Made by a program: the position numbers and the translations under genes. A DNA stretch of 64,000 nucleotides from an uncultured Candidatus Saccharibacteria bacterium (GTDB taxonomy: Bacteria; Patescibacteriota; Minisyncoccia; UBA6257; 1-14-0-10-40-38). Below the pieces are notes generated by a model. It saw only the letters and a list, made by a program, of their open reading frames with translations, was not told where the DNA came from and did no database searches. Positions 1 through 64,000 of this stretch are shown piece by piece. The stretch spans positions 6,652-70,651 of the forward strand of contig CAYSWC010000003.1 in assembly GCA_964434715.1 (NCBI GenBank), in the 5' to 3' direction. How positions within the stretch are numbered: position 1 is the stretch's first letter; the number at the start of each line of letters is the position of its first letter.

Positions 1-185
1 AGATCAGGCTTGAGTTCATCAATAAGTTCCGAGAGTTTCTTGCCGAGCTCAAAAATTTTAGCCGGCTCGCTTTGCTTATTTTTTATTTCCAAAACGCCGT
101 AAGTTAAAAGTTTAAGCTCCCGGGTCTTTTCAATCAAGCCGTAGCCAAGGCGCACGGTGCCGGGATCAATACCTAAAATTCTCAT
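1..185 (-). CDS. ruvC: Holliday junction resolvase RuvC, N-terminal part (continues past left edge)
   Basis: My translation of the minus strand from the ATG at 185-183 gives MRILGIDPGTVRLGYGLIEKTRELKLLTYGVLEI... The ILGIDPG start is the RuvC signature. Absent from the ORF track because it is truncated by the window edge. Confidence 0.8.
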   Translation of the reverse strand, partial: MRILGIDPGTVRLGYGLIEKTRELKLLTYGVLEIKNKQSEPAKIFELGKKLSELIDELKPD

Positions 186-191
186 AGGCGA

Positions 192-260
192 GCCACTAGG
201 GTTTAGCCAATAGTCACTAGGGTTAAATTACTAGTGGCTAGTGGCTAGTCGCTAGTGGCT
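192..260. repeat. Palindromic word-repeat built from CCACTAG/CTAGTGG units
   Basis: gccactag..cactag..ctagtggctagtggctagtcgctagtggct. A related copy lies at 15136-15230. It overlaps the last codons of yebC. Confidence 0.6.
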
Positions 261-778
261 ATGTTAGTTACTACTTTCTGTACCTCCTCCTGCTCTTCAA
301 GTTTTTCCACCAGTCTTTTAATTTTTTCCTTGGCGGCGTCTGATGCCGGTTGCCTAAATTTTGGCTGCCATTCGCCGCCCGCTTTTTCAAATGACCACAA
401 AACACTTCCCGGATCAGCCATTTTGGCTTGGCTCTCGCTTAAGATTTTTTTAACTTCAGCAATAGTCCGATTTTTGTTATCGGTAATGCCGTGAATGATG
501 ATAGCGATTTTCTCCGGACCGTAAGCTTCAACAATTATCTCTTCTAATTTTTCGGTTTCACCCGAACGTTTTATGGCCCGCTCAATGTTTTCATTGGGCA
601 CGGCATTTTCGCGCGCTTTTTCTATGGCCGCACGCAGACGAGGGTTGAATCCTGGATCAGGATTGTCGCGAGCCGCAACCGTAATGGCATTTAGAAGTTT
701 TCCAAAAACTCGGCCGCGTTTTTGGTCAGTAATCCCCTTTTTGTGTTTTATCTGCGACCATTTCGAGTGCCCGCTCAT
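245..778 (-). CDS. yebC: YebC/PmpR family DNA-binding regulator (short form, 177 aa)
   Basis: N-terminus MSGHSKWSQIKHKKG..KRGRVFGKL..NPRLR is the YebC family signature. It is shorter than the usual ~240 aa. Confidence 0.85.
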   Translation of the reverse strand: MSGHSKWSQIKHKKGITDQKRGRVFGKLLNAITVAARDNPDPGFNPRLRAAIEKARENAVPNENIERAIKRSGETEKLEEIIVEAYGPEKIAIIIHGITDNKNRTIAEVKKILSESQAKMADPGSVLWSFEKAGGEWQPKFRQPASDAAKEKIKRLVEKLEEQEEVQKVVTNIATSD

Positions 779-802
779 GGTTCTAGCTTATAGTAAATCT
801 TT

Positions 803-859
803 TAAAAAAGGAAAGCCCCGCCTAACCCAACTCCTCAAAAGGACTGGATTTAGGCGGGG
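803..859 (-). terminator. Rho-independent terminator of the GC-rich lipoprotein cassette
   Basis: On the minus strand: CCCCGCCTAA (859-850), loop, TTAGGCGGGG (825-816), then CTTTCCTTTTTT. The stem start CCGCCTAAATCCA also occurs in the terminator at 19967. Confidence 0.7.
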
Positions 860-880
860 TGGTCGTCGAGGCGGGAGGCG

Positions 881-1357
881 TCAGTAGCCTAGATAGAGAA
901 GGGATGTTTCCTTGAACGTTTCTTCGGTGACGATCCAGGTGCGGGCCTGCGAATAGTTGTTTGCGATGAGGACTATCGCAGACCTTGCCCCAACCAACCT
1001 GCCCTTGCTGTCCCAGGCCTTGATTGACACTGTGGCTTGGGCTGCGGCGGCCGAAGGGTTTTGGAACGGTATTCTCCCAGTTTGTGTCGGCTGGAGCGTA
1101 TCAAAGCCAGTGCCCTGGCGGCGATCAAAGAATCTGACCGCCTCGCCGCTTACTGCCACCTCGAGATCGTAAGGACCGGTATTAATGATCTCGAGGTTGT
1201 AGTCGTAGAAAAACGGCAGATTGGTATAGAGCCGCAGGTTGTCTACGGCCCGCCTCACCGCACCCACCAGGGCCTGGCTCGTTGTACTCACCAGTGCGCA
1301 GCCCGTGAGGCACGGCACCAAGAAAAGCAGGATCAAGAACGCCAGAAGTCGTTTCAC
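881..1357 (-). CDS. GC-rich orphan lipoprotein (158 aa)
   Basis: GTG at 1357 lies 6 nt after GGAGGT. The product VKRLLAFLILLFLVPCLTGC carries a lipobox L-T-G-C. The ORF-track start at 1402 is a TTG without an RBS. No recognisable family. Confidence 0.6.
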   Translation of the reverse strand: MKRLLAFLILLFLVPCLTGCALVSTTSQALVGAVRRAVDNLRLYTNLPFFYDYNLEIINTGPYDLEVAVSGEAVRFFDRRQGTGFDTLQPTQTGRIPFQNPSAAAAQATVSIKAWDSKGRLVGARSAIVLIANNYSQARTWIVTEETFKETSLLYLGY

Positions 1358-1412
1358 AAGACACCTCCTATGTATGTAGTTATTGGGTTGTCGAAGAGCC
1401 AAGCGTACCCCA

Positions 1413-1442
1413 ATTATAGCATAGAAGACGCCCCAATGTCAA
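1413..1442 (-). promoter_or_regulatory. Near-consensus sigma70-type promoter TTGACA-18-TGcTATAAT
   Basis: Minus strand reads TTGACA (1442-1437), an 18-nt spacer ending in TGC, then TATAAT (1418-1413), about 50 nt upstream of the GTG start. Confidence 0.6.
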
Positions 1443-1512
1443 TAGCGAGTCAGTTCCCTTTTGTTTAAACTTGCAAAGCAAGCAGTTGCTGGGCTAGTAT
1501 AAATAATAACCC

Positions 1513-3192
1513 ATGGCGGCACCAACCAAACTGGAAGAACAATTATTAAAAATCCGGCAAGCCGCCGCAGAGCGCGAAGCCCAGAGAGAAGCGGCCAAAG
1601 CCGGCGTAAGTTACCTAGACCTCACTAGCGTGCCGGTCAAGGTTGATGCCTTAAAACTTATTCCCGAAAATAGGGCACGCCGACTTAAAGTTGCCACCTT
1701 TGAACTCAAACAGTCAACTGTTGCGCTGGCGGTTCTTGATCCAGAAGATCCGGCTACCAAAGAATTAATCAAAGAGCTTGGGGCGCAGGATTTTCAGGTT
1801 AAAGTTTTCGTAAGCTCCCTCAAGGGGCTTGAACATCTTTGGAGTTTTTACCGCTTTGCCGTGCCGGAAAAAGCCCCGATTACGAGCCGCGTCAACATCG
1901 CTAAGGAGCGCATTATTGATTTAACCGCCAAGCTGGCCACTCTTAAGAATGCTCAAAAAGCAATCAGCGCTTTTGATTTTCAGACCCTTTCGGTAACCGA
2001 ATTTTTAGAAATTGTTTTTGCCGGCGCCTTGGCAAACCGGACTTCAGACATCCATTTTGAACCCGAAGAAAAAGCTGTTAAATTGCGTTACCGCATTGAC
2101 GGCATTCTGCACGACGTAGTCGCCGCCTTGAGCCGCGAATTTTATCCATCAGTCGTCTCCCGCATCAAGCTCCTTGCCAATCTTAAAATCAATGTTCGGG
2201 ACCGGCCGCAGGACGGCCGCATTACCATTGGACTGGCCACTAAAGACGTGGAGTTGAGAGTAGCGATCGCGCCCTCGGAATACGGCGAAATTATTGTCAT
2301 GCGCGTTTTAGATCCGGATGCCATCAATATCACCCTTCCGCAGTTAGGGCTCCGCGCTGATGATCTCGCTATTATTGAAACCGAAATTAAGCGGCCCAAC
2401 GGGATGATACTTAATACCGGCCCTACTGGTTCCGGCAAAACTACCACTCTTTACGCCTTTTTAAGATCGGTTCACAACCCGGAAATCAAAATCATTACTA
2501 TTGAAGATCCGATTGAATACCACTTAGAAGGCATTGAGCAAACACAGGTAGACACCGAAGCCGGCTATACTTTTGCTAACGGCCTGCGCTCTATGATGCG
2601 TCAGGATCCAGATATGATTTTGGTGGGCGAGGTACGCGATAAAGATACGGCCGAGATTGCTATTCAAGCCGCTTTAACCGGACATTTGGTTTTCTCTACC
2701 GTCCATGCTAATGAAGCCGCTGGCGCCATTCCCCGGCTACTAGATTTAGGGGTCAAGCCCCAAAGCATCGGGCCGGCCTTGAACTTAATCATTGCCCAGC
2801 GTTTAGTGCGCCGCCTGTGCCAGTTTTGTAAAATTAAAGAAAAAAACAGACCTGATTTAGAAGCTAAGATAAAATCTTTCTTAAACAAACTGCCGGGACG
2901 GGTGAATCGCGCCGATTACGAAAAGCTGGAAATTTATAAACCCAATCAAAAAGGCTGTGATCAATGCGGCATCTTCGGCGGCTATAAAGGCCGGATTGCT
3001 ATTTACGAACTTTTACAAACAGCGTCAGAAGTGCAAGAATTAATCATGAAACAAGCCGGCGAAGCAGCCATCCAAAATTTTGCCTTAAAAAGTGGTATGG
3101 TAACCATGCAGCAGGACGGTATTTTAAAAGTGATAAACGGGATGACCACCCTTGAAGAGGTGGAGGAAGTAACCGGCCCCATTAGCTGGTGA
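1513..3192 (+). CDS. pilB: Type II/IV secretion-system ATPase, GspE/PilB family
   Basis: 559 aa. Walker A GPTGSGKTTT, IEDPIEY, MRQDPD and a tetracysteine CQFC..CDQC motif typical of PilB/GspE hexameric ATPases. The gene symbol is a family-level guess. Confidence 0.85.
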   Translation: MAAPTKLEEQLLKIRQAAAEREAQREAAKAGVSYLDLTSVPVKVDALKLIPENRARRLKVATFELKQSTVALAVLDPEDPATKELIKELGAQDFQVKVFVSSLKGLEHLWSFYRFAVPEKAPITSRVNIAKERIIDLTAKLATLKNAQKAISAFDFQTLSVTEFLEIVFAGALANRTSDIHFEPEEKAVKLRYRIDGILHDVVAALSREFYPSVVSRIKLLANLKINVRDRPQDGRITIGLATKDVELRVAIAPSEYGEIIVMRVLDPDAINITLPQLGLRADDLAIIETEIKRPNGMILNTGPTGSGKTTTLYAFLRSVHNPEIKIITIEDPIEYHLEGIEQTQVDTEAGYTFANGLRSMMRQDPDMILVGEVRDKDTAEIAIQAALTGHLVFSTVHANEAAGAIPRLLDLGVKPQSIGPALNLIIAQRLVRRLCQFCKIKEKNRPDLEAKIKSFLNKLPGRVNRADYEKLEIYKPNQKGCDQCGIFGGYKGRIAIYELLQTASEVQELIMKQAGEAAIQNFALKSGMVTMQQDGILKVINGMTTLEEVEEVTGPISW

Positions 3193-3194
3193 TT

Positions 3195-3323
3195 TCATCA
3201 TCGAATAACGAATCTGTTCGAATTTACGAATAATTAAATTAGTTATTCGTTTATTCGTAAGGTATTCGCTATTCGTTGATGGATACGTTTATTCGTAAAA
3301 GATTCGTAATTCGCTGATGGAGC
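3195..3323. repeat. Palindromic ACGAAT/ATTCGT word-repeat element (copy A)
   Basis: tcatcatcgaataacgaat...attcgctattcgttgatgga followed by attcgtaattcgctgatggagcg. Sister copies lie at 8253-8345 and 42777-42856, each directly after a stop codon. Confidence 0.7.
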
Positions 3324-3331
3324 GAAGCGAA

Positions 3332-3457
3332 CAGGCAGGGGTCTGGGGGCGAAATGTCCGGGTGAGGACAAAACTAGAAACACTCCGAGGATCAGCCCAG
3401 TCTAAACCAAGCTGTCCTGATTCTTAGAATATTTCCTAGCCCCCAGGCCGCTGCCTG
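3332..3457 (+). ncRNA. Candidate structured RNA of unknown class
   Basis: CAGGCAG-G-GGTCTGGGGGC (3332-3350) pairs with GCCCCCAGGCC-G-CTGCCTG (3439-3457): 18 bp with one G.G mismatch. Internal hairpins GTCC-GGGTGA-GGAC and AGGATCAG..CTGATTCT. The G-U pairs only work on the plus strand. Confidence 0.4.
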
Positions 3458-3534
3458 CCGCCAGTAAGCGGAGATCGGCGCTAATAATTCAAACCGAGTA
3501 TATTGTAGCATAGTATAGCTTTCGTGTCAAATTT

Positions 3535-4536
3535 ATGGCTAAGCCAATCACTACTAATAACGACGATCAGGCCATAGATGTAATGCTCCGGCCGACCTCT
3601 TGGCAGGAATATGTGGGGCAGGATAAAGTCAAACGCCAGCTTAAAATTATGCTTGAGGCCGCGAGCCAACGGAAAGAAACTTGCGATCATTTGCTTTTCT
3701 ACGGCCAGGCGGGTTTAGGCAAGACTACGCTCGCCCATTTGGTAGCTAAGGAGCTTGCGGCCAATCTTCGCGTAACTTCCGGACCAGCTTTGGAGAAAGT
3801 CGCGGATCTTGCCGGCATCTTAACTAACTTAGAACGCGGCGACATTTTATTCATTGACGAAGCACACCGTTTAAACCGGATGATTGAAGAAGTCCTTTAC
3901 CCGGCAATGGAATCAAGAAAACTTAATTTAGTGGTCGGCAAAGGTCCGGGCGCGCGCACCTTGGTTTTAGACCTGCCGCCGTTTATGCTGATTGCCGCGA
4001 CCACCAGAGCCAGTTTGCTCTCCGGCCCTTTGCGCTCCCGTTTCGGCGCCACTTTTAAGCTTGATTATTATGAGATTCCCGATATTGAGGCCATTTTAAA
4101 GCGCTCGGCCGAGATTTTAAATATCAAAGCCGAGCCCGAAGCTATTAAAACCATTGCCAGGGCTTCTAGGTTTACGCCTCGCGTTGCCAACCGGCTTTTA
4201 AAGCGCGTTCGCGACTATGCTCAAGTGAAAAATATAACAACCGTTAATGAAGAAACCATTCGGAAAACCTTAGACCTTTTAGAGATCGATGAACTGGGAC
4301 TTGAACCCTACGACCGGAGACTGCTCCAGACTATTATTGAAAAGTTCAACGGCGGCCCGGTGGGCGTCTCCACTTTAGCCGCCGCTTTAAACGACGACAA
4401 AGGCAACATTGAGGAAGTTCACGAACCATTTTTAATGTCTATCGGCCTCTTAGCCCGCACTCCGGCCGGCCGCGTTGTAACCGATCCAGCCTATAAACAC
4501 TTAAGCATTGAATTGCCAAACTCAAGACTGCTTTAG
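3535..4536 (+). CDS. ruvB: Holliday junction branch-migration helicase RuvB
   Basis: 333 aa. Walker A GQAGLGKTTLA, DEAHRL, and a C-terminal winged-helix region, collinear with RuvB. Confidence 0.95.
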   Translation: MAKPITTNNDDQAIDVMLRPTSWQEYVGQDKVKRQLKIMLEAASQRKETCDHLLFYGQAGLGKTTLAHLVAKELAANLRVTSGPALEKVADLAGILTNLERGDILFIDEAHRLNRMIEEVLYPAMESRKLNLVVGKGPGARTLVLDLPPFMLIAATTRASLLSGPLRSRFGATFKLDYYEIPDIEAILKRSAEILNIKAEPEAIKTIARASRFTPRVANRLLKRVRDYAQVKNITTVNEETIRKTLDLLEIDELGLEPYDRRLLQTIIEKFNGGPVGVSTLAAALNDDKGNIEEVHEPFLMSIGLLARTPAGRVVTDPAYKHLSIELPNSRLL

Positions 4537-4601
4537 GCGGCAAAATTTGACAGGCAAGCTACAACATGCTACACTCGGGATATACTGGGATGGTCCTGGT
4601 A
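4506..4601 (+). repeat. 96-bp direct repeat, copy 1 (last 31 nt of ruvB plus promoter)
   Basis: Matches 5217-5312 at 95 of 96 positions by manual alignment (c/t difference at ttgCcaaa vs ttgTcaaa). Confidence 0.9.
4547..4575 (+). promoter_or_regulatory. Promoter TTGACA-17-TGcTACACT inside repeat copy 1
   Basis: TTGACA at 4547-4552, 17-nt spacer ending in TGC, TACACT at 4570-4575. Confidence 0.6.
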
Positions 4602-4683
4602 GGTTCTTTGGCTTTGGGAATTCAGACTTCCCTTGAGCCAGAGAATAGTCAGCACCTTAACTTTTTATGGGAGGACAGAGACA

Positions 4684-5148
4684 ATGGGTACGCCCAACTC
4701 TGATGCCGTGGCAATCGGGATCATCAAGAGCCTTGCTGTCAAACTCGGGTTGTTAGCGGCGCTCGTCGAGGGTCTCGAGACTGCCGTCAGGGAGCGGGAG
4801 GACAAGGACATCGAGATGCTTGAGGCTGCTATCGAGGCGATCAAGCCGCAATTCGAACATCTCACCGCTAGCCACGACGGCACCGAAGACCACTTTGTCG
4901 TCATCGCACGCGGCGAAAACGGCCACGCGCTTCTCATCGAGCAAAACGGCGATCTGAGTGACGACCTCGAGGGGGGCATCGGTCCGCCGTCAGCGGTTCG
5001 CAACTTCGGGCTCGAGAGGATTCTTGAGGGGATCCGCGAGCTCCTCGAGGCCAAGATCGACGAGATGGGTAATCGCCGTGCCCAGCTTGAAGAGCGTCTC
5101 CGTCAGCCCGGGGAGATCGAGGAGGCCGAGAAAGCTCGCCGCTCCTAG
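4684..5148 (+). CDS. GC-rich orphan protein A (154 aa, MGTPNS...)
   Basis: ATG at 4684 preceded by GGGAGGAcagagaca. The leader and N-terminus are shared with the gene at 5371. The ORF-track start at 4633 is unsupported. The product is acidic and helical with no family recognised. Confidence 0.6.
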   Translation: MGTPNSDAVAIGIIKSLAVKLGLLAALVEGLETAVREREDKDIEMLEAAIEAIKPQFEHLTASHDGTEDHFVVIARGENGHALLIEQNGDLSDDLEGGIGPPSAVRNFGLERILEGIRELLEAKIDEMGNRRAQLEERLRQPGEIEEAEKARRS

Positions 5149-5168
5149 CTTTTTCCCCGTGTTCGTCC

Positions 5169-5198
5169 GGGCGCGTAGCCAATCTACGCGCCCTTTTT
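5169..5198 (+). terminator. Rho-independent terminator
   Basis: GGGCGCGTAG-ccaat-CTACGCGCCC followed by TTTTT. Confidence 0.8.
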
Positions 5199-5216
5199 CA
5201 TTGCTGGCTCCCGCAA

Positions 5217-5312
5217 CATTGAATTGTCAAACTCAAGACTGCTTTAGGCGGCAAAATTTGACAGGCAAGCTACAACATGCTACACTCGGGATATACTGGG
5301 ATGGTCCTGGTA
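5217..5312 (+). repeat. 96-bp direct repeat, copy 2 (includes a pseudo 3' end of ruvB)
   Basis: See 4506-4601. It carries the duplicated ruvB tail, including its TAG at 5245-5247. Confidence 0.9.
5258..5286 (+). promoter_or_regulatory. Promoter TTGACA-17-TGcTACACT inside repeat copy 2
   Basis: Same sequence as 4547-4575, offset by 711 nt. Confidence 0.6.
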
Positions 5313-5370
5313 TCTCCGCGCTAAACGCGGAGCAATTCGCTCCTTGTCAACTTTTTAGGAGACAGAGACA

Positions 5371-5808
5371 ATGGGTGCGCCCAACTCTGTATTCGCTCGT
5401 GTCGAGAAACTGAAGCAACGGGCTGCCGAACTCGGTATCAGCGGGAACAACGCTGATAACCTCGAAGAAGCCATTAAAGTCCAAGAGCGTATGCTTCTCC
5501 GGGGTATCTTGGCGGTTCTTCGACCCCAACTCAAATACATTGTTCCACCCAGTAAGCCAGCAGCCATCGCTACTAGCTCTTGCGAAAGATTCCGGCTTTG
5601 TATTTCCAGGGGCGGCGGCTTCTCTGTTCCCGGCGACAAGATTTCGATTGAACCGGATGAGGCGATCGAGGAATTCGGTTTTCAACCGATCCTCTGTGGG
5701 TTGGAGAAGCTGGTCACCGACGCGGTCGGCCACACGGACGAACGTCTGACCAAACTCGGCTCCCGCCTGAAGAAGATTCAGGACGCGAGGAGAACACTCG
5801 AGGAGTAA
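5371..5808 (+). CDS. GC-rich orphan protein B (145 aa, MGAPNS...), distant paralog of A
   Basis: RBS AGGAGAcagagaca then ATG. Shares MG[TA]PNS and a C-terminal GLE[RK][IL].. segment with the 4684 product. Confidence 0.6.
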   Translation: MGAPNSVFARVEKLKQRAAELGISGNNADNLEEAIKVQERMLLRGILAVLRPQLKYIVPPSKPAAIATSSCERFRLCISRGGGFSVPGDKISIEPDEAIEEFGFQPILCGLEKLVTDAVGHTDERLTKLGSRLKKIQDARRTLEE

Positions 5809-5833
5809 GGCCGCCTACGTTTTTTGTTTCTCC

Positions 5834-6057
5834 GAGTGGCGCTTCGGGCTTGCGGGAGTCCTTACCTCGCCGTCCGAAGTATGCCGAGGGATTCCGACTT
5901 CCTCAAATGACGGAGCCAGAGCCGCAAGGCGTTGAAGGCAATGAAGTCAGAGTAAGGGACGGCTCGGATGCGGCAGAAAAGGACGTTAATCTCGTCGAAG
6001 CGCCACTCACTCAAAAACAGCAGGGTTGCCAGTTCTCCCTAAAAACTGGCGTTTTTT
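5834..6057 (+). ncRNA. Candidate GC-rich structured RNA with its own terminator
   Basis: GAGTGGCGCTTCG (5834-5846) is the perfect complement of CGAAGCGCCACTC (5996-6008). Internal hairpins include GCC-GCAA-GGC and GAGGGA..TTCCTC. Terminator GCCAGTT..AACTGGC plus TTTTTT at 6028-6057. Confidence 0.4.
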
Positions 6058-6101
6058 ATTTAAATTTCGTATATTCGTAATAATTTCGTATTTCGTAGCC
6101 T

Positions 6102-6599
6102 ATGACAATTAAAGAATTTTTACCTAACCCTACCGGCAAGGACACCGAAGGCGAATACATTGTTTTACTGAATAACAATGAGCAAACAATTAACCTAGCT
6201 GGCTGGTCTATTAAAGACTCAAGCGGCAAAGTTTTTAAACTTGATAGCCATACTTTAGCGCCCAATGAAGAATTAAAACTTTTCTATACAACCACCAAAA
6301 TCGCGCTTAACAACGATGGCGAAACTATTTTCCTAATTACTCCGGCCGGCCAAATTGCCGATGAGTTAGGTTTTACCGGTGCTATTCAGGAAGGCGCGGT
6401 TGTGAGCCGAAGCGCCGAAGCCAGCCACGAATTAAAGGCCGAGCTTTTAGAAACTTTCCCCAGCGATGAACCGGGCGGTAATTTGGCGCTGGACAGCCAG
6501 ATTTTTTTATTAATGATTTTAACCGGCATTATTTTAGCCGGTCTCACCGTCTGGATTTTAAGAAAATTTCCCAAAACCCAAGATGAAAAGACTTCTTAG
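6102..6599 (+). CDS. Lamin-tail-domain (LTD) protein with C-terminal TM helix
   Basis: IKEFLPNPTGKDTEGEYIVLLN..INLAGWSIKD..LNNDGETIFL fits the LTD pattern. A hydrophobic helix lies near the C-terminus. Confidence 0.65.
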   Translation: MTIKEFLPNPTGKDTEGEYIVLLNNNEQTINLAGWSIKDSSGKVFKLDSHTLAPNEELKLFYTTTKIALNNDGETIFLITPAGQIADELGFTGAIQEGAVVSRSAEASHELKAELLETFPSDEPGGNLALDSQIFLLMILTGIILAGLTVWILRKFPKTQDEKTS

Positions 6600-7029
6600 A
6601 AGCCCGAGCCAAACCAAAAAATTCGCCGTCCGACTGGCAGAAAAGATAGTAAGACAAAAGCCAAGGCGCCACGCCAGGATTTTCGGTTTAGTGGGTGATT
6701 TGGGCTCCGGAAAAACCACGTTTATTCAGGGTTTTTTAAAAATGTTGGGCGTAAAACAATCGGTAATCAGCCCGACTTTTCTTATTTTTCGGCCCTATCC
6801 CCTACCCACTGACGTCAAACACTACCAGACAGCCTATCACGTAGATTTATATCGCATAAAATCAGCAAAAGAACTAGAGATTTTAAACTTTAAGGACATC
6901 ATTAAAGACCCGCGCAATATTGTCCTAATCGAATGGGCTAATAAAATAAAACGCTCTTTACCAAAAAATACTATTTGGCTACGATTTGAACACAGCAGAA
7001 AACCCACGGAAAGAATTATTACCATATGA
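6583..7029 (+). CDS. tsaE: tRNA t6A37 biosynthesis ATPase TsaE (YjeE)
   Basis: P-loop GDLGSGKTTF, SPTF, HVDLYR and a ..EW motif in the order typical of TsaE. Confidence 0.85.
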   Translation: MKRLLRSPSQTKKFAVRLAEKIVRQKPRRHARIFGLVGDLGSGKTTFIQGFLKMLGVKQSVISPTFLIFRPYPLPTDVKHYQTAYHVDLYRIKSAKELEILNFKDIIKDPRNIVLIEWANKIKRSLPKNTIWLRFEHSRKPTERIITI

Positions 7030-15230: not shown

Positions 15231-18200
15231 TTATAAACAACGGGTAAACCCGCACTGCCGGCAGGAGAGACACCCTTCGCCCATTTGAAGCGGCGCGCCG
15301 CAGTCCGGACAGCCGGGCACGAGCCCATAGTCAGCGATTTGCTTAGGAACCGGATTCATATTTTCCTCTTTATGGGCCGCAACCGGCAGTAATTCTTTTG
15401 ATCCGCCGTTCATAAGAGCGGCTTTGCTTTTAGCATGCTCTTCTAAAACCTGACCAATGGCATCAGGGAGGGAGAGCACCGTGCCCTTATCAGTTAAAAC
15501 CGGCATGGGACCGCGGATGCCTTTAAGCTGTTCAATCACTGATTCCACCTTAATGCCGGAGCGGAGCGAGAGTGAGATCATCCGGCAGATTGCCTCGCTT
15601 TGCTCCTGAAAAAAGCCGCCGCTTTTGCCAATGGTCGCAAAAATCTCAAAGGGCACGCCGCGCTCATCATCATTGATGGTGATATAAAGATTGCCGTAGC
15701 CGGTTTTAACCTTATAGGTTCTGCCGCTCATGGACTCGGGACGCACTCGCGGTTCCAGCCGGCCTTTGTCAATTTTAAGATCCAACGAAGGTTCGCCGAG
15801 TTTTTTAGTGGTTGAAATCTCGGTGGGCGCGACAAGATTTTCTCCGGTTCCCAGATTGAGAATTTGGACGGTGCGGCTGCCGTCGCGGTAAACCGTACAG
15901 CTCTTGCATTTCATTTTCCAAGCCATAATATAGCCGCGAACCACATCTTCTTCGGTTGCGCTATTGGGGAAGTTGATGGTTTTGGAAATGGAATTATCAA
16001 CATATCTCTGAAAAGCCGCTTGGGTTTTAATGTGATCATCGGCCGAAATGTCCATGGCTACAACAAAAGTCCGGCGGAGTTCTTCGGGCAAATCTTTAAG
16101 ATTCTGGATACTGCCGGTTTTAATGATGTTTTCTTTAATTTTCCGGATTTTGTCTTTGGAGAATCTGTATCTGCCCAAAACCCCTTCAAAATATTTATTA
16201 AAGTAATGGTACTGCTGGCCGTCTTTATCCTGCTTAACATAAGCCAAGGCAAAGTTGGGCTCCACGCCCGAGGAGCAGTCAAGCATCATGGAGATGGAAC
16301 CGGTGGGCGCAACCGTGGTTAGGGCGGCGTTTCTCATTTTGATTTTCTTTTTTGGGAAAACGCTTAATTTGATATTAGCAAATACTCCTTTTTCTTTAGC
16401 CAATTCCCCGGACGCCTTATGAGCGGTTTCGGTAATAGCTTTCATAACCCGCTCGGCCATTTTAATACCGGCGGGAGAATTGTAAGCAATGCCGGTTTGA
16501 TACAAGAGATCGGCAAAACCCATAATACCCAAACCAATGCGGCGGTTTTTTCTTGCCAAATCAGTGACTTTTTGAACCGGAAAATCAAAAGAATCAATGA
16601 CGTTGTCCATAAGGCGCGTCGCTGTTTTGGTTACCAAGCGGAGCCGCGCCCAGTCAACCTTGCCGTCTTTAGCAAAAGCCGCCAGGTTGATGGAGCCCAA
16701 ATTGCAGTTGTCGTAGTGATGAAGAAATTGTTCTCCGCACGGATTAGAACAGTCAATCGGGCCTAAGCCCGGCAAGGGATTAGTGCGGTTGACTTCATCA
16801 ATAAAGACGATTCCCGGCTCGCCGTTTAACCAAGCATAATGGACTAGCTCATCAAAAAGCTGTTTGACCGTAATATCCACCTCTTCCACGCTGACCACGC
16901 TTCCGTTTCTTGCCCGAATGACTTTTCGCGGCTTCATTTTTTTGCCATTCCAGTTGCAGTACCACTGCTCATTAGGGCTGGTTTCCAGTTTTTTCATAAA
17001 CTCATCGGTGACTTTGACCGAGATATTGAAATTGCGGATTTCACCCTCCACTTCTTTGGAACGGATAAAATCCAAAACATCCGGGTGATCCACCTGCATC
17101 ATGGCCATGTTGGCACCGTGCCTTGAATTTTTTGTGTAGAGACCCGCATTGATCATATGCACATCTTCCACCTCAAAGTCATAGACGGCTTTTGTGCCGG
17201 TCGGCTTGATACTTTTAACTTTTGAAGGCACAAACCCCAGCCATAAATTATTTTTCTCCAGTCGTTCAGCGGCTGCGGTATTTTTTCTTTGGAGCAGAAA
17301 AGCTGTCTGTATTTGCGAGAGAACCGAGTAACTAATGGTGGTGCGAACACCGTCGTGTTTGTTCCTGATATCTTGATATTCATATCCTAAATCACGAATC
17401 GGGTGAAAAGGGAAAATCCAGCCGAAATCTTTAGTTCCCACTTTCTTCTGAATTTTCCAGGAATAACGAGACACCTTTTCATAGAATTTTTCAGTAAATA
17501 CCTTACCGATTATTGAGAGCCGATAAACCCGGCGCCATTCTCTACGCCGTTTTTCCGAGGCAATCTTAGAACCAATGCCGTTGGCCAAAAGAAGCAGCTG
17601 GAGTTGTTTTATAAATTCTTCACTCGAAGAGGCAATGCGGTAATTTTTACCATTATCGCCATCGCCGTCAAAAAAGCCAGCCACAAAAGCCGTCTGAACG
17701 CTTGAAGGAGAAGTTAGAATTTTTTCGGGAAGAGCTATTTCCCAAGAATGCTTTTTAAGCAGACCGTTCTCGGATAAGAATTTTTTAACCCAAAGCGAAT
17801 TAATCTTTAATCGCCGGCAATTTTCACCCGCCGTCTTAGCAATGAGCGGATTGACGGCAAACAACTCGTTGACTAATTCAATCGTCTTATTTTGAACCTC
17901 AATATCGTCAGGAATTACCAAGCCAATACCTTGAGCATCATTCCAGCCATCGGCAAAATACCAGCCCAAGAAGTATCCGAGTTCCTCATTTAAAATCTCC
18001 GGCTGTCTTATTGCTTTTAATTGCAGACTTGTATATTTGCTTTTTTGATAACTTACTTTTTGTAACGGCAGCTTTCCGAAATTATTATTTTCATCACCCA
18101 ATTTGAGCAATAGCGTATCCCGCCCACCAAGTTCTTTTACCATTTTTAAAACAATTTGATCATTTTCAATCACCGCCACCTTGTGATTAGGGGTTAATTC

Positions 18201-18917
18201 AATTGAAAACCCGGAATCCAAAGTCAATTTAACTGTCTCTTGAATGCCGTTAGAAAATACTTCGGTTACCTTGTTCCAGCCTTGTTCGGTAAAAGTTTCA
18301 TCACCCGTGTGGACTTGCTCAATCGGAATCAATCCTCGCTTAGTGACAATTAAAGTCCCCTTGGCAAAACATTGTTGCTTGATCATCCCGAAGGCTTCGT
18401 TATAAACCTTTAAGAAAGATACCGGGCCCGAGGAAACGCCGCGGGATTTTTTAGTCGGGCTTAAAGCCGGACGAAGATGGGAAAAATCAAAGCCCAATCC
18501 CGAACCAGCCTGCTGTAGCATAGCCGCGTCTTTCAAAGTCTGGAAAATACTCTCCATTGAGTCTAAGACCGGGAGCACAATGCAGTTGGCAATCAGAGGC
18601 GTGCCGGTGCCGACATTGGTTAAAGTGCGGCCGGCTGGCGTATATTCCTTGCGGGACATAATTTCAAAGAAATCCCGCTCGGTTTTCTCAATAAATTTCT
18701 TGTCGGCCCCGTAATTTTTCTCCACTTGGGCTAGAGCGCGGGAAACCCGATGAAACATTTCTGTCGGCGACTCCTGTTTGCCGTCATCGTGCGTAAAGAA
18801 ATAGCGCTTGCGCATCATTTTAAGCGCGTTTTCCGAAAAAGACTCGTTAATTAAGTCGTCCGCTGATTTTTGCGGGAACTTAAGTTCCCGCCGCCGAAGC
18901 TTGGTAACCCGCCGCAT
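15231..18917 (-). CDS. nrdJ: Class II (adenosylcobalamin-dependent) ribonucleotide reductase NrdJ, interrupted by an intein
   Basis: The exteins carry NPCGEQ (active-site Cys/Glu), SGPVSFLKVYN and a C-terminal Cys4 ribbon CPDCG..CLSCRQCG. An in-frame 415-aa insert lies after ..GMIKQQ. Confidence 0.9.
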   Translation of the reverse strand: MRRVTKLRRRELKFPQKSADDLINESFSENALKMMRKRYFFTHDDGKQESPTEMFHRVSRALAQVEKNYGADKKFIEKTERDFFEIMSRKEYTPAGRTLTNVGTGTPLIANCIVLPVLDSMESIFQTLKDAAMLQQAGSGLGFDFSHLRPALSPTKKSRGVSSGPVSFLKVYNEAFGMIKQQCFAKGTLIVTKRGLIPIEQVHTGDETFTEQGWNKVTEVFSNGIQETVKLTLDSGFSIELTPNHKVAVIENDQIVLKMVKELGGRDTLLLKLGDENNNFGKLPLQKVSYQKSKYTSLQLKAIRQPEILNEELGYFLGWYFADGWNDAQGIGLVIPDDIEVQNKTIELVNELFAVNPLIAKTAGENCRRLKINSLWVKKFLSENGLLKKHSWEIALPEKILTSPSSVQTAFVAGFFDGDGDNGKNYRIASSSEEFIKQLQLLLLANGIGSKIASEKRRREWRRVYRLSIIGKVFTEKFYEKVSRYSWKIQKKVGTKDFGWIFPFHPIRDLGYEYQDIRNKHDGVRTTISYSVLSQIQTAFLLQRKNTAAAERLEKNNLWLGFVPSKVKSIKPTGTKAVYDFEVEDVHMINAGLYTKNSRHGANMAMMQVDHPDVLDFIRSKEVEGEIRNFNISVKVTDEFMKKLETSPNEQWYCNWNGKKMKPRKVIRARNGSVVSVEEVDITVKQLFDELVHYAWLNGEPGIVFIDEVNRTNPLPGLGPIDCSNPCGEQFLHHYDNCNLGSINLAAFAKDGKVDWARLRLVTKTATRLMDNVIDSFDFPVQKVTDLARKNRRIGLGIMGFADLLYQTGIAYNSPAGIKMAERVMKAITETAHKASGELAKEKGVFANIKLSVFPKKKIKMRNAALTTVAPTGSISMMLDCSSGVEPNFALAYVKQDKDGQQYHYFNKYFEGVLGRYRFSKDKIRKIKENIIKTGSIQNLKDLPEELRRTFVVAMDISADDHIKTQAAFQRYVDNSISKTINFPNSATEEDVVRGYIMAWKMKCKSCTVYRDGSRTVQILNLGTGENLVAPTEISTTKKLGEPSLDLKIDKGRLEPRVRPESMSGRTYKVKTGYGNLYITINDDERGVPFEIFATIGKSGGFFQEQSEAICRMISLSLRSGIKVESVIEQLKGIRGPMPVLTDKGTVLSLPDAIGQVLEEHAKSKAALMNGGSKELLPVAAHKEENMNPVPKQIADYGLVPGCPDCGAPLQMGEGCLSCRQCGFTRCL
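17127..18371 (-). mobile_element. Intein with LAGLIDADG homing-endonuclease domain in NrdJ (aa 183-597)
   Basis: Starts with Cys (CFAKGTLIV) and ends ..GLYTKN followed by Ser. LAGLIDADG motifs LGYFLGWYFADGW and FVAGFFDGDGD. The penultimate residue is Lys rather than the usual His. Confidence 0.85.
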
Positions 18918-19151
18918 GTTTTTAAAGACTCAAATTTCAAAGCCCAAACCTCAAAGTGATTTAAAATTTGGATTTTAAAATTTGAAACTGGTTAATGATC
19001 GCGCTTTTTAATTTTACTCCTCCGATCGCAAAAAGGGAACAAGCTGAGTTATCAACAGATTGACTGAAAATTAAGTTTGTTTCAAAATTGCCAGCCACAA
19101 ACCTTGTTTTTCCTAAAAATATGCCTTAAAATAGCAAAATACGCCATAATT

Positions 19152-19222
19152 GCCGGAGTAGCTTAATGGTAAAGTAGGCGCCTGAAGAGCGTCTGAAGGC
19201 AGTTCGATTCTGCCCTCCGGCA
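19152..19222 (+). tRNA. tRNA-Phe (anticodon GAA)
   Basis: Acceptor GCCGGAG/CTCCGGC, anticodon arm GGCGC-CTGAAGA-GCGTC (G37), T arm GGCAG-TTCGATT-CTGCC. Confidence 0.85.
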
Positions 19223-19342
19223 CAAAATATTCACCCCCGCGGCACCCCGAAAAATAAAAATAGACCCCAATGGTCTATTTTTATCTCGGGGTAGGCCCTT
19301 TAGCAGCTAGAAACCCCGGGTTCTCGGGGTTTTTGTCTCCCC

Positions 19343-19371
19343 TTGACACGTCTCTTATACTATGCTATAAT
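19343..19371 (+). promoter_or_regulatory. Consensus promoter TTGACA-17-TGcTATAAT
   Basis: TTGACA at 19343-19348 and TATAAT at 19366-19371. Followed by an 11-bp perfect 5'-UTR hairpin CATTGTTTAGC (19377-19387) / GCTAAACAATG (19400-19410). Confidence 0.65.
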
Positions 19372-19454
19372 AGGGACATTGTTTAGCTGGCATAGACTGG
19401 CTAAACAATGGCTCTTCGAAAATCCATTATTTCCCCTTTTTAAGGAATGTTGTG

Positions 19455-19784
19455 ATGAACGGTATCGGGATCGGTTCGCGCGTTCTCTTTCCTTTCGCCC
19501 TCGGCGAGGCTGAGGGTACGGTGGTCGCTTTCTCGCTATCGGGCGTGAAGGCGGCCATGAGCGAGATCATCTACCGGCGGTGGGGCCGCGTGCGGCGCAT
19601 CCACGACCCGGGCAACAGGATCGTGAGGCCGTTCGGCACCCTCCGAGTCAAGGAGAGGGAACCTCGGTTCGGCGACATCGTCGCGACCCAACCGGCCACG
19701 ACGACTCACCGGAGTTTCTTCTGGCGTCTCGCCGCCTACGCCCGACAGATCGCGGCGAGCATCTTCGCCTACTTCTTCGGTTAG
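19455..19784 (+). CDS. GC-rich orphan protein (109 aa)
   Basis: ATG at 19455 lies 7 nt after AAGGAA. The product MNGIGIGSRVLFPF.. is Arg-rich with a hydrophobic tail. No family recognised. Confidence 0.5.
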   Translation: MNGIGIGSRVLFPFALGEAEGTVVAFSLSGVKAAMSEIIYRRWGRVRRIHDPGNRIVRPFGTLRVKEREPRFGDIVATQPATTTHRSFFWRLAAYARQIAASIFAYFFG

Positions 19785-19966
19785 TAAGGCGCTAGCCGAA
19801 GGCCGACCCACCAAACCGGAAGGGGAAAGACAATGCCATTCCTCTGATGAAAGACGAAACTTCGGAGTCACAACCCCGAAATGGCTCCAATCCTACTGAA
19901 GGGGATCTCGGGTTGCGGCAGGGGCGCCTGACCGTGTAAAAGTAAACTTCAAATTAGAGACGCACT

Positions 19967-20005
19967 CCGCCTAAATCCAACGCAGGGTTTAGGCGGACTT
20001 TTTTT
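19967..20005 (+). terminator. Rho-independent terminator
   Basis: CCGCCTAAA-tccaacgcaggg-TTTAGGCGG, then acTTTTTTT. Confidence 0.8.
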
Positions 20006-20037
20006 ATCTTTAAAAAGGTAGTAGAATATCCAGCAAT

Positions 20038-20112
20038 GGTGGGTGTAGCTTAGTGGTAAAGCGCCGCTCTGTGGCAGCGGTGATGAGGGTTCGATTCCCT
20101 TCACCCACCCCA
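20038..20112 (+). tRNA. tRNA-His (anticodon GTG) with encoded G-1 and CCA
   Basis: G-1, then GTGGGTG/CACCCAC acceptor, C73, D arm GCTT-AGTGGTA-AAGC, anticodon arm CCGCT-CTGTGGC-AGCGG, 3' CCA encoded. The 3' end overlaps the recombinase stop region by 12 nt. Confidence 0.9.
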
Positions 20113-21717
20113 TCGTGAACGAATAGAGGCAAGAGCTTCAGTTTGTGTTGTATTCATCGGCATTTTATTCGGTTCTAACCTTAAGTATTCTTTTTCCAAT
20201 TCAGGGTAGCCATTTCCAATCTCGGCAAACCATTCATTTGGTTCAATAACGAGCTTTTGGTCTTTAATTATCGGTGTTTTGCCGAGAGCAAGTAAGATTT
20301 CTTTCTTCAGTTCTAACCCTTCCTTGCCTTTTGCCATCAAAAACGCTTTACGGGCATAAGTAGCGAAACTAAATGTTTTTTCAGTAAGTTCAAGCCAACG
20401 CTCGGCTCTCGTTTCGGTTTCCCGCAAGTTTCCTTTTAATTGCGTGATTTTGCTTTGTAGAGTATTTTTCTCGGCAATAAAAGTTTCATCATCAATGAGA
20501 TTGCGGTATCTCATCTTGGTAAGTTCATCCAGCTCGTTTTGGGCTTGCACCACCGCCTTGTGCCGCATTTCGTAAATCTTTGTCCTGTCCTCAATCTCGG
20601 TATCATTCTTTTTATTTAAGCCCTCTAACGCCCACTGCAAAAACTCTGGCAAGATGGTGTATTTTTCTATTTCTTTTTCAATTTGCAATTCCAGAGCATT
20701 AACAGGTATAACTTTCTTTTGCGTGCAAATAACTTTTTTAGTTTTTCTCGTGCAATGATAATAGATAAATTCCTTTATCGTGCCAGTTCTCTTTATGAGC
20801 TTTCTTTTGGTCTCGGCAGTATAAAGACAACCGCACTCCTCGCACCGAATAGCCCCCGTAAAAGCGAATGTGTGTTTTTGTGGTCTTGGTTTACCCTCTC
20901 TACCAAGTATCATTTGCACTCGGTCAAATTCTTCAAGCGTTATCATCGGCTCGTGCTTACCTTCATATTGTTTGCCGTCCCATTCTAAAATCCCCGCATA
21001 GAACAAATTAGTGAACATTCTATAGATACCGCTCAAGGACAATTCTTTCCCGCCCTCCCTTTTGTATTTTATCGTTTTCAACCCCCACTCATTATTTGCA
21101 ATCTCTAAAATTTTCGGCGGAGTATAACTGCCCGTAAGCATTAAATCCCACATTTTGCGGACAACATTAAATCGTTCTGCATCTTTAGTTATTACTTTTT
21201 CGGCTTTATCGTTCAAGTATCCAAGAGGAGCACGGGAAGGAAGCCAGCCCCGTTGGAGTTTTCCTTCCACGCCTCGTTTCGTATTTTTTCTTAAATCAAT
21301 AATAAATTGGTTCGCCATTCCGCTTTCAACATTGAAAAGTAGAACATTGTCGTCTGGCAGATATTGTCGGTCTATAGTTTGAATTGATTTGAGTATCGCC
21401 CGTTGCAAAAGCCAGCTTAACTTGCCGCTATCAATCGGGTTGCGAGATAAGCGGTTTATCTGCCAGCACAAAATCCCGTCCGCCTCGCCTTTTTCAATTC
21501 GCTCTATCATCTCGTCAAAAATTGGGCGGTTGTTTGGCTTCTTCGCCGATTTTGCCTCGGTATAGATTTTCTTAATATTCAAATTCAAATCACTGGCGAG
21601 CTGTTTGAGCCGATTTATCTGGTCATCAATGGATTGCACCTGTCGGTCTTCGCTCTCCGATGACTTTCTGGCGTAAATGAAGTATTGGATTTTAGTTTGT
21701 TTATCGTCTCGGTTCAT
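20101..21717 (-). CDS. Large serine recombinase (integrase)
   Basis: 538 aa. Resolvase catalytic domain (YARKSSESEDRQ..SIDDQ), recombinase domain, zinc ribbon CEECG..YYHC and a C-terminal coiled coil. Confidence 0.9.
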   Translation of the reverse strand: MNRDDKQTKIQYFIYARKSSESEDRQVQSIDDQINRLKQLASDLNLNIKKIYTEAKSAKKPNNRPIFDEMIERIEKGEADGILCWQINRLSRNPIDSGKLSWLLQRAILKSIQTIDRQYLPDDNVLLFNVESGMANQFIIDLRKNTKRGVEGKLQRGWLPSRAPLGYLNDKAEKVITKDAERFNVVRKMWDLMLTGSYTPPKILEIANNEWGLKTIKYKREGGKELSLSGIYRMFTNLFYAGILEWDGKQYEGKHEPMITLEEFDRVQMILGREGKPRPQKHTFAFTGAIRCEECGCLYTAETKRKLIKRTGTIKEFIYYHCTRKTKKVICTQKKVIPVNALELQIEKEIEKYTILPEFLQWALEGLNKKNDTEIEDRTKIYEMRHKAVVQAQNELDELTKMRYRNLIDDETFIAEKNTLQSKITQLKGNLRETETRAERWLELTEKTFSFATYARKAFLMAKGKEGLELKKEILLALGKTPIIKDQKLVIEPNEWFAEIGNGYPELEKEYLRLEPNKMPMNTTQTEALASIRSRWGG

Positions 21718-21719
21718 AA

Positions 21720-21911
21720 TTATTGTGTTTTTACTTTATCCAAAAACTTCTTAAATTCGCTCTTGCCTATGCGAAATTCCTTGCCGATTTTATACGCCTT
21801 AACCTTGCCCGATTTTATGTAGCGGTAAATCGTCATATGCGAAACCCGCAGGGCGTTAGCAAGCTCATCAACGAGGTAAAATTCTTGTTTGTTTTTTGTT
21901 TTATTCGGCAT
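21720..21911 (-). CDS. Excisionase/MerR-type HTH DNA-binding protein (63 aa)
   Basis: LVDELANALRVSHMTIYRYIKSGKVKAYKIGKEFRI matches the excisionase-family HTH pattern. It lies immediately upstream of the recombinase. Confidence 0.8.
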   Translation of the reverse strand: MPNKTKNKQEFYLVDELANALRVSHMTIYRYIKSGKVKAYKIGKEFRIGKSEFKKFLDKVKTQ

Positions 21912-21994
21912 AGTAATAATTGGTAGCTATATTGATGTAATCCTTATTTTCTGATTATAAACGATAATAGCATACTTAACAATGGTTTACAAGC

Positions 21995-23131
21995 TCATAA
22001 CGGGGTTTTTGGCTTGATAATCTCAAATCGCTCGTGTTCGGCTCTCAAGAAATCAACCAAATTGGGCACATTTCCGCTTATCTGTCCGAGTTCTTGAAGT
22101 ATCAGGGCAATCTCTTTCTTACGGCGAGAAACGCTCCCGCCTTTGTGTTTCAGTTTCAACTGCTCCCACGCTCCAGCGATGCCAAATTTGGTAGCCATAC
22201 GCACCCAATAATGCAGTTTCTCTTGCTTGGTTTGGCTTAACCCAGAACTCTCTAAATACGAAAAGAGTTTGTTATCTTCCATCTGCGAAAGCGATACCAG
22301 CCCCACCGCTATATCGTTAAACACTTTTTCAAATGTATCACAAAGGATAGCTTTAGCGAGTTCTACATCAAGCAATTCCTCAAGGAAAAAGTCCTTTTTC
22401 TTGCCAGTTTTAACTCGCCTATTCACAACTGCCTCAAAACTATCTTTTCTTTGTAAGGATAATTCAAACTTCAAAGCATTCCTTTTGTGCTTGCCTTGTT
22501 GGTATAAATCTTTTAGTTTCATTTCTTGCTTGGTAAATCCCTGACTAAAAATTTCTCCGAATTTGTCATAAATTGCATATCCTTGCGTGTTCGTATTGCC
22601 GAGAAACTTAATAGCGATACCATCATCCCCGCTACCGAACCAACTCAAACGAAATTTAGAGCTCGGCTTATAATTAAATTGTGCGAGTATTCTTATGACC
22701 TCGTCTGCTCTGCCTAAATAGTCGGGCAATTTAATAACTATTGCGAAATCAACTCGCCTTACGATTGCCTTTCGCAAATGCTCTTTTGTGGTATCAACTC
22801 CCAAGTCATCAAGAAAAAACAGCAATCTTTCAAAAACAGTATCCAAGTCGTTCCTATCTACACTAAACAAACTCGTCCCGTGCACGAGCTTCGGCAAAGA
22901 AACCTGAATTTCCAAAACCTTCTGCGGCTCGGAAAGTCCTCTTATCCGTGTGGGAAGCCCGAATATCGGGCAATAGACGCCCTTTTTTGCCCACGATTTG
23001 GCATATTCACTGCAATACCTCGTGTCCACGCTGAAACCCCTGCCTTGTTGCTTTTTGCCCTCGTTAAAGCGGTTTTTCTCCCGTAGCTTAAACTGCCCGC
23101 TATGAAGTTGTAATACAACGCTATCAATCAT
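21995..23131 (-). CDS. Putative replication-initiation protein (phage/plasmid gene II-like)
   Basis: The likely start MIDSVVLQLHSG overlaps the upstream ORF by ATGATTGA. The MIDxv N-terminus and size are reminiscent of rolling-circle phage/plasmid Rep proteins. This is a weak, pattern-level call. Confidence 0.3.
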   Translation of the reverse strand: MIDSVVLQLHSGQFKLREKNRFNEGKKQQGRGFSVDTRYCSEYAKSWAKKGVYCPIFGLPTRIRGLSEPQKVLEIQVSLPKLVHGTSLFSVDRNDLDTVFERLLFFLDDLGVDTTKEHLRKAIVRRVDFAIVIKLPDYLGRADEVIRILAQFNYKPSSKFRLSWFGSGDDGIAIKFLGNTNTQGYAIYDKFGEIFSQGFTKQEMKLKDLYQQGKHKRNALKFELSLQRKDSFEAVVNRRVKTGKKKDFFLEELLDVELAKAILCDTFEKVFNDIAVGLVSLSQMEDNKLFSYLESSGLSQTKQEKLHYWVRMATKFGIAGAWEQLKLKHKGGSVSRRKKEIALILQELGQISGNVPNLVDFLRAEHERFEIIKPKTPL

Positions 23132-23318
23132 AGTAGCCAGTTTCTTTACGCCGCTTTTCAACCATTTTGAACTCATCCTCGGTCATCGGTTTATAGACAA
23201 GCTCAACCAGACGAAATAATTTCGTCCCTTGTTCCAGAGCTTCCTCTCGGCTGATTTCTTTGCCAAAACGCTTTTTGTAAAGTATTTGGAATTTTCTGAT
23301 TTGCTCGTCCGATAACAT
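23124..23318 (-). CDS. Small hypothetical protein (64 aa), translationally coupled to the Rep-like gene
   Basis: ORF ending ..GYYD with its stop inside the ATGATTGA overlap. Confidence 0.4.
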   Translation of the reverse strand: MLSDEQIRKFQILYKKRFGKEISREEALEQGTKLFRLVELVYKPMTEDEFKMVEKRRKETGYYD

Positions 23319-23437
23319 ACCCTAACTTTAGAAGACGAGGCGATACGCTTTACATAATCTCTTGCTACAATTCGCAAACAAAAAACGGCTTGTTTTTAGC
23401 CGCTTCTCAAAAACTTATTAACACTATGAGAGGAGTA

Positions 23438-25132
23438 TCAAGCGACTACTCCCCCCTTTATAGTGATTTTGTATTTTGACCCTATTCTATAGCCACTTCC
23501 TTTTCTTCCTTCTTCTATAACTTGTTTTCCGTCAATATTTAGATATTTTTTTATATTGCCCCTTATTTTCCCTATTTCGGTTCGTATTGACTGCTCATTC
23601 TTTCCTTCAAGGGCTAACGATATGTCTGCTGTTTGTTTATGCCCCTTGTTAGTTGCAAGATAACGGAGAAGTTTATGTCTATCGCTCTTTTCACCCATCG
23701 GATAGCAGTATTTATCTTTTGGTTCTCGCCACAAATCACCTACGGCATTGAGGTATAATTCCGAAGGATTGTTTTTTATAGATTTTATAGATGATGGTGC
23801 TTGAAATCCTGATATTTTTATTGCTGTTTCACCGACAATTTTAATCGGTAAGGCGTCCGATTCTTTTTTCTGCTCCATTTCTTTTCTTTCTTTCTCTTTC
23901 GTCTCTTTCGCTTTCTCTTTCAACTCCGAAAGGTAAAGCTGAATATCGTTTAATTTTTTCTGCTTATCTGGTTCGGCAAGAATATCACTGCCATTTACTT
24001 CCCGATAGAGCCCCTCTATATCACCATACATTGCGTTCATTTCTGGTCTTATCTTCTGCCAATTAACCCTCCCCCCTTTATCCGAATAGTATTTTTCAGC
24101 ATTAAATAGATTAGTGAAAGGCAAATAGAAAAAGTGCTCATTGCGAGAAAATGGATATGTTTCAGGCCGTGATAGCTCAAGTTCGTTTATTGTTATATTT
24201 ATAAGTTTATAGAGAAGTTGAAAATGATTGTTTAATTCTAAAGTAGGGTGGGTTGGATTTTCACAAAAGGCGAAAACAACATTCATCAATAGTTGATATG
24301 CTTTTCGGAGCAGGGAAATTTTCTCTTTATTTTCTGGTTGGCAAAGGAATTTTAGCTGTTTTTCACTTCTCCTTTCCAATCCCTGCATATACTCGTCTGC
24401 CTCAATTAGTGCTTGTATCCCCGCTTCATCTTCGTCTGCCTCCTGAAGTGCCCAGTAAGTGCCGTCATCTTCCTTATAGGCAATCCCCATATTGTCATAA
24501 CTCAAGTAGCTATTAAACTCCTTTCGTAATGCCTCGGCGGACGAGACATCTCCTTTATGCATAATCGGATGGGTCGCTTCGCCAATAATTTTAGAAAGTG
24601 TCTCCTCATCTTCTTTTTTACTGGAATTGGCAAGATAAACCAATACACCAAATATCATTCGCCATTTTGAATTTGGAACTATTAGTTCCTTATCAACACC
24701 GCAGTTCTTCAAAAACCTTATCAGGTTATTCCCAGTATCCAAATTAGCAATCTTTTGGGCAATCAACTCCAGCGTTTTTTCCCGAATAAGCGTTTTTTGT
24801 CTTTTAGGAAACTTACTTTCGTATTCTTTAAGTAAGGTTGATAATCTATCTGCGTCTTCTTTTTCAACGATTACTTCCAGTAAATAATCATCCGTATATT
24901 CTCCAGATATCTCTCCAAAGTCATCATATAGGGGGATATTATGTTCACTACTGACAGTTAATTTAAGTTCGTTCAAAATAACCATCAATAGCTTATATGG
25001 GATTTTAGGTGTGTCAGTAGTTAAGTATTTATAGGGGTGGGACTTCCCTTCGCTATCTGACCTTTCGGCTGGAGGTGCTTGTAGAATCTCTCGTATTGTT
25101 CTTATTTTTTTATCTATGCTTCGTTCAACCAT
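23438..25132 (-). CDS. Large hypothetical protein (564 aa) with C-terminal OmpR/PhoB-like winged helix
   Basis: The C-terminal ~90 aa (LLRYLATNKGHKQTADISLALEG..SIRTEIGKIRGNIKKYL..GSGYRIG) follow the trans_reg_C pattern. The remainder is unrecognised. Confidence 0.45.
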   Translation of the reverse strand: MVERSIDKKIRTIREILQAPPAERSDSEGKSHPYKYLTTDTPKIPYKLLMVILNELKLTVSSEHNIPLYDDFGEISGEYTDDYLLEVIVEKEDADRLSTLLKEYESKFPKRQKTLIREKTLELIAQKIANLDTGNNLIRFLKNCGVDKELIVPNSKWRMIFGVLVYLANSSKKEDEETLSKIIGEATHPIMHKGDVSSAEALRKEFNSYLSYDNMGIAYKEDDGTYWALQEADEDEAGIQALIEADEYMQGLERRSEKQLKFLCQPENKEKISLLRKAYQLLMNVVFAFCENPTHPTLELNNHFQLLYKLINITINELELSRPETYPFSRNEHFFYLPFTNLFNAEKYYSDKGGRVNWQKIRPEMNAMYGDIEGLYREVNGSDILAEPDKQKKLNDIQLYLSELKEKAKETKEKERKEMEQKKESDALPIKIVGETAIKISGFQAPSSIKSIKNNPSELYLNAVGDLWREPKDKYCYPMGEKSDRHKLLRYLATNKGHKQTADISLALEGKNEQSIRTEIGKIRGNIKKYLNIDGKQVIEEGRKGSGYRIGSKYKITIKGGVVA

Positions 25133-25233
25133 ATGTATGGTAATCGTAATTTTTAAGTAATTGTTTGCAGACAGTTTCCTTCTGCTGTATGCTTGATGTT
25201 AAGCAATGTGAGGTAAAAAATCAATATCAATCT

Positions 25234-25371
25234 ATGGTAATGGTAAGCGGAGGGTCATCAGACCCCGAACTTAAAAAGGAAGTAAAGAAAGGCACAAAGT
25301 GGAATATCGCAGGCGTGGTCGTTGGGTTAATCGCAATAGTCGTAACTATATTGCTGGCTATTTTTCTATGA
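25234..25371 (+). CDS. Possible small membrane peptide (45 aa)
   Basis: MVMVSGGSSDPELKK..WNIAGVVVGLIAIVVTILLAIFL has one TM helix. No good RBS. Confidence 0.25.
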   Translation: MVMVSGGSSDPELKKEVKKGTKWNIAGVVVGLIAIVVTILLAIFL

Positions 25372-25553
25372 GCAAAAAACTTCCAGAATTACTAACCCTC
25401 CGAGAAGCGTGTGGTATTTTGAAGTGCCACCCGAACACTCTGCGGCAGTGGGACAAGAAGGGCATTTTAATCGCTGTCCGTTTTGGCGAGAGAAAAGATA
25501 GGCGTTATCGCAAAGAAGATATTTTTAAGTTATTAAATCAGAAAAAACGATGA
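25368..25553 (+). CDS. MerR/excisionase-type HTH protein (61 aa), candidate controller of the R-M genes
   Basis: ATG at 25368. LLTLREACGILKCHPNTLRQWDKKGILIAVRFGERKDRRYRKEDI is an HTH_17-like pattern. Confidence 0.7.
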   Translation: MSKKLPELLTLREACGILKCHPNTLRQWDKKGILIAVRFGERKDRRYRKEDIFKLLNQKKR

Positions 25554-25608
25554 CATAAATTTTTATTACAACTTGCCTAAACCTTTAACGAGGCATGGCA
25601 CAAAAAAT

Positions 25609-25752
25609 CCACTGCGACATAGAGACGGCCACCCGTCTCCCATCATGTCGCAGTGGTCGGTAGCCCGAAAGGGTTATCGGGCAGTTCCGAAAGGAGCTGT
25701 CGGGGGTAACGGATGGCCTTTTCTGTTACTCCAAGAAAAAACCACTGCGACA
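25609..25752 (+). promoter_or_regulatory. Highly structured leader / operator region upstream of mod
   Basis: 12-bp stem CCACTGCGACAT (25609-25620) / ATGTCGCAGTGG (25645-25656) enclosing GAGACGG-CCAC-CCGTCTC. Two GAAA-tetraloop hairpins follow. CCACTGCGACA is repeated at 25741-25751 just before the mod ATG. Confidence 0.5.
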
Positions 25753-25754
25753 AT

Positions 25755-27254
25755 ATGAGTAAAAAAATAGATTTGCAATCGGCTCTTACACCAGCCGATA
25801 TAAAATTAACGCAAAAACTTCTTAAGGAGAATGAAGCTCTTAAGAAGGAAATTAAACATCTCAAATCACGCAAAAAGTATGGTCTTGTTTGGGATAGCGA
25901 AAAAGAGCCAGAAAAAGTAGTTGAGCTGTGCAAAGACAAATTACCTGTTCTGGCCGAAGACCAAGACAGAGAGATTGAAACGGATAAAGAGAAGCCCGTG
26001 AATGTTCTCATTGAGGGTGATAATTACCATGCCCTCTCTGTCTTAAATTACACTCATAACGAAAAAATAGATTTGATTTACATAGACCCGCCCTACAACA
26101 CTGGGAGCGAGGGTTTTATGTATAACGACAAAATTGTAAATCGTGAGGACTCATACAGGCACAGCAAATGGATTAACTTTATGGATAAGAGGTTGCGGCT
26201 GGCTAAAAATCTCCTGAAAAAAGATGGGGTAATTTTAATAAATATAGACGATAACGAGATAGCTCAACTTAAATTGCTGTGCGATGAAATCCTCGGCGAG
26301 GATTACTTCAGAAACACTGTAATTTGGTCATATCGCACTGGTGGAGCACCGCATAAAAATGACGCTTTCTCCAGAAAGCACGACTATATCCTTTTATATT
26401 CTCGCTCAAAAGAATACTTTTTTAATAGATTTAAGGAGAAAATTCCCTACGAAAAAGATTTTTTCGGTGCGAAAAAAGATGAGACGGGCAAGTTTTATGC
26501 TGATGTAAATTTGCGAGATGTAATTGAGGGCGACATCATCCTTTTCAAAGACGGTAAAGAGTATAAGAAGATAAGCGTTAAACCAGTTCTCAATTTATCC
26601 AGCGAAAGAGTTGAGGATTTCCCAACCCAAAAACCTATCGGGTTAATTAAGTATTTTCTTGAGATATTAAGCAGACCCAATGCGACTATTTTGGATTTTT
26701 TTGCTGGTTCGGGTAGCACTGGACACGCTGTTTTGGATTTGAATAAAGAAAATAAAGACAAACGACAATTTATTTTATGCACAAATGACGAGAACAATAT
26801 CTGCACAAAAGTATGCTATCCGAGATTAAAAAGAAATATCGTTGGCTTCGCAAAGGACAATGGCAAAAAAGTTGCTGGTCTCGGCGGCAATCTTAAATAC
26901 TTCAAAACCGATTTTGTTGATAACGCCACAACCGATAAAAATAAGAAAAAGCTCGTTGATAAATCAACCGAAATGCTCTGCCTGAAAGAAGATTGTTTTG
27001 AAAAAGTGAAATCGGGCAAGAGCTTCAATGTTTTCAAAAACCCCAAAGAAAAATATCTCGGCATAATTTATGACGATGATGGCATTGAGGGTTTTAAGAA
27101 AGAAGCGAAAAAGCTCAACAAAAACTTCTCGGTCTATGTTTTCTCGCTTGATGATAGTGCGAGAGAGGAAGAATTTGAGGACATCAAAGATTTGGTTGAA
27201 TTAAAGCCAATTCCTGCGGTCATATTAAATGTCTATAAACGCATATTCAAATGA
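25755..27254 (+). CDS. mod: Type III restriction-modification methyltransferase (Mod)
   Basis: ATG at 25755 (MSKKIDLQ). DPPY motif in IYIDPPYNT precedes the AdoMet motif FFAGSGSTG (beta-class order). Overlaps res by 4 nt. Confidence 0.85.
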   Translation: MSKKIDLQSALTPADIKLTQKLLKENEALKKEIKHLKSRKKYGLVWDSEKEPEKVVELCKDKLPVLAEDQDREIETDKEKPVNVLIEGDNYHALSVLNYTHNEKIDLIYIDPPYNTGSEGFMYNDKIVNREDSYRHSKWINFMDKRLRLAKNLLKKDGVILINIDDNEIAQLKLLCDEILGEDYFRNTVIWSYRTGGAPHKNDAFSRKHDYILLYSRSKEYFFNRFKEKIPYEKDFFGAKKDETGKFYADVNLRDVIEGDIILFKDGKEYKKISVKPVLNLSSERVEDFPTQKPIGLIKYFLEILSRPNATILDFFAGSGSTGHAVLDLNKENKDKRQFILCTNDENNICTKVCYPRLKRNIVGFAKDNGKKVAGLGGNLKYFKTDFVDNATTDKNKKKLVDKSTEMLCLKEDCFEKVKSGKSFNVFKNPKEKYLGIIYDDDGIEGFKKEAKKLNKNFSVYVFSLDDSAREEEFEDIKDLVELKPIPAVILNVYKRIFK

Positions 27255-29437
27255 TTAAACTAAAAGATTACCAACAACAGGCGGCAGACAATCTGCACCG
27301 AAAAATAGAGAACTCGTTGCGGTCATCCGAAAACGAGGTGGTTATTTTTCAAGCCCCCACTGGTTCGGGCAAAACCGTTATGGTGTCAGAGATGTTGAGG
27401 GAGCTTGTGAGAGGACGAAAGGACGACAAAAAGTTTTCATTCGTTTGGATTTCAGTAAGGATGTTGCACGAACAGAGCAAAGAAAAACTGGAGAAATACT
27501 ACGAAGACGATGGAACTCTTAAATGCTCATATTTTGAAGATTTGGAAGACAGAAAAATTGCTGAAAACGAAATCCTGTTTATTAACTGGCATAGTATAAA
27601 CAAAAAAGATATTAACATTTTTGTCAGAGAAAACGAGCAGGACAATAACCTCAACACCATCATTAAAAGAACTAAAGATGATGGCAGGATAATTGTTTTA
27701 ATCATAGACGAGAGCCATCACACGGCTGGCTCGGAGAAGTCCAGAGAACTGATTGAGGTTATTAGCCCGAAGGTAACTTTAGAGGTTTCCGCCACGCCGC
27801 ACTTGGAAGAAAGTGCCGCCGAAAAAGAAAAAGTCCGTCTGTCCGATGTTAAGGCGGAAGAAATGATTAAATCCGAAATATCCGTAAATCCAGAATTTCT
27901 GGATATTAAAGTTGGCACGAAAAGCTCTAATGAGATTGTCATTGAGGAAGCTCTTAAAAAGCGAGAGGAGCTGGCCAAGATGTATAAGCAAGAAAAGGCG
28001 AAAATAAACCCGTTAATGCTTATTCAGCTTCCCGATAACAAAGCTGGCCTCACGAGCAAGAAAGAGGAAGTGATAAAGATTTTGGATAAAAGAGGTATAA
28101 CAGAAAAGAACGGCAAGCTCGCAATATGGTTGTCCGAGGATAAATCTGAAACCCTGCCGAACATTGAAAAGAACGAAAACGAGGTTGAGATTTTGATATT
28201 CAAGCAAGCCATTGCTCTTGGTTGGGATTGCCCCAGAGCTTCAATTCTGGTTATTTTCAGGGAGTCAAAGAGTTTTACTTTCACTATCCAAACAATCGGC
28301 AGGATAATGCGTATGCCAGAGCTGAAGTATTACTCAAAAGAGCCAGAACTTAATAAGGGCTTTGTTTTCACGAATTTAGCGAAGATAGAAGTTACAGAAG
28401 AATATGCAAAAGATTATGTTACGCAATACGAAGCAAAAAGAGATAATAAGCTCTATAAAAGATTTACTCTGCCCTCAATCTACTTGAGGCGGCAAAGAGA
28501 GCGAACCCGCTTATCGGGGGAGTTTGGCAAATTCTTTTCGGCTATTGCAAAAAGCAATGGTTTGCAACAAAAAGTAAATCCCAAGCCATCAAAAATTATC
28601 AGCCCCATAATCGCCGAAGGCAAAATTGTTGATATTGATAAATCTGGCGAGATAGAACACAAAGGCACAATCAACATAGCTCTAAACGAAAAAGAACTAC
28701 AAGAAAAGTTTGATAAGTTTATCGTCCAAAATTGCACTCCTTACGCTCCCGCCGACTCCAGCGACAGAATGAAAACCGCACTTTACCAGTTTTTCAATCA
28801 AGAGTTTGGTTTTGCAAAATATGACCCGAAAGTGCAGGCCATAGTGCTTGGCCAAGAAAATGTCCAGCTTTTTATAGACACTATCAATCTGGCAAAGGAG
28901 AAATACAAAAAAGAGGTTGTTGAGAAGCTGGCCGAGAAAAGAGAGCTAACCGAAACGCCAGAGTGGGAAGTGCCGATTGTTATTACTTACAACAGCCGAT
29001 ACCAGCAGGAAGACCAGCCGCTATCCGTTATGAAGCCGTTTTATACAGCCAAGCAGAGCGAGCCAGAAAAATTGTTTATTGAGTTTTTGAATGGTTCAAA
29101 AAAGGTTAAGTGGTGGTTTAAGAACGGCGAAGGAGAAATAAAGTATTTTGCCGTGTTAAGGCCAGATGACCAAGCGTTTTATCCCGATTTTATTATTCAG
29201 CTTAAAGATGGGACGATAGCGATATTTGATACGAAATCAGGGAGAACCGCCGAAACTGGAGACGCCGCACCCAGAGCCGAGGCATTGCAGAAGTTTATCA
29301 AGAAGCAAAATAAGAGCGGCAAAAAGTTAATAGGCGGAATTGCCATTTATGTTAATGGCACTTGGCGATACAACGACAACGAAAAATACGAATATAACCA
29401 GAAGGACTTATCAAAGTGGAAGGTTTTAGATTTATAA
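27251..29437 (+). CDS. res: Type III restriction enzyme Res subunit (helicase plus PD-(D/E)xK nuclease)
   Basis: SF2 motifs APTGSGKT and IIDESHH. C-terminal nuclease-like YPDFII..IFDTKSG. Confidence 0.85.
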   Translation: MIKLKDYQQQAADNLHRKIENSLRSSENEVVIFQAPTGSGKTVMVSEMLRELVRGRKDDKKFSFVWISVRMLHEQSKEKLEKYYEDDGTLKCSYFEDLEDRKIAENEILFINWHSINKKDINIFVRENEQDNNLNTIIKRTKDDGRIIVLIIDESHHTAGSEKSRELIEVISPKVTLEVSATPHLEESAAEKEKVRLSDVKAEEMIKSEISVNPEFLDIKVGTKSSNEIVIEEALKKREELAKMYKQEKAKINPLMLIQLPDNKAGLTSKKEEVIKILDKRGITEKNGKLAIWLSEDKSETLPNIEKNENEVEILIFKQAIALGWDCPRASILVIFRESKSFTFTIQTIGRIMRMPELKYYSKEPELNKGFVFTNLAKIEVTEEYAKDYVTQYEAKRDNKLYKRFTLPSIYLRRQRERTRLSGEFGKFFSAIAKSNGLQQKVNPKPSKIISPIIAEGKIVDIDKSGEIEHKGTINIALNEKELQEKFDKFIVQNCTPYAPADSSDRMKTALYQFFNQEFGFAKYDPKVQAIVLGQENVQLFIDTINLAKEKYKKEVVEKLAEKRELTETPEWEVPIVITYNSRYQQEDQPLSVMKPFYTAKQSEPEKLFIEFLNGSKKVKWWFKNGEGEIKYFAVLRPDDQAFYPDFIIQLKDGTIAIFDTKSGRTAETGDAAPRAEALQKFIKKQNKSGKKLIGGIAIYVNGTWRYNDNEKYEYNQKDLSKWKVLDL

Positions 29438-29440
29438 TTT

Positions 29441-29800
29441 ATGTTAAACTTTAATCCTAAAAAGTGCCTTTGCAATGTTGCTGATTGTGGTAAATGCTTA
29501 ACTTTGGGGTGCACGGATGATAGTTGTAGCACTCACCGCATAGTAACAAAATGGCGGTATAGAAAACGCCTTTTAGAAAGTTTAAGAAGTGATGTTGGAA
29601 AGTGGTGCACTGATTATAGTTGTAACATTCACCGCATAACAACAAAAAGGCGGTCTATAAAATACCCTTTGAAAGTTTTGTTGCGGAGTATGGTCGGGGG
29701 GATTAAATCAAAAAGAGAAGCGGCGACTTTGAGAAAAGATATAAAAACCTGCGAAGAAGAAATTAAGCGGTTGAGCGAGGTTATGAGTATCAAACAATAA
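29441..29800 (+). CDS. Cys-rich hypothetical protein with internal duplication (119 aa)
   Basis: Two copies of C-[TD]-D-x-S-C-x-x-H-R-I-x-T-K-x-R (CTDDSCSTHRIVTKWR / CTDYSCNIHRITTKRR). Starts 4 nt after the res stop. Confidence 0.5.
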   Translation: MLNFNPKKCLCNVADCGKCLTLGCTDDSCSTHRIVTKWRYRKRLLESLRSDVGKWCTDYSCNIHRITTKRRSIKYPLKVLLRSMVGGIKSKREAATLRKDIKTCEEEIKRLSEVMSIKQ

Positions 29801-29823
29801 TGAGCAGTAAGGTTGAGTAAAAA

Positions 29824-30099
29824 ATGATTATGAAAAAGAAACCAAAAGTTGAGATAACCGAAATCACCTCTGATAAGAAAATCTCCTTTAGGCAATTTAA
29901 GGCGGCAAATAAAGAAGAACTGCTAACTCACGCCATTGCTAAAAAACAACTGATTTCTAATGGCACATTCACCCGCTCCAAGCTCCAAAAGCTCGTTGAT
30001 GAAAAGGAACTTCACGAGGTTGTATTCGCTGGTGCGATTTACTTTGAAAGAGATGAGGTCTCAAGTTATCTTAAAAACTTAATTAGTAAAAAGAAGTAG
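29824..30099 (+). CDS. Hypothetical protein (91 aa), possibly DNA-binding
   Basis: ORF only. The C-terminal AIYFERDEVSSYL resembles excisionase-type HTH tails. Confidence 0.35.
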   Translation: MIMKKKPKVEITEITSDKKISFRQFKAANKEELLTHAIAKKQLISNGTFTRSKLQKLVDEKELHEVVFAGAIYFERDEVSSYLKNLISKKK

Positions 30100-30135
30100 T
30101 GAGTAGTAGTGGGATAAAATAATAATAATTTCTAA

Positions 30136-30330
30136 ATGGAAAATACTGATATTACACTTGAAAAAAGAGTAAAGATTGTTATGGGAGCGTTTACTGTCCT
30201 TGTTTTATTTCTAATTTATCATCTCGCAGTTTTAATGTCGGTAGCACCCGACTTTCTTGAAGCGAAAATTGCTCACGCCCCTACGCCACAATGGGCTGAT
30301 ATACAAAACCTAATGGAGGCGATGAAATAG
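30136..30330 (+). CDS. Small membrane protein (64 aa)
   Basis: One TM helix (IVMGAFTVLVLFLIYHLAVLM). Confidence 0.4.
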   Translation: MENTDITLEKRVKIVMGAFTVLVLFLIYHLAVLMSVAPDFLEAKIAHAPTPQWADIQNLMEAMK

Positions 30331-30378
30331 TAAGTAGCGAGGTGGGGTAAATTTCTGGTATGATGGGACTTATTGACT

Positions 30379-30873
30379 ATGGAGCAAAAAGATATAAAAC
30401 AGCTTATCAAGGCAATAATAGCAGTTGGGGTGTTGTTGTTGCTTATTGTTATCGTCAAGCCGCAAAACTACATAAAGATTTCAGACAACCCACCCGCCGA
30501 AAAGAAACCCAAACCCCTAGACAACGGATGTTTTATTTTCTTAACATTGAGCCAGCATGGGGACATTAACCTGCCAGTAGGGACGATTTTTGGCTACCCA
30601 ACCGAAACTCACGGCAACATTTACGACATTATCAGAGACGACACCTTTATAATGTCCGCTTACCTCATAGAAAGTTTTGAGAAGGATTTTAGGTGTTTTG
30701 AGACAGAGGAAGAAGCAGTGGCGGCGGGCTATACGAAGTTTTTAACTGACCAAGCGGCACGCAAGAAAAGGCGAGAAGAAGCAAAGAAATTCTTGGATGA
30801 ACTGCGGGAAGGGGGCAGTGCAACTGACACAGCTAAAACATTACAATCCATAGACGCTATGATTGGTTTTTGA
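30379..30873 (+). CDS. Membrane-anchored hypothetical protein, paralog 1
   Basis: ATG at 30379 (MEQKDIK). Shares SQHGDINLPVGTIFGYP..NIYDIIRDDTFIMSAY..KDFRCF.TEEEA..GY.KFL..QAARKK with the next gene. Confidence 0.55.
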   Translation: MEQKDIKQLIKAIIAVGVLLLLIVIVKPQNYIKISDNPPAEKKPKPLDNGCFIFLTLSQHGDINLPVGTIFGYPTETHGNIYDIIRDDTFIMSAYLIESFEKDFRCFETEEEAVAAGYTKFLTDQAARKKRREEAKKFLDELREGGSATDTAKTLQSIDAMIGF

Positions 30874-30916
30874 AGAAATAGTGAGTATGAGTAGCAGGGT
30901 GGGGTAAAATAAAACT

Positions 30917-31390
30917 ATGACCATAAAAAGATTTATCGTGCTGTTCATCTACGCCATTTCAGCGATGTTTGTTTTAGTTATTGTTCTGACTATTTGGAGT
31001 TCAGAGCCAACAGGACAATACGCCGAGCATATACCTGATAATAATTGCCCTGTTTTCTACACAGAAAGCCAACACGGAGACATTAACCTTCCAGTAGGGA
31101 CAATTTTCGGATACCCAGCTAAATCTGGTGAAAACATTTACGACATTATCAGAGACGACACCTTTATAATGTCCGCCTACTTCATAAACAGTTTCAATAA
31201 GGATTTTAGATGTTTTAAGACCGAGGAAGAAGCTATAGCAATGGGCTATAAGAAATTTTTAAGTAATCAGGCGGCTCGGAAAAAAGCGAGGACTGAAGCC
31301 GAGGAGCGGCTGAATAAGCCGTGGGGAGAACGCAACACAACCGACACCACTCAAATATTGCGAGACATAGACGCTATGATTGGTCTTTGA
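30917..31390 (+). CDS. Membrane-anchored hypothetical protein, paralog 2
   Basis: See 30379-30873. Both end with ..DIDAMIG[FL]. Confidence 0.55.
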   Translation: MTIKRFIVLFIYAISAMFVLVIVLTIWSSEPTGQYAEHIPDNNCPVFYTESQHGDINLPVGTIFGYPAKSGENIYDIIRDDTFIMSAYFINSFNKDFRCFKTEEEAIAMGYKKFLSNQAARKKARTEAEERLNKPWGERNTTDTTQILRDIDAMIGL

Positions 31391-31486
31391 AACAATAGTG
31401 AGTTGAGGGGTAGGGTAAGTTTGCGTTTTATCTTCGCAGGTGATAACCTAAAATCACAATGCAACTACAATCGTTTAGAAGATAAA

Positions 31487-31536
31487 AACCGCCAAAAAAA
31501 ACAACCTTATCAAGTTGTGCTTCTTGGCGGTTTTTT
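31487..31536 (+). terminator. Two-tier hairpin terminator
   Basis: AACCGCCAA..ACAAC-cttatcaa-GTTGT..TTGGCGGTT followed by TTTTTT. Confidence 0.7.
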
Positions 31537-31544
31537 ATTTATTT

Positions 31545-31615
31545 GCCCTCGTAACTCATCGGTAGAGTGCTGGTCTGAAAAGCCAGATAAGTTGGTTCAA
31601 CTCCAACCGAGGGCA
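31545..31615 (+). tRNA. tRNA-Phe (anticodon GAA), second copy with different sequence
   Basis: Acceptor GCCCTCG/CGAGGGC, D arm ACTC-ATCGGTA-GAGT, anticodon arm CTGGT-CTGAAAA-GCCAG (A37), T arm GTTGG-TTCAACT-CCAAC. Confidence 0.85.
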
Positions 31616-31618
31616 CAC

Positions 31619-31691
31619 GCCCTTGTAGCTCAATGGATAGAGCGAGCGTTTTCTGAACGCACGGTTGCGGGTTCAAATCCTGCCGAGGGCA
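31619..31691 (+). tRNA. tRNA, probably Arg (anticodon TCT), second copy
   Basis: Acceptor GCCCTTG/CGAGGGC, D arm GCTC-AATGGATA-GAGC, anticodon loop TTTCTGA (TCT with G37), T arm GCGGG-TTCAAAT-CCTGC. Confidence 0.7.
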
Positions 31692-31818
31692 CTATCAAAG
31701 TTTCTCAAATCGGGTATGTAGATATACTCATTTTGTCGTTGTATAATGGTTCTAACATCCTCTACGATTTGACCCCTAAAGGAAGCAGGAGGCGCGTCAC
31801 TCATGTTAAAATATAACC

Positions 31819-31995
31819 ATGTCTTTGCAAGTTCTCTTGGGTATTGATTTAATGCTCCTGCTCCTCGGGCTCTATATTTGGATTATTACGCCCCGAGTTG
31901 AGGAAAACCTGCGGGCGCTTAGCCGCAATATCTTTTTAATTTGTTTGGTGATAGCCATTATTTTACTGATTGTCAGATACTTTAGGGTCAATTAA
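31819..31995 (+). CDS. Small two-TM membrane protein (58 aa, below the ORF-track cutoff)
   Basis: My translation: MSLQVLLGIDLMLLLLGLYIWIITPRVEENLRALSRNIFLICLVIAIILLIVRYFRVN. Followed by a hairpin plus T-run near 32015-32048. Confidence 0.4.
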   Translation: MSLQVLLGIDLMLLLLGLYIWIITPRVEENLRALSRNIFLICLVIAIILLIVRYFRVN

Positions 31996-32050
31996 CGAGA
32001 AACCCATTTTAAAAAAATCGCCCCAGCCAAGGCGGAGCGATTTTTTTTGA

Positions 32051-33082
32051 TTACTTATCCTTATAGCAATTCCTCAACCAAAGATGCGTGCCGTCAAACA
32101 TTTCGGCGCAGACCAGACTATTATGTTGTTGCCAGCCGCCGGGGACGGTTGAACAAGCTGGCGGTTCGGGGATACCAGAGCAGGAACCGGCAGCCTTTGT
32201 TACCTTTGTTAAAAGAAGATCCGGGAGAGAAACATTGAAGTTTTCAAAGAAAGAAGCCAAATTTTGCTTTAACGGCTTTAAAGAACCAGAGTCATCGGGG
32301 GGATCGCCGTCGTCGCCGGGAACCCGTTCGCATCCACATTGAGACTCCCCAGTGCATTCATAGACATATCCCGTACCAGGTCCGTCAAGATCCGCGCATT
32401 GTCCGTCACTGCACACAAAGCCTGGATAATCCTGTTGTACTTCGTCAGGAAACATCGGGCAACCCGGTCCTTCTCCGCCGCCGCCTCCCCCGCCGCCAAA
32501 ACCGCCACCACCACCGACATCTACACACCAGCAAGCATTCTCAACGTTTTTGCATTCGTAACCAGCGCCACAATCGTTGACGCTGCATTGAGGGAAAGAA
32601 GTCCCGCAGCCGGCACCGGGCGGCGGTGGCGGCGGCGGCTCCTCGCCACCACCAGACCACCAGCTATCTGAAGGAGAAGTTAAAGTCAGCCAAGCATACC
32701 GGTTTACCCAATCCATTCTGCCAACGGTCGTTCTCCCCAAAATCTGATCATTACTGCCGGCATTGCCATTGGGTTTGATGATGCCGGTTAAATACAGTGA
32801 TCCCACCAAATCCAGTTTTGCCCCCGGATTATCAGTGCCAATACCTACATAACCACTATCGTCATCGCCCAATACCACAAGGCCTTTCTCCGAGCTCCCG
32901 CCGGAATTTAGCCACAAGCCGCCGGCTTTGAATTGTCCCTCTCCGGTAGGCGCAAGGGGTGCCGCCACATTGCCGCCAGTAGGAATAGCAGTGGGCTTAA
33001 ACCAGCCGGCGTAAGCGACCAGAGAAGCGAAAAATAACAGCAATAAGAAAAAGGGAAACAATTTACGGGAATCAAATTTCAT
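32051..33082 (-). CDS. Secreted protein with shared N-terminal module, Pro/Gly linkers and Cys-rich C-terminal domain (343 aa)
   Basis: Signal peptide ..LVAYA-GWFKPTAIPTGGNVAAPL, repeat unit VGIGTDNPGAKLDLVG, motif MDWVNRYAWL, runs PPPPPPP and GGGGGFGGGGGGGG, many Cys. Confidence 0.65.
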   Translation of the reverse strand: MKFDSRKLFPFFLLLLFFASLVAYAGWFKPTAIPTGGNVAAPLAPTGEGQFKAGGLWLNSGGSSEKGLVVLGDDDSGYVGIGTDNPGAKLDLVGSLYLTGIIKPNGNAGSNDQILGRTTVGRMDWVNRYAWLTLTSPSDSWWSGGGEEPPPPPPPGAGCGTSFPQCSVNDCGAGYECKNVENACWCVDVGGGGGFGGGGGGGGEGPGCPMFPDEVQQDYPGFVCSDGQCADLDGPGTGYVYECTGESQCGCERVPGDDGDPPDDSGSLKPLKQNLASFFENFNVSLPDLLLTKVTKAAGSCSGIPEPPACSTVPGGWQQHNSLVCAEMFDGTHLWLRNCYKDK

Positions 33083-33083
33083 A

Positions 33084-33650
33084 TTAATCTTCTAAATCAA
33101 TCCTGTTTTGGTAACAAATCCTTATAGCGCCGCCATAGCCCGGCGTACTTGAATCAGTATTAGTGCAATCGTCACTAAAGACAATATCCTCGTAATGAGT
33201 CCAGCCTTCGAGGCAAGCCGGAAAAACTTCAATACAGCTTGAACCTGAAGGAATGTCCATTCTTTGAATGTCCATCCAAGCCAGATCTTTAGTCCAATCC
33301 ATCTTAAAGCCGGGCGCTCTGGTAAGCAGATAGTCCTTCTTTCCTTTTTTGTCGTCCGGTTTAATCAAGCCGGAAATGTTAAAATTTCCGTTAATATCTA
33401 ATTTTTCCGAAGGATTTTCAAGACCAATACCTACCAAACCGGTATTGAGATTACCGGAGACAATCAATCCCCATGGGACTTCAAGGCCATTGAGTCCCAA
33501 ACCGCCCAGTTTTTCTTGAGTGAGACTGCTTACATTTAAAGCCGCTTGGAGGTCGCCGGTGGTGGGACCAGTCGGCGGTTCGCTCCAGGCGCCGTAAGCA
33601 ATAAGCAGGGCGCCGATTAAAGTTCCTAAAATTATTAATACCCCTTTCAT
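33084..33650 (-). CDS. Secreted protein with shared N-terminal module (188 aa)
   Basis: ..LLIAYG-AWSEPPTGPTTGDLQAALNVS..KLGGLGLN, VGIGLENPSEKLDINGN, MDWTKDLAWM. Confidence 0.65.
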   Translation of the reverse strand: MKGVLIILGTLIGALLIAYGAWSEPPTGPTTGDLQAALNVSSLTQEKLGGLGLNGLEVPWGLIVSGNLNTGLVGIGLENPSEKLDINGNFNISGLIKPDDKKGKKDYLLTRAPGFKMDWTKDLAWMDIQRMDIPSGSSCIEVFPACLEGWTHYEDIVFSDDCTNTDSSTPGYGGAIRICYQNRIDLED

Positions 33651-33660
33651 ATTTTAGAAA

Positions 33661-34206
33661 TTAAAAAGATTTATGACAGACCGTGACCACCACGCCGTAA
33701 TTTTGGTCTTTAAGACAATAACTGCCGTATTGCTCATAGCTGAAGTCGGTGCAGGCGATTGGCTGGGAGCCGCCGCAGGTGTCTGCTGGACCCACGCGTC
33801 CCACTAAAGTCATCCAGGCAGTGCGATGCCAGTCCATGCCAGAGTCCATGTCGGAGGATGTTCTCGTAATCACTTGGTGGGGGGAGCCGGGATTGTCATT
33901 GGGTTTGATAATGCCGCTTATGGCAACACTGCCCTCCACCGTAAGGTTTTCCAGAAGATCGCCGATTGCCTCTCCAGATTGCCGATTAATGATTCCCGTC
34001 TTGCCGTTCACAATTAATCCCGCGGGCGCCCCCGAACGGTTTAAAATCAAACCGCCCTGTTTCTGCTGGACACCAGGGCTGATATTTAGGAGCTCGGCGG
34101 CATTCGGCTCCGGCGGACTCTCGGGCGGAAGCCAGCCGCCATAAACAAAAACCAGAGGCAGAAAGGCAAAAACGATGAGAGTAAAGATTAAATCGCGGAG
34201 TTTCAT
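33661..34206 (-). CDS. Secreted protein with shared N-terminal module (181 aa)
   Basis: ..LVFVYG-GWLPPESPPEPNAAELLNIS..KQGGLILN, MDWHRTAWM. Confidence 0.65.
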   Translation of the reverse strand: MKLRDLIFTLIVFAFLPLVFVYGGWLPPESPPEPNAAELLNISPGVQQKQGGLILNRSGAPAGLIVNGKTGIINRQSGEAIGDLLENLTVEGSVAISGIIKPNDNPGSPHQVITRTSSDMDSGMDWHRTAWMTLVGRVGPADTCGGSQPIACTDFSYEQYGSYCLKDQNYGVVVTVCHKSF

Positions 34207-34208
34207 AA

Positions 34209-34433
34209 TTATCTTGGCGCGCTTAATCTTTTAATTACCTCGGGGTCGGGAACAAAAGAAGCGCCCGGGGGCCCGGAGAGTTTCTCTAGCGCCTCTTCTT
34301 CGGTGATCGGTTTTCTCTCGCGCGGTCTCTCCTCCCGCGTCAGTCGGTAAATTATAAAAGCTATGATAATAACCCCTAAAATCACTCCGCCAATAATGAA
34401 CCAACGTTTTTTCTCCTCTAATTCCATAATCAA
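34209..34433 (-). CDS. Small single-TM protein ending in a DPEVIKRLSAPR motif (74 aa)
   Basis: TM helix WFIIGGVILGVIIIAFIIY. The tail PDPEVIKRLSAPR matches the repeats of the 36784 gene. Confidence 0.55.
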   Translation of the reverse strand: MIMELEEKKRWFIIGGVILGVIIIAFIIYRLTREERPRERKPITEEEALEKLSGPPGASFVPDPEVIKRLSAPR

Positions 34434-34441
34434 TGATTAAT

Positions 34442-35878
34442 TTAGAAAAACGGAATTTTCTCAAAAATCCTGAATCTTTTGACCGTAACCTTGCAGGTAG
34501 CTGAATCAATGGCACCAGCTTCATCGTCAGCGAAAACCTCAACCACTTTATCGCCGCTCGTCGTATAGGTTGTTGAAACCGGATTACCGGCGGCATCATC
34601 AAATCCAACTTCATCATTATCAAAATCCCAGGCGTAAGTATATGAACCATCGCCGCCGGCGGTAACTTCCGCTCGCCACGTTACTACTCCGCCGTAACTT
34701 AGGAATGCCGGATCGGGCGCGCCGGAACATGAAACCGACAATTCTTCATCGTCATCGCCAGCCGGCAAGACAGTGATGGTGGTTGTATCTTCAGCAAACA
34801 AACTTTCCCGATCCACACGAACTCTGGCCGTATAGGTGCCGGCAGTTGAATAATCGCAAGCAGCTGTTGCGTTATAAGGATCAGAACTTGAAGTTATGTC
34901 TATCTCATAACTTCCGTTATTGGTGCAGTCGAAGCGGTATCTAATGTCTCCGCTTGCCGTTCCAGAAACATCAGCAATTAAGTCCACGTCGTTTAGGGGT
35001 TCAGTGCCGGAAGGTGGATTAGCGGTTAAAACAACAGAGAGTGTATCTCCGCCAGAGGTAACAGTAACAGTTGTCGAACACGAACCGGTTCCGCTGTCGT
35101 TGTAACATTCCAGATTATAAGTTGCATCAGACGATATTGTATAGGTTTCAGTGCCACCGCTCGAATCTTTTGGTCCCGGCCAGCCGGAAGAACCGTCAAA
35201 AGCAAGGCAAGAATCAGCACCTACGGTTATCCAGCTTATATCGGTAGTAAGCGGCGCTGCGCCAGACAGAGGGTTAGCAGTAAGCGTACAAGTCGGCGCC
35301 CCGCCAATGCCGGCGTTAAATTCCAACCAGCCGAATTCATTAGACCAAGCAAAGCCGGTTACTGTGCCGTCTGAATTGACATTCACGTCGTAATTGTCGC
35401 CCGACATTTTTACCCAACCCTCCCAGCCGCCGGAATTCTGCGCTGTTGTAGAGGCAGTCCAGATACTTACAATTCTCGCCCAACCCTTTAATTCATTTCC
35501 TTCTCTTCGAACGCCGTAGTCAGGACAAGGAGCACCACAGCCAGTAGTCGGGAAACCACTTGTCGGGTGAAAATCCAGCCAGCCGACATTAGAAAGCCAA
35601 GCATAACCGGTTACATCGCCAGTCTCTGGAATTTTAACTCCATAGCAGTCAACCGGATTAGTTCCAATACAAGCTTCACCACCGTCATTGTTATGTGTCG
35701 TAAGACTCGCCCAGCCCAAACCAGTCGCACTATCCAAACTCGCCGCGCCATCAGTTGTCCCGCCCCAAAGCCAACCCAAAACATCGGTATGGTCGCCGCG
35801 GACAGTAGAGGAATTTAATAGGACGGCAAGAGCCACCGATATTAAAAGACCAGCTATTAATGAAATTTTTCTATTCAT
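34442..35878 (-). CDS. Secreted GW-repeat protein with PKD/Ig-like repeats (478 aa)
   Basis: Signal peptide. Repeated G[YF]AW[LS][SN]..GWL[DE]F units (GYAWLSNVGWLDFHP, GFAWSNEFGWLEFNAG), then three ~90-aa beta-rich repeats (LTANP.SG..PL..D..). Confidence 0.6.
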   Translation of the reverse strand: MNRKISLIAGLLISVALAVLLNSSTVRGDHTDVLGWLWGGTTDGAASLDSATGLGWASLTTHNNDGGEACIGTNPVDCYGVKIPETGDVTGYAWLSNVGWLDFHPTSGFPTTGCGAPCPDYGVRREGNELKGWARIVSIWTASTTAQNSGGWEGWVKMSGDNYDVNVNSDGTVTGFAWSNEFGWLEFNAGIGGAPTCTLTANPLSGAAPLTTDISWITVGADSCLAFDGSSGWPGPKDSSGGTETYTISSDATYNLECYNDSGTGSCSTTVTVTSGGDTLSVVLTANPPSGTEPLNDVDLIADVSGTASGDIRYRFDCTNNGSYEIDITSSSDPYNATAACDYSTAGTYTARVRVDRESLFAEDTTTITVLPAGDDDEELSVSCSGAPDPAFLSYGGVVTWRAEVTAGGDGSYTYAWDFDNDEVGFDDAAGNPVSTTYTTSGDKVVEVFADDEAGAIDSATCKVTVKRFRIFEKIPFF

Positions 35879-35881
35879 AAA

Positions 35882-36787
35882 TCAGCAGTCAGTATGCGGG
35901 CTATCAATTCTTTTCCAAAGTAGCGTGCCCGAGCCCGGCGGCACTTCGCGGCAGAAACACAAAAATGAAGACGATTCGGCGTAGGCTACAACACCTTCAA
36001 TACTGCAGGATCCATCGGTCCGATCCCGCGTGGGCACGAGGCGCAGGCCCTCCGGATGAATTTCTATAACCGGCTTTATAGTCGTCTGTCGCTTTACAGC
36101 AAAACGCAACAACCCAGCAGGATCAGTGATGGGATTAGCTTCGCGGACAATTCCGGAAATAACAATCCACGGCCAATCAGCTCCGGTTGTATCCGGTCCA
36201 AAAAAATCAAAAGCGCCGAGGACTAATCCGTCTGACCCCAGTTGAATAAAAGGATTAAGCCGCAGAGTTTTCTGAATTTCCAGTTTAACGCTGGGCTCGA
36301 GGACTCCGATGCCCACATTGCCGATCGAGTTAATAACAAAAGGAGTGTCATCATCGTTTGTATCATCAACCCGCAAGGGATAGAGACTGGTTGATTCTGA
36401 AACATGAAGTTTGGCGCCCGGAGTTTGGATGCCAATGCCGGTTCGCCCCTGAATCAGTAAACCGTCAGCCGGCGCGTTTACGCTTCCCGAGTAGGACGAT
36501 CCAATTACGGCGCCGCCTTCAACATCCAATTTATTTTTAGGGTTGGCAGTGCCGATGCCCACCAAGCCGTGAGTGGCATCACCGGAGACAATCAGGCCCG
36601 CCGGAGCGGTTCCCAAAGCATTGAGCTGTAAACCGCCTTCTTTAGCTTGACCAACATTGCCCACATTGATAGGCGCGGCTACATTGCCCTCCGGCGGATT
36701 GGCGGTCGGTTCAAACCAGCCGCCGTAAGCAATCAGGGCGCCCAAGATAACGGCCGTGAGAATTGTTAAGAAAATATTAATTTTCAT
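35882..36787 (-). CDS. Secreted protein with shared N-terminal module and IGxxxPxxKLxV repeats (301 aa)
   Basis: ..ALIAYG-GWFEPTANPPEGNVAAPINVG..KEGGLQLN. Repeat units VGIGTANPKNKLDVEG, TGIGIQTPGAKLHVSE, VGIGVLEPSVKLEIQK. Confidence 0.65.
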   Translation of the reverse strand: MKINIFLTILTAVILGALIAYGGWFEPTANPPEGNVAAPINVGNVGQAKEGGLQLNALGTAPAGLIVSGDATHGLVGIGTANPKNKLDVEGGAVIGSSYSGSVNAPADGLLIQGRTGIGIQTPGAKLHVSESTSLYPLRVDDTNDDDTPFVINSIGNVGIGVLEPSVKLEIQKTLRLNPFIQLGSDGLVLGAFDFFGPDTTGADWPWIVISGIVREANPITDPAGLLRFAVKRQTTIKPVIEIHPEGLRLVPTRDRTDGSCSIEGVVAYAESSSFLCFCREVPPGSGTLLWKRIDSPHTDC

Positions 36788-37065
36788 TTTCTGGGCGCGG
36801 TTAAGGATTTTAAAATTTCCGGATCAAGGGGTTTGGGATTGCTGGTTGGGGGAGCGATTAAACTTTTTAATATTTCCGGATCAATCGGCTTGGCAACCGA
36901 ACTTGCCTGTGCTGTAAGACTTCTGATAATTTCAGCTTCAGAAAGCTTTGGTTCTTGATCTCCCCGGCGACCTAATCCCTCGGGTTTTCTTGCTGTCCAG
37001 AGAAGCACGAAAAGAATGGCGAGTGCGATTAGAGTCCAGACGAGATTTTTAGAATCGGTTTTCAT
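36784..37065 (-). CDS. Small single-TM protein with DPEILKSL[IT]AP repeats (93 aa)
   Basis: The likely start MKTDSKNLVWTLIALAILFVLLW is at 37065. The tail contains IDPEILKSLIAPP and LDPEILKSLTAPRK. The ORF-track start at 37131 is less likely. Confidence 0.55.
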   Translation of the reverse strand: MKTDSKNLVWTLIALAILFVLLWTARKPEGLGRRGDQEPKLSEAEIIRSLTAQASSVAKPIDPEILKSLIAPPTSNPKPLDPEILKSLTAPRK

Positions 37066-37124
37066 ACCTTGAACGATATAATTATAACATAAAGTCGTCA
37101 ACGAAATTACAAAACATCCCTCAA

Positions 37125-38426
37125 TTACCAAAGAGTCCGCCAGCCATAAAGATCAGAGGCATTTTTTGCACAAACCTCCAGCGTATCCTTCGCCCCAGCG
37201 GCGCCCTGCCTAAACCATATTGTGCCGCGGAGCGAAGCTGTACAACCCGATTGTGCATCAGTTGTGTTTAATCTGATACCGCCCGCCACCTCGAGTCGGG
37301 CGTTGGCCAAAGTCGGCCAGCCAACTCCAATACCCACATTGCCAGTAGCCGGATCAATATCAAGAAAGGGATTAAATAAGGAACCAGTTCTGTAAAAACA
37401 AATATGCGAATTGTTGCCGACGCCTGGGCAACGATTCTGTAATGACCAACTTTGCAGTAAAATCACCGCTGGTTCATCATTACCAAAATCCTGTATAGAG
37501 ATAGCCGGGAAATCTCCGAAAACATTTAGTATCCGTGCCTGAAGATTTCCCGCAACATCAAGGGTTGCCGCTGGACTAATTGTTCCGATTCCAACCTTGC
37601 CGTCAATGCCTTTAATAGTAATATCATCGCGGTTGCCCGCCCCCAATCTTAAATCTCTTGAGCCGGAATCATGTTTAATAAATGCCGCAGTATTATCTAA
37701 GGTGAAAGTTAGGGTGTAACCGGATAAAGTACTCTGGGGTCTCAATTTTAGAGCAGCGGCAGTTGTTAATCCAGGCTGGACATGAAGCGCGGCTCCGGGA
37801 GCTTGCGTCCCAATGCCGACATCTGTGCCATTATTAAAAATTAAACTATTTGCGAGCCAACCGGTACCGTCATGTCTTAAGGTTTGACCAGAAGACCCGC
37901 CGGGTAGAGCACCACCGCCGAGTAAATCTTGATAAGAGCCGCCGTTTTGAGAAACCTTGAATTTATTATCAAGAGAATCGAAATAAATCCTTCCTTGGCT
38001 GGGGGGGGCAACTGCTGGTGCCGCTACGCCGCGGATAGAGACAGCGCCGGCAATATCTAATTCTGTGTCTGGTGATATTGGTAAGCCAGAAAGGTCTGTA
38101 CCCAAATTAACGCCTACCTTACCGCCTTGGATAATAGCATTGCCCGCTTGGACAATAAGGCCGTTGGCCGCTCCGCCGGTATTTAAAATAGCGCCGCCAC
38201 CAGTTTCAAGCGTGTCGGTAAATAAAAGAATACTAGGGTTAGCTGGGGTAAGGACGCCGATTCGGAGGGGACCGGCTTTAGTTTGTTTAACGGGGCTTAC
38301 ATTTATCAGCGCCGGCACATTGCCGCCGGGCGGCGCGCCGGTTGGTTCGGTCCAGCCGGCAAAAACTACCGCGCCCAAGATTAGAAAAACGGCTATTATA
38401 ATAAGTAAAGAAATAGATTTAGACAT
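37125..38426 (-). CDS. Secreted protein with shared N-terminal module and IGxxxPxxxLxV repeats (433 aa)
   Basis: ..GAVVFA-GWTEPTGAPPGGNVPALINVS. Repeat units VGIGTQAPGAALHVQPG, VGIGTISPAATLDVAGN, IGVGWPTLANARLEVAGG. First gene of the minus-strand operon. Confidence 0.65.
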   Translation of the reverse strand: MSKSISLLIIIAVFLILGAVVFAGWTEPTGAPPGGNVPALINVSPVKQTKAGPLRIGVLTPANPSILLFTDTLETGGGAILNTGGAANGLIVQAGNAIIQGGKVGVNLGTDLSGLPISPDTELDIAGAVSIRGVAAPAVAPPSQGRIYFDSLDNKFKVSQNGGSYQDLLGGGALPGGSSGQTLRHDGTGWLANSLIFNNGTDVGIGTQAPGAALHVQPGLTTAAALKLRPQSTLSGYTLTFTLDNTAAFIKHDSGSRDLRLGAGNRDDITIKGIDGKVGIGTISPAATLDVAGNLQARILNVFGDFPAISIQDFGNDEPAVILLQSWSLQNRCPGVGNNSHICFYRTGSLFNPFLDIDPATGNVGIGVGWPTLANARLEVAGGIRLNTTDAQSGCTASLRGTIWFRQGAAGAKDTLEVCAKNASDLYGWRTLW

Positions 38427-38548
38427 ATTAAGGTTTAGTTGATTTTTAGACCGACCTTGTTAATATTGTAGCATATTGGCTATGATAGTATTATAATAGG
38501 TTACAGGAGGTTACACGATGTCGCATAAGGTTACTCGAGGTTACTATT

Positions 38549-38956
38549 ATGCTCCAACTATTATTTATCTTTAGCGATTGGGCGATTCTGCTTTTGCGGC
38601 TGGTTTTGGGTTTGATTTTTATTGCCCACGGCTGGCCCAAGATTAAGGATTTAAAAACCACCGCCCAAGGTTTTCAGGGTATGGGTTTTAAGCCCGGCCG
38701 ACTTTGGGGCACGGTGGTGGCGCTCGCGGAATTTGTAGGCGGACTTTTAATATTCTTCGGGCTTTTTACCCAAATAGCTGCCTTGATTTTGGCGATTCAA
38801 TTTATCGTCATTATGATTTGGAAATTTAAGATAAAACAAAAGCTGGTTGGCGGTTATGAGTTGGACTTGATTTTGTTGGCGGCACTTTTGGTTTTAGCCG
38901 CCAGCGGCAGCTCGCTTTTCTCCTTAGATAATTATTTCCAAATTTACTTATTCTAA
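38549..38956 (+). CDS. DoxX family membrane protein
   Basis: DWAILLLRLVLGLIFIAHGWPK and four TM helices, typical of DoxX. Confidence 0.8.
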   Translation: MLQLLFIFSDWAILLLRLVLGLIFIAHGWPKIKDLKTTAQGFQGMGFKPGRLWGTVVALAEFVGGLLIFFGLFTQIAALILAIQFIVIMIWKFKIKQKLVGGYELDLILLAALLVLAASGSSLFSLDNYFQIYLF

Positions 38957-41089
38957 GTGGATCGCTTTTTGAAAAGTTTCTAGTTTTTCCTTGAGCAACG
39001 GATAATTTTTAAGCTCCCCATCTTTCTCTATAATTCGGCTGGCGGCTTCGCGGGCAGTTTTGATAAGCTCCAGATTATTTAAAGCTTTCATAGCTAAATC
39101 GGGAAGGCCGGTTTGTTTTTCGCCTAGGAATTCTCCGGGTCCGCGCATTTGTAAATCCAGTTCGGCGAGTTCAAAGCCGTTTTTGGCGCGAAGCAAGGCA
39201 TCAAGCCGTTCTTTTACCGACTGGCTGTTTGATTCGGTAAAGAGGAGACAGAACGACTGGTGTTCGCCGCGGCCAATGCGCCCGCGAAACTGATAGAGCT
39301 GGGCCAAACCGAAATGTTCAACGCCTTCAATAATCATTATCGTGGCATTGGGAATATCTACGCCGACTTCAATTACCGAGGTAGAGACCAGGATATCGGT
39401 CAGACGGTTCTTGAAGTCGTTCATGATTTTTTCTTTTTCTTTACTTTTTAATTTTCCGTGAAGCATAGCAACTTTGAGATCAGGGAAAACTTTTTCGGAG
39501 AGCTTTTCAAATTCTTCCTTTACCGCCTTCATTTCTAATCGCGAATCAGCACCAATTCTCCCACTAATTACACTAATATTAGTGGCATTCGTGGGCGTTT
39601 CGTGACTATTAGCGACCTCTATTCTCGGACAGATGACAAACACTTGCCTCCCCTTTTTAATCTCCTCGCGCACAAAGGCGTAGGCCTTGCTTCGGTTTTC
39701 CGGCGCCACCACCTTGGTAATGATGGCCTTTCGGCCTTTGGGCAGTTCGTCAATAATGGAGAGATCAAGATCGCCAAACAAAGTGAGCGACAAGGTGCGC
39801 GGGATTGGAGTAGCGCTCATTGATAGAAAATGAGGCAACGGTGTCCTAGTTCCTAATCCCTGATTCCTAGTTCCTAAATTCGCTCGTTGCTCAACTCCGA
39901 ACCTATGTTGTTCATCTACAACGATGAGACCTAAATTATTGAAAGTTACGCCTTTCTGAATTAAAGCATGAGTGCCGATAATTATTTTGATTTCTCCGGT
40001 GGCAATCTTTTTAGCTGTTTCCTTTTTTAATTTTTGGGTAAGTCCGCCTAACAAGAGTCCAACTTCAAGGCCCCACTGTTTTAAAAGATTTCCGAAAATT
40101 TTATGGAGCGTTTGATAGTGCTGGCGGGCGAGAACCTCGGTGGGCGCCATAAAAGCGGCTTGGAGATTTGACTTTGCGACCAGCAGGGCGGCAATGGCGG
40201 CAATCACGGTTTTCCCTGATCCCACATCGCCTTGAAGCAGGCGGTTCATCGGCCGTCCCCGCTTTAAGTCATTTAAAATCTCCGCCAAGCTTCGCTTTTG
40301 AGAATTAGTGAGTTCAAACGGCAGGACCCCACCGATTTTTTTAAGTCCTTCTTCGTTCCATTCAATAACCGGCGCTTTTTCTTGGGCGAGACGCGAACGC
40401 AATTTTAAGTTGTTGAGCTGAAGCAAAAATAGATCCTCAAAAGCAAAACGTTTTTTAGCCTGTTCGGCCTCGGTTAAGACGCGCGGGAAATGAACTTTTT
40501 TAATGGCCGTATTTAAATCCGGCAATCTGTAGGCGGCTAAAATTTCAGCCGGCAGAAAATCTTGGATAGGCGGAAGAACTTTAAGAATCGGCTTAATCAA
40601 ATACCGGAGTCCCCGGGAAGTTAAGCCCCTAGTTTCCGGATAAACCGGAATCAGTCCGGCCGTGTGCTTAATCTCACCGCCGCGGAGCGGTTCATAAGAA
40701 GGGTTGGAGAGATAAATTTCCTTGTCAGTTAATGCGACTTTGCCGGACAAATTCGCGCGCATGCCGACTCGGAGAATCTTTCCGATATAGGGCTGGTTAA
40801 ACCAGACGGCCTTGATGCCCCCAGAGTCATCAACAATAATAGTTTCGACTAGTAGCATTTTGCGGCGCCAAGTGCGCCGCAAATCAATTTTTCTAATCAC
40901 GCCGCTTACCGTGGCCGACTGATTAAGTTTCAAATCCGCGATTTTTACGATCGTAGAAAAATCGTCATAGCGAAAGGGAAAATGCCACAGAAGATCTTGA
41001 ACTGTTTCAATTTTAAGCTTCTGGAGTTTACTGATAAAATTCGGCCCCAATCCGCGAATCCGAGCCAGTTCGGTTTCCAAAGTTATCAT
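38948..41089 (-). CDS. recG: ATP-dependent DNA helicase RecG
   Basis: 713 aa. Wedge/OB N-terminal domain, GDVGSGKT, DEQHRFG, SATPIPRT, QLYQFRGRIGRG. Carries extra in-frame repeat-derived segments. Confidence 0.9.
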   Translation of the reverse strand: MITLETELARIRGLGPNFISKLQKLKIETVQDLLWHFPFRYDDFSTIVKIADLKLNQSATVSGVIRKIDLRRTWRRKMLLVETIIVDDSGGIKAVWFNQPYIGKILRVGMRANLSGKVALTDKEIYLSNPSYEPLRGGEIKHTAGLIPVYPETRGLTSRGLRYLIKPILKVLPPIQDFLPAEILAAYRLPDLNTAIKKVHFPRVLTEAEQAKKRFAFEDLFLLQLNNLKLRSRLAQEKAPVIEWNEEGLKKIGGVLPFELTNSQKRSLAEILNDLKRGRPMNRLLQGDVGSGKTVIAAIAALLVAKSNLQAAFMAPTEVLARQHYQTLHKIFGNLLKQWGLEVGLLLGGLTQKLKKETAKKIATGEIKIIIGTHALIQKGVTFNNLGLIVVDEQHRFGVEQRANLGTRNQGLGTRTPLPHFLSMSATPIPRTLSLTLFGDLDLSIIDELPKGRKAIITKVVAPENRSKAYAFVREEIKKGRQVFVICPRIEVANSHETPTNATNISVISGRIGADSRLEMKAVKEEFEKLSEKVFPDLKVAMLHGKLKSKEKEKIMNDFKNRLTDILVSTSVIEVGVDIPNATIMIIEGVEHFGLAQLYQFRGRIGRGEHQSFCLLFTESNSQSVKERLDALLRAKNGFELAELDLQMRGPGEFLGEKQTGLPDLAMKALNNLELIKTAREAASRIIEKDGELKNYPLLKEKLETFQKAIHLE

Positions 41090-41091
41090 TG

Positions 41092-41162
41092 TCCCCCCAC
41101 TAGGAGTCGAACCTAGATTAACTGCTTAAGAGGCAGCTACTTTGCCATTAAGTTATGGGGGG
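41092..41162 (-). tRNA. tRNA-Lys (anticodon CTT)
   Basis: Acceptor CCCCCCA/TGGGGGG, D arm ACTT-AATGGCA-AAGT, anticodon arm GCTGC-CTCTTAA-GCAGT, T arm CTAGG-TTCGACT-CCTAG. Confidence 0.8.
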
Positions 41163-41210
41163 CCTTTAACTTGCCCATATTTTAATACAATTCGCTAAAA
41201 AATAAAAGCG

Positions 41211-42773
41211 ATGATATACTTTGAATTGTCAAAAATGTTTCTCTTTAAACCCAAAACACCGAAGAAAATTCTTTTTGTGGCGACTGAGTCCGAACCTTTT
41301 ATTAAAGCCGGCGGTTTAGGCGCGGTTATGTTGGCGCTCCCCAAGGCGCTCAATAAACTGGGTTTGGACGCGCGCCTGATGATTCCCCGCTATGCCGGCA
41401 TTGATTTGGAAAAATTCCGGCTTCAAATGGAGCTTGAGGGTTTGGAAGTGCCGACTGATGCTGCCGGTGAAAACGAGAACGAACCTACTCACCTTATTTG
41501 CAATGTTCGGAAATATATCCCCAAAGAGAATGGCAGCAATCGCTTGCCAGTTACCACCTATTTTCTGGAAAATCTGGAGTATTATGAAAAACGTTCCAAT
41601 ATCTACGGCTATAGCGACGACGCTATTCGCTGGGCACTGCTTTCGCGCGGTACTCTGGAATTTTTGCGTTTCTCGGAGTGGCTGCCGGAAATAATTGTCG
41701 CTTCAGACTGGCAAACCGGTTTCTTGTGTAATTACCTGCGCACCAACTATAAAGACGATGAGCGTCTAGGCCGGATTGCCAGCATTTTCATAATTCACAA
41801 CTTGTATTATCAGGGTATGTTTGATCACCGCTTTGTCTCGGAGATGGACTATGATGACGGTCAATCACCCTTGCCGGCTTTTTTTAATCCGCGGCTTTTA
41901 AAGGTGAACGGCATGCGCCGCGGCATTAGGCACGCTGATTTAGTAAGCACGGTTTCGCCCACTTACGCCAAGGAGATTATGACGCCTGATTACGGCGAAC
42001 TTTTGGACGGCTTGCTTAGAGAACGGCGCTCACGGGTTTACGGCATTTTAAACGGCATTGACTATGAGGAGCTTAATCCCGAGACTGACCGTTATCTTAC
42101 CCAGAATTACGGACCGCACAATTTGGATCTGCGTCTCAAAAACAAACTGGAACTTCAGGCGCGCTTCGGATTAAATCAGGACAAAAACGCTTTTGTAGTT
42201 GCCATTGCCTCTCGTTTTAGCGAGCAAAAAGGGCTTGATCTTTTATTTTCCGTAACTGACGTGATGCTCCGGGAGCTTGATATGCAGGTCGCGATTTTAG
42301 GCAGCGGCGAAGGCAAATACATGGGCTTTTTTCAGGATTTGGAAAAACGCTATCCGGGCCGCGTCGGCACCCATTTAAGTTTTGATCCAGTCATGCCCCA
42401 TCTCATCCACGGCGGAGCCGATAGCGTGCTTATTCCTTCCAAATTTGAACCAGCGGGACTGCTTCAGCTTGAAGCCATGCGCTACGGCGCGCTCCCAATT
42501 GTCCGAGCAACCGGCGGTCTCGCTGACACGGTTAAGGATTATAACGCGCGCGAGAACTCCGGCACTGGTTTTGTTTTTAAAGATTTTGACTCCTCGGCCA
42601 TGATGGTGGCCGTGGTGCGAGCTTTTGAAGTTTTTCATCATCAAGCCGAATGGCGCATGATTCAAAAAAGAGCCATGGCCGAAGATTTCTCCTGGGACAA
42701 ATCAGCCCGAGATTACGCGCATCTTTTTACTTTGGCCAATGCTTTCCGAAGGCGGGAAATAGAGAAAGAATAA
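41211..42773 (+). CDS. glgA: Glycogen/starch synthase (GT5), copy 1
   Basis: KILFVATESEPFIKAGGLGAV, IIHNLYYQG, PSKFEPAGLLQLEAMRYG. The true start may be the MFLFKP codon at 41235. Confidence 0.9.
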   Translation: MIYFELSKMFLFKPKTPKKILFVATESEPFIKAGGLGAVMLALPKALNKLGLDARLMIPRYAGIDLEKFRLQMELEGLEVPTDAAGENENEPTHLICNVRKYIPKENGSNRLPVTTYFLENLEYYEKRSNIYGYSDDAIRWALLSRGTLEFLRFSEWLPEIIVASDWQTGFLCNYLRTNYKDDERLGRIASIFIIHNLYYQGMFDHRFVSEMDYDDGQSPLPAFFNPRLLKVNGMRRGIRHADLVSTVSPTYAKEIMTPDYGELLDGLLRERRSRVYGILNGIDYEELNPETDRYLTQNYGPHNLDLRLKNKLELQARFGLNQDKNAFVVAIASRFSEQKGLDLLFSVTDVMLRELDMQVAILGSGEGKYMGFFQDLEKRYPGRVGTHLSFDPVMPHLIHGGADSVLIPSKFEPAGLLQLEAMRYGALPIVRATGGLADTVKDYNARENSGTGFVFKDFDSSAMMVAVVRAFEVFHHQAEWRMIQKRAMAEDFSWDKSARDYAHLFTLANAFRRREIEKE

Positions 42774-42776
42774 GAA

Positions 42777-42856
42777 AATCATCAACGAATAGCGAATTTC
42801 GTACGAATGAACGAATTCGTAAATTAGGAATTGATTCGTTATTCGCTGATGGAGCG
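42777..42856. repeat. Palindromic ACGAAT/ATTCGT word-repeat element (copy C)
   Basis: aatcatcaacgaatagcgaat...gattcgttattcgctgatggagcgg, between the glgA stop and the GH57 start. Confidence 0.7.
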
Positions 42857-42862
42857 GGGCAT

Positions 42863-44356
42863 ATGAGGTGGGCTAATTTTCTACATATTTATCAACCGGC
42901 TGAACAGCAGCCGGATATTTTGGAAGCCATCGTAGTCCAAAGCTACCGGCCGATTTTAACTCATCTTAAAAAAAATAAACGTCTGAAATTGACCTTTAAT
43001 ATCAACGGCTCCCTTTTAGAGCTTTTTGACAAATATGGCTATCAGGATCTTATTGATTGTCTAAAATCAGCCGGCGAAGACGGCCGAGTGGAATTTACCA
43101 GCTCCGCCAAATATCATGCCTTTCTGCCTTATCTGGAGAAGGACGAAATAATAAGACAAATTCAGATTAATGATGAGACTAATAAATTTTTCTTGGGCAA
43201 AGCTTATAAGCCCCAAGGATTTTTCCCGCCCGAGATGGCTTATAAAGAGGAGCTGGCACCGATTGTTGAAGAACTGGGCTTTAAATGGATTATTCTGGAC
43301 GAAATTGCCGTGAGCGGCGAGCCCGGACAAGTTGATTACAAGAAAATCTATAAAATCAAAAACGCCAACCTGCTGGTTTTTTTCCGCGAGCGCCGGCTCT
43401 CTAATTTAATTATGAGTGCCGTGGTGCGTTCAGAGGAGACTCTCCGGGAGGCGATGAAAGTTGATTTAGCGAGCGGCCGTTATCTGGTAACCGCCATGGA
43501 TGGCGAAACCTTTGGTCATCACCGGCCGGGCTTGGAGAAAATGCTTTTTGATGTTTGGAATGCGAAAGATTTTGAGCTGATTAAAATTTCAGAGATCCCT
43601 GAATTTTATCAGGATGTTAAAGAAGTTTCGCCGGTTAAATCCACTTGGGCGTCGTCCAAAGAAGACATTTTAAAAGGCATTCAATTTTTATCCTGGTCTG
43701 ATCCGGAAAATATTATCCATAAGTGGCAGTGGGAGCTCACGCATTTGGTTTTAGACGAGATTTATGAGCTAGACAAAGACCAGCCGCGTTATAATTTAGT
43801 GCGTAAAAAAATGGATTTGGCGCTCGCGAGCGACCATCTTTGGTGGGCCTCGGCCAAACCTTGGTGGAGCATGGAAATGATTGAAGACGGCGCTTATCGC
43901 CTGTTGGATACTTTGCGGCATATTCCCGAGGTTAGCCGCGAGAAACTGGAGCGCGCGCGCGACTTATACGAAAAGATTGTTTCCACCAGCTTTAACTGGC
44001 AGAGAACCGGGAAAATCCGGACCATGATGTGGGAGCAGAAATCAATTTTACGGATTCCCTTCCGCGATCGCACCATTGGCCGGGGCGGAGCCGAAGGCGG
44101 CGTCTATTATGCTTTTATAGATATGATGAAGCGGCTCGAGAAAGAAGCGGCCGCTAAAGGCGAATATGAAAAAGCCATTCTCTGGCGGGACGCTATTTTC
44201 AAACTGGAAAACAAGCTGGATATTTACGATACTATTAACGCCATTGATCTCCTGCGGGTGGAAATTCCCCACGAGGAGGTTGAGGCAACTATTCAAGAAT
44301 ACAAGGAAAAATACCGGAAGATCCGCGGCGGCCAGCCGGAACAAAGAGGTTCTTAA
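42863..44356 (+). CDS. Glycoside hydrolase family 57 enzyme (alpha-glucan processing)
   Basis: ATG at 42863 (MRWANFLHIYQP..). HIYQP, MDGETFGHH and its position between two glgA genes fit GH57. The ORF-track start at 42650 reads through the repeat. Confidence 0.7.
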   Translation: MRWANFLHIYQPAEQQPDILEAIVVQSYRPILTHLKKNKRLKLTFNINGSLLELFDKYGYQDLIDCLKSAGEDGRVEFTSSAKYHAFLPYLEKDEIIRQIQINDETNKFFLGKAYKPQGFFPPEMAYKEELAPIVEELGFKWIILDEIAVSGEPGQVDYKKIYKIKNANLLVFFRERRLSNLIMSAVVRSEETLREAMKVDLASGRYLVTAMDGETFGHHRPGLEKMLFDVWNAKDFELIKISEIPEFYQDVKEVSPVKSTWASSKEDILKGIQFLSWSDPENIIHKWQWELTHLVLDEIYELDKDQPRYNLVRKKMDLALASDHLWWASAKPWWSMEMIEDGAYRLLDTLRHIPEVSREKLERARDLYEKIVSTSFNWQRTGKIRTMMWEQKSILRIPFRDRTIGRGGAEGGVYYAFIDMMKRLEKEAAAKGEYEKAILWRDAIFKLENKLDIYDTINAIDLLRVEIPHEEVEATIQEYKEKYRKIRGGQPEQRGS

Positions 44357-44357
44357 A

Positions 44358-45833
44358 ATGAAAATTTTATTTGTCGCATCAGAATTAACCCCAATTGCCA
44401 AAGTCGGGGGCTTAGGAGATGTAATCGGTGCTTTACCCAAGGCGCTTAGCCGGCTGGGAATTGAAAGTGAGATTGTAATGCCCCGCTATCATTTTATTCC
44501 GCTCAAAACATTGAGATTGATTAAAAGAGGAATTAAAATTCAATTTGCTAAAACCAGTGAAAAAATTACGCTTTACCAATGCGCGCTTCCTAAAGCCAAC
44601 GTTAAAGTTTTTTTAATTGAAAATAGAAAATATTTAAGCACCGGGCCGGGACCCTATTTCGAATCAAGCGGCGTAGCCGGAATGAAAAAAGAGATTGAAC
44701 GATTTATCTTTTTCTCCAAAGCGGTTTTTGTTTTGCTCCGGAAGCAGATTTTAAAAAGTGATATTATCCATGCCAATGACTGGCACACAGGCGCGCTAGT
44801 AGCGCTAGCGCGCAAATCCGAAATCAGAAATCCCGAAAAGGGACGTGGTCCCCTCGGGACTTTACGTCCGAAATCCGAAACACCAAAAATTATTTTCACC
44901 ATTCACAATTTAGGCAATCAAGGCCGATGGAATGTGGAAGAAATTAATCAATGGTTTTGGTCAAAAAATGAAAAGCCGATCTTCAAAAAGTTTGGCAATG
45001 ATTACAATTTGATAGCCGAAGGGATACTTAATGCCGATTGGGTAACTGCCGTGTCTCCCGCTTACTCACGGGAAATTTTAACCCGCGAGTACGGCCAGGG
45101 TTTGGAAAAAATTATTCAATCGCGGCGCCGAAATTTAACCGGTATTTTAAACGGCATTGATTATGATTTTTGGAATCCTCAAAAAGACCGCTTTCTTTCT
45201 CAAACCTATTCAGAGAAGACCGCGAACTTAAAAAGCATTAATAAATCAGTGCTCCAGCGATCGCTTAAATTAAAAAATGATTTAACCCTTCCCCTTTTTG
45301 GGCTGGTGGCGCGGCTCACCGATCAAAAAGGCATTGATTTAATTACGGCCGGCATCAAAGCTTTCCTTAAAAAATATCCGTCTCAATTTGTTTTTTTAGG
45401 ACGCGGCTCAACTGATTACGAAACCGCCCTTCTTAAATTAGCTAAAGAATTTCCGCAGGCCGTCTACACCAAGATTGGTTTTGACGAGCCACTGGCCCAC
45501 CGCATCTACGCGGCAAGCGACTTTTTCCTGATGCCTTCCCGCTTTGAACCGAGCGGCTTGGGACAGATGATTGCCATGCGCTACGGCACTATTCCAGTTG
45601 TCCGGTCAACGGGCGGACTTAAAGATACGGTGAGACATCTCAAAACCGGATTTGTTTTTAAGCATGCTAAATCCGAAGAATTTTGGCAAATAGCGGGACT
45701 GGCTTGGAACTATTACCTTAAACATCAGGAAGAATTATCAGTTATTCAAAAAAATTGTTTTAAAGAAAATTTTGATTTTAACCGTTCTGCCCGCGAGTAC
45801 AAAAATCTCTACGAAAAAGTTTTGAAATTATAG
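44358..45833 (+). CDS. glgA: Glycogen/starch synthase (GT5), copy 2
   Basis: ATG at 44358 (MKILFVASELTPIAKVGGLGDV), TIHNLGNQG, PSRFEPSGLGQMIAMRYG. Contains a 57-bp in-frame insertion. Confidence 0.9.
   Translation: MKILFVASELTPIAKVGGLGDVIGALPKALSRLGIESEIVMPRYHFIPLKTLRLIKRGIKIQFAKTSEKITLYQCALPKANVKVFLIENRKYLSTGPGPYFESSGVAGMKKEIERFIFFSKAVFVLLRKQILKSDIIHANDWHTGALVALARKSEIRNPEKGRGPLGTLRPKSETPKIIFTIHNLGNQGRWNVEEINQWFWSKNEKPIFKKFGNDYNLIAEGILNADWVTAVSPAYSREILTREYGQGLEKIIQSRRRNLTGILNGIDYDFWNPQKDRFLSQTYSEKTANLKSINKSVLQRSLKLKNDLTLPLFGLVARLTDQKGIDLITAGIKAFLKKYPSQFVFLGRGSTDYETALLKLAKEFPQAVYTKIGFDEPLAHRIYAASDFFLMPSRFEPSGLGQMIAMRYGTIPVVRSTGGLKDTVRHLKTGFVFKHAKSEEFWQIAGLAWNYYLKHQEELSVIQKNCFKENFDFNRSAREYKNLYEKVLKL
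44814..44880. repeat. Hairpin element with 10-bp direct-repeat flanks inserted in frame in glgA copy 2
   Basis: AAATCCGAAA at 44814-44823 and again at 44871-44880 (57 nt = 19 codons apart), enclosing TCCC-GAAAA-GGGA and GTCCC-CTC-GGGAC hairpins. Encodes ..SEIRNPEKGRGPLGTLRPK.. Confidence 0.6.
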
Positions 45834-45919
45834 CTTGCCGGAGAATCGATAAAATTCATCGCGCTTGGCAGGGCGGGATTTTTTGTGCTAGTTTGAAGTT
45901 ATTAAATATAAGTTAAGCC

Positions 45920-46900
45920 ATGAGAAGCAATACTAAAGCCGGACCAGAGATGATGAGTAAAAAGATTGTAGCTATTGGCGGCGGGACAGGTGTTTTTACC
46001 GTTCTTTCGGGACTCAAAAAATACTTCAATAATCTTACCGGTATTGTGACCATGGCTGATGATGGCGGTTCGGCCGGTGTCTTAAGAGAAGAATTTGGTA
46101 TTCTCCCGCCCGGAGATATCCGGCGCGTCTTGATCGCTCTCGCCCCATCTAATCAGGCGCTACTTGCCGAGCTTTTTAATTATCGGTTTCAAGAAGGCAG
46201 CGGTTTAGCCGGACACAGCTTCGGCAATTTGATGATCACGGCTTTGGAGCGTATCACCGGCTCTTTTGAAAAAGCCGTTGAAGAAGCCGGAAAAATTTTA
46301 GGAGTTCAGGGCAGGGTTTTGCCGGTCACTTTAAAACCACCGGTGCTTTTAGCTGAAACCGAAGACGGCCGCGTGATTAAAGGAGAAACCAATATAGACA
46401 CTTTCCGACCCGAACACTGGAGCGCCGTAAGGAAGGTTTGGCTTGAACCACGGGTTTCAATAAATCCGCGAGCCCGCAACGCTATTCTTGATGCCGACTG
46501 CGTGATACTTAGCCCCGGCGATTTCTATACCAGCTTAATTCCCAATTTATTGGTTGATGGAACGAAAGAAGCGTTAAGAAAAACCAAGGCCACCGTCCTT
46601 TATTTCATAAATATCATGACCAAATACAGCGAGACCAGCGGCTTTAAAGCCTCTAATTTCTTAAAGATAGCTGAACATTATCTTGGACGCGACGTGATTG
46701 ATTATGTAATTATCAATAAGGCCAAACCGAGTTTAATACGTCTCAAGCCTTATATTGAACAAAGAGCCGAATTTATAGAGCCGGACATTGAGAATTTTGG
46801 CGCCAAGCCCACCCCCATTGTTACTGATTTGCTCAAAGTCAACGGATTGGTGCGTCATGATCCGGAGAAGATTGCCAAGGTAGTAAAGATGCTCCTATAG
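45920..46900 (+). CDS. YvcK/CofD-like (UPF0052) gluconeogenesis-factor family protein
   Basis: IVAIGGGTG..LSGLK, VTMADDGGSAG, PPGDIRR in the family order. The start may be at 45950. Confidence 0.8.
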   Translation: MRSNTKAGPEMMSKKIVAIGGGTGVFTVLSGLKKYFNNLTGIVTMADDGGSAGVLREEFGILPPGDIRRVLIALAPSNQALLAELFNYRFQEGSGLAGHSFGNLMITALERITGSFEKAVEEAGKILGVQGRVLPVTLKPPVLLAETEDGRVIKGETNIDTFRPEHWSAVRKVWLEPRVSINPRARNAILDADCVILSPGDFYTSLIPNLLVDGTKEALRKTKATVLYFINIMTKYSETSGFKASNFLKIAEHYLGRDVIDYVIINKAKPSLIRLKPYIEQRAEFIEPDIENFGAKPTPIVTDLLKVNGLVRHDPEKIAKVVKMLL

Positions 46901-47305
46901 GTTCTCGTAGTGATTTATTACGCAATTTCTCAATGACTCTGTCAAATAAGCAGGTAAATTAATAGCTACCAGATCAATTCTCCATCCGGTTTTATCCTTG
47001 ATTAGCTCCTGTCGGTGGCCGGCATATAAAGAGGCAGTACGCCTCAATTTTTTTAGTTTGGCGGCAGTTAAGTGTTCTTCCGGAGTCAATAACTGCCAAC
47101 TTTTGTCATCGTCATTGCTATAGTCATAACTTCTCAAGGCTTTTACTTCGACAAACACGAGGGCCTTGTCCTTATCTTTTGCCACAATATCCAATTCCCC
47201 CCACGGCTTACGGAAATTCCGCTCAATAATAAAGTAACCTTTATCTTTTAAGTATTCGCAAGCCAGATTTTCACCTAATTTGCCGATTTCGGATTTCTGT
47301 GTCAT
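46895..47305 (-). CDS. yraN: YraN (UPF0102) family endonuclease-like protein
   Basis: Start MTQKSEIGKLGENLACEYLKDKGY..ERNFR..GELDIV..VFVEVK is the YraN pattern. The ORF-track start at 47425 is unsupported. Confidence 0.75.
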   Translation of the reverse strand: MTQKSEIGKLGENLACEYLKDKGYFIIERNFRKPWGELDIVAKDKDKALVFVEVKALRSYDYSNDDDKSWQLLTPEEHLTAAKLKKLRRTASLYAGHRQELIKDKTGWRIDLVAINLPAYLTESLRNCVINHYENL

Positions 47306-47379
47306 GTGTTTATCGTCTGCATTTATGATACAATTATAAATAATGTAAAACCTAGACACAATAAGTTTAAGTTTCATCG

Positions 47380-47862
47380 ATGTTCCACAGCCAACAACCG
47401 ATACAAGACAAAAAATTCCTCTCATATGAATACATCAGGGGCCTGGTAGAAGGCGAGGGATGCTTTTCATTTTCGGCTGGAAGAGAAAATAAAAATGGCA
47501 CAAAATATAAGCTTCCAGCTTTTATCATTGGTATGCATGAACGAGACAGGGAGTTATTGAAAATGGTATGCGATAGCTTGGGCTTAAAGAGCAAGATTTA
47601 CAATAGACCAGCATGGAGAGGAGATGGAGTTAATCGCGGAAGGTCGGTCATTCTCATTGTTAGAGATTTTCAACAACTAAAAGATATTATAATTCCACTT
47701 TTCTACAAAAAATTGAAAGGACATAAAGGTAAGCAATTTATAGAATGGCTGGAGAAAATAGGAAGCGATCCAGATATATCAGATAGATTCAAGTCGCTTT
47801 ATAGAATTTATAAATGGGGTATATATGATGGTCCGAAATTCCTCAATAGATTTATAGATTAA
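47380..47862 (+). CDS. Free-standing LAGLIDADG homing endonuclease (single-motif type)
   Basis: YIRGLVEGEGCFSF is a classic LAGLIDADG motif, and 160 aa is typical of homodimeric enzymes. Confidence 0.8.
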   Translation: MFHSQQPIQDKKFLSYEYIRGLVEGEGCFSFSAGRENKNGTKYKLPAFIIGMHERDRELLKMVCDSLGLKSKIYNRPAWRGDGVNRGRSVILIVRDFQQLKDIIIPLFYKKLKGHKGKQFIEWLEKIGSDPDISDRFKSLYRIYKWGIYDGPKFLNRFID

Positions 47863-48029
47863 GAACTATATAGCTCTTGTACGAAATGTTTGCCGGATTA
47901 CAAGCAAAACAGCCAAATCTGAAAAACACTTGTAAAATCTACGCTTTTCGCATCTACACAAAATTCGATGTTTCACACTTGTTTCACACTTTTGTCAATA
48001 GCAGATGTAGATAAAATAAGGGTTTTTTC

Positions 48030-48250
48030 AAGTTTTGCAGGATTTTGCAGGATTAATCCTGCAAAATCCTGCAATAATCCGGCAAAGCTAATCCTGCAAA
48101 ATTAATCCTGCAAAAATCCTGTCACCCTACGAGTGATCTCTCATGCCTACGGCAGACCTCCCGAAGGGATTGGCCGCAGGGAGACAATTATTCTGCAAAG
48201 CTAATCCTGCAATCCTGCAAAAATTTGACGAATCCTGCAAAAGATTGTCC
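48030..48250. repeat. Iteron-like array of AATCCTGCAAAA
   Basis: At least 8 direct copies (starting near 48056, 48066, 48091, 48104, 48115, 48203, 48211, 48231) and 2 inverted copies (TTTTGCAGGATT near 48035 and 48045), around a GC-rich ~60-nt core. Spacing is irregular. Confidence 0.7.
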
Positions 48251-48482
48251 AGATACCTTTGTCGCTAATAATCACTAATAAGGCGACCACTTGGTATCGG
48301 GCTTTACCAGCTCTCTAGCCGCCTCACAAATATTCGTTAATATTAGCGCTGGCTTAGAAATGTTCACTACTATGCGGAGTGGATAGATCATCATTTGACG
48401 GTTTATCGGGCTTTTGACGACAAGCGGTTCGTTGGAGCCCAAATCACCGGAATCAGCAGAATGGCGAAGAGAAAAAGGTCGA

Positions 48483-48507
48483 GTCCCGCCTAGGCGGGAC
48501 TTTTTTT
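48483..48507. terminator. Hairpin terminator
   Basis: GTCCCGCC-TA-GGCGGGAC followed by TTTTTTT. Confidence 0.7.
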
Positions 48508-48509
48508 AA

Positions 48510-48789
48510 TGGACGGTGCAGGGATTGGACCTGCGACCTCGTCGGTGTCCCGCATAAAGTGGGCGCACCAGGATTTAAACCTGGGACCTCTCCGGTGTAA
48601 ACGGAGCGCTCTAATCACTGAGCTATGCGCCCACTTTAAGCGGGATTGTCATCCCTTCGAGAGATCTGCCGAAGGCATGACGATTTTCTAAACTCGTTTC
48701 ACTCGTTAAGAAAATCGGTAATAAACTTCTCGCTCCCTGCCCCGTACCGAGCTTCGCTTTGGTGCGGGGTACCACCGAGCTAACCGTCC
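48510..48789 (-). tRNA. Interrupted (split) tRNA-like gene: 5' part 48789-48646, 3' part 48547-48510, with tRNA-Val nested between
   Basis: The 5' acceptor GGACGGT (48789-48783) is the exact complement of ACCGTCC (48517-48511). TA-GCTC D-arm start. The 3' part GGGACAC-CGACG-AGGTC-GCAGG-TCCAATC-CCTGC aligns with the inner tRNA-Val. The T loop deviates at one position. Confidence 0.35.
48560..48632 (-). tRNA. tRNA-Val (anticodon TAC)
   Basis: GGGCGCA-TA-GCTC-AGTGATTA-GAGC-G-CTCCG-TTTACAC-CGGAG-AGGTC-CCAGG-TTTAAAT-CCTGG-TGCGCCC-A. Confidence 0.9.
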
Positions 48790-48874
48790 GCGATTTGCTT
48801 AGCGGATGTTGATTATCATAATTCCAACTTGCAGAAAAGACAACTTTTGAGGTAAAAGTAATAAGGAAGACACA

Positions 48875-48946
48875 CGGCTCGTAGCTCAGTGGTAGAGCAA
48901 GGTCCTTATAAGGCCGAGGTCGCAGGTTCGATCCCTGCCGAGCCGA
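48875..48946 (+). tRNA. tRNA with anticodon TAT (Ile, AUA-reading type)
   Basis: Acceptor CGGCTCG/CGAGCCG, D arm GCTC-AGTGGTA-GAGC, anticodon loop CTTATAA, variable AGGTC, T arm GCAGG-TTCGATC-CCTGC. Confidence 0.75.
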
Positions 48947-49060
48947 GAATGATCGAACCGGGAAGGGGGTCGGGGAAACGGGAGTTTCCCCGTGTAGAAA
49001 AGAACTGAAAACCGAGAGGTTGTCAGGGAGCGAGTTGCTGTATAGCGACTCGCGACGTGA

Positions 49061-49078
49061 GATTCCCTGCCGAGCCGA
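49061..49078 (+). repeat. Duplicate of the 3' end of the tRNA at 48875-48946
   Basis: GATTCCCTGCCGAGCCGA versus tRNA 48930-48946 GATCCCTGCCGAGCCGA (one extra T). The two copies are 114 nt apart. Confidence 0.7.
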
Positions 49079-49133
49079 TAGGAAATTAATCAAACCCGCT
49101 CCGACCGAAATCAGGGAGGCTTTTGCTATTTGT

Positions 49134-49174
49134 TTAAAAAATTGGCCATTCCGATTTTGTTTCAGAATGGCCAA
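49134..49174 (-). terminator. Rho-independent terminator of the micro-ORF
   Basis: Minus strand: TTGGCCATTC-loop-GAATGGCCAA followed by TTTTTT. Confidence 0.75.
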
Positions 49175-49192
49175 TGGCGTCCGGCTACCCGG

Positions 49193-49279
49193 TCAGCCCC
49201 AGATGGCGCCTGCCGAAGCCGCGGCGACGAACGCGAGAAGAAGCGCGGCCGCGATCAAGATCGGCTTTGCTTTCTTCAT
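49193..49279 (-). CDS. GC-rich micro-ORF encoding a 28-aa hydrophobic peptide
   Basis: My translation: MKKAKPILIAAALLLAFVAAASAGAIWG. Strong RBS AAGGAGGGA lies 6 nt upstream and a terminator follows. Below the ORF-track cutoff. Confidence 0.45.
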   Translation of the reverse strand: MKKAKPILIAAALLLAFVAAASAGAIWG

Positions 49280-49400
49280 GCGAGTCCCTCCTTTCTGCAC
49301 CAGGCACATACCTAGTGGTGCTAATTTATTTTAGCATACGAGCACAAGAACATACAAACATTCTTGTAAAGATGCCAAGGGGAATGATGAGATCGTGAAG

Positions 49401-51236
49401 TTAGTTTATCGCAATCGGTTTTAAATCAAAAGGTTTTAAGAGAGCGTTGAATGCTTCCTGCTCCAAAGTCTCTTTTTTAATTAAAGTTTCGGCAATGGCC
49501 TCAAGAACTTTTCTTCGGGCGGCGATGATTTTTTGAGCGGTTTCGTGAGCCAGTTTTATAAACTTCTGAACCTCTTTATCAATTTTAGCGGCCACGGCTT
49601 CGGAATAATCTTTCTCCACCGCGATCTCACGGCCCAAGAAGATAAGCTCCTCGCTCTTGCCAAAAGTCATAGGGCCCAAATCGCTCATGCCGAATTTAGT
49701 AACTAAAGCGCGCGCCAAGTGAGAGGCCTCTTTTAGGTCGTTCGAAGCACCGGTTGAGATATCGCCCAAAACCGCTTGCTCGGCCGCATACCCGCCCATC
49801 ATAATAGCCAAATCAGTTAAAAATTGGGTTTTAGTGCGAAGCCGGACTTCTTCAATGGGGAGTTTGAGCGTATAGCCGCCAACCCGTCCGCGAGATACAA
49901 TTGATATTTTCTGGACCGGATCAGCACCTTTGAGGCTGGCCGCGGCTAAAGCATGACCAGCTTCGTGATAAGCGGTGATTTTCTTTTCGCGTTCGGAAAT
50001 TACCCGGCTTCTCCTTTCCGGCCCCAAAAGAACTTTTTCAATTGAATCATAAAGATCTGATTGAACAATAATTTTTCGGTTAAGGCGGGCGGCTAAAATT
50101 GCCGCTTCATTGATTAAATTAGCTAAATCAGCGCCCGTGAAGCCCGGCGTCCGAATCCCTACCTTATTTAAATCAACGCTTTTATCCAGCGGCTTGCCCT
50201 TAGCGTGGATTTCTAGAATTTCTTCTCGGTCCTTGATGTCCGGCAAATCTAGTACCACGCGGCGGTCAAACCGGCCGGGACGAAGCAGAGCCGGATCCAA
50301 AGTATCAGGCCTATTGGTAGCGGCCATAATGATAACTCGGGAATCTCTTTCAAAACCGTCCATCTCCACCAGAATCTGGTTTAAGGTTTGTTCCCGCTCA
50401 TCATGTCCGCCGCCCAAACCCGCGCCCCGCTCTCGGCCAACGGCGTCAATTTCATCAATAAAAAGAATTGAGGGCGCGGCTTTTTTGGCAGTTGCAAAAC
50501 TGTCCCTGACGCGACTAGCTCCAACTCCTACGAACATTTCCACAAACTCCGATGCCGAGATATGGAAGAAGGGAACATTGCTCTCGCCCGCCGTGGCGCG
50601 CGCCAAGAGCGTTTTTCCTGTGCCGGGCAGGCCCATTAAAAGCACTCCCCGCGGAATCTTAGCCCCTAATTCAAAAAATTTCTTCGGGTTTTTAAGGAAA
50701 TCAACTACTTCTTCAAGTTCCTGCTTGGCCTCTTTAAGACCCGCCACATCTTTAAAAGTTATCCGGTCTTTATGGGGTGATGAGAGCCGGATATTGGAAC
50801 GGCCAAAACTGAAAACTTGGGAAGCGCCGGTTCGGGCCTGCCGGAAAATAAACCAGAAAATAGCGAGGATTACGATGAGCGGCAAAAGAGTCGGTAAAAG
50901 TACGCCCAGCCAAAACTGCAAGCCGGTTTCATTTTTAATTTCAATCGCGACCCGCCGCAATGCCGCCTGATCAACACCGAGGTTGCTTAAAGTTTCCGTC
51001 AGAGCTGATTCGGTTTCTTTCTGAACCACCGCGTCTTTGCCGTCTTTAAATTCCACTGTCAGTTCATTGCCGCGGGCGATAATTCTTGATATTTCGCCCT
51101 GATTAATCTTTTCAGCCAACTGGTTAAGGCTTAAAGTTTCTTTGGATTTTTGGCCGCCCAAAAGCACAGAAAAAACCAGCGAGACAATAATCAGAGTCAC
51201 GATTGCCCAGAAGATGTTTTTGTAGAGTAATTTCAT
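49401..51236 (-). CDS. ftsH: ATP-dependent zinc metalloprotease FtsH
   Basis: 611 aa. Two N-terminal TM helices, AAA+ GLPGTGKT and DEIDA, and zinc motif HEAGH. Confidence 0.95.
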
Positions 51237-51313
51237 GTCATCAATAACATTACATTATAAATATCTTAATCAAGATTTCATGATTCGTCAATGCTTAAAC
51301 GCGGAAAGACGCG

Positions 51314-51370
51314 CCTGCCTGCCGGCAGGCAGGGATACCAAGCGGAAGGCCGCGGAAAATTTTTCCGCGG
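51314..51370. promoter_or_regulatory. Two perfect GC palindromes in the ftsH / xer divergent intergenic region
   Basis: CCTGCCTGCCGGCAGGCAGG (51314-51333) and CCGCGGAAAATTTTTCCGCGG (51350-51370). Confidence 0.4.
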
Positions 51371-51438
51371 AAATCGGCTTGTCGTCTACGGCAGCCAACC
51401 TCTACAATTGTGTCGCAAAATATTATATGATTAAGGCA

Positions 51439-52341
51439 ATGACTTCAGCCGAAAAATTGCTTAGAGAATATTTAGATTATTTGGAAATCGAGAAAAACCG
51501 TTCCATTAAGACCCGCGGTAATTACGAACGTTACTTGCGGACTTTTTTTAAGCAGGCCGGCATCAAAGACCTAAACCATATTACCGCCGATTCGGTAAGA
51601 AATTTCCGCTTGAAACTGGCGCGGCTTAAAGGGGGAGACGGCGAATTCTTAAAGAAAAACACTCAAAGTTATTATGCCATTGCCATTCGGAATTTCTTAA
51701 AATACTTAATAAAAAAAGATTATCAAGTCCTCTCGCCGGACAAAATTGAACTGCCGAAACTCCCTGAACGCCAGATTGAAATTATTGATTATGCTGATTT
51801 AGAAAGGTTGCTCCAAGCGCCCAAAGGCAGTAATTTAAGGAACTTACGCGACCAAGCTATTTTAGAGACGCTTTTTTCTACCGGCCTCCGGCTCTCTGAA
51901 CTCTGCGGGCTTAGCCGCTATCTGGATTTTGGGCGCGGTGAAATCACCGTGCGCGGCAAAGGAGAAAAACTGCGGCTGGTTTTTATCTCGGCTAGAGCCA
52001 AAAAATCTTTGAAAAATTATTTGGAAAAGCGCGGCGATGCTGACGAAGCTTTGTTTATAAGCTTAACTAAAAAAGGACAGGCGATTGGCAGGATTACGCC
52101 GCGGGCAGTGCAGAGATTAATAGATCGCTATGCCAGGCAAGCGGGCATTGGCAAACGGGTTACGCCCCATAGCTTCCGGCATGCTTTTGCAACTGATTTG
52201 TTAATTAACGGCGCTGATCTTCGTTCGGTTCAGGAACTCTTGGGCCACAGCCATATCTCGACCACCCAAGTTTATACCCATCTAACCAATAAAGAACTCC
52301 GGGAAGTTCACCGCGCTTTTCACGCCCGCCGAAGAAGATAG
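51439..52341 (+). CDS. Tyrosine recombinase, XerC/XerD-like
   Basis: SAM-like N-domain (YLDYLEIEKNRS..T..Y). Catalytic R (TGLRLSE), HSFRHAFAT and GHSHISTTQVYTH. Start is at 51439 or 51427; the ORF-track start at 51235 is unsupported. Confidence 0.85.
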   Translation: MTSAEKLLREYLDYLEIEKNRSIKTRGNYERYLRTFFKQAGIKDLNHITADSVRNFRLKLARLKGGDGEFLKKNTQSYYAIAIRNFLKYLIKKDYQVLSPDKIELPKLPERQIEIIDYADLERLLQAPKGSNLRNLRDQAILETLFSTGLRLSELCGLSRYLDFGRGEITVRGKGEKLRLVFISARAKKSLKNYLEKRGDADEALFISLTKKGQAIGRITPRAVQRLIDRYARQAGIGKRVTPHSFRHAFATDLLINGADLRSVQELLGHSHISTTQVYTHLTNKELREVHRAFHARRRR

Positions 52342-52351
52342 ATAGCTATAG

Positions 52352-52433
52352 TGTCGGGAGGGAGATTCGAACTCCCATGGATTGCTCCGCTGGGTCCTAA
52401 ACCCAGTGCGTCTACCAATTCCGCCATCCCGAC
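52352..52433 (-). tRNA. tRNA-Leu (anticodon TAG)
   Basis: Acceptor GTCGGGA/TCCCGAC, GGCGGAATTGGTAGACGC D region, anticodon arm CTGGG-TTTAGGA-CCCAG, long variable arm, T arm GGGAG-TTCGAAT-CTCCC. Confidence 0.9.
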
Positions 52434-52478
52434 AAAGGGTTTACAACCAGCAAAACATATACTATACTAAACTCCAAT

Positions 52479-52643
52479 ATGTCCGAAGATAAAGATTTTG
52501 AAAATTTATTGCAAGATGCCCTTAATAAGTTTATAACCGAAACCGAACGTTTAAAGCAAGAGCATCGGGCTGAAATTGAAAAGATTTTAAAGGAGGTCAA
52601 AGCCCGCAAACTAGAAGCTGTTAAAAAAGATTTAGGTATTTAA
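52479..52643 (+). CDS. Small coiled-coil protein (54 aa, below the ORF-track cutoff)
   Basis: My translation: MSEDKDFENLLQDALNKFITETERLKQEHRAEIEKILKEVKARKLEAVKKDLGI. Ends 4 nt before the next ATG. Confidence 0.45.
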   Translation: MSEDKDFENLLQDALNKFITETERLKQEHRAEIEKILKEVKARKLEAVKKDLGI

Positions 52644-52647
52644 ATTT

Positions 52648-54804
52648 ATGGCTAATCCAGAAAAATTGTCGTCCCCATCAGGGCCGCAGAAAGAAGGAGT
52701 TCCAGAAAAAAAAGAGCTTTGGGTGCCAGCAGAACTAAGGGAAGAAAAGAAGTCCACCCCGAAAACGCCGGAACCTTCCAGGATTGATCCGGCAATAACG
52801 TGGGGCCAGGTGGAATCTAAAACACCGATACCTCCGAAAGAGGAAGCTAAACCCAAGAAAGAAGAAGCTAAATCTAAAGAACTTTGGGTGCCGCCGGAGA
52901 TAGAGTCGCCGCGGATGGAGGATATAAGACAAGCACTTCAAGAAGCTGAAGTTGAAGCCAAAGAAGGCAAGGCCAAAGTAGAAGCGGTCGGCGGAACGCC
53001 GGAAGAGATGAAAGGGGCCGAGGTAGCTGGAGAGAAAAGAATAACAGGCGTCAAAGAGGCAAGCGAAACCGCCATTAAAAACAGCATCCCGATGTTTGAG
53101 GGCCGGATTAGGGTTCTTAGAGAAAAAGTTGCCGAGACATCTAGGCGGGGCAAGGAGACAGAAGTGCTTAAACTTGAAGAGCAAATCCGAACTTTTGAAA
53201 GACGCAAAAGGGAGTTTGAATTGGAGCCGGAGAGGCGGAGATTGCGTGAAGCCGTGAAAGAAGCACAAGCTCGCGGCGTTGAATCGGAAATCTTAAAAGC
53301 CGAAGAACGTCTTCGTGCCGTTGAAGGCGAGCAATATAAAACCAGACAAAAGTCGGCAGCCACCGCCGTCGCTAAAGAGTCGGCAGAAGAAAAACCGGCA
53401 ACAACCCCAGAGGCTCCTATTGACAAACTGCCGCCGGAAACAGAAGATTTTCTTGGTAATGTTGAAAGACGCAGATTGCGCGAAGCCGAAAGACCAAAAG
53501 AAAAAGCTCCGGCCGCCGAAGGGGTCCGGCCGCCGGAAGTTGAGAAGGCAGAAGGCGAAAAACTAAAGGAAAAGACGCCGGAGGTAAAATTCACCACCGC
53601 CGCCAATCAAAAACTTTTTGATAAACTGCCGCCGGAAACAAAAAATTTTCTTGGCCGGCTCTACGAACGGGTTCATCCCACATTCATTGATCGCGCTAAG
53701 ATTTGGTTCAATGATCATCTTCCCATTTTTGGTTCGGAACGCTCACCTTTTGGCTTAAAACATCATGAGAAAAAAGCCGCAAAGATTGCGAGCGAACTTG
53801 AAGCAACCAATAGCGAAATTAAAAGCAAAGAAAGTCAGCTGGGAACCTATGAGGCAACAGTAAAATCGCTTGAGGCAAGAGGCGGCGAGTTTTCAGCCGG
53901 GGAAAGAGCAGTTGCCGAGCGGGAACGGCGTGAATTAGAGCGAGACCTTGAAGCTCTTAAAAACAAGCGCGATCGCGAGCAAACAGAGCTGGAATACCGA
54001 AATAGCAAAAAAGCCATCTATGAAAATAAGCGTAAAGAAATAGTTGAGGATGTTTCCGGACGCATCAAGGAACGGCTCAAACCCTACGAAGAGAAAATAG
54101 AAGATTTACGCGCCCGCAAAGAGCAGTTTGACGCCGAAGCTAAAGCTTTTGCCGAAAAAAAAGAGGCTTTTGCCAATCAGATAAAAACCATTGAGGAAGA
54201 AAGGAAAAAAGCGGTTTTCCATTTTGAACGGCAAAGATTGGGTAGAGACATTAAAGAATTAATGAAAGAACTGCGGCTAAGCGAGAATCTCTTCAAAGAA
54301 CGTCTGGGAAGCCGTATTAAAATTGAACTTCAATTAGTTAATTTAAATCGTAAAGCTGGTCACTGGCGCGATACCCTAAATGAATTCGCCAGAGTTTCGC
54401 AAAGAAATGTTGCCTATGAGCAAGTCGGCGCCCGCGCCGAGGAAGGGCTGGATTTGAAACGGGCACAAGTATTGCGTGAACGCGGGACAGCGGCCGCGGC
54501 TCCGTCGGGGACCGAACAGGCAAAGGCACGAGAAGCTAAAGAAGTTAAACCGCGTACCATGTCGGTGGGGGCCTATCTTGGCCAGTGGAATAAATATTTT
54601 GGCAGTGAACTCCCGGTGCGTGAAGACGTCTTTTTTAAAACCTTGGGCGTGAGCGACCAGGAAAAACCTCTAAGCGAGTTAGGGTTTGATCTGCGGACTT
54701 ATTATGATTTTATGAGAAGTCACGGCAATACTGATCGCCGTCTCACTAAGCCCAAGCTTATAGAAAAAATTAAAATCCTAGAAACTTTCATTACTAAACC
54801 TTAA
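52648..54804 (+). CDS. Large Glu/Lys/Arg-rich coiled-coil protein (718 aa)
   Basis: Low-complexity helical sequence. Internal repeats KELWVP[AP]E[LI] (x2) and DKLPPET[EK][DN]FLG (x2). No enzymatic motif. Confidence 0.55.
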   Translation: MANPEKLSSPSGPQKEGVPEKKELWVPAELREEKKSTPKTPEPSRIDPAITWGQVESKTPIPPKEEAKPKKEEAKSKELWVPPEIESPRMEDIRQALQEAEVEAKEGKAKVEAVGGTPEEMKGAEVAGEKRITGVKEASETAIKNSIPMFEGRIRVLREKVAETSRRGKETEVLKLEEQIRTFERRKREFELEPERRRLREAVKEAQARGVESEILKAEERLRAVEGEQYKTRQKSAATAVAKESAEEKPATTPEAPIDKLPPETEDFLGNVERRRLREAERPKEKAPAAEGVRPPEVEKAEGEKLKEKTPEVKFTTAANQKLFDKLPPETKNFLGRLYERVHPTFIDRAKIWFNDHLPIFGSERSPFGLKHHEKKAAKIASELEATNSEIKSKESQLGTYEATVKSLEARGGEFSAGERAVAERERRELERDLEALKNKRDREQTELEYRNSKKAIYENKRKEIVEDVSGRIKERLKPYEEKIEDLRARKEQFDAEAKAFAEKKEAFANQIKTIEEERKKAVFHFERQRLGRDIKELMKELRLSENLFKERLGSRIKIELQLVNLNRKAGHWRDTLNEFARVSQRNVAYEQVGARAEEGLDLKRAQVLRERGTAAAAPSGTEQAKAREAKEVKPRTMSVGAYLGQWNKYFGSELPVREDVFFKTLGVSDQEKPLSELGFDLRTYYDFMRSHGNTDRRLTKPKLIEKIKILETFITKP

Positions 54805-54807
54805 ACT

Positions 54808-55053
54808 ATGAATATCTCTAAATCTACTAATACCAATAGTGCTTCAGAGCAAGCCGAGCGTCTGCTTCGCGAAATGAGAGCGGCTCGCGAGGATTTTACC
54901 AAGAAAACCGACCGGCTTTTGAGTGATATGAATCAAGATCTTAAAGCGGCCAAAAAAGAGCTGGACGGGGCTGATAGAGATTTGAAAAAGCTGGAAAAAC
55001 AAACAGTGGCCGAAATGGACGCGGCGGTGCTTGATTTTATCTCCGAAAAATAA
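54808..55053 (+). CDS. Small coiled-coil protein (81 aa)
   Basis: ORF directly following the 718-aa gene. Helical and charged. Confidence 0.45.
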   Translation: MNISKSTNTNSASEQAERLLREMRAAREDFTKKTDRLLSDMNQDLKAAKKELDGADRDLKKLEKQTVAEMDAAVLDFISEK

Positions 55054-55079
55054 GAGGGAATCACTCAAAAATCTCCCGC

Positions 55080-55108
55080 TTGACAGCGAGCTTATATTTT
55101 GCTATAAT
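55080..55108 (+). promoter_or_regulatory. Consensus promoter TTGACA-17-TGcTATAAT
   Basis: TTGACA at 55080-55085 and TATAAT at 55103-55108. Followed by the hairpin CCTAAGAT-tgg-ATCTTAGG. Confidence 0.65.
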
Positions 55109-55203
55109 TACCGCAATCCTAAGATTGGATCTTAGGAGGTTCTTTGAAATCAATCCAAAGGGAACATAGATATGGCTCGCAAGAGCCGGAAAGGACTGAA
55201 CCG

Positions 55204-55866
55204 ATGAGCTTTTTTAAGGATTTGGGACGAGAAGTGAAAAGCTTTATTGCAGAAGCCAGCGGCAGTGCCACTGGCACGGCTGTTGGTCATGTCGTCGGTG
55301 CCGGTGTCAAAACCGGACCCGCCGCCACCGCTGCCGCCGGAGCTAGGCCTGCTGCCACCGCTGCCGCCGGCGTGGGGATCGGCGCGGCGATCGTCCGGTT
55401 TCTGAGCAACAAGTGGACTCTGGAGAAGAAACGTTCGGTAGTCGCTTGGGCCCGGCTCGAGCTGCGAAAGCAGACGAGGGTAGACGAGAAGAGGACGAGA
55501 GTTCTAGCGGCGGACGGAGAACCAGGCGTATTACAAGAAACGACGGAGGTATTCGGACCGCCGACAAAGTTCGACGAGTGGCTTGATAGAGCCACGGCTG
55601 AAAATCAGGAGGATGCCGTGGTTGATGCCCTTTGTCTTCTCATTCCTGACGAGTTGCCGACGGAGAGACCGGAGCAAATCCGTCAGGATTTTCTGGTCAT
55701 TCTCCGCGACGCGCTGAAGCTCCCGAGCTACGAGGAGTTCCGGAGCTGGATTGCCACCCTGGAGCGAGACTTCGTGCGTCAGTGGTTGAGGAAGTGGGAT
55801 GGCGAGGCAAGCGTTGGCCTCAAGAAGTTCCGTGAGTGGCTCAATCAAAGGGGGATCCGGAGATGA
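55204..55866 (+). CDS. GC-rich orphan protein (220 aa) with Ala/Gly/Thr-rich N-terminal region
   Basis: ATG at 55204 (MSFFKDLGREV) after GGAAAGGA. An alternative TTG at 55144 follows AGGAGG. The tandem PAATAAAG repeat has no family match that I recognise. Confidence 0.5.
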   Translation: MSFFKDLGREVKSFIAEASGSATGTAVGHVVGAGVKTGPAATAAAGARPAATAAAGVGIGAAIVRFLSNKWTLEKKRSVVAWARLELRKQTRVDEKRTRVLAADGEPGVLQETTEVFGPPTKFDEWLDRATAENQEDAVVDALCLLIPDELPTERPEQIRQDFLVILRDALKLPSYEEFRSWIATLERDFVRQWLRKWDGEASVGLKKFREWLNQRGIRR

Positions 55867-56780
55867 ACCAGACCATAGGACAGCTCTTCGAGATCTTCAA
55901 GGACGTCTGGGCCACCGGCAACCGGTGGATCCGCTGGGCCGTTGGCTTTATCGTTCTCTGGCCGCTTGCCCTTGTGGTCATCGCTCTTTTGAGCGGTGAT
56001 CCCAGAGACCTCGCGGACCAAAGCGGTTTCTGGAATTTCTCCCAGCCGAACATCATCCTCGCGCTTCTGCCTGCCGCCGCCGCTTTCTGCGTCTTCATGC
56101 TTTGGTTTGACCCCATGCTCCTCGTAGCCATCGGGATTCCTGATGGGGGAAGAGCACTGCTTCGCTGGCTCGCTTTGATGATCGGAATGCAGGAGGCCAT
56201 CGGCCTCTACTTAGTAATCGTTCCGATCAAAACCGACCCCGGCCTAGTGTTGCTGCTTCTCCTTGCCGTGGCTACGCTTCTCTTTCTGGGCATGGGGCTG
56301 GGCATGCGACTGGCGGGCTTTGCCAGATTCGTATTTGGCTTGGTCTCAATCGGCGCCGTCCTGCTCACCCTCGTTTTCCTTTTGGGCGGACGAAGCGGGG
56401 TGGCTACGAAGTGGAATGCGGTCAGCAAGACCGCCGCAGCCGCGCCAGCCGTATCAAGGGCAAGCACTCCAGCTCCACCGCCGCCGCTAACCATTAGGGC
56501 AGACCGCGAGGGCTTTGTAGAAGTTCCGCGCGGCACGCCGATGGTTACGGTACCCGTCAGTCCCGATCGATGGAGCTCGTGGCTTGTCCTCGAGGGGAGG
56601 TGCGAAACTAACATCACCTACGAGGATGATTCCAAAAAGCCGGAGCTCAAGGTCTGGGGCAGGAAAGGGGTAAGAATCTTGCCGCCGGACCGATCGGATG
56701 AGGGCGTGAGCGACGACGTCCAGAAACTCTGCTTCCGTGGACCAGCACAAGTAGTCAAGATCTACTTCAACTGGCGGTAA
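55863..56780 (+). CDS. GC-rich orphan polytopic membrane protein (305 aa)
   Basis: ATG overlaps the upstream stop (ATGA). About six hydrophobic helices are followed by a ~100-aa soluble tail. Confidence 0.55.
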   Translation: MNQTIGQLFEIFKDVWATGNRWIRWAVGFIVLWPLALVVIALLSGDPRDLADQSGFWNFSQPNIILALLPAAAAFCVFMLWFDPMLLVAIGIPDGGRALLRWLALMIGMQEAIGLYLVIVPIKTDPGLVLLLLLAVATLLFLGMGLGMRLAGFARFVFGLVSIGAVLLTLVFLLGGRSGVATKWNAVSKTAAAAPAVSRASTPAPPPPLTIRADREGFVEVPRGTPMVTVPVSPDRWSSWLVLEGRCETNITYEDDSKKPELKVWGRKGVRILPPDRSDEGVSDDVQKLCFRGPAQVVKIYFNWR

Positions 56781-56843
56781 AGCAGAAAGAATCTCTTTGG
56801 AGGAAACCAGAACCGAAACGTTCTTTCACAACCTGTGTAGCAA

Positions 56844-56878
56844 ATGGCCCCAAGGGAAAAAACCCAAGGGGCCATTTT
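56844..56878 (+). terminator. Rho-independent terminator
   Basis: ATGGCCCC-loop-GGGGCCAT followed by TTTT. Confidence 0.75.
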
Positions 56879-56916
56879 ATATAATAAAATAAGGATAAAG
56901 AAGCTAGTACGGTAAC

Positions 56917-57255
56917 CTACAACGGTACCTGAAGCAATTGTCTGACAATAGCCACTATTGCTCGGGCAAGAAAGGCGATGATAATGGCTATCACAGCATA
57001 GACAATCCATTGGCGCGCTTTTTTAACCTTTTCCTCGTCGCCGCCAGAGGTAAGATACAGGAAAGCGGCGTAGATAATGAAAAGTGCCGCAATAGCCAGA
57101 AGCAATCCAAAAGCCCAATTCAATATAGCGGTAACAATCAGACTTACAGTAACGTCTCCTTTTACTTCAACCTCATCAACTATAATTTGGGCTCCGGTAA
57201 AAAGCGGCAAAGCCAGCAATATTCCCAGAACAATAACTGAACTGATTTTGGACAT
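56917..57255 (-). CDS. TrbC/VirB2-like pilin-type small membrane protein, paralog 1
   Basis: Signal peptide plus two helices with a TSGGDEEKVKKARQWIVYAVIAIIIAFLA motif (xGG..E....K.....Y.A.IG-like). Confidence 0.55.
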   Translation of the reverse strand: MSKISSVIVLGILLALPLFTGAQIIVDEVEVKGDVTVSLIVTAILNWAFGLLLAIAALFIIYAAFLYLTSGGDEEKVKKARQWIVYAVIAIIIAFLARAIVAIVRQLLQVPL

Positions 57256-57316
57256 AATTTCTATCTCTTATAGATGCCACAATGCGCTCGACCTTTGAAT
57301 TAATTATATATCTTTT

Positions 57317-57628
57317 TTAGTCCGCTCCAAAAAATTCCCTGACCGTAAGAACAATTGCCCGCGATAGAATCAGTACTATTAAGCCGATAACTGCGTAGGT
57401 TATAGTTTTTTTCCCTTTTTCAAATTGTTCTTCACTGCCGCCGGCAGTAATGATCTGAAAAGCGGCAAAAATAATAAAAAGCGTAGCAATGGCAATTCCC
57501 AAACCAACTGATTTGCCGACCAATTCCTTGAGAATATCGCTCAATTCCCGGCTGGTGCCGGTGTGGGTAGTAGTATGGTCGGCAAAAGCAATCTCTAATA
57601 AAAATAACTTTTCCAGGATTTTAATCAT
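57317..57628 (-). CDS. TrbC/VirB2-like pilin-type small membrane protein, paralog 2
   Basis: TAGGSEEQFEKGKKTITYAVIGLIVLILS motif. Confidence 0.55.
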   Translation of the reverse strand: MIKILEKLFLLEIAFADHTTTHTGTSRELSDILKELVGKSVGLGIAIATLFIIFAAFQIITAGGSEEQFEKGKKTITYAVIGLIVLILSRAIVLTVREFFGAD

Positions 57629-58071
57629 TATTTAGTTAATTGTTCACCGGTAATCAGTTCATAGACAAAACCCACAATGGCGCCGGCAAGAAGCGCGATG
57701 GTCACCCCGATGACTGCGGTTGCGATAATCGCCCTGCCTTTCTGAAATTTCTCCGCCGATCCGCCAGCGGTGATTATAACATAAGCCGCCCAAATTACCA
57801 TGAGCGTTGCCACGGGAATCACGACCGTTTTAGCAAGAAAGTCAATAATCGCTTTTAAAAGAACTATAAAATCGTCGAGGCCGCAGCCCTGCTCGTGTTT
57901 GGGCGGCAGATCGGGAAAACAGTTTAAATCTTGTCCGAAGAGCGTAAGCGGCTTATGTTCAGGATCATGATGGGCTAAAGCCGCAGGCGCGGCCAAGAAA
58001 GAAAACAAAATAAAAAACAAGACCAGAAACTTATAGAAATTTATAGGAACCGGGAGAAATTTATTTTTCAT
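57628..58071 (-). CDS. TrbC/VirB2-like pilin-type small membrane protein, paralog 3
   Basis: TAGGSAEKFQKGRAIIATAVIGVTIALLA motif, with a longer N-terminal region. Confidence 0.55.
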   Translation of the reverse strand: MKNKFLPVPINFYKFLVLFFILFSFLAAPAALAHHDPEHKPLTLFGQDLNCFPDLPPKHEQGCGLDDFIVLLKAIIDFLAKTVVIPVATLMVIWAAYVIITAGGSAEKFQKGRAIIATAVIGVTIALLAGAIVGFVYELITGEQLTK

Positions 58072-58092
58072 TTTAATTTTTAAATTCTTATC

Positions 58093-64000: not shown

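What the first reader, a model, noticed from the sequence alone, without database searches (positions are those of the whole stretch)
20038..31540. Integrative element at tRNA-His with large serine recombinase, type III R-M and uncharacterised cargo
The large serine recombinase ORF overlaps the 3' end of tRNA-His by 12 nt. It is followed by an excisionase-type HTH, a coupled small ORF plus a Rep-like gene, a 564-aa unknown protein, an HTH, Mod/Res, and five small orphan genes. The far end lies near a strong terminator and two extra tRNAs that duplicate isoacceptors found elsewhere in the window. As expected for large serine recombinases, no long att direct repeat is visible, so the boundaries are inferred. 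More than half of the cargo is unannotatable, and its position next to an R-M system makes it a plausible home for additional defence or anti-defence functions.
Basis: partly seen in the sequence, partly recalled or inferred. Interest (0 to 1): 0.55.

Follow-up and report, generated by a model that had tools for sequence, protein, structure and literature searches.

The report
tRNA-inserted mobile element with split recombinase
This is a real 11.7-kb mobile DNA element sitting in the end of a tRNA-His gene of an uncultivated Patescibacteria bacterium; it belongs to a previously undescribed, widespread family that carries restriction systems, and its recombinase gene is cut in two whenever the element integrates.

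Summary
A large serine recombinase (LSR) gene overlaps tRNA-His by 12 nt and is followed by the listed genes. The interpretation, an integrative element, is supported by comparison rather than by an empty site. About 25 related loci, mostly in Patescibacteria MAGs, carry the same Rep–HTH_17–LSR module. Wherever that end is visible, the LSR abuts a convergent tRNA (His, Gln, Asp, Asn or Arg). Flanks differ and cargo varies, mostly R-M systems. One relative assembles as a ~10,975-bp circle.

Four corrections:
- The right end is about 31,776, not 31,540. The tRNA-Phe/tRNA-Arg pair is element-borne.
- A 5-bp repeat, ACCCC, marks attL and attR, giving an 11,665-bp unit.
- Rep, the 64-aa ORF and the HTH genes are backbone, not cargo.
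- An Rfam LOOT RNA heads the cargo operon.

The new point is that attP lies inside the LSR ORF. Joining the two ends extends the ORF in frame into a conserved tail. Detached copies of that tail motif lie at the far end of integrated elements in nine loci of two LSR clades. The tail is contiguous with the LSR in the circle. I rate this a new variant of a known kind, of moderate-to-good interest.

The parts
20039..20112 (+). Target gene: tRNA-His(gtg). Its last nucleotides, including the encoded CCA, are supplied by the element.
   Evidence: ARAGORN and Rfam at 70.4 bits. It is the only one of the 11 tRNAs in the window with an encoded CCA.
20107..20111 (+). attL identity block ACCCC, the inferred crossover region in the acceptor 3' strand and discriminator of tRNA-His.
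   Evidence: Same frame as the 12-bp repeat in L021 and the 5-6-bp blocks in L003 and L026.
20101..21717 (-). Large serine recombinase, integrated (truncated) form, 538 aa, ending ...SIRSRWGG* inside the tRNA antisense.
   Evidence: Pfam PF00239/PF07508/PF13408; phrog_95; alignment to SprA.
21720..21911 (-). 63-aa HTH_17 (excisionase-type) protein, 2 nt upstream of the LSR. Candidate recombination directionality factor or regulator.
   Evidence: PF12728 at 1e-11. Conserved in this position in nearly all related loci.
21995..23131 (-). Rolling-circle-type replication initiator (Rep_trans / phage G2P-like), 378 aa from the conserved start. The ORF extends to 23176.
   Evidence: 101 homologues. 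12 of 33 family members hit PF05144. The AF2 model has pLDDT 86. Its top PDB hit is the RCR initiator 4CIJ and its top viral hits include an Inoviridae Rep.
23124..23318 (-). 64-aa conserved backbone ORF that overlaps the Rep start by 8 nt. Function unknown.
   Evidence: Syntenic homologues lie beside Rep in most loci.
23438..25132 (-). 564-aa modular protein in the first slot of the backbone operon. It has an N-terminal alpha-beta-beta-alpha-beta-beta-alpha domain, a helical middle and a C-terminal OmpR-like winged helix. Inferred to bind DNA.
   Evidence: 531 homologues with a separately shuffled C-terminal domain. AF2 model pLDDT 87. AbiJ_NTD3 matches 8 of 38 members and Trans_reg_C matches 1 of 38. 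No solid fold match. The slot is conserved but the gene is replaced in L021 and L023.
25165..25371 (+). Small ORF with a C-terminal hydrophobic stretch (listed as 68 aa), at the head of the divergent (cargo-side) unit.
   Evidence: ORF list and sequence; no family hit.
25299..25553 (+). HTH_17/MerR-type regulator (probably 61 aa from the ATG at 25370), transcribed divergently from the backbone operon.
   Evidence: PF12728 at 2.7e-9 and PF13411 at 1.7e-7. A 73%-identical homologue sits in the same position in L023.
25574..25701 (+). LOOT RNA (Rfam RF03000), 12 nt upstream of mod.
   Evidence: 65.7 bits against a gathering score of 46.4, full length. It is in the same position in L003, L016 and L021/L022. 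7 of 17 predicted pairs show compensatory changes.
25713..27254 (+). Type III R-M methyltransferase (Mod).
   Evidence: PF01555 at 1e-43; PADLOC MTase_III at 8e-75.
27251..29437 (+). Type III-like restriction subunit (Res), 728 aa. Its start overlaps the mod stop.
   Evidence: ResIII at 5e-24 and Helicase_C; PADLOC REase_III at 1e-17. A C-terminal ...YPDF...FDTK... motif was read from the sequence.
29441..31390 (+). Five small orphan ORFs. The 119-aa ORF has an internal Cys-rich repeat. The 91-aa ORF is conserved in L003. The 64-aa ORF is hydrophobic. The 166- and 157-aa ORFs are tandem paralogues.
   Evidence: ORFs and repeats D1 and D2; no hits in four HMM libraries. The 157-aa family has 29 members, in Patescibacteria MAGs where named. 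In L027 it lies next to an MmeI-like R-M gene, IS transposases and a DUF5659 gene.
31484..31535 (+). Hairpin plus T-run, terminator-like, closing the cargo operon ahead of the tRNA pair.
   Evidence: Inverted repeat I16 with 22-nt arms, 86% complementary; sequence. Analogous hairpins precede the pair in L002 and L003. The simple terminator scan did not list it.
31545..31692 (+). Element-borne tRNA-Phe(gaa) and tRNA-Arg(tct) tandem pair.
   Evidence: ARAGORN and Rfam. The same pair in the same orientation is present in L002 and L003. In L021 only the Arg gene is intact. These elements sit in other tRNAs and hosts. The pair differs from the host copies at 19152 and 14769.
31673..31776 (-). Detached 3' segment of the LSR gene. 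It would encode the tail GQIVEDVRTIIQRQNEYIYIPDLRNFDSALGRI* once the element circularises. It is also the P arm of attP.
   Evidence: The in-frame fusion was reconstructed in the window, L003, L021 and L026. The motif search finds detached tails at the far ends of nine integrated loci in two LSR clades. The tail is contiguous with the LSR in the circle L015/L017.
31772..31776 (+). attR identity block ACCCC. The element unit is 11,665 bp measured block to block.
   Evidence: Homology with L003 stops within a few nt of this point.

Best explanation
Window positions about 20,107-31,776 are one integrated copy (11,665 bp) of a mobile element family found mainly in Patescibacteria (CPR).

Inferred cycle:
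1. As a circle, the element carries a complete large serine recombinase gene of about 570 codons, and attP lies inside its last ~35 codons.
2. The recombinase recombines attP with attB, which is the extreme 3' end of tRNA-His (identity block ACCCC).
3. Integration rebuilds the tRNA end with element DNA. This includes an encoded CCA, whose antisense TGG is a Trp codon of the recombinase.
4. Integration also leaves the recombinase's conserved C-terminal tail 11.6 kb away at the other end, so the integrated gene ends prematurely at ...RWGG*.
5. The 63-aa HTH_17 protein encoded immediately upstream is the likely excision or directionality factor.
6. The divergent HTH_17/MerR gene and the 564-aa winged-helix protein are the likely regulators.
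7. After excision, the Rep_trans/G2P-like Rep replicates the circle by rolling circle.

Cargo is a LOOT-RNA-led operon with a type III R-M system and five small, partly membrane-anchored ORFs, followed by a terminator and the element's own tRNA-Phe and tRNA-Arg(UCU).

What is shown: the gene content, the family recurrence, tRNA targeting, the junction frames, the split ORF, and a circular or tandem relative.

What is inferred: the activities of the LSR, Xis and Rep, the exact crossover dinucleotide, the role of LOOT, and the role of the tRNAs.
For: Domains and motifs:
- LSR, HTH_17, Mod and Res are identified.
- Rep has 101 homologues, named ones nearly all Patescibacteria. PF05144 matches 12 of 33 family members. 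The AF2 model has pLDDT 86, and its best PDB match is the RCR initiator 4CIJ (E 5e-4, probability 1.0). Its viral-library matches include an Inoviridae Rep.

Recurrence in different contexts:
- The Rep-HTH_17-LSR order, ending at a convergent tRNA, is seen in the window and in L002-L005, L010-L012, L019, L020, L023 and L024.
- The targets are His, Gln, Asp, Arg(tcg) and Asn, and the host neighbours differ.
- Cargo varies: type III, type I, type IIG and type II R-M systems, GmrSD, and a reverse transcriptase.

Junctions:
- At the left junction, element homology starts directly after the tRNA CCA in 9 loci.
- Encoded CCA is present in 9 of the 12 tRNAs that abut an LSR, and in none of the other 27 tRNAs in the window and loci.
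- The right end was located by homology in the window, L003, L021 and L026.
- Identity blocks fall in one frame: ACCCC in the window, CCGCGC in L003, GGAGC in L026, and 12 bp in L021.

Split ORF:
- Reconstructed circles extend the LSR ORF in frame into a conserved tail, IV(E/D/N)(D/N)VRT...NEY.YIPDL, in 4 of 4 cases.
- The homologous motif, L(R/L)(D/N)DFRT, lies detached at the far end of L009, L011, L012, L013 and L018. It is contiguous with the LSR in the observed circle L015/L017.

Circle:
- The ends of L015 overlap, giving a period of about 10,975 bp, and L017 from another assembly is a permutation of it.
- Its attP carries TGGCGG (the complement of CCGCCA). At that point its relatives, with 58-62% LSR identity, run into tRNA-Asp in L011 and L012 and into an end-truncated tRNA in L018.

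Other:
- G+C is low.
- AGA codons are 2.5 times more frequent in element genes than in host genes.
Against: - No empty site and no circular junction were found for this particular copy. The host's nearest relative has only 64% RNR identity, and a metagenome scan with a flanking protein found nothing.
- The window's own Rep does not reach Pfam significance. TM-scores to 4CIJ are low, at 0.30-0.39.
- The identity block in the window is only 5 bp, so the crossover position rests on frame conservation across four loci.
- The L015 'circle' could instead be a tandem array. It carries a histidine kinase that looks host-like.
- HTH_17 proteins are classically partners of tyrosine integrases, so the RDF assignment is a guess.
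- No transfer machinery was found, so how the element moves between cells is unknown.
- L023/L024 has a 77%-identical LSR but lacks a recognisable tail segment.
Confidence: 0.82

Rival explanations
1. This copy is a fixed, no longer mobile genomic island. The family was mobile, but the window copy is a domesticated remnant kept for its R-M system and tRNAs.
For: No empty site or junction evidence exists for this copy. The integrated LSR lacks its conserved tail. Decayed relatives exist: L025 has a fragmented LSR, and L021 has an LSR remnant beyond its right end.
Against: Every backbone ORF is intact. The detached tail segment is still open and in frame with the LSR across the predicted junction. 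The G+C contrast is still strong. An identical copy is seen in a second assembly.
Confidence: 0.1
2. It is a prophage, inovirus-like prophage or phage satellite, not a plasmid-like integrative element.
For: Rep resembles filamentous-phage G2P and Inoviridae Rep. The element encodes small membrane proteins. LSRs are common phage integrases (phrog_95).
Against: PHROGs finds only the integrase and a helicase; there is no capsid, terminase, Zot/pI ATPase or coat match. There is no match in 50,697 phage records. IMG/VR scans with the LSR, Rep and the 564-aa protein found no relatives.
Confidence: 0.05
3. Rep is a relaxase for transfer rather than a replication initiator. Rep_trans proteins serve as relaxases in Tn916-type elements and some IMEs, so the element would be mobilised as ssDNA instead of replicating.
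For: The Rep_trans/G2P fold family includes both activities (own knowledge; IME review PMC5704250, listed). No origin or single-strand origin was identified here.
Against: No coupling protein, FtsK-like translocase or T4SS gene lies in or near any of the loci examined. A free circle or tandem unit is assembled for a relative, which fits autonomous replication. The two roles are not exclusive.
Confidence: 0.2
4. The boundaries are as the first reader drew them: the element ends at the terminator (31,540), and the tRNA-Phe/tRNA-Arg pair is host DNA.
For: The terminator-like hairpin just before the pair. tRNA clusters are common in host genomes.
Against: The same pair in the same orientation sits inside elements inserted in tRNA-Gln (L002) and tRNA-Asp (L003), and partly in L021. 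In L003 about 2 kb of further element DNA lies beyond it. The host has its own Phe(gaa) and Arg(tct) genes. The conserved, in-frame LSR tail lies beyond the pair.
Confidence: 0.03

Closest known systems
Integrative and mobilizable elements (IMEs) and actinomycete integrative elements (AICEs such as pSAM2)
   Same: These are small (about 5-18 kb) site-specific integrative elements. They carry an integrase, an excisionase-type HTH, a rolling-circle-type Rep or relaxase and variable cargo. AICEs sit in tRNA genes and replicate after excision (abstracts of PMC2440964 and PMC5704250).
   Different: AICEs use tyrosine integrases and carry an FtsK-like Tra gene; none was found here. This family uses a large serine recombinase, lives in Patescibacteria, has no recognisable transfer gene, and has attP inside the recombinase ORF.
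Large serine recombinase (serine integrase) systems: SPbeta SprA, A118, TP901-1, phiC31, CcrAB
   Same: The same three-domain architecture and catalytic motifs. The best solved relative is SprA. Only a very short identity block joins attL and attR. A small accessory gene lies adjacent.
   Different: The characterised LSRs I know of (own knowledge) integrate into protein-coding genes or intergenic sites, with attP outside the int ORF. Here the target is the last ~10 nt of a tRNA, the specificity has diversified over at least five tRNAs, and integration removes the enzyme's conserved C-terminal ~30 residues.
Elements whose attP lies inside a gene: SSV-type archaeal integrases (int gene split on integration) and integration-dependent immunity in mycobacteriophages such as BPs (own knowledge)
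   Same: Integration changes the C-terminus of an element-encoded protein because attP is inside its ORF. The integrated and free forms therefore encode different products.
   Different: Those cases involve tyrosine recombinases, splitting int in SSV and truncating the repressor in BPs. Here a serine recombinase's own tail is detached. Whether this has a regulatory consequence was not tested.
tRNA-targeting genomic islands and defence islands (Islander-type islands, tycheposons, pipolins)
   Same: Integration at the 3' end of tRNA genes with regeneration of the tRNA, a backbone plus a variable cargo slot, cargo dominated by defence genes, and tandem accretion at one tRNA (abstracts of PMC4383910, PMC11551731 and bioRxiv 10.1101/2020.12.28.424599).
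   Different: Those rely on tyrosine integrases and long (15-50+ bp) direct repeats. Here the repeat is only 4-12 bp and the enzyme is an LSR.
LOOT RNA motif (Rfam RF03000)
   Same: Full-length match above the gathering score, with supporting covariation.
   Different: Rfam lists it only as a generic sRNA gene, and I found no functional description in the searchable literature. Here it has a defined context, the leader of the cargo operon in four independent elements of this family.

Membership tests
Large serine recombinase | N-terminal resolvase catalytic domain with the Ser nucleophile motif (YxRxS) and the RLSR motif | tested here: met
   PF00239 at 1.1e-19. YARKSS and INRLSR align with YLRRSR and ITRLSR of SprA.
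Large serine recombinase | Recombinase domain plus zinc-ribbon domain C-terminal to the catalytic domain | tested here: met
   PF07508 at 3e-8 and PF13408 at 1.9e-8, both above their curated cut-offs.
Large serine recombinase | Catalyses attP x attB recombination with a 2-bp staggered cut | not testable with these tools
   Only junction comparison was possible. It gives identity blocks of 4-12 bp in one frame.
Rep_trans / phage G2P rolling-circle initiators | Sequence membership (PF05144 or PF02486) | tested here: inconclusive
   The window protein has no Pfam hit. 12 of 33 aligned family members hit PF05144, the best at 9.5e-9.
Rep_trans / phage G2P rolling-circle initiators | Rep_trans fold | tested here: inconclusive
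   The top PDB hit is 4CIJ at E 5e-4 and probability 1.0, but TM is only 0.30-0.39. BFVD hits reach E 4.5e-10 with TM 0.46 and include an Inoviridae Rep.
Rep_trans / phage G2P rolling-circle initiators | Catalytic tyrosine and a cognate nick site (double-strand origin) | not tested
   Tyr53 and Tyr188 are invariant in the family alignment. They were not mapped onto the 4CIJ active site, and no origin was sought.
Type III restriction-modification | Mod: N6/N4 adenine/cytosine methyltransferase of the type III class | tested here: met
   PF01555 at 1e-43. Ten of the 11 top-ranked PADLOC hits are MTase_III, the best at 8.4e-75.
Type III restriction-modification | Res: SF2 helicase motor plus a C-terminal PD-(D/E)xK nuclease, encoded directly after mod | tested here: inconclusive
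   ResIII and Helicase_C are met. REase_III scores are weak, at 1e-17 over a partial profile, and the protein is short at 728 aa. The nuclease motif was only read by eye. mod and res overlap by 4 nt.
AICE / conjugative integrative element | FtsK-like Tra translocase or a T4SS with coupling protein | tested here: not met
   No such domain appears in any element ORF or in the related loci.
Prophage | Virion structural or packaging genes | tested here: not met
   PHROGs finds only an integrase and a helicase. No phage-record or IMG/VR relatives were found.
tRNA-integrating genomic island | Insertion at a tRNA 3' end with the tRNA regenerated, and a displaced repeat at the far end | tested here: met
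   tRNA-His is intact. ACCCC is repeated at 20107 and 31772, with a 12-bp repeat in L021. Encoded CCA is found only in tRNAs that abut an LSR, 9 of 12.
tRNA-integrating genomic island | Empty site in a relative, or an excised circle of the same element | tested here: inconclusive
   No close relative of the host is available. A circle or tandem unit was seen only for a distant family member.
LOOT RNA (RF03000) | Covariance-model score above the gathering threshold, with structure-supporting covariation | tested here: met
   65.7 bits against 46.4. 7 of 17 predicted pairs show compensatory changes across 4 elements, and two GAAA loops lie on the sense strand.

The most novel reading that the evidence does not exclude
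Splitting the serine recombinase gene at attP may be a built-in state switch. Only the free circle would make the full-length enzyme, with the conserved IVxDVRT...NEYxYIPDL tail, which would be competent for integration. The integrated copy would make a tail-less enzyme whose activity is biased towards excision with the adjacent HTH_17 protein, or is silenced. In the same family, the orphan LOOT RNA would be the regulator or leader of the exchangeable defence-cargo slot. The element's own tRNAs would support expression of its AGA-rich genes, or counter tRNA-targeting defences. This would be a previously unrecognised mode of directionality control for large serine recombinases, and the first biological context for LOOT.
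Probability: 0.3. Interest if true: 0.75.

Novelty: new variant of a known kind. Interest (0 to 1): 0.6.

Why it matters
- Patescibacteria (CPR) have tiny genomes, and few of their mobile elements have been described. I found no paper describing this family.
- The family appears to be a recurrent vehicle for restriction-modification and other defence genes across many CPR lineages.
- It shows large serine recombinases that have diversified to target the ends of different tRNA genes. These are potentially useful, naturally orthogonal integrases with short, predictable attB sites.
- The split recombinase ORF is a simple, testable idea for how directionality or expression could be tied to integration state.
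- The family gives the orphan LOOT RNA a defined genomic context.
- The detached tail motif, and the junction-only encoded CCA in two LSR clades, are practical signatures for delimiting such elements in MAGs when no empty site is available.

Tried and rejected
- **Long att repeats.** The repeat finder on 19.0-33.5 kb gave nothing usable. The 25-nt 3' end of tRNA-His has no second copy, even allowing 3 mismatches.
- **The GGTTCTAAC direct repeat (20171 and 31748) as att core.** I first took it for the core. It occurs twice against 0.28 expected and recurs in L002, L003 and L026 (exact) and L021 (one mismatch). I rejected this reading. The left copy encodes RLEP and the right copy encodes VRT of the LSR, so coding constraint explains both. 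Homology with L003 also extends beyond both copies.
- **Crossover at the dinucleotide AT just after CCA** (which gives a reconstructed palindrome ACGATCGT). I rejected it because L021, L023 and L025 lack AT there, and because it makes the attP lengths differ by 10 bp between the window and L021. The ACCCC frame fits all four loci and keeps the ORF in frame.
- **Empty-site search.** A metagenome scan with the flanking 188-aa protein found nothing. RNR homologues are at most 64% identical over the full length. The exact LSR is found on one other contig only, which holds the same insertion.
- **IMG/VR scans** with single proteins (LSR, Rep, 564-aa) found no relatives. megablast against phage records gave no match.
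- **The 564-aa protein.** No Pfam, PHROG or NCBIfam hit, one marginal PADLOC hit treated as noise, and only weak PDB sequence matches. The fold search gave only weak LAGLIDADG-like and WhiA-like similarity for the N-terminal part. It is not homologous to the genes in the same slot in L021 and L023.
- **LOOT as a single-strand origin on the Rep-sense strand.** I considered this. G-U pairs and GAAA tetraloops favour an RNA on the cargo-sense strand, but four sequences cannot settle it.
- **LOOT in the Weinberg 2017 paper.** It is not mentioned in the main text and no supplements are held.
- **L023 as the 'minimal element'.** It lacks a detectable tail segment, so it may be a truncated remnant.

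Full report
**1. Observation**

- tRNA-His(gtg) lies at 20039-20112.
- A 538-aa ORF on the minus strand (20101-21717) ends 12 nt inside the tRNA.
- That ORF has the three domains of a large serine recombinase (LSR): Resolvase, Recombinase and Zn_ribbon_recom.
- It matches the phage integrase family phrog_95 at 3e-66.
- It aligns over residues 14-432 with SPbeta SprA, including the catalytic YxRxS and RLSR motifs.

The genes that follow are:

| Coordinates | Feature | Evidence |
|---|---|---|
| 21720-21911 (-) | 63-aa HTH_17 gene | |
| 23124-23318 (-) | 64-aa ORF overlapping the Rep start | |
| 21995-23131 (-) | 378-aa Rep-like gene | |
| 23438-25132 (-) | 564-aa ORF | |
| 25299-25553 (+) | divergent HTH_17/MerR gene | |
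| 25713-27254 (+) | type III mod | |
| 27251-29437 (+) | res | |
| 29441-31390 (+) | five small ORFs | |
| 31484-31535 | hairpin with T-run | |
| 31545-31692 (+) | tRNA-Phe(gaa) and tRNA-Arg(tct) | |

G+C is 0.37-0.42 over this stretch, against about 0.45-0.53 in the immediate flanks.

**2. It is one member of a recurrent element family**

The Rep-like protein has 101 homologues; where a source names the organism it is nearly always a Patescibacteria MAG. I fetched about 25 loci through these homologues.

The module Rep, then HTH_17, then LSR recurs, sometimes with cargo between Rep and the LSR. In every locus where the LSR end is visible, the LSR runs into a convergent tRNA or a tRNA 3' part:

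- His: window, L005, L019, L020
- Gln: L002
- Asp: L003, L011, L012
- Arg(tcg): L004
- Asn: L010, L023/L024
- a tRNA 3' half in L021, L025 and L026

The host genes next to the elements are unrelated between loci: RNR here, a DNA polymerase III clamp-loader-type ATPase gene in L002, DNA ligase in L003, and a CCA-adding/poly(A)-polymerase-family gene in L004.

Cargo differs between loci:

- type III R-M: window, L002, L003
- GmrSD plus an m5C-MTase/HinP1I/Vsr set: L004
- type IIG-like R-M: L021
- type I R-M: L026
- reverse transcriptase plus MTase: L025

L026 and L021 show tandem accretion. In L026 a second LSR lies directly beyond the right end. In L021 an LSR remnant does. L025 has a fragmented LSR.

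**3. A circular or tandem relative**

The ends of L015 overlap with a period of about 10,975 bp. L017, from another assembly, is a permutation of the same sequence. No tRNA is present in it.

Downstream of the point where its integrated relatives continue into a tRNA, the circle continues with other element DNA. Those relatives have 58-62% LSR identity. In L011 and L012 the tRNA is tRNA-Asp, and in L018 it is a tRNA cut off by the contig end.

The shared sequence ends at TGGCGG, the complement of the tRNA-Asp end CCGCCA.

A tandem array would assemble in the same way, and the molecule carries a histidine kinase. I therefore read this as 'circle or tandem unit'.

**4. Boundaries**

*Left junction.* An alignment of nine left junctions shows element homology beginning directly after the tRNA CCA. 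Encoded CCA is itself informative.

- Of the 11 tRNAs in the window, only the junction tRNA-His has it.
- Across the related loci, eight further tRNAs that abut an LSR have it: L003, L005, L011, L012, L019, L020 and L023/L024.
- The three junction tRNAs in other LSR clades (L002, L004, L010) lack it.
- None of the 17 other tRNAs in those loci has it.

So the element supplies the tRNA's terminal nucleotides.

*Right end.* The Phe/Arg tRNA pair is also present, in the same orientation, in L002 and L003. In L021 only Arg is intact and Phe is truncated. In L003 a further ~2 kb of element DNA lies beyond the pair. The pair is therefore element-borne.

Homology between the window, L003, L021 and L026 at the right end runs through ...catactcatttt...GGTTCTAAC-N5-CTACGAT and stops a few nt later.

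*Identity blocks.* In one common frame, attL and attR share:

- GCGGAGCCAAGT in L021 (12 bp; the far side there is an older element's left end)
- CCGCGC in L003
- GGAGC in L026
- ACCCC in the window, at 20107-20111 and 31772-31776

The window element measures 11,665 bp block to block.

**5. The recombinase gene is split by integration**

I joined the right end to the left end at these blocks. In all four reconstructions the LSR ORF then continues in frame for 13-35 codons and encodes a conserved tail:

- window: ...RW-GQ-IVEDVRTIIQRQNEYIYIPDLRNFDSALGRI*
- L003: ...RW-RG-IVDNVRTVIQQQNEYIYIPDLTS*
- L021: ...TW-LR-IVNDVRTYFKETNEYVYIPDLRPKT*
- L026: ...QW-LH-IVDNVRTYFITRNEHFYIPSLES...*

A motif search over all loci gave the following.

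- It finds the same kind of tail, L(R/L)(D/N)DFRT(L/M)(D/N)W..., detached at the far end of L009, L011, L012, L013 and L018. Where the LSR is visible (L011, L012, L013, L018) it belongs to a second clade, about 28% identical to the window's LSR.
- It finds that tail contiguous with the LSR in the observed circle L015/L017.
- In the window, the detached segment is 31673-31776 on the minus strand. Its last codons overlap the antisense of tRNA-Arg.

This gives independent support for the end assignments. It shows that attP lies inside the LSR ORF, so the integrated copy encodes a protein that ends RWGG* in tRNA antisense. It also explains the GGTTCTAAC 'direct repeat': the two copies encode RLEP and VRT respectively.

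**6. Other parts**

*Rep.* 12 of 33 family members match PF05144, the N-terminal domain of phage G2P. The AF2 model has pLDDT 86. Its best PDB match is the Rep_trans initiator 4CIJ, at probability 1.0 but TM 0.30-0.39. Its viral-library matches include an Inoviridae Rep. I take it as a rolling-circle initiator. A relaxase role is not excluded.

*The 564-aa protein.* It has 531 homologues, and its C-terminal ~105 residues occur behind many different N-termini. The model (pLDDT 87, pTM 0.43) shows three parts:

- an N-terminal alpha-beta-beta-alpha-beta-beta-alpha unit
- a helical middle, where 8 of 38 homologues hit AbiJ_NTD3
- a C-terminal beta3-alpha3-beta-hairpin domain like an OmpR winged helix

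No convincing fold match was found. Its slot is conserved, but unrelated genes fill it in L021 and L023. My best guess is a DNA-binding regulator or maintenance protein (about 0.4). An Abi-like sensor is the alternative.

*LOOT RNA.* Rfam finds a full-length LOOT RNA (RF03000) at 25574-25701, between the HTH gene and mod. The same RNA sits at the head of the cargo operon, divergent from the backbone, in L003, L016 and L021/L022, although the downstream cargo differs. Covariation supports the hairpins. I found no functional description in the searchable literature.

*Codon use.* AGA codons occur at 18.5 per 1000 in element genes and 7.4 per 1000 in host genes. Phe codons are equally frequent in both. 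Codon supply could explain tRNA-Arg(UCU) but not tRNA-Phe.

*Small ORFs.* The five small ORFs have no hits in Pfam, PADLOC, PHROGs or NCBIfam. The 157-aa family has 29 members, in Patescibacteria MAGs where a source names the organism. In L027 it again lies beside an R-M gene, IS3-type transposases and a DUF5659 gene, a family also found in the backbone of L023.

**7. Comparison with known systems, and verdict**

In function this resembles IMEs and AICEs and tRNA-targeting defence islands. It differs in four ways:

- the enzyme is a serine recombinase, not a tyrosine recombinase
- the att identity is very short
- no transfer genes are present
- the recombinase ORF is split by integration

The nearest precedents for a split ORF are tyrosine systems: SSV-type integrases and integration-dependent immunity in mycobacteriophages (own knowledge). 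Literature searches found no description of such elements in Patescibacteria. They also found no serine integrase paper that places attP 'within the integrase gene'.

I rate it a new variant of a known kind. The element and its boundaries are well supported. The mechanistic consequences are hypotheses: the tail as a switch, the role of LOOT and the role of the tRNAs.

The main gap is the lack of an empty site or junction reads for this copy. The host has no close relative in the databases.

Noticed in passing
window 25574-25701 (+); also L003 7599-7723 (-), L016 431-547 (-), L021 8366-8491 (-), L022 128-253 (-): A full-length Rfam LOOT RNA (RF03000) sits at the head of the cargo operon, divergent from the backbone operon, in four independent elements whose downstream cargo differs. 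I found no published function.
   Followed up: partly
window 15231-18917 (-): The flanking host gene is an adenosylcobalamin-dependent ribonucleotide reductase interrupted by an intein with a LAGLIDADG homing-endonuclease domain (Pfam hits). Some homologues carry the intein and others lack it.
   Followed up: no
window 19343-19997 (+): Between host tRNA-Phe and tRNA-His lies a perfect 12/12 sigma-70-type promoter match (19343-19371). It is followed by a noticeably G+C-rich ~330-nt ORF (19452-19784, no Pfam hit) and a strong terminator-like hairpin (19966-19997). This is an unexplained small transcription unit just outside the element.
   Followed up: no
L021 about 13000-13290 (the tRNA next to the LSR): ARAGORN calls no tRNA here. 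However, a tRNA 5' half (TCCGCGGTAGCTCAACGGTAGAGCGACTCC...) and a 3' half (...GGAGTGGGTTGTAGGTTCGAATCCTACCCGCGGAGCCA) are separated by about 200 nt. It looks like an intron-containing tRNA, possibly Tyr(GTA), serving as the integration target. This rests on reading the sequence by eye only.
   Followed up: no
L026 1-1665 and 1570-1600; L021 2022-2387: Tandem accretion. In L026 the right end of one element abuts the LSR 3' end of a second, different element (38% LSR identity). In L021 a 123-aa LSR C-terminal remnant lies just beyond the right end, which explains its unusually long 12-bp repeat.
   Followed up: partly
L015 (whole) and L017: The relative that assembles as a ~10,975-bp circle carries an m5C methyltransferase with a 362-aa partner, an XRE/ImmA(M78)-type regulator pair and a 746-aa 7TM-GAF histidine kinase. 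The last is unusual cargo for so small an element.
   Followed up: partly
window 32051-38426 (-): The host flank holds a run of at least five paralogous secreted or pilin-like proteins sharing an N-terminal ...AYGGW.EPT..PP.GNV.AP.N... segment. One has a PKD domain and several are Cys- and Gly-rich.
   Followed up: no
window 29508-29679 and 30373-31390: The 119-aa cargo ORF contains two copies of a 76-nt repeat encoding a Cys/His-rich unit (C..C....C..H). The 166- and 157-aa ORFs are tandem paralogues (56% aa identity) that share a conserved C-terminal region.
   Followed up: partly
L025 1896-3725: One decayed family member carries a 609-aa reverse transcriptase (RVT_1). Its C-terminal ~130 residues match the 564-aa protein's C-terminal winged-helix domain (61% identity), which suggests that this domain is shuffled between element proteins.
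   Followed up: no
record titles of L011, L013, L016 and L018: Several contigs carrying this Patescibacteria-type element are binned in public MAGs labelled Gammaproteobacteria or Woesearchaeota. This probably reflects mis-binning of short mobile-element contigs rather than a true host range.
   Followed up: no

Follow-up and report, generated by a model that had tools for sequence, protein, structure and literature searches.

A most likely translated insertion of nested repeat DNA in a loop-coding stretch of a glycogen synthase gene

The glycogen synthase gene glgA2, one of two glgA copies in the 64-kb stretch of DNA analysed here (the window), carries a hairpin-prone insert. With a probability of roughly 0.7, we regard it as a genuine and most likely translated insertion built of two nested kinds of repeat DNA, which is probably selfish or neutral. 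The first kind would be a tandem tract of AAATCCG-type 7-bp units, which are common to long intergenic hairpins, and the second a GC-rich palindromic core of 36 bp that divides the tract. Translation of the insert is most likely, given its preserved reading frame. By analogy, the insert seems to behave like the Rickettsia palindromic elements (RPEs), as tolerated and translated repeat DNA, and is most likely of no benefit to the enzyme.

The glgA2 gene and the architecture of its insert

The product of glgA2 belongs to family GT5, given its Glyco_transf_5 N-terminal and Glycos_transf_1 C-terminal domains (PF08323, 7e-56, and PF00534, 3e-14). The KxGGL, DWH, HNL and FEPxGL motifs are invariant across the orthologue alignment, and the best solved-structure matches are glycogen and starch synthases. 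The protein is identical to P0001 in public data. Among the fetched loci (L numbers), the gene order glgA1-GH57-glgA2-CofD-UPF0102 is complete in L083 and is kept in L082, L084 and L085 where the contigs reach. A second assembly (L001, ENA ERZ27284378) encodes the same GlgA2 protein and is equal at 78 of 78 bases in the element region, and a homologous insert is present in L088, a contig of the Hainich H51 bin from another sample set. Since two assemblies and L088 agree on the insert, an assembly chimera or artefact was rejected.

As the earlier note had described, AAATCCGAAA occurs at 44814-44823 and again at 44871-44880, 57 bp or 19 codons apart within the open reading frame. The enclosed hairpins, TCCC-GAAAA-GGGA and GGACGT/GGTCCC-CTC-GGGAC/ACGTCC, are both present, and the translation places the insert peptide ..KSEIRNPEKGRGPLGTLRPKSE.. 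in frame and stop-free between the DWHT and TIHNL motifs. Across the insert, GlgA2 includes the peptide ..EIRNPEKGRGPLGTLRPK... Coordinates of the insert, its parts and related features are collected in the table.

Features of the glgA2 insert and of related repeats in the window
Feature	Coordinates	Strand	Basis and remarks
glgA2, host gene of the insert	44358..45833	+	ORF and translation; GT5 glycogen/starch synthase, 491 aa
Whole inserted element, nucleotide-conserved block with L088 (CGCAAAT...CGAAAC)	44811..44882	+	Pairwise alignment; 72 nt
Left 7-bp tract, AAATCCG AAATCAG AAAT	44814..44831	+	Sequence and register analysis; holds the first AAATCCGAAA
GC-rich palindromic core, CCCGAAAAGGGACGTGGTCCCCTCGGGACTTTACGT	44832..44867	+	Register analysis; 36 bp = 12 codons
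Right 7-bp tract, CCG AAATCCG AAACACC AAAAATT	44868..44891	+	Register analysis; holds the second AAATCCGAAA
Palindrome, 35 nt	44828..44862	+	Repeat search; outer stem AAATCCCGA/TCGGGACTT (44828-44836, 44854-44862), inner stem GGGAC/GTCCC (44840-44844, 44848-44852)
Alternative hairpin, GGACGT GGTCCC CTC GGGAC TT ACGTCC	44841..44869	+	Minimum-energy structure of the window sequence
Long intergenic hairpin of GAAATYC 7-mers, flanked by gyrA and a solute-binding protein gene	59389..59522	.	MFE -45.2 kcal/mol, z = -4.4
In-frame hairpin insert, GyrA C-terminal domain	60150..60245	-	Structure alignment; ~25 aa; z = -3.7
In-frame palindromic insert in RecG, NSHETPTNATNISVISGRIGAD	39545..39610	-	22-residue gap against T. 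maritima RecG 1GM5; 22 aa; z = -3.8

When the 36-nt core is deleted, the sequences of the window, L088 and L133 each return to a perfect 7-nt register, and the spacing of the two copies resolves into 21 bp (three 7-mers) plus 36 bp. Only two to three imperfect 7-bp units lie on each side of the core. The register indicates that the two AAATCCGAAA copies are units of the tract that flank the core and not a target-site duplication. The inverted repeats of the element are all internal (44828-44836/44854-44862 and 44841-44846/44864-44869), while its ends are direct 7-mer units. Considering that 51 distinct exact 10-mer direct repeats at 10-100 bp spacing occur in the window, against 7.2 +/- 2.5 in Markov-1 simulations, the AAATCCGAAA pair is one among many, and the class as a whole is non-random.

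The 35-nt palindrome and the alternative hairpin are mutually exclusive folds; in the L088 homologue the palindrome has the lowest energy, and the core folded alone reaches -15.3 kcal/mol. The stability of the insert hairpin is not above that of shuffled sequences of equal composition (z = -0.35 to -1.9), and an Rfam search with the insert returned sub-threshold noise only. In a codon-shuffle test over 32 genes, perfect GC-rich hairpins of at least 6 bp were modestly enriched (20 versus 11.5 +/- 3.4), a result that we give little weight, and the 5-bp stems of the insert fall below its detection.

The insert site in orthologues and repeats in other genes

Across glgA2 orthologues, the insert site holds nothing, an unrelated palindrome or the same element. 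When trimmed from DWH plus 7 residues to FTIHNL, the loop comprises 29 residues in GlgA2 of the window versus 9-18 in orthologues at 55-63% identity, so that a true insertion of hairpin-prone repeat DNA, as proposed in the earlier note, is borne out by the alignment. The other glgA copy (41211-42773) was also said to have a spacing about 11 residues shorter; it is indeed shorter, although by 12, with 33 residues from DWQ to HNL against 45 in glgA2. In the AlphaFold2 model of GlgA2 (mean pLDDT 92), residues 157-173, which lie between a helix (142-153) and a strand (177-182), score below 50. The insert thus appears in the model to map to a surface-exposed, permissive loop of the N-terminal domain before the strand leading to the HNL motif, where it would add about 20 residues predicted with low confidence (19-24 residues).

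The same loop carries unrelated, strongly folding palindromes in L082-L085 (z = -3.4 to -6.7), and likewise in L098 and L102 (z = -4.9 and -5.2). Relatedness between the insert of the window (type A) and the CGCGGA-type palindromes of L082-L085 (type B) was not above shuffled controls, and descent of one type from the other is therefore unsupported. All called insert-bearing orthologues keep the frame and have no stops, in a sample of intact called genes that is biased toward a kept frame. When 1.84 billion cluster representatives were searched exhaustively by HMMER with a 65-aa fragment, the insert was seen only in P0001, which says little on its distribution, as clustering at 50% identity hides close relatives. 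A scan of genome contigs gave, among the matches listed, distant GlgA genes only (<=42% identity). The contigs of the closest relatives are short and that of L090 breaks off within this loop, which would fit repeats that break assemblies.

Between the window and L088, DNA identity amounts to 81-85% in the insert versus 57-58% over the whole gene. By manual count, the 72-nt block is about 85% identical with 11 differences and no indels, and the identity drops abruptly at both of its ends. Third positions are 96% identical in the best stretch of 24 codons over the insert, which ranks first in the gene, versus 37% gene-wide, and of the 9 codons that differ, 7 do so nonsynonymously. The equivalents of AAATCCGAAA in L088 are two copies that match each other at 8 of 10 bases. 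In the glgA2 phylogeny, for which neighbour-joining was the only method, the window groups (95% bootstrap) with genes that lack an insert or carry another one, while L088 pairs with P0016 (98%); the window and L088 thus seem, on this tree, to be non-sister lineages. Because the DNA of the element is far better conserved than its host gene across these lineages, its acquisition or overwriting probably postdates the divergence of the genes, or else the element is constrained as nucleic acid. Substitutions in the insert are not adenine-specific, and a diversity-generating retroelement target was rejected.

This type of element is carried by two genomes only, that of the window and L088. Its repeat units are found in other places. 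AAATYCGAAA occurs at 8 sites in the window versus 1.7 expected, 4 of which lie in the long intergenic hairpin, and TCCGAAATCCGAAACA of the right tract of the insert matches an arm of that hairpin at 16 of 16 bases (59490-59505, minus strand). In L133, another Patescibacteria-type locus, the motif occurs at 7 sites versus 0.38 expected, mainly within intergenic hairpins, and AAATCCG-type units form long intergenic hairpins there too. A different loop of the distant GlgA of L133 (4137-4203) has the identical 67-nt geometry and flanking motif around a different GC core. The 11-mer AAATCCCGAAA is present in the window in the glgA2 and GyrA inserts only; the latter spans 32 residues versus 7 in 8s7k, the best-matching solved GyrA. 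A DNA palindrome also lies within the RecG insert (39560-39595). A further AAATCCGAAA at 47287 (minus strand) was rejected as a related copy and taken for coincidence, since it codes for the conserved KSE(I/L)GK N-terminus of UPF0102, an N-terminus that is present in L088 too.

Neither the 64-kb window, which is all of this genome that was searched, nor 1.53 Mb of fetched loci yielded a second full copy of the 72-nt element or its core, and nhmmer with a profile of the two insert copies gave no third copy in the same 1.53 Mb. Viral contigs scanned for the type A core and the type B arm gave no match. The shared units and architecture suggest that the insert may belong to a dispersed mobile family.

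The glgA genes of L167 and L168 are 99% identical and differ, in this same loop, by a clean 30-bp double hairpin with no duplication, the sole pair of before and after states available for such elements. The sequence of the double hairpin is TCTCCNNNCGGGAGATCTCNCGAAGGGAGA. Near-copies of it occur in the GyrA insert of the window (27 of 30 bases) and in an intergenic region of L084 (25 of 30), and these two match each other at 28 of 30. These filled and empty alleles could be used to study insertion without target duplication.

Possible origins of the insert

The earlier note had taken the element to be a MITE-like insertion with target-site duplication. On this view, a hairpin element of 47 bp would have entered a site with one AAATCCGAAA by transposition, with duplication of that site. 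Perfect 10-bp direct repeats do surround a hairpin-bearing segment, and removing one repeat together with the interior leaves ARKSETPKIIF, about as short as the shortest orthologue loops (P0015, P0022). The imperfect pair in L088 would be explicable by an old duplication, and a dispersed hairpin family with conserved ends exists in the window. Nevertheless, AAATYCGAAA belongs to the element and not to the target, because it recurs around the independent core at the unrelated L133 site and in intergenic hairpins. The two copies are adjacent tandem units whose spacing is accounted for by the 7-mers and the core, the inverted repeats are not terminal, the loci searched hold no second copy, and the only before and after pair is without duplication. 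With this, the target-site duplication is left unsupported, and transposition of a MITE-like element seems improbable. A native variable loop that grew locally, by 7-bp slippage and quasi-palindrome template switching, and was inherited vertically without any mobility, would account for the tandem 7-mer structure, for the highly variable loop length in orthologues and for the single full copy in the loci searched. The insert-free loop of L087 still has a 10-bp palindrome, AAAACGTTTT, and the intergenic hairpins of the window are each built of a unit of their own. We consider this origin unlikely. Local growth is insufficient to explain the DNA identity, above all at third positions, between non-sister lineages in which silent sites of the genes have reached saturation, and it does not account for units and 11-16-mers common to other loci of the same genome or for a near-identical 30-mer in three different genomes and genes.

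The high conservation of the insert DNA could alternatively mean function, with the segment selected as DNA or RNA, either as an mRNA hairpin in ribosome pausing or mRNA stability or as a protein-binding DNA palindrome. The almost invariant third positions and mostly nonsynonymous changes are in line with this, and substitutions lie mainly in loops, with one compensatory pair (A44836/T44854 in the window versus T/A in L088). However, this covariation is anecdotal with two sequences, the stability does not exceed that of shuffled controls, Rfam gives no match, and most orthologues have no element or an unrelated sequence at the site, so that we think such a function quite improbable. Removal of the insert as a tiny intron or intein-like segment, which the earlier note had left open beside tolerance, is brought to mind by two large inteins in the same window (RNR and GyrA); likewise, gain or loss of a 7-bp unit would shift the frame, as in a phase-variation switch. 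Both are extremely improbable. At 19-24 residues, the insert is far below intein size and has no Hint blocks or intron features, the Pfam domains are those of the glycosyltransferase only, and Rfam gave no hit, while two to three imperfect units per side make a poor slippage substrate and the called insert-bearing orthologues are all in frame without stops. What stands of the earlier suggestion is a real insertion and its tolerance, with an insert in frame, stop-free and in a permissive loop.

Taken together, a tolerated and most likely translated insertion of nested repeat DNA is the reading that we prefer. Such elements would land widely and persist only where the frame is kept, no stop is introduced and the loop is permissive; the A-rich DNA of this loop may resemble the A-rich 7-mer tracts that host GC cores. 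Insertion may proceed by template switching during replication or by a single-strand transposition of the REP/IS200 type rather than by cut-and-paste as for a MITE, and either step fits better because the sole before and after pair shows no duplication. As a tentative extension, which we hold to be possible but doubtful, Patescibacteria may share a pool of 30-36-bp GC cores nested in A-rich 7-mer tracts that move between lineages and repeatedly enter the same A-rich loop-coding stretches of essential enzymes such as GlgA, GyrA and RecG without target duplication. The elements would then be homing-like in-frame parasites mobilised by some enzyme or by template switching, and that of the window and L088 would have been shared horizontally between non-sister lineages. 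No candidate transposase linked to the element was found, and the subset of window ORFs scanned held no Y1 transposase or RAYT. In four of the loci examined, a free-standing LAGLIDADG gene, which may be a candidate mobilising gene, follows downstream of the gene cluster.

Comparison with known systems

Similar in-frame inserts are known from Rickettsia and from mitochondria, but for ultra-small Patescibacteria we came across no such report in the literature. The preferred reading would show that streamlined genomes of this group (CPR) tolerate selfish hairpin repeats, even translated in core enzymes, and that they repeatedly land in one and the same surface loop of GlgA. Inserts of this kind make proteins look more divergent than they are, and the repeats could in principle yield spurious low-complexity ORFs.

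RPEs, whose in-frame insertions are described in a review (PMC10969869) as compatible with host-protein fold and function, resemble the insert in that palindromic repeat DNA lies in frame within conserved housekeeping genes and is read as an extra peptide, and in one 64-kb stretch glgA2, RecG and GyrA are all affected. With an in-frame palindromic insert that is absent from orthologues, a permissive site and several genes affected, the glgA2 element falls into an RPE-like class defined by behaviour and not by homology. RPEs, in contrast, are about 150 bp long and form defined multi-copy families with a conserved peptide, whereas the glgA2 insert is 72 bp, a composite of tract and core, and its peptide is unconserved. 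Because of its length and host lineage, homology to the RPE-1 to RPE-10 families is unlikely.

REP and REPIN sequences are GTAG- or CGTC-tagged palindromes mobilised by RAYT transposases (PMC3733652). The palindrome length of 20-40 bp and a CGTC in the terminal ACGTCC of the alternative hairpin recall them, but they are extragenic, high-copy and accompanied by a RAYT gene, while the glgA2 element lies inside a gene, has a single copy in 64 kb and thus stands outside this class. Bacterial MITEs such as Correia, ERIC and RU sometimes lie within genes, where they give rise to in-frame fusions (PMC10969869; PMC2759123). They share with the insert a small, non-coding size and hairpin formation, yet the glgA2 element is without terminal inverted repeats, a site-specific target duplication or multiple copies in the window and the 1.53 Mb. 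In Nematomorpha, inverted repeats are embedded in the translated coding sequence of mitochondrial genes (PMC6649704); there, both arms code for conserved parts of the protein, whereas in glgA2 the repeats form an extra loop that is absent from orthologues.

A similar design is seen in mitochondrial elements, which are very short, GC-rich double hairpins in AT-richer DNA, mostly intergenic, sometimes coding in frame and polymorphic for presence or absence. The yeast var1 GC cluster and the double-hairpin elements of Allomyces are such mitochondrial counterparts of short hairpin inserts, and repetitive hairpin-forming elements have also been described in sponge mitochondria (PMC2800124). Both the 30-bp double hairpin (L167, GyrA, L084) and the pair of mini-hairpins in the core appear to follow this design, although the mitochondrial elements are organellar and unrelated in sequence to the glgA2 insert, and the mobility of the bacterial elements is putative. 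For both the Rickettsia palindromic elements and the mitochondrial GC clusters, the inserts described here provide a tractable counterpart in bacteria.

Insertion in a loop of the second glycogen synthase

The 491-aa ORF glgA2 is a GT5 glycogen/starch synthase (PF08323 and PF00534) whose protein, P0001, matches an entry in public assemblies at 100%, and the closest source-named proteins originate from metagenome bins of Patescibacteria (candidate phyla radiation). The order glgA1, GH57, glgA2, CofD, UPF0102 is complete in locus L083 and is the same in L082, L084 and L085 as far as the contigs extend, so that these are true orthologues of glgA2. CofD is absent downstream of glgA2 in L088. In L084, a second copy of the opening 37-38 nt of the GH57 gene lies ~150 bp upstream of its real start (790-985), and ~480 nt between GH57 and glgA2 (2330-2830) hold no called gene. 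Four of the examined loci have a free-standing LAGLIDADG endonuclease gene beside UPF0102, downstream of the cluster, an odd site for a homing endonuclease, without obvious intron or intein host.

Within the glgA2 ORF, AAATCCGAAA occurs at 44814-44823 and 44871-44880, 57 bp apart, and the translated peptide KSEIRNPEKGRGPLGTLRPKSE separates DWHT from TIHNL. The earlier note was borne out on the repeat pair inside glycogen synthase, on the peptide added between the conserved motifs and on the small GC hairpins between the repeats; its interpretation was only partly supported. Of 178 GlgA loops compared from DWH to HNL, the majority are 33 residues long, those of Patescibacteria glgA2-like genes mostly have 23-34, and that of the window glgA2 has 45. 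Alignment with the closest orthologues (55-63% identity) confirmed the insertion. These orthologues divide three ways: P0004, P0008-P0013 and P0015 are insert-free, P0002, P0003, P0005, P0006, P0007 and P0016 carry type B, an unrelated palindrome of CGCGGAA / TTCCGCG units, and L088 only carries the window's own element, type A. In the AlphaFold2 model of the protein (mean pLDDT 92, pTM 0.90), residues 157-173, between helix 142-153 and strand 177-182, fall below pLDDT 50; the insert position is a low-confidence predicted loop, and the insert itself is modeled without confident structure. The element is a real, in-frame DNA insertion in a permissive loop.

In L098 (z = -4.9) and L102 (z = -5.2), this loop is occupied by different double hairpins, which also fold strongly. 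Further low-complexity inserts, AEDNAEKRGKLLSF (CGCGGAA units as in type B) and SPVKSRRGGTTW, were found in other GlgA loops of the same orthologues, at ~870-970 of L082 (P0002) and in L166 (P0016), so that inserts land most often in the DWH-HNL loop but not there alone. L090, the closest partial relative (64% identity across residues 177-488), has a contig that terminates within this loop, at 1-60, in a TCTCACG / TCTCACA 7-mer tract with an in-frame stop; repeat DNA in the loop may have broken the assembly, although the contig is of low coverage.

Positions of features in the window and in related loci
Feature	Position	Strand	Remark
glgA1	41211-42773		
GH57	42863-44356		
glgA2	44358-45833	+	
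Core of glgA2 insert	44832-44867		36 bp
Free-standing LAGLIDADG gene	47380-47862	+	
Free-standing LAGLIDADG gene, relatives	L083 6167-6685; L085 3030-3515; L088 2062-2508		
Element in distant GlgA	L133 4137-4203		after PLYEKI
GyrA insert	60150-60245	-	32 residues vs 7 in best-matching solved GyrA
GyrA C-terminal domain	59526-60716	-	
GyrA with large intein	59523-63563	-	LAGLIDADG_3 endonuclease domain
Ribonucleotide reductase with large intein	15231-18917	-	LAGLIDADG_3 endonuclease domain
RecG	38948-41089	-	22-residue insert vs 1GM5 structure, exactly at DNA palindrome
Intergenic hairpin	59389-59522		z = -4.4
Dispersed hairpin family	3196-3319; 8255-8338; 42780-42851		intergenic
Repeat array	48033-48231		by tRNA genes
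165-nt perfect inverted repeat	10540-10704; 12874-13038		
Trypsin-like peptidase gene	11076-12530	-	
GIY-YIG ORF	10267-10683		
Large serine recombinase gene	20101-21717	-	
LOOT RNA	25574-25701	+	RF03000, 65.7 bits
718-aa ORF	52648-54804		

A 7-bp tract with a GC-rich core, and its relatives

The inserted DNA reads AAATCCG AAATCAG AAAT[CCCGAAAAGGGACGTGGTCCCCTCGGGACTTTACGT]CCG AAATCCG AAACACC AAAAATT, with the core in brackets. When the core is deleted, an unbroken 7-bp register returns in the window and L088 alike; the 57-bp spacing thus breaks down into 21 bp of three 7-mers and 36 bp of core, and the two 10-mers are tract units flanking the core on either side. The core contains a 35-nt palindrome, AAATCCCGA / TCGGGACTT around GGGAC-GTG-GTCCC, of whose bases the hairpin described earlier is an alternative fold. 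A distant GlgA carries, in another loop, an independent element that repeats the 67-nt geometry and is flanked by the same motif (AAATTAGAAA and AAATTCGAAA); its core, a 36-bp GC palindrome, is unrelated in sequence to that of glgA2, and its removal likewise restores the 7-bp register. AAATYCGAAA occurs 8 times in the window against 1.7 expected and 7 times in L133 against 0.38, mostly within long intergenic hairpins of such 7-mers. Considering that the flanking motif recurs at these unrelated sites, it is part of the element and not of the target, which counts against the target-site duplication proposed earlier. Exact 10-mer direct repeats spaced 10-100 bp number 51 in the window versus 7.2 +/- 2.5 in Markov-1 simulations, and the AAATCCGAAA pair is one of a non-random class rather than a singular event.

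The insert is made of the genome's own repeat units. Its right end (TCCGAAATCCGAAACA) matches 16/16 bases in an arm of a strongly folding intergenic hairpin, and AAATCCCGAAA occurs exactly twice in the window (expected 0.10), in the glgA2 insert and in an insert of GyrA that folds strongly (z = -3.7). RecG carries a comparable insert (z = -3.8); in-frame hairpin inserts are therefore a property of the genome and not of glgA2 alone. A three-copy dispersed family of intergenic hairpins is built from units of ACGAAT type and has conserved ends (TCATCAACGAATAGCGAAT ... GATTCGTTATTCGCTGATGGAGCG), and its copy preceding GH57, which ends in GGAG ~8 nt before the ATG at 42863, may supply a ribosome-binding site. 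Further copies of the glgA2 insert were found neither in viral contigs nor in Rfam nor by nhmmer profile, the own genome being covered over 64 kb, and a genome-collection scan gave only distant GlgA relatives among the matches listed.

Several other features of the window were observed. The dense direct and inverted copies of TGCAGGATT / AATCCTGCA in the repeat array are yet another unit type of low-complexity hairpin, and the GyrA C-terminal domain has a second small insertion, a tandem peptide, when compared with solved structures of GyrA. In the 718-aa ORF, which has no Pfam match, copies of GCCGCCGGAA are spaced 99 bp apart (53430-53628), and this suggests a 33-residue tandem protein repeat. 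The 165-nt inverted repeat flanks the peptidase gene, with one arm overlapping the start of the GIY-YIG ORF; an invertible segment, a recent inverted duplication and an assembly artefact are all candidate explanations. The serine recombinase gene adjoins tRNA-His and tRNA-Phe in a lower-GC stretch (20-32 kb) that may be an integrated element. The window has 11 tRNA genes and one LOOT RNA, directly 5' of paired DNA methylase and helicase genes.

Conservation and origin of the insert

Over the whole gene, identity between glgA2 of the window and of L088 is 58% for DNA (37% at third codon positions) and 55% for protein, whereas the best 24-codon window over the insert reaches 85% in DNA and 96% at third positions, ranking first in the gene, with 7/9 changed codons nonsynonymous. 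If the boundaries are drawn differently, identity is 81% for the insert versus 57% for the gene. The identity ends sharply at CGCAAAT and CGAAAC. The insert is thus conserved as DNA rather than as peptide. In a neighbor-joining tree with 200 bootstraps, the window clusters with P0002-P0006 and P0008, which have type B or no insert (95%), and L088 pairs with P0016, which has type B (98%). The most economical reading of these sequences is that type A arose after its two host lineages had separated, or is kept as nucleic acid. Type B copies are 63-75% identical among themselves, about as conserved as their genes, and type B presence differs within three well-supported sister pairs (P0002/P0004, P0006/P0008 and P0007/P0009). 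Likeness between types A and B was not above shuffled controls.

A clean 30-bp double hairpin, TCTCCTTTCGGGAGATCTCTCGAAGGGAGA, separates two near-identical glgA genes, L167 and L168, which share 99% identity apart from this gap. It lies in the same loop, following GAAAT, where the surrounding tract is A-rich and has a period like that of the 7-mers; no duplicated bases were found at its junction. Near-copies of this 30-mer lie in the GyrA insert (27/30) and in intergenic L084 (25/30), these two sharing 28/30. The pair is direct evidence for recent gain or loss, in another gene pair than the window's. As this sole before/after pair shows no duplication, the insertion route points away from classical cut-and-paste and towards template switching or a single-strand mechanism. 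The loop is probably a hot spot, for two reasons: additional residues are tolerated there, and the DNA that encodes it is A-rich like the tracts that hold GC cores. The insert would be translated, since the frame is preserved in all carriers, and is presumably neutral or selfish.

Against this insertion of repeat DNA, purely local growth of the loop seems unlikely, the tandem 7-bp tract being set beside the matches in GyrA and the intergenic hairpin. The MITE with target duplication favored by the earlier note is improbable: for all its repeat pair and hairpins, the insert has neither terminal inverted repeats nor a site-dependent duplication. We give still less credence to a functional hairpin inside the ORF; one stem pair, 44836/44854, is compensatory (A/T in the window, T/A in L088; n=1 pair), and the glgA2 hairpin is no more stable than shuffled sequence in three stretches (z = -0.35, -0.43 and -1.9). 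Removal of the insert or phase variation, with the frame kept in all carriers, is hardly credible. An intein or intron was ruled out by insert size and absent motifs.

Comparison with known systems

Our literature searches covering Patescibacteria, candidate phyla radiation and Parcubacteria found no description of such inserts for this group. Three points are of interest: hairpin inserts recur at one probable hot spot, a core is nested within a tract, and the DNA is conserved between lineages that are not sisters, a hint of mobility. In mitochondria, yeast var1 and Allomyces provide examples of short GC-rich hairpin elements. REP elements are extragenic and of high copy number, whereas the glgA2 insert is intragenic and present once in the window. 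It also differs from the coding palindromes of Nematomorpha, in which both arms encode conserved protein (PMC6649704). In behavior, the insert is alike to the short GC-rich hairpin elements of mitochondria (PMC2800124) and to the Rickettsia palindromic elements, whose in-frame insertions affect unrelated genes (reviewed in PMC10969869).

Follow-up and report, generated by a model that had tools for sequence, protein, structure and literature searches.

Locus 2 of the 64,000-nt stretch of DNA analysed here (the window) probably represents a mobile cassette, ribozyme-less and here also nuclease-less, which interrupts a tRNA gene and brings along a substitute for it, a reading to which we assign a probability of roughly 65 %. 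Two outer tRNA halves flank a 174-nt insert (48721–48548, minus strand) that lacks an ORF and contains a complete tRNA-Val(UAC) at 48632–48560, held by a 13-bp leader/trailer helix. The evidence comprises the architecture of the locus, its insertion site, homology to ORF-bearing elements, covariation in both of its helices, and decay and chimerism among the outer genes. A family of such small mobile insertions in tRNA genes is apparently undescribed, and no description of nested tRNA genes in bacteria was found in the literature searched. The window belongs to a Patescibacteria genome of Paceibacteria-like type. Position numbers refer to the whole window, with locus 2 read on the minus strand from 48789 to 48510 (Table 1).

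Table 1. Features of locus 2 and of the sister locus, locus 1
Feature	Position	Strand	Details and evidence
Candidate promoter of the outer (resident) gene	48815–48843	−	Sigma-70-like, TTGTCT-N17-TATGAT; sole promoter-like site in 48300–49100
Outer tRNA-Val, 5′ part	48722–48789	−	Aligned with 11 relatives
Outer acceptor 5′ strand GGACGGT	48789–48783	−	
Outer D arm GCTC...GAGC, then G	D arm 48780–48732	−	
Hairpin insertion CCCCG...CGGGG in outer D loop, 30 nt	48740–48769	−	Fold and alignment of relatives
Outer anticodon-stem strand AGAAG, degenerate	48730–48726	−	
Outer anticodon-loop nt 32–35, TTTA	48725–48722	−	
Insert left end TTAC-CGAT... and hairpin P_b (CGATTTTCT / AGAAAATCG)	48681–48721	−	Fold, alignment and covariation
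Extra palindromic hairpin TCATGCC...GGATGA	48649–48680	−	Fold and relatives
Second copy of extra hairpin module	48141–48170	+	90 %, inverted
Linker CAA and clamp-helix 5′ arm TCCCGCTTAAAGT	48633–48648 (arm 48645–48633)	−	
Inner tRNA-Val(UAC), canonical cloverleaf, CCA unencoded	48560–48632	−	Rfam tRNA 70.2 bits; ARAGORN Val(tac)
Clamp-helix 3′ arm ACTTTATGCGGGA	48548–48560	−	From inner discriminator A to insert right end ...CGGGA
Outer tRNA-Val, 3′ part	48510–48547	−	CAC (loop nt 36–38), stem strand CGACG, variable loop AGGTC
Outer T arm GCAGG-TCCAATC-CCTGC	48534–48518	−	
Outer acceptor 3′ strand ACCGTCC, then discriminator A	48517–48511; A 48510	−	
Intrinsic terminator, hairpin and T run	48482–48501	−	Adjoins outer 3′ end
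Locus 1, tRNA-Pro(UGG) inside Pro-like outer gene	14844–15054; inner 14928–14998	−	Arms TCCGCCAAAATTT / AAATTTAGGCGGA
Outer 'long variable arm' of locus 1	14872–14901	−	Two empty hairpins, TCCGCC-AGA-GGCGGA and TCCGCC-TTC-GGCGGA

The nested layout described in the original prediction is real: the coordinates of the tRNA halves, arms and inner tRNA-Val all checked out, and locus 1 (15054–14844) shares the same architecture. The MFE fold of a 291-nt stretch (−128.8 kcal/mol, z = −7.4, with 0 of 200 shuffles as good) recovered the outer acceptor stem, whose strands are complementary as had been claimed, together with the outer T arm, the clamped inner cloverleaf and the three hairpins proposed between the outer 5′ strand and the clamp arm. 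The inner tRNA-Val(UAC) belongs to the Rfam tRNA family (RF00005), its 70.2 bits comparing with a gathering threshold of 29, and is an intact, presumably working gene. The clamp arms around it pair at 12 of 13 positions with a single T.T mismatch. This helix is coaxial with the inner acceptor stem, as proposed, at locus 2 only, since at locus 1 a spacer of 7 nt lies between the 5′ arm and the inner tRNA. One promoter and one terminator flank the unit, and the candidate promoter probably drives all of it. ARAGORN fails to call locus 2, owing to the hairpin in the D loop and to the disrupted anticodon stem, and with -io it labels locus 1 as an intron-containing tRNA only when overlap is allowed, with a doubtful assignment to Gly(ccc).

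Several parts of the locus recur in related loci (designated here by L numbers). The hairpin in the outer D loop has its site and ends in common with L179, L180, L185 and L189, and its stems carry compensated changes. The extra palindromic hairpin is an optional module also seen in L172, L178 and L185, and its inverted second copy in the window identifies it as a small dispersed palindrome. The P_b hairpin is empty in the window copy, and in tRNA-Ala relatives the same helix surrounds a GIY-YIG ORF.

The outer 5′ exon ends ...AGAAG-TTTA (48730–48722) and the 3′ exon begins with CAC at 48547, placing the split within the anticodon (TTTA|insert|CAC) between positions 35 and 36. The outer gene is a former tRNA-Val(UAC), and the inner gene shares its anticodon. 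The anticodon GAC first assigned to it was wrong, as the GGGA of 'GGGACAC' is 3′-arm sequence, and CGTCA, first taken as the anticodon-stem partner, sits at the junction of two insert hairpins. The actual stem, AGAAG/CGACG, forms just two of five pairs and is destroyed, and no tRNA was called by ARAGORN in the window outer gene once the insert had been deleted in silico. A Val-like split gene that still functions is not supported, and the best reading is that the outer halves are relics. The same procedure yielded a tRNA call in L188, L174/L175, L202, L044, L023 and L071, and none in L171 and L180. The outer T loop TCCAATC, raised earlier as a caveat, does depart from TTCRANY, but the same loop is present in the inner gene of L044, a canonically folded tRNA-Val, and TCC-type T loops also occur in tRNA-Val genes of other relatives (TCCGAGT and TCCGATT; L054 and L032). 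We also considered whether the purine-purine mismatches in this stem might mark a K-turn and found nothing supportive beyond the mismatches themselves.

The nested arrangement exceeds chance. We scanned 240 tRNAs in related loci for an outer-type signature, defined as an upstream 7-mer complementary to a downstream T-arm and acceptor strand with a canonical T loop, and found it only at nested loci; the leader/trailer helices of nested genes were likewise the top outliers among 213 distinct tRNAs. The bracketing arms proved to be a genuine covarying helix, as originally suggested. Across the clamp and P_b helices, 97.2 % of cells were paired, with double changes in 17 of 21 pairs, as opposed to 35–50 % pairing when the partner was slid, and G.U pairs were present on the tRNA-sense strand. 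RNA-type covariation this strong is not needed by a purely DNA-level parasite and counts against the cassette reading. These data are metagenome-assembled, and tRNA alleles of co-assembled strains could in principle chimerise, but the architecture is the same in independent assemblies, which come from numerous samples and projects (JGI, ENA and NCBI MAGs), and identical copies occur in up to five metagenomes. Together with the fold z-score and the covariation controls, this makes an assembly artefact or chance resemblance exceedingly improbable.

The original prediction called for further instances in related genomes, and many were found. Across metagenomes and GTDB relatives the insert was present in approximately 12 distinct copies, hosted by outer tRNA-Val genes of at least five alleles and including nests of three to four layers, decayed, chimeric and half-deleted outer genes, and strain-level differences. 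Both junctions were conserved among the ~12 loci of the metagenome scan (5′, GTTTA|T(T/C)CCCGATTTGT...; 3′, ...GTGCGGGA|CACCGAG), and every Ala element, like every Val element of type A, was inserted at 35/36. Within the group sharing a GGGCGCA/TTTAAAT-type inner tRNA and flanks, the outer alleles were GGACGGT in the window, GCGCGCT in L172 and L180, and GGGCGTT in L188; inner genes in this group were 90–97 % identical, compared with 24–78 % for the outer 5′ part. The same insert and inner tRNA thus occupy different outer alleles, which speaks for mobility as a unit. Occupancy among close relatives was patchy, in that L172 (FtsH 80 % identical) is nested whereas L001 (75 %) and L002 (72 %) are not; an exact match to the window FtsH is not on record. 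One insertion site in cognate genes of diverged genomes, here variously occupied or empty, is as expected of homing-endonuclease elements. Two further ideas were dropped: that conservation is higher in E5/E3 than in the inner tRNA, which did not hold in a like-with-like comparison, and that the insert generally carries a sigma-70-like promoter (TTGTCT-N17-TAGAAT/TATAAT), which was seen in L171, L172, L179 and L180 and is not conserved in the window, L174 or L188.

Throughout the nested loci the outer gene is a former tRNA with the anticodon of the inner one, in various states of preservation. Outer genes are intact in L202, L044 and L071, and some have hairpins inserted into their D, T and V loops, which were seen in outer genes only and in no innermost gene. 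L189 and L073 have chimeric outer genes with mismatched halves, their acceptor strands being non-complementary; L036, L046, L020, L178 and L185 are missing one half; and a strain-level deletion of 18 nt of the outer 5′ strand separates L192 from L174. The inner tRNA is kept in L189, L073, L036, L046, L178, L185, L020 and L192 despite the damage to the outer gene. The suspicion that the outer pieces are leftovers was borne out in part, as intermediate forms do exist in relatives, but sequence comparison indicates that they are leftovers of an insertionally disrupted gene and not of a rearranged tandem array. A remnant of a classical tRNA-targeting integrative element (with a tyrosine or serine integrase), or a local tandem duplication of tRNA-Val followed by rearrangement, would explain the locus with no dedicated cassette. 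Anticodon loops of tRNAs often serve as att sites, a gene of the phage-integrase family (XerC-like) is located at a distance of 2.5 kb (51235–52341), and relatives often have tandem tRNA genes. Integration, though, leaves direct repeats of a tRNA segment at the ends of a large element, whereas here a complete gene lies between two halves, and the insert is 174 nt long with neither an integrase gene nor att-core repeats, its junctions TTTA|TTAC... and ...GGGA|CAC sharing no overlap. The same junctions moreover recur across many genomes and in Ala genes, and repeated origins of a triple tandem array with two matching deletions would be unparsimonious, so that we regard this explanation as very unlikely. 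Phage origin was also considered, but megablast of 40–60 kb against phages gave no match and scans of viral contigs with the arm patterns gave chance matches only.

Across nested loci, the outer acceptor (107/112), D (59/64) and T (73/80) stems remain 91–96 % paired, against 72 % for the anticodon stems. Such intact stems fit a recent insertion, and selection on an outer 'top half' could also account for them. They are a point against the cassette reading. A composite RNA might on this basis be functional, the outer top half and the junction helices being selected as a processing or stability scaffold (for RNase P, Z or III entry) or as a tRNA-like regulatory RNA. Compensated changes distinguish the outer acceptor stems of different loci, the junctions GTTTAT, CAA and CACCGAG are conserved along with both helices, and the unit has its single promoter and terminator. 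However, insertion into different resident alleles, which occur as normal genes in relatives, explains the compensated differences equally well; the inner tRNA is kept where the acceptor strands do not pair (L189 and L073), where one half is gone (L036, L046, L178, L185 and L020) and where the 5′ strand is lost (L192); and outer parts are conserved far less than inner ones. We therefore consider a functional composite unlikely.

The cassette reading draws its link to a nuclease from inserts lying exactly at 35/36 of tRNA-Ala genes (L023, L199, L200, L202 and L195; TTCG|...|CAT or TTTG|...|CAA). These share the ends TCC-CGAT...ATCG-GGA with the Val inserts and contain a GIY-YIG ORF (Pfam PF01541, E = 1e-13) looped out by a 15–23-bp helix, a 13-bp clamp and a cognate inner tRNA-Ala; the ORF-enclosing helix covers the ATG in four of the five. 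GIY-YIG ORFs were also found at other Val, Leu and Gly loci, and all GIY-YIG contexts of the clade with readable DNA abut or interrupt a tRNA gene, mostly with duplicated tRNA parts. The family numbers 3,191 proteins at E ≤ 1e-8. No Val copy retaining an ORF inside P_b was found, the window and all Val type-A copies being devoid of it, so the nuclease link of the Val inserts is one of homology with the tRNA-Ala elements in ends, position and module layout. That absence counts against the cassette reading, as do two other observations: no DNA-binding domain is evident in the 80–100-aa GIY-YIG proteins, and the anticodon loop of the inner tRNA is that of the target (in L199 the stem is identical too). 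A LAGLIDADG ORF 650 nt away was rejected as the engine, as its homologues also occur near non-nested tRNA-Val genes (L026 and L034), giving no specific link.

An ORF looped out of a conserved RNA fold is intron-like, and a true tRNA intron or split tRNA would leave two functional tRNAs per transcript, by protein-dependent bacterial splicing that would either take out the insert or cut out the inner tRNA while the outer halves stay annealed via the arms and acceptor stem. Insertion is precise, so that joining the exons restores a perfect anticodon loop (TTTA|CAC, TTCG|CAT and TTTG|CAA), the outer genes of L202, L044, L023 and L071 become perfect tRNAs after in-silico removal of the insert, and the small hairpins in D, T and V loops recall multi-intron archaeal tRNAs. 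Nevertheless, anticodon stems are destroyed in the window outer gene and in half of the type-A outer genes, others are chimeric, half-missing or affected by the strain-level deletion, and the hairpins were never seen in innermost genes. An inner anticodon always identical to that of the outer gene would also be pointless if the outer gene were restored. Neither the window locus nor the ORF-bearing L023 element matched the group I intron model (RF00028) at E ≤ 10, and the window locus did not match at the gathering threshold; other ribozymes likewise gave no match in either, even at E ≤ 10. Without its tRNA, the insert comprises only ~100 nt. The group I boundary rule (5′ exon ending in U, intron ending in G) is broken by the Ala elements, in which the exon ends with G35 and the insert with A at unambiguous boundaries; Val boundaries are ambiguous by one nucleotide, such that TTT|A...G|ACAC is possible. 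Folds of nine nested loci lacked a BHB motif at the junctions and displayed instead a multi-branch junction with TTTAT, CAA and CAC linkers. Finally, in 95 complete Patescibacteria genomes the missing tRNAs are mainly Asn and Asp, and group I introns explain them (PMC13011429). We hence judge an intron or split tRNA to be quite unlikely. A more specific form of the idea is improbable to the same degree, namely that the inserts form a novel class of tRNA intron in bacteria, with a tRNA as structural core, with RNase P/Z and some further endonuclease and ligase acting on the TCC...GGA-closed helices to give two tRNAs or a non-covalently split outer tRNA, and with the D, T and V hairpins as spliced mini-introns. 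If true, this would be a bacterial counterpart to archaeal multi-intron and split tRNAs.

Under the favoured cassette reading, a resident tRNA-Val(UAC) would have been interrupted at 35/36, inside its anticodon, by a compact element that has hairpin boundaries and a complete tRNA-Val(UAC) of its own. This would belong to a family of elements in Patescibacteria with ends TCC-CGAT...ATCG-GGA and one or two stem modules, of which the P_b module would loop out a small GIY-YIG ORF in full-length members and the arms module would clamp the cognate tRNA; in the window copy the nuclease ORF would have been lost or never present. As there is no ribozyme and the host gene would not be restored by splicing, the embedded tRNA may compensate for the loss and so allow the insertion to be tolerated. 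The inner tRNA would then become the working gene and a new target, which could account for the three- to four-layer nests, and the outer halves would decay. The whole unit would be transcribed from the promoter at 48843–48815 to the terminator at 48501–48482, with RNase P and RNase Z freeing the inner tRNA. The arms and P_b presumably act at the RNA level, where they may insulate the inner cloverleaf from the near-identical outer halves, provide double-stranded sites for processing or, where the copy is full-length, sequester the start codon of the ORF. Spread would be driven by the predicted GIY-YIG nuclease, and could proceed by homing, with crossovers within conserved segments of tRNA genes, or by insertion that hairpins direct into DNA loops of such genes.

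Selfish elements inserted into essential genes usually persist by self-splicing, as do group I and II introns and inteins. Compensation here appears different in that the element brings a spare copy of the gene it destroys, which would be a third strategy for homing-type elements. The cassette model accounts for the matryoshka-like layering of tRNA genes and for orphan tRNA halves in genomes of Patescibacteria, and would offer a living bacterial model of tRNA gene disruption, splitting and replacement, so far debated mostly from archaeal genomes. It also draws attention, in CPR annotation, to pseudo-halves of tRNAs and to tRNAs wrongly called as 'intron' tRNAs, and it connects tRNA genes with a very large family of small GIY-YIG proteins that are uncharacterised and whose function thereby becomes testable.

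Several known systems resemble the cassette in part. Group I introns occur at 35/36 of Patescibacteria tRNA genes, some with homing-endonuclease ORFs, and in vitro splicing has been shown (Nakagawa et al., mSystems 2026, PMC13011429); the phylum, the unusual anticodon site and the failure of standard tRNA annotation are all shared. Those introns self-splice and restore the host tRNA, whereas the present insert has no group I signal at E ≤ 10, its Ala members break the U(-1)/omega-G rule, and a complete cognate tRNA takes the place of the ribozyme. In CPR rRNA genes, non-intron insertions that are neither group I nor group II carry GIY-YIG ORFs (Tsurumaki et al. 2024, PMC11270868), which places such ORFs in structural RNA genes of the same phylum, but the hosts are rRNAs, there is no embedded replacement copy and tRNA genes are unmentioned. 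Phage T4 SegB is a free-standing GIY-YIG homing endonuclease in a tRNA gene cluster that undergoes intronless homing (PMC2330249). It likewise ties a GIY-YIG gene to tRNA genes with no intron or intein, and its non-reciprocal transfer with flanking sequence resembles the spread envisaged here; SegB, however, lies between genes, whereas the cassette lies inside a tRNA gene and has conserved hairpin feet and a full replacement tRNA, giving nested genes. The hairpin modules and the lack of target duplication would fit IS200/IS605-type hairpin elements (PATE), but TnpA/TnpB were seen in no locus inspected and, in contrast to IS608, the right hairpin extends up to the element's terminus. Archaeal split, multi-intron and permuted tRNAs also have interruptions in D, anticodon and T loops and helices that join halves, but these BHB-spliced tRNAs differ from the present loci, which have no BHB, a bacterial host, often non-functional outer exons and a tRNA of the same anticodon in the intervening sequence. 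Mobile elements that carry a tRNA segment and integrate in tRNA genes, and the model for disruption of tRNA-Thr in Caldiarchaeum (Sugahara et al. 2012, PMC3293823), are similar in outline: there as here a mobile element disrupts a tRNA gene, supplies a substitute and leaves fragments. Elements of that type are kilobase-scale, recombinase-encoding and archaeal or phage-like, with direct-repeat fragments, whereas the present inserts are 100–600 nt long, bacterial and hairpin-bounded, with a complete tRNA between the halves.

The nested tRNA-Val locus (minus strand, 48789-48510) contains every element that the original prediction had listed, each where it had been placed (see table). Its minimum-energy fold, computed over the whole stretch, forms the outer acceptor, T arm, clamp and inner cloverleaf helices (z = -7.4), the clamp being the helix that brackets the intact inner tRNA. 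The tRNA-Pro(UGG) locus at 15054-14844, to which the same layout had been attributed, folds alike (z = -7.2). On the minus strand, the whole nested tRNA-Val unit lies between a promoter-like site at 48843-48815 and an intrinsic terminator at 48501-48482. Two details required revision: the bases of the GAC anticodon proposed for the interrupted outer gene belong partly to the 3' arm, that gene having been tRNA-Val(UAC), and CGTCA, the suggested 5' anticodon-stem partner, is located within the insert. Judged from the type-A junctions described below (TTTA before the insert, CAC after it), the outer gene is a former tRNA-Val(UAC) broken between A35 and C36. The first insert hairpin is a compensated variant, CGATTTTCT/AGAAAATCG, and an extra palindromic module at 48680-48649, with a second copy at 48141-48170, also occurs in three relatives' loci (L172, L178 and L185).

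Features of the nested tRNA-Val locus and of other window regions
Feature	Position	Strand	Remark
Outer acceptor strands	48789-48783 (GGACGGT); 48517-48511 (ACCGTCC)	-	
Outer T arm	48534-48518	-	
5' arm TCCCGCTTAAAGT	48645-48633	-	
3' arm ACTTTATGCGGGA	48560-48548	-	
Inner tRNA-Val(UAC)	48632-48560	-	canonical, between the arms; 70.2 bits
LAGLIDADG endonuclease ORF	47380-47862	+	free-standing, single-motif; PF00961, E = 3e-12; 650 nt from the locus
tRNA-Ile(UAU)	48875-48946	+	adjoins ftsH
LOOT RNA (RF03000)	25574-25701	+	65.7 bits, gathering threshold 46.4

The window encodes FtsH, RecG, a T2SS ATPase, a XerC-like recombinase and intein-containing GyrA and ribonucleotide reductase (59523-63563 and 15231-18917, both on the minus strand, with one LAGLIDADG-domain intein each), and no similarity to it was found among phage records; it is a fragment of a bacterial chromosome. 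Its FtsH is 61-76% identical to that of 80 GTDB species, Patescibacteria in 80/80, namely Harrisonbacteria, Wolfebacteria, Colwellbacteria and 'Paceibacterota' MAGs. Most of these 80 loci (L001-L080) keep the gene order FtsH - tRNA-Ile(UAU) - tRNA-Val(UAC), which suggests that AUA is read by a UAU-anticodon tRNA in this group. Elsewhere, a lower-GC stretch of the window (~20-32 kb, GC 0.39-0.40) carries a LOOT RNA directly 5' of an ORF (25713-27254) and a ResIII/DEAD helicase ORF; LOOT has so far been known only from unclassified metagenome sequence, and is here located in a Patescibacteria genome. At the edge of this stretch lies a second tRNA-Phe(GAA) and tRNA-Arg(UCU) pair (31545-31692, plus strand), divergent when compared with the tRNAs at 19152-19223 (plus) and 14769-14842 (minus), which may belong to the cargo of an island or prophage.

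The further instances in relatives that the original prediction called for were found by scans of GTDB and metagenome loci. The flanks of tRNA-Val genes were read in the 80 GTDB loci, and every tRNA was checked for an acceptor strand on its 5' side that matches a T arm and acceptor strand on its 3' side. This revealed Pro(CGG) within Pro(CGG) and Ala(CGC) within Ala(CGC) (both L023), Ile(UAU) within Ile(UAU) (L071 and L075) and tRNA-Val in the D loop of tRNA-Val (L044), as well as decayed nested versions (L020, L036, L046, L067, L073 and L077). Among 213 distinct tRNAs, it is the nested genes whose leader/trailer helices stand out as the extreme outliers. The metagenome scan, queried with the 5' arm and the beginning of the inner tRNA, gave 24 loci (~12 distinct), all with one insert type, which we designated type A. 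On the left, the outer 5' part ends in G-TTTA and is followed by T(T/C)CC-CGATTTGT-(variable tip)-ACAAATCG-CAA-TCCCGCTTAAAGT-tRNA-Val(UAC); on the right, tRNA-Val(UAC)-ACTTTGTGCGGGA is followed by CAC-CGAGx-AGGTC-T arm-acceptor. A shorter type B, with arms CCCCGTTAGATTT/AAATCTAACGGGG, is found in D loops as well (L044, L180), there with the compensated arm variants CCCCGTTAGAAGT/ACTTCTAACGGGG. Both types combine in three- to four-layer tRNA-Val nests in four metagenome loci (L185, L180, L172 and L186).

The same insert and inner tRNA type occupy three outer alleles, GGACGGT (window), GCGCGCT (L172, L180) and GGGCGTT (L188), and in other species each allele also exists as an uninterrupted tRNA-Val gene (GGACGGT in L027, GCGCGCT in many loci, GGGCGTT in L003/L037). 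The closest relatives of the window differ: L172 (FtsH 80%) is nested, L001 (75%) and L002 (72%) are not. Loci with differing acceptor stems have in common the block that extends between the outer D-loop hairpin and CACCGAG, which suggests that this block was transferred by recombination, with crossovers within conserved tRNA segments; such crossovers would explain why the acceptor stems are still complementary whereas the anticodon stem is broken.

Several known classes of element were considered and rejected. The window locus and the L023 element matched no group I intron or other ribozyme family even at E <= 10, and the U(-1)/omega-G rule of group I introns is violated at the Ala junctions. 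Folds of nested loci formed no bulge-helix-bulge motif of archaeal-type splicing, and the locus insert contains no integrase or att-like repeat. Homologs of the nearby LAGLIDADG ORF lie ~2 kb from nested (L186/L190/L194) and non-nested (L026/L034) tRNA-Val genes alike, and this ORF is therefore not specifically implicated. A dense array of AATCCTGCAAAA iterons at 48019-48250 comprises at least six copies in direct orientation as well as inverted ones, and includes a perfect 20+20 palindrome (48035-48074). It could be a cluster that resembles a replication origin or binds a regulator; the same array lies 3' of the nested tRNA-Val in L172, the window's closest relative.

A candidate nuclease emerged from the nested tRNA-Ala(CGC) of L023. 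Its insert, also at 35/36 (between TTCG and CAT), starts TCC-CGAT and ends ATCG-GGA as type A does, encloses the inner tRNA in a perfect 13-bp clamp and, where type A has its hairpin, carries an ORF of 90 aa with a GIY-YIG domain (E = 1e-13). A profile search with this protein family yielded 3,191 proteins at E <= 1e-8, and all contexts for which DNA was read are in or beside a tRNA gene. The L023-like architecture recurs in tRNA-Ala(UGC/CGC) (L199, a Wildermuthbacteria MAG, L200, L202 and L195); other orders are outer 5' part - ORF - complete tRNA (L070, L074, L201), tRNA-Leu - ORF - duplicated 3' fragment (L055, L204 and L211, a Sphingobacteriales genome) and an ORF directly 3' of tRNA-Gly (L210, a Levybacteria genome). 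In 4/5 Ala elements the ORF is looped out by a helix of 15-23 bp in which its ATG is paired; in L195 the 16-bp helix stops just before the ATG. Empty versions of one or two hairpins, on the same TCC...GGA feet, occur in the D loops of L195, L201 and L067, in an anticodon stem of L200, in a T loop of L023 and, in the window itself, in the variable loop of the Pro locus (14901-14872).

The window itself has a GIY-YIG ORF (10267-10527, minus strand), 42% identical to the L023 protein and enclosed, start and stop codons within the helix, by 17 bp of ACTCCCCCACCAACTATG/CATAGTTGGTGGGGGAG, the looped-out design of the tRNA-Ala elements; no tRNA or Rfam family is recognisable around it. Two oppositely oriented copies of a 45-nt perfect palindrome, GGGCGGCGCGGAA-GGGGGGTTCAAGGGGGG-AATTCCGCGCCGCCC, lie one near this ORF and the other near tRNA-Gly(UCC) (10625-10669 and 12909-12953). 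Outside Patescibacteria, L211 (GCA_014763615.1, 864-1570) comprises tRNA-Leu(UAA), the ORF and a duplicated tRNA 3' fragment with hairpin CCCGATTTTCAATCGGGG in place of the T arm; next come a duplicated terminator and another copy of GIY-YIG, which is degenerate. Across phyla, the CCCGAT/ATCGGG hairpin foot seems to accompany this nuclease family.

The best-supported reading is that the tRNA-Val locus represents a copy, lacking the nuclease, of a mobile cassette that has no ribozyme, and we infer the putative GIY-YIG protein to be the engine of this cassette. The cassette would insert into the anticodon of a tRNA gene and bring a cognate replacement tRNA, and the outer halves would be the resident gene so disrupted. 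Across 16 outer genes, acceptor (107/112 pairs intact), D (59/64) and T stems (73/80) are well preserved, which might also fit a scaffold function of the outer gene, a reading that we consider unlikely, or real splicing of that gene, which is more doubtful still. Anticodon stems retain 58/80 pairs and are destroyed in about half of type-A outers, 2/5 pairs being kept in the window. After in-silico insert removal, ARAGORN recognised the outers of L188, L174/L175, L202, L044, L023 and L071 as tRNAs, each with the anticodon of its inner gene, and found none in those of the window, L171 and L180. Outer genes are decayed in other ways too: hairpin inserts accumulate in their D, T and V loops, the 5' and 3' halves are mismatched in L189 and L073, and one half is missing in L036, L046, L178, L185 and L020. 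In L192 the outer 5' strand is missing 18 nt that sister strains (L174 and others) retain, and three changes in an outer stem strand separate L175 from L174. Where at least three layers are present (L185, L180, L172, L186), the outermost is the most decayed in L185 and L172. Among loci with the window's inner tRNA type, identity is 90-97% for the inner gene, 87-93% for the 3' junction, 56-74% for the 5' insert part and 24-78% for the outer 5' part, a pattern to be expected of a working inner gene between relic halves of an outer one.

The covariation claimed for the bracketing helix is borne out. Trimmed constructs were made from 12 distinct elements, which comprised Val type A, Ala and a single empty one; each construct kept the 13-bp clamp and the opening 8 bp of the ORF-holding helix, with AAAA in place of the loops. 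In these, 97.2% of cells were paired and 17/21 pairs changed on both sides, values reached by 0/500 shuffles; because the type-A 5' arm had been used in the search query, arm covariation comes mainly from between-family comparison. Pairing fell to 35-50% when the partner was slid by 1-3 columns. The mismatch noted previously is a T.T, conserved in type A. G.U pairs on the tRNA-sense strand point to pairing at the RNA level, and the helices most plausibly act on the transcript, where they may prevent wrong pairing between the inner cloverleaf and the outer halves, which are nearly identical to it, supply sites for double-strand processing and, in full-length copies, sequester the start of the ORF.

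The main weaknesses of the cassette account, besides the good preservation of outer acceptor, D and T stems, are that none of the type-A Val copies found (~12 distinct loci) holds a GIY-YIG ORF, and that the inner tRNA would itself be a target. In the searchable full-text literature we found no account of tRNA genes nested in one another, nor of bacterial tRNA genes with an insertion that carries a tRNA, and we therefore rate the insert as a homing-type selfish insertion, a known class, with a new way to compensate its own damage. The group I introns that occupy 35/36 in tRNA genes of Patescibacteria (PMC13011429) share site and phylum with it, but are self-splicing ribozymes, whereas the present insert is ribozyme-less. 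The closest published systems also include non-intron GIY-YIG insertions in CPR rRNA genes (PMC11270868), in the account of which tRNA is not mentioned, free-standing GIY-YIG endonucleases such as T4 SegB (PMC2330249) and the mobile-element model for disruption of the Caldiarchaeum tRNA-Thr (PMC3293823).

Follow-up and report, generated by a model that had tools for sequence, protein, structure and literature searches.

A conserved gene pair, proposed as an envelope module, adjoining VirB2-like pilin genes in CPR bacteria

Two overlapping genes of an uncultured Candidatus Saccharibacteria bacterium, ORF1 and ORF2, encode a probably helical protein and an unannotated membrane protein with five predicted transmembrane helices, and they directly adjoin three VirB2-like pilin genes within the stretch of DNA that was analysed here (64 kb; hereafter the window). 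As judged from sequence comparisons, the pair is restricted to the CPR lineage and is not a widespread core membrane-biogenesis set. We consider it about an even bet (probability of roughly 0.5) that the two genes form a conserved envelope module which is genetically tied to VirB2-like pilin arrays and most likely serves as an anchor, base or surface-recognition accessory.

Results

The GC-rich two-gene unit, which lies on the forward strand, is a real and strongly signalled operon. It is preceded by a sigma-70-type promoter with an extended -10 element (TTGACA-17-TGcTATAAT, 55080 to 55108; 12/12 match), in which TTGACA covers 55080-55085 and a 17-nt spacer leads to the TGcTATAAT that ends at 55108. 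This is one of only two perfect TTGACA-N17-TATAAT sites in the window, where promoter-like sites with at most one mismatch number three against 0.33 expected from shuffles, and related loci carry TTGACT-17-TATAGT/TATAAG-like sites 85-100 nt 5' of the ORF1 homolog. At the other end, an intrinsic terminator (56842 to 56881, forward strand) lies between ORF2 and the convergent first pilin gene; it consists of an inverted repeat forming a hairpin (56842-56877) followed by TTTTAT, and none of 200 shuffled sequences folded as well (z -4.7). ORF1 (55204 to 55866) and ORF2 (55863 to 56780) are joined by an ATGA overlap, and the Shine-Dalgarno sequence of ORF2, AAAGGGGG, sits within the codons of the conserved C-terminal motif of ORF1. 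A sequence-only reading of this DNA had called a perfect promoter, a leader hairpin, the ATGA overlap and a strong terminator, all of which were borne out.

The leader hairpin (55117 to 55137, forward strand; 9-bp stem, 3-nt loop TGG) is located near the predicted transcript start, contains part of AGGAGG in its 3' arm and may have a role in, for example, mRNA stabilisation; the leader as a whole folds only modestly above shuffles (z -1.9). The adjacent motif GGTTCTTTGAAATCAAT (55138 to 55154, forward strand) is common to the leaders of ORF1 homologs, for which an alignment of nine upstream regions together with the raw upstream sequences gave the consensus GG(T/C)C(T/A)TTGA(A/C)AAyT.AATA. Since the leader had no match in Rfam, a riboswitch or other known RNA was dropped as a candidate. 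Further downstream lies an 11-codon uORF (MARKSRKGLNR; 55172 to 55207, forward strand) with a Shine-Dalgarno-like AAAGGGAA of its own, whose stop overlaps the ATG of ORF1 as a second ATGA. The unit is transcribed from a consensus promoter and arranged for coupled translation in the order uORF-ATGA-ORF1-ATGA-ORF2. MAFFT aligned the ATGGCT of the uORF with the start codons of ORF1 homologs, and from this comparison the uORF is possibly the stranded original N-terminus of ORF1. A frameshift joining uORF and ORF1 was not adopted, as the alignment is suggestive only and BLASTP was not significant. In the NCBI annotation, ORF1 starts at TTG 55144, which results in a protein of 240 aa.

A Logan assembly of run SRR8863434 (L001, 7450 nt), in which the uORF sequence is identical, is an exact substring of the window (51967-59416). 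This separate contig contains the GC-rich segment with both of its junctions unchanged, which makes a chimeric assembly unlikely. Codon periodicity (GC1>GC2<GC3) agrees with the called frames of both genes and, together with the existence of homologs, rules out chance ORFs in GC-rich DNA.

ORF2 (305 aa) is a member of an unannotated family. Its residues 1-195 (55863 to 56447, forward strand) are predicted to comprise an N-terminal amphipathic helix, which is conserved and cytoplasmic, five transmembrane helices and a juxtamembrane helix; an Ala/Pro linker then leads to a beta domain of about 90 aa (residues 217-305; 56511 to 56777, forward strand), a small beta-sandwich that is predicted to be extracytoplasmic and is hypervariable across the family. 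Of the earlier description as a protein with about six transmembrane helices and a C-terminal domain, the latter part was correct, whereas hydropathy and AlphaFold2 both give five helices. The AlphaFold2 model, which was based on a 77-sequence alignment, has a mean pLDDT of 81 and shows eight strands in the C-terminal domain.

The family was found by an exhaustive phmmer (HMMER) search with the concatenated ORF1 and ORF2 as query, in which about 133 cluster representatives matched residues 1 to ~200 of ORF2, that is, the membrane domain (best 46% identity, E 4.5e-28). Its motifs are WxTGNRWxR, P34, ALxP70, DP84, GR97, GxY116, VP121 and a GGR after TM5, and ORF2 has W16, T18, G19, N20, R24, P34, A67, L68, P70, D83 and P84 as well as G96, R97, G114, Y116, P121 and the GGR, which places it within the family. 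A conserved polar position in TM3 is Glu in 79% of members and corresponds to Gln110-Glu111 in the window copy. The start codon of ORF2 agrees with the N-termini of the homologs, and hhalign related its C-terminal domain to the 'CWSGW' C-terminal domains of relatives (E 4.6e-5). The number of Cys residues in the family tails is even in 40 members and odd in 14; an SLT lytic transglycosylase domain is found in the tail of one member, and SH3_3 in another.

With regard to topology, the family-wide charges place loops 2 and 4, which are net positive, on the inside, although the charged segment after TM5 is also net positive and speaks mildly against a C-out arrangement. Taken together with the model and the tail features (Cys parity, SLT and SH3_3), ORF2 is predicted to be a cytoplasmic-membrane protein whose N-terminus is inside and whose C-terminus is outside. 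The amphipathic WxTGNRWxR helix would then lie on the cytoplasmic face, and a small, rapidly diversifying beta-sandwich would be displayed outside the cell.

ORF1 (220 aa, forward strand) consists of an N-terminal amphipathic helix, a Gly/Ala-rich segment, a charged helical domain and the C-terminal motif KKFREWLNQRGIRR. The tandem PAATAAAG stretch noticed earlier is encoded by a 30-nt tandem direct repeat (55318 to 55370, forward strand; 10-aa repeat units PAATAAAGAR and PAATAAAGVG), the copies of which (55318-55340 and 55348-55370) are 91% identical. The protein ends in FREWLNQRGIRR, in agreement with the terminal or near-terminal motif of the partner family, F-R-x-(W/F)-L-N-x-(K/R/H)-G-(I/V)-(R/K)-R. 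An HMM built from the upstream genes of relatives only had ORF1 as its sole match among all window ORFs (E 3e-4), hhalign aligned the last 26 residues with those genes (E 3.7e-5), and ORF1 is positionally equivalent to them in nine loci. No similarity was detected beyond the C-terminus, the alignments by hhalign and hmmsearch being confined to the last ~26-30 residues, and phmmer returned no ORF1 relatives at E<=1e-3. The proposed homology of ORF1 hence combines a motif of about 26 residues with gene position. In an AlphaFold2 model of the fused ORF1 and ORF2, the ORF1 part was poor (pLDDT 40-65); the protein is probably a helical partner that is cytoplasmic or membrane-peripheral. P0069 was considered as a natural ORF1-ORF2 fusion, yet the case is weak (BLASTP E 0.01 over 38 residues, no match to the ORF1-family HMM).

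Related loci were gathered with a 12-sequence ORF2-family alignment and stem from CPR MAGs and metagenome contigs, namely two Candidatus Azambacteria MAGs (L002, L003), MAG DBS2-1.bin102 (L004), L005-L007 and L008-L010. The homolog neighbourhoods were surveyed, as the sequence-only reading had recommended: in 9/9 independent loci the ORF2 homolog is found directly 3' of an ORF1-like gene, which encodes 200-306 aa with the motif FRxWLNxKG(I/V)(R/K)R at or near the end. In most cases the two genes have the overlap seen in the window, the junctions being ATGA, TAATG or a direct end-to-end arrangement. In the window, the pair is followed by three convergent VirB2-like pilin genes (PF18895/PF04956; 56917 to 58071, reverse strand), the only pilin-like ORFs in the 64 kb. 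Convergent PF18895 genes likewise follow the pair in L003/L011, L004, L005, L006, L007 and L010, and pilins were thus present in 6/6 relatives whose contig extends more than ~300 nt past the pair; the contig of L008 ends after ~300 nt, in which one unassigned 80-aa ORF is found.

The upstream neighbour of the pair varies and can be S1/FtsH, a Big_1 protein, coiled-coil genes or a tRNA-like sequence (L010), with FtsH being near the pair in the window and in the Azambacteria loci. L004 has the entire window order, i.e. Xer, the pair, three pilins, SBP and GyrA, with identities of 67% for Xer, 65% for GyrA, 42% for SBP, 30-49% for the pilins and 27% for ORF2. The loci all belong to the same region of the CPR tree, their FtsH proteins being 62-88% identical. 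VirB2-like pilin arrays have been described as widespread and variable in Patescibacteria (PMC12102498), where they rank among the most widespread surface features, and such pilins have proved essential in the single species examined, Southlakia (PMC10633639). Term searches of these two articles gave no mention of the ORF1-ORF2 pair.

In line with the earlier impression that the function is unrecognisable, ORF1, ORF2 and the ORF1 homologs matched no family in Pfam, PHROGs, NCBIfam or PADLOC, and these four libraries, like the PDB, gave no match for any of the ~133 ORF2-related representatives. A word-indexed search of 5.8 billion proteins returned only the query itself for either protein, and a profile search gave four proteins; the family was exposed solely by the exhaustive phmmer search. 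Matches below threshold to DUF2417 (E 0.034) and to the pilus-stabilising protein TraP (E 0.034; 13.6 bits, cutoff 177) were regarded as noise. A profile search of all PDB sequences yielded nothing meaningful, with no matches at E<=10. The proposed structural route succeeded as far as the ORF2 model is concerned but not with respect to a fold match, as Foldseek against the PDB and BFVD gave nothing at E<=1e-3; with the untrimmed ORF2 model no membrane-domain match was found in the PDB, Foldseek being weak on helical bundles. The best weak match of the C-terminal domain was the receptor-binding domain of C. perfringens enterotoxin (C-CPE; E 0.09, probability 0.75, TM about 0.4 on the target, 6-8% identity), which is below significance. 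Viral contigs searched with the 12-sequence alignment held no relatives, and a scan of genome contigs with the neighbouring SBP found nothing.

The composition of the pair differs sharply from its surroundings, as had been stated before. GC is 0.588 for both genes and GC3 is 0.64 for ORF1 and 0.70 for ORF2, compared to means of 0.443 (sd 0.042) and 0.451 (sd 0.059), respectively, for 39 window genes, which corresponds to z values of 3.4 for GC and of 3.2 and 4.2 for GC3. From the amino acid sequence and host codon usage, a GC of 0.53 (ORF1) and 0.51 (ORF2) would be expected, and the amino acid content hence explains about half of the GC excess. In the Azambacteria-type loci and in L010, the pair has the composition of its neighbours, while the GC3 excess is present in L004 as well. 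The excess is not accounted for by vertical inheritance, and the ORF2 membrane domain groups with Azambacteria-type sequences and not with its syntenic L004 counterpart. Replacement of the resident allele by one from a GC-richer relative would fit these data best, although this is unproven; a locus-specific bias is the alternative.

We found no flanking direct repeats around the pair, which is also present at the equivalent site in the syntenic L004 and so does not behave as an islet absent from relatives. The Xer-type recombinase next to the pair itself belongs to the conserved backbone of syntenic genes (L004), and the 3' end of a tRNA-Leu (52351-52433, reverse strand) points away from the pair. 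An element integrated at tRNA-Leu/Xer was ruled out on the grounds of the Xer synteny, the lack of att-like repeats and the wrong tRNA orientation.

Discussion

A role of the pair in a cell-surface apparatus is, from our point of view, most likely because CPR bacteria keep it directly beside VirB2-like pilin genes. Our best reading is a native envelope module that would work together with the pilin array, a function we infer from its setting. The pair would most likely be an accessory to a VirB2-like pilus or another host-contact structure, serving as its membrane base or anchor or in surface recognition. ORF1 would be made in a fixed ratio with ORF2 through translational coupling, and its conserved basic C-terminal helix would probably dock on the cytoplasmic face of ORF2. 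The GC-rich copy would have arisen by allele replacement as outlined above. In the Patescibacteria pilin arrays (PF18895/PF04956), the pair is a constant neighbour, neither ORF1 nor ORF2 being a pilin. Since the pair and the pilins are convergent, they are not co-transcribed. This speaks against our reading, as does the fact that the joint action of pair and pilins is deduced from gene adjacency in loci from one part of the CPR tree. Further points against it are that our searches gave no resemblance of either protein to a pilus or T4SS component, be it in sequence or in fold, that no VirB4-type ATPase was seen among the large window ORFs scanned, that the homology of ORF1 is confined to a short motif plus position, and that the charge after TM5 and the GC3 excess fit it less well.

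One could alternatively imagine an envelope or housekeeping role apart from the pilins, for instance of a membrane-anchored protein that binds or remodels the cell wall and acts with a cytoplasmic regulator. In that case the pilin adjacency would stem from inherited gene order only, which could indeed play a part given that the loci are confined to a single region of the CPR tree. The related Parcubacteria-type origin of the loci, the nearby FtsH in the window and the Azambacteria loci, the location of pair and pilins on opposite strands and the SLT and SH3_3 fusions, which point to peptidoglycan, would all suit this explanation. However, the genes upstream of the pair have been exchanged between loci, whereas the pilin array downstream has stayed in place. 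Moreover, the ORF2 ectodomain and the pilins evolve much more rapidly (27% and 30-49% identity) than the housekeeping flanks (65-67% for GyrA and Xer), which would be expected of parts of one surface system. We hence regard a role of this kind as rather unlikely.

Still somewhat less likely, in our opinion, is that the two proteins are highly diverged inner-membrane T4SS homologs that have drifted past recognition, with ORF2 as a VirB6/TrbL/PrgH-type and ORF1 as a VirB3/PrgI-like protein. VirB6/TrbL proteins resemble ORF2 in size (~300 aa), in having at least five transmembrane helices and a domain outside the cytoplasm, and in being encoded next to VirB2-type pilin genes; either could plausibly serve as a membrane platform on which pilins assemble. 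One family member has a VirB1-like SLT domain, and some Patescibacteria classes are reported to have few or no VirB6 homologs, 'suggesting extreme sequence divergence' (PMC12102498). Against this, ORF1 and ORF2 matched no Pfam profile for TrbL/VirB6 (PF04610), PrgH, VirB3 or PrgI at E<=0.1, nor did any of the 77 family members at E<=1e-3. NCBIfam and the all-PDB profile search (E<=10) also yielded nothing, and Foldseek, which is weak on helical bundles, returned no PDB match for the membrane domain. Moreover, neither virB4 nor other T4SS genes were seen in the window; the large ORFs scanned there, together with part of those under ~300 aa, include a PilB-type T2SSE ATPase (1513-3192) and no VirB4-type one. 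ORF2 further differs from VirB6/TrbL in being convergent with the pilins and outside their operon, and in always being paired with an ORF1-type gene, for which classical T4SS have no counterpart.

Similarly improbable, yet conceivable, is that the VirB2-like pilus of Patescibacteria has its missing membrane platform in this pair, which would be a functional VirB6 analogue of unrelated sequence together with a cytoplasmic adaptor. The neighbouring pilins would assemble on it, and its hypervariable, exchangeable ectodomain would add to the host-cell specificity of these episymbionts. The C-terminal domain of ORF2 resembles C-CPE and CBM-like domains in being a small beta-sandwich that ends a larger protein, although the C-CPE match provides a lead towards a 'binding domain' and not membership.

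The immunity, toxin or exclusion module that the sequence-only reading had put forward as a speculation is not upheld. It would be a horizontally acquired toxin/immunity, abortive-infection or entry-exclusion cassette, with a membrane-damaging protein and a soluble partner under a strong promoter and from a GC-rich donor. Like such cassettes, the pair consists of two small coupled genes, one of them for a membrane protein, with a consensus promoter and an atypical composition (GC and GC3 3-4 sd above the window genes). The word-indexed search left both proteins as orphans, ORF2 has a variable surface domain, and its membrane domain groups with Azambacteria-type sequences instead of the syntenic counterpart. 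However, every related locus has the pair in the same place with respect to the pilins, with normal composition in L002, L003, L005, L009 and L010, such that the foreign composition pertains to the allele and not to the presence of the genes. It thus combines conserved chromosomal synteny with a lack of mobility signatures and of any family match: we found no PADLOC, PHROG or Pfam toxin matches, no relatives in viral contigs and no flanking direct repeats, and the neighbouring recombinase is the conserved syntenic Xer. We therefore consider a cassette of this type very unlikely. Conserved synteny and normal composition in relatives, which the same reading had associated with widespread core membrane-biogenesis genes, were largely found, except that the pair is restricted to CPR and this particular copy is anomalous in composition. 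Least probable of all is a factor for pilin maturation or insertion like F-plasmid TraQ/TraX or RP4 TraF, with ORF2 as a membrane enzyme or chaperone that uses intramembrane polar residues: D83-P84, G96-R97, the TM3 Glu, Y116 and D125 are conserved in or at the edge of the membrane and the gene adjoins the pilins, but neither TraX nor signal peptidases nor any other enzyme family was matched, the window copy has Gln at the conserved Glu position with Glu one residue later, and a processing enzyme would not usually have a hypervariable ectodomain.

Overall, the pair, which is always encoded against such pilin arrays, provides a concrete candidate accessory for the VirB2-like pilus, which single-membrane cells have to assemble and for which VirB6-type components are often not found in Patescibacteria (PMC12102498). 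Surveys of T4SS and pili in CPR genomes can take in its two proteins as new families. If the pair should indeed represent the missing platform, the GC-rich allele would be a recently imported specificity variant. If, on the other hand, the adjacency reflects only inherited gene order, the present analysis would still remove a false 'foreign toxin cassette' call and document a fast-evolving surface protein family.

Results

Conservation of the pair and its neighbourhood

ORF1 (220 aa, 55204-55866) and ORF2 (305 aa, 55863-56780) represent two previously unannotated, co-inherited protein families that are restricted to the Patescibacteria (CPR) and linked to pilin arrays. As the sequence-only reading had stated, their function is unrecognisable by homology: neither protein matched Pfam, PHROGs, NCBIfam or PADLOC, and among 5.8 billion proteins a word-indexed search recovered the query alone. 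An exhaustive phmmer search with the concatenated proteins yielded 133 cluster representatives (E<=1e-3), every one of which matches ORF2 residues 1 to about 200, the closest being 46% identical (E 4.5e-28). A search of viral contigs gave no relatives.

Ten related loci carrying ORF2 homologs were recovered, nine of which are independent (L011 duplicates L003). They derive from Candidatus Azambacteria MAGs (L002, L003), MAG DBS2-1.bin102 (L004), an NCBI MAG contig (L005), Logan contigs (L006, L007) and metagenome contigs (L008-L010). The proposed survey of homolog neighbourhoods showed that the pair is conserved among them. Convergent PF18895 pilin genes follow the pair in L003/L011, L004, L005, L006, L007, L010 and the window, and hence in every locus whose contig runs more than about 300 nt beyond it; the contigs of L002 and L009 stop right behind the pair, and that of L008 ends after about 300 nt with one unassigned 80-aa ORF. 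Upstream, S1 and FtsH are found in Azambacteria-type loci, a Big_1 protein in L004, coiled-coil genes in the window and a tRNA-like sequence in L010. The order Xer ... pair, three pilins, SBP, GyrA is common to L004 and the window (identities: Xer 67%, GyrA 65%, SBP 42%, pilins 30-49%, ORF2 27%), and the 64-kb window has no pilin-like ORFs besides the three genes adjoining the pair.

In both loci the pilin operon is headed by a membrane-anchored SBP_bac_8 solute-binding protein (window 58093-59436 (-), L004 10506-11786 (-)), with no ABC permease gene nearby. The Azambacteria pilin array of L003 ends with a gene for a 1543-aa Cys-rich protein (11739-16370 (-)) whose C-terminal segment is of the VirB2-like pilin type; it could represent a giant adhesin with a fused pilin module.

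ORF1 and its homologs

In all ten loci the gene just 5' of the ORF2 homolog encodes 200-306 aa, is joined to it by an ATGA or TAATG overlap or abuts it, and its product has ...FRxWLNxKG(I/V)(R/K)R as its C-terminus or close to it. ORF1 ends in the same motif (...FREWLNQRGIRR). In copies with a terminal motif the K-G codons (AAAGGGGG) also form the ORF2 Shine-Dalgarno site; the motif is conserved though internal in L005-L007, which marks it as a property of the protein. When the relatives' upstream genes alone were made into an HMM, ORF1 was its single match among all window ORFs in six frames (E 3e-4). Since the hhalign alignment was confined to the final 26 residues (E 3.7e-5), we regard ORF1 as a positional and motif-level ortholog that is otherwise diverged past detection. 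Its Gly/Ala-rich repeat region is replaced by two small-residue hydrophobic helices in several relatives; these are missing in L004 and L010, so that membrane insertion of ORF1 is uncertain.

Upstream of its pair, L004 also encodes a 165-aa protein ending ...LELEKRGIKR (6060-6557), which looks like an ORF1-like paralog, followed by a 199-aa Big_1 Ig-like protein (6789-7388); the equivalent window position holds three coiled-coil genes (52479-55053).

Structure and topology of ORF2

Family members share an N-terminal WxTGNRWxR helix, P34, ALxP70, D83-P84, G96-R97, GxY116, VP121, a Glu within TM3 (Q110-E111 in the window copy) and GGR after the last transmembrane helix. An AlphaFold2 model (77-sequence alignment, mean pLDDT 81) places helices at 2-43, 62-81, 94-119, 126-145 and 152-173, and ORF2 has five instead of the roughly six transmembrane helices first counted. 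Beyond them the model predicts a juxtamembrane helix and, after a linker rich in Ala/Pro, a beta domain of eight strands (218-304), in agreement with the soluble C-terminal domain postulated earlier. Foldseek searches of the model against PDB and BFVD gave no significant match; the closest, non-significant lead concerns the beta domain alone and is the receptor-binding domain of C. perfringens enterotoxin (E 0.09).

Tails beyond the membrane domain vary from about 80 to 350 aa, and many contain a 'C...CWSGW...FRLRG' beta domain, to which the ORF2 tail aligns (hhalign E 4.6e-5). One member carries an SLT lytic transglycosylase domain and another SH3_3. In the SLT-bearing protein (P0015, 424 aa), SLT sits between the 5-TM and C-terminal beta domains, thereby coupling VirB1-like chemistry to an anchor of the ORF2 family. 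We infer a probable N-in/C-out topology because loops 2 and 4 carry a net positive charge family-wide, tail cysteine numbers are even in 40 members vs odd in 14, and some tails are fused to such peptidoglycan-directed domains; the net positive segment after TM5 is a mild counter-signal.

Operon signals

The predicted expression signals held up throughout. The promoter, TTGACA (55080)-17 nt-TGcTATAAT (55108), matches the consensus at 12/12 positions and has an extended -10; the window contains no more than two perfect TTGACA-N17-TATAAT sites, and three with <=1 mismatch vs 0.33 from shuffles. A 9-bp leader hairpin (55117-55137) lies directly 3' of the -10, ORF1 and ORF2 share the ATGA overlap, the PAATAAAG stretch is a 30-nt tandem duplication, and a strong terminator hairpin follows (56842-56877, z = -4.7). 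Both frames agree with the codon-position pattern, and a Logan assembly of the same run is an exact substring of the window that spans both junctions of the GC-rich segment. The pair forms a single transcription unit whose signals are strong and of consensus type. An 11-codon uORF (55172-55207), missing from the sequence-only reading, has a second ATGA overlap with the ORF1 start. Start and stop codons overlap at both successive junctions (uORF-ORF1-ORF2), an arrangement that implies coupled translation in a fixed ratio.

The uORF peptide MARKSRKGLNR is similar to the basic N-termini of ORF1 homologs (MARRGRG.., MAKKG..), its ATGGCT aligns with their start codons, and a one-base insertion (AACCG to AACCCG) would join it in frame with ORF1 to give MARKSRKGLNPMSFFKD, comparable to MAKVEWGKLINPALSFFDKEF of L010. 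The sequence at 55172-55207 is identical in both assemblies. The uORF may be a stranded ancestral start left by a 1-nt deletion, with ORF1 now translated via re-initiation.

A 5'-UTR motif, GG(T/C)C(T/A)TTGA(A/C)AAyT.AATA, is conserved in the window (55138-55154) and the leaders of L002, L003 and L005-L009, ~30-45 nt 5' of the ORF1-homolog start codons and 3' of a conserved TTGACT-17-TATAxT promoter; the motif had no Rfam match and could be a regulatory site. Two further near-identical consensus promoters, at 19343-19371 (+) and 3502-3530 (-), share TTGACACG..CT(T)ATACTATGCTAyAAT, are similar to that at 55080 and face ~300-650 nt stretches with neither convincing ORFs nor Rfam matches, which may encode stable or uncharacterised RNAs. 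A long perfect hairpin lies at 3192-3285.

Base composition and allele history

The atypical composition is real: GC is 0.588 in ORF1 and ORF2 and GC3 0.64 and 0.70, vs means of 0.443 (sd 0.042) and 0.451 (sd 0.059) in the 39 other window genes. With host codon usage, the amino acids alone predict GC of 0.53 (ORF1) and 0.51 (ORF2), so that amino-acid content explains about half of the rise above the window mean and synonymous codon choice the remainder. In L002, L003, L005, L009 and L010, GC and GC3 of the pair equal those of the neighbours. The L004 pair (7390-8789; 39%-GC genome) has the highest GC3 of its locus (0.57 and 0.56 vs 0.24-0.47), a parallel that is unexplained because a foreign signal inherited from a common ancestor would be expected to have faded between proteins only 27% identical.

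An unbootstrapped NJ tree built on the membrane domain places the window copy as sister to the L002/L008/L009/P0005 clade (38-40% identity), and L004 ranks 36th of 37 by distance; among Azambacteria-type loci, ORF2-family trees conflict with FtsH. These sequence data fit fast diversification or allele exchange between relatives. We prefer replacement by a GC-richer allele as the source of the window copy's GC, with locus-specific bias as the alternative.

Other features of the window

GyrA (59523-63563 (-)) has 1346 aa vs 813 aa in L004, consistent with an intein insertion; the ribonucleotide reductase (15231-18917 (-)) contains an intein that includes a LAGLIDADG domain. Two divergent tRNA-Phe(GAA) genes (19152, 31545) enclose a serine recombinase (20101-21717), uncharacterised proteins, a LOOT RNA (25574-25701), a DNA methylase and a ResIII helicase, and tRNA-Arg(TCT) genes lie at 14769 and 31619. 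The stretch 19152-31692 is a possible integrated element carrying a restriction-modification system.

Discussion

The operon is real, and its foreignness was a misreading: with the pair conserved in relatives, we consider it native with a probability of about 0.85. VirB2-like pilin arrays adjoin it in every relative with enough downstream sequence, and joint action with the pilins is a tentative proposal, at best an even bet. ORF2 would be a 5-TM, N-in/C-out anchor displaying a variable beta-sandwich, ORF1 a helical cytoplasmic partner binding its conserved cytoplasmic face, and the two might serve the pilin array or a host-contact surface as base, anchor or recognition accessory.

An envelope role independent of the pilins, to which the SLT and SH3_3 tails could be related, is unlikely beside the recurrent arrays. 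The closest functional analogy is to VirB6/TrbL-type polytopic T4SS proteins. VirB2-like pilin arrays have been described in Patescibacteria, where VirB6 homologs are scarce (PMC12102498), and the T4SS cluster of Southlakia is reported to include essential pilins (PMC10633639); term searches of both papers gave no mention of the pair. It belongs to VirB6/TrbL neither by sequence nor by virB4 linkage within the window, and that it is a true VirB6/VirB3 homolog diverged past recognition is somewhat less probable than the pilin-independent role. The toxin, immunity or exclusion module first suggested by a soluble and a membrane protein under a very strong promoter is improbable; defence and toxin-antitoxin membership fails at each testable feature. 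A pilin-processing factor, for all the proximity to pilins, is the least probable reading.

For the machinery that assembles or anchors VirB2-like pili in CPR bacteria, the pair offers a specific candidate that can be tested.
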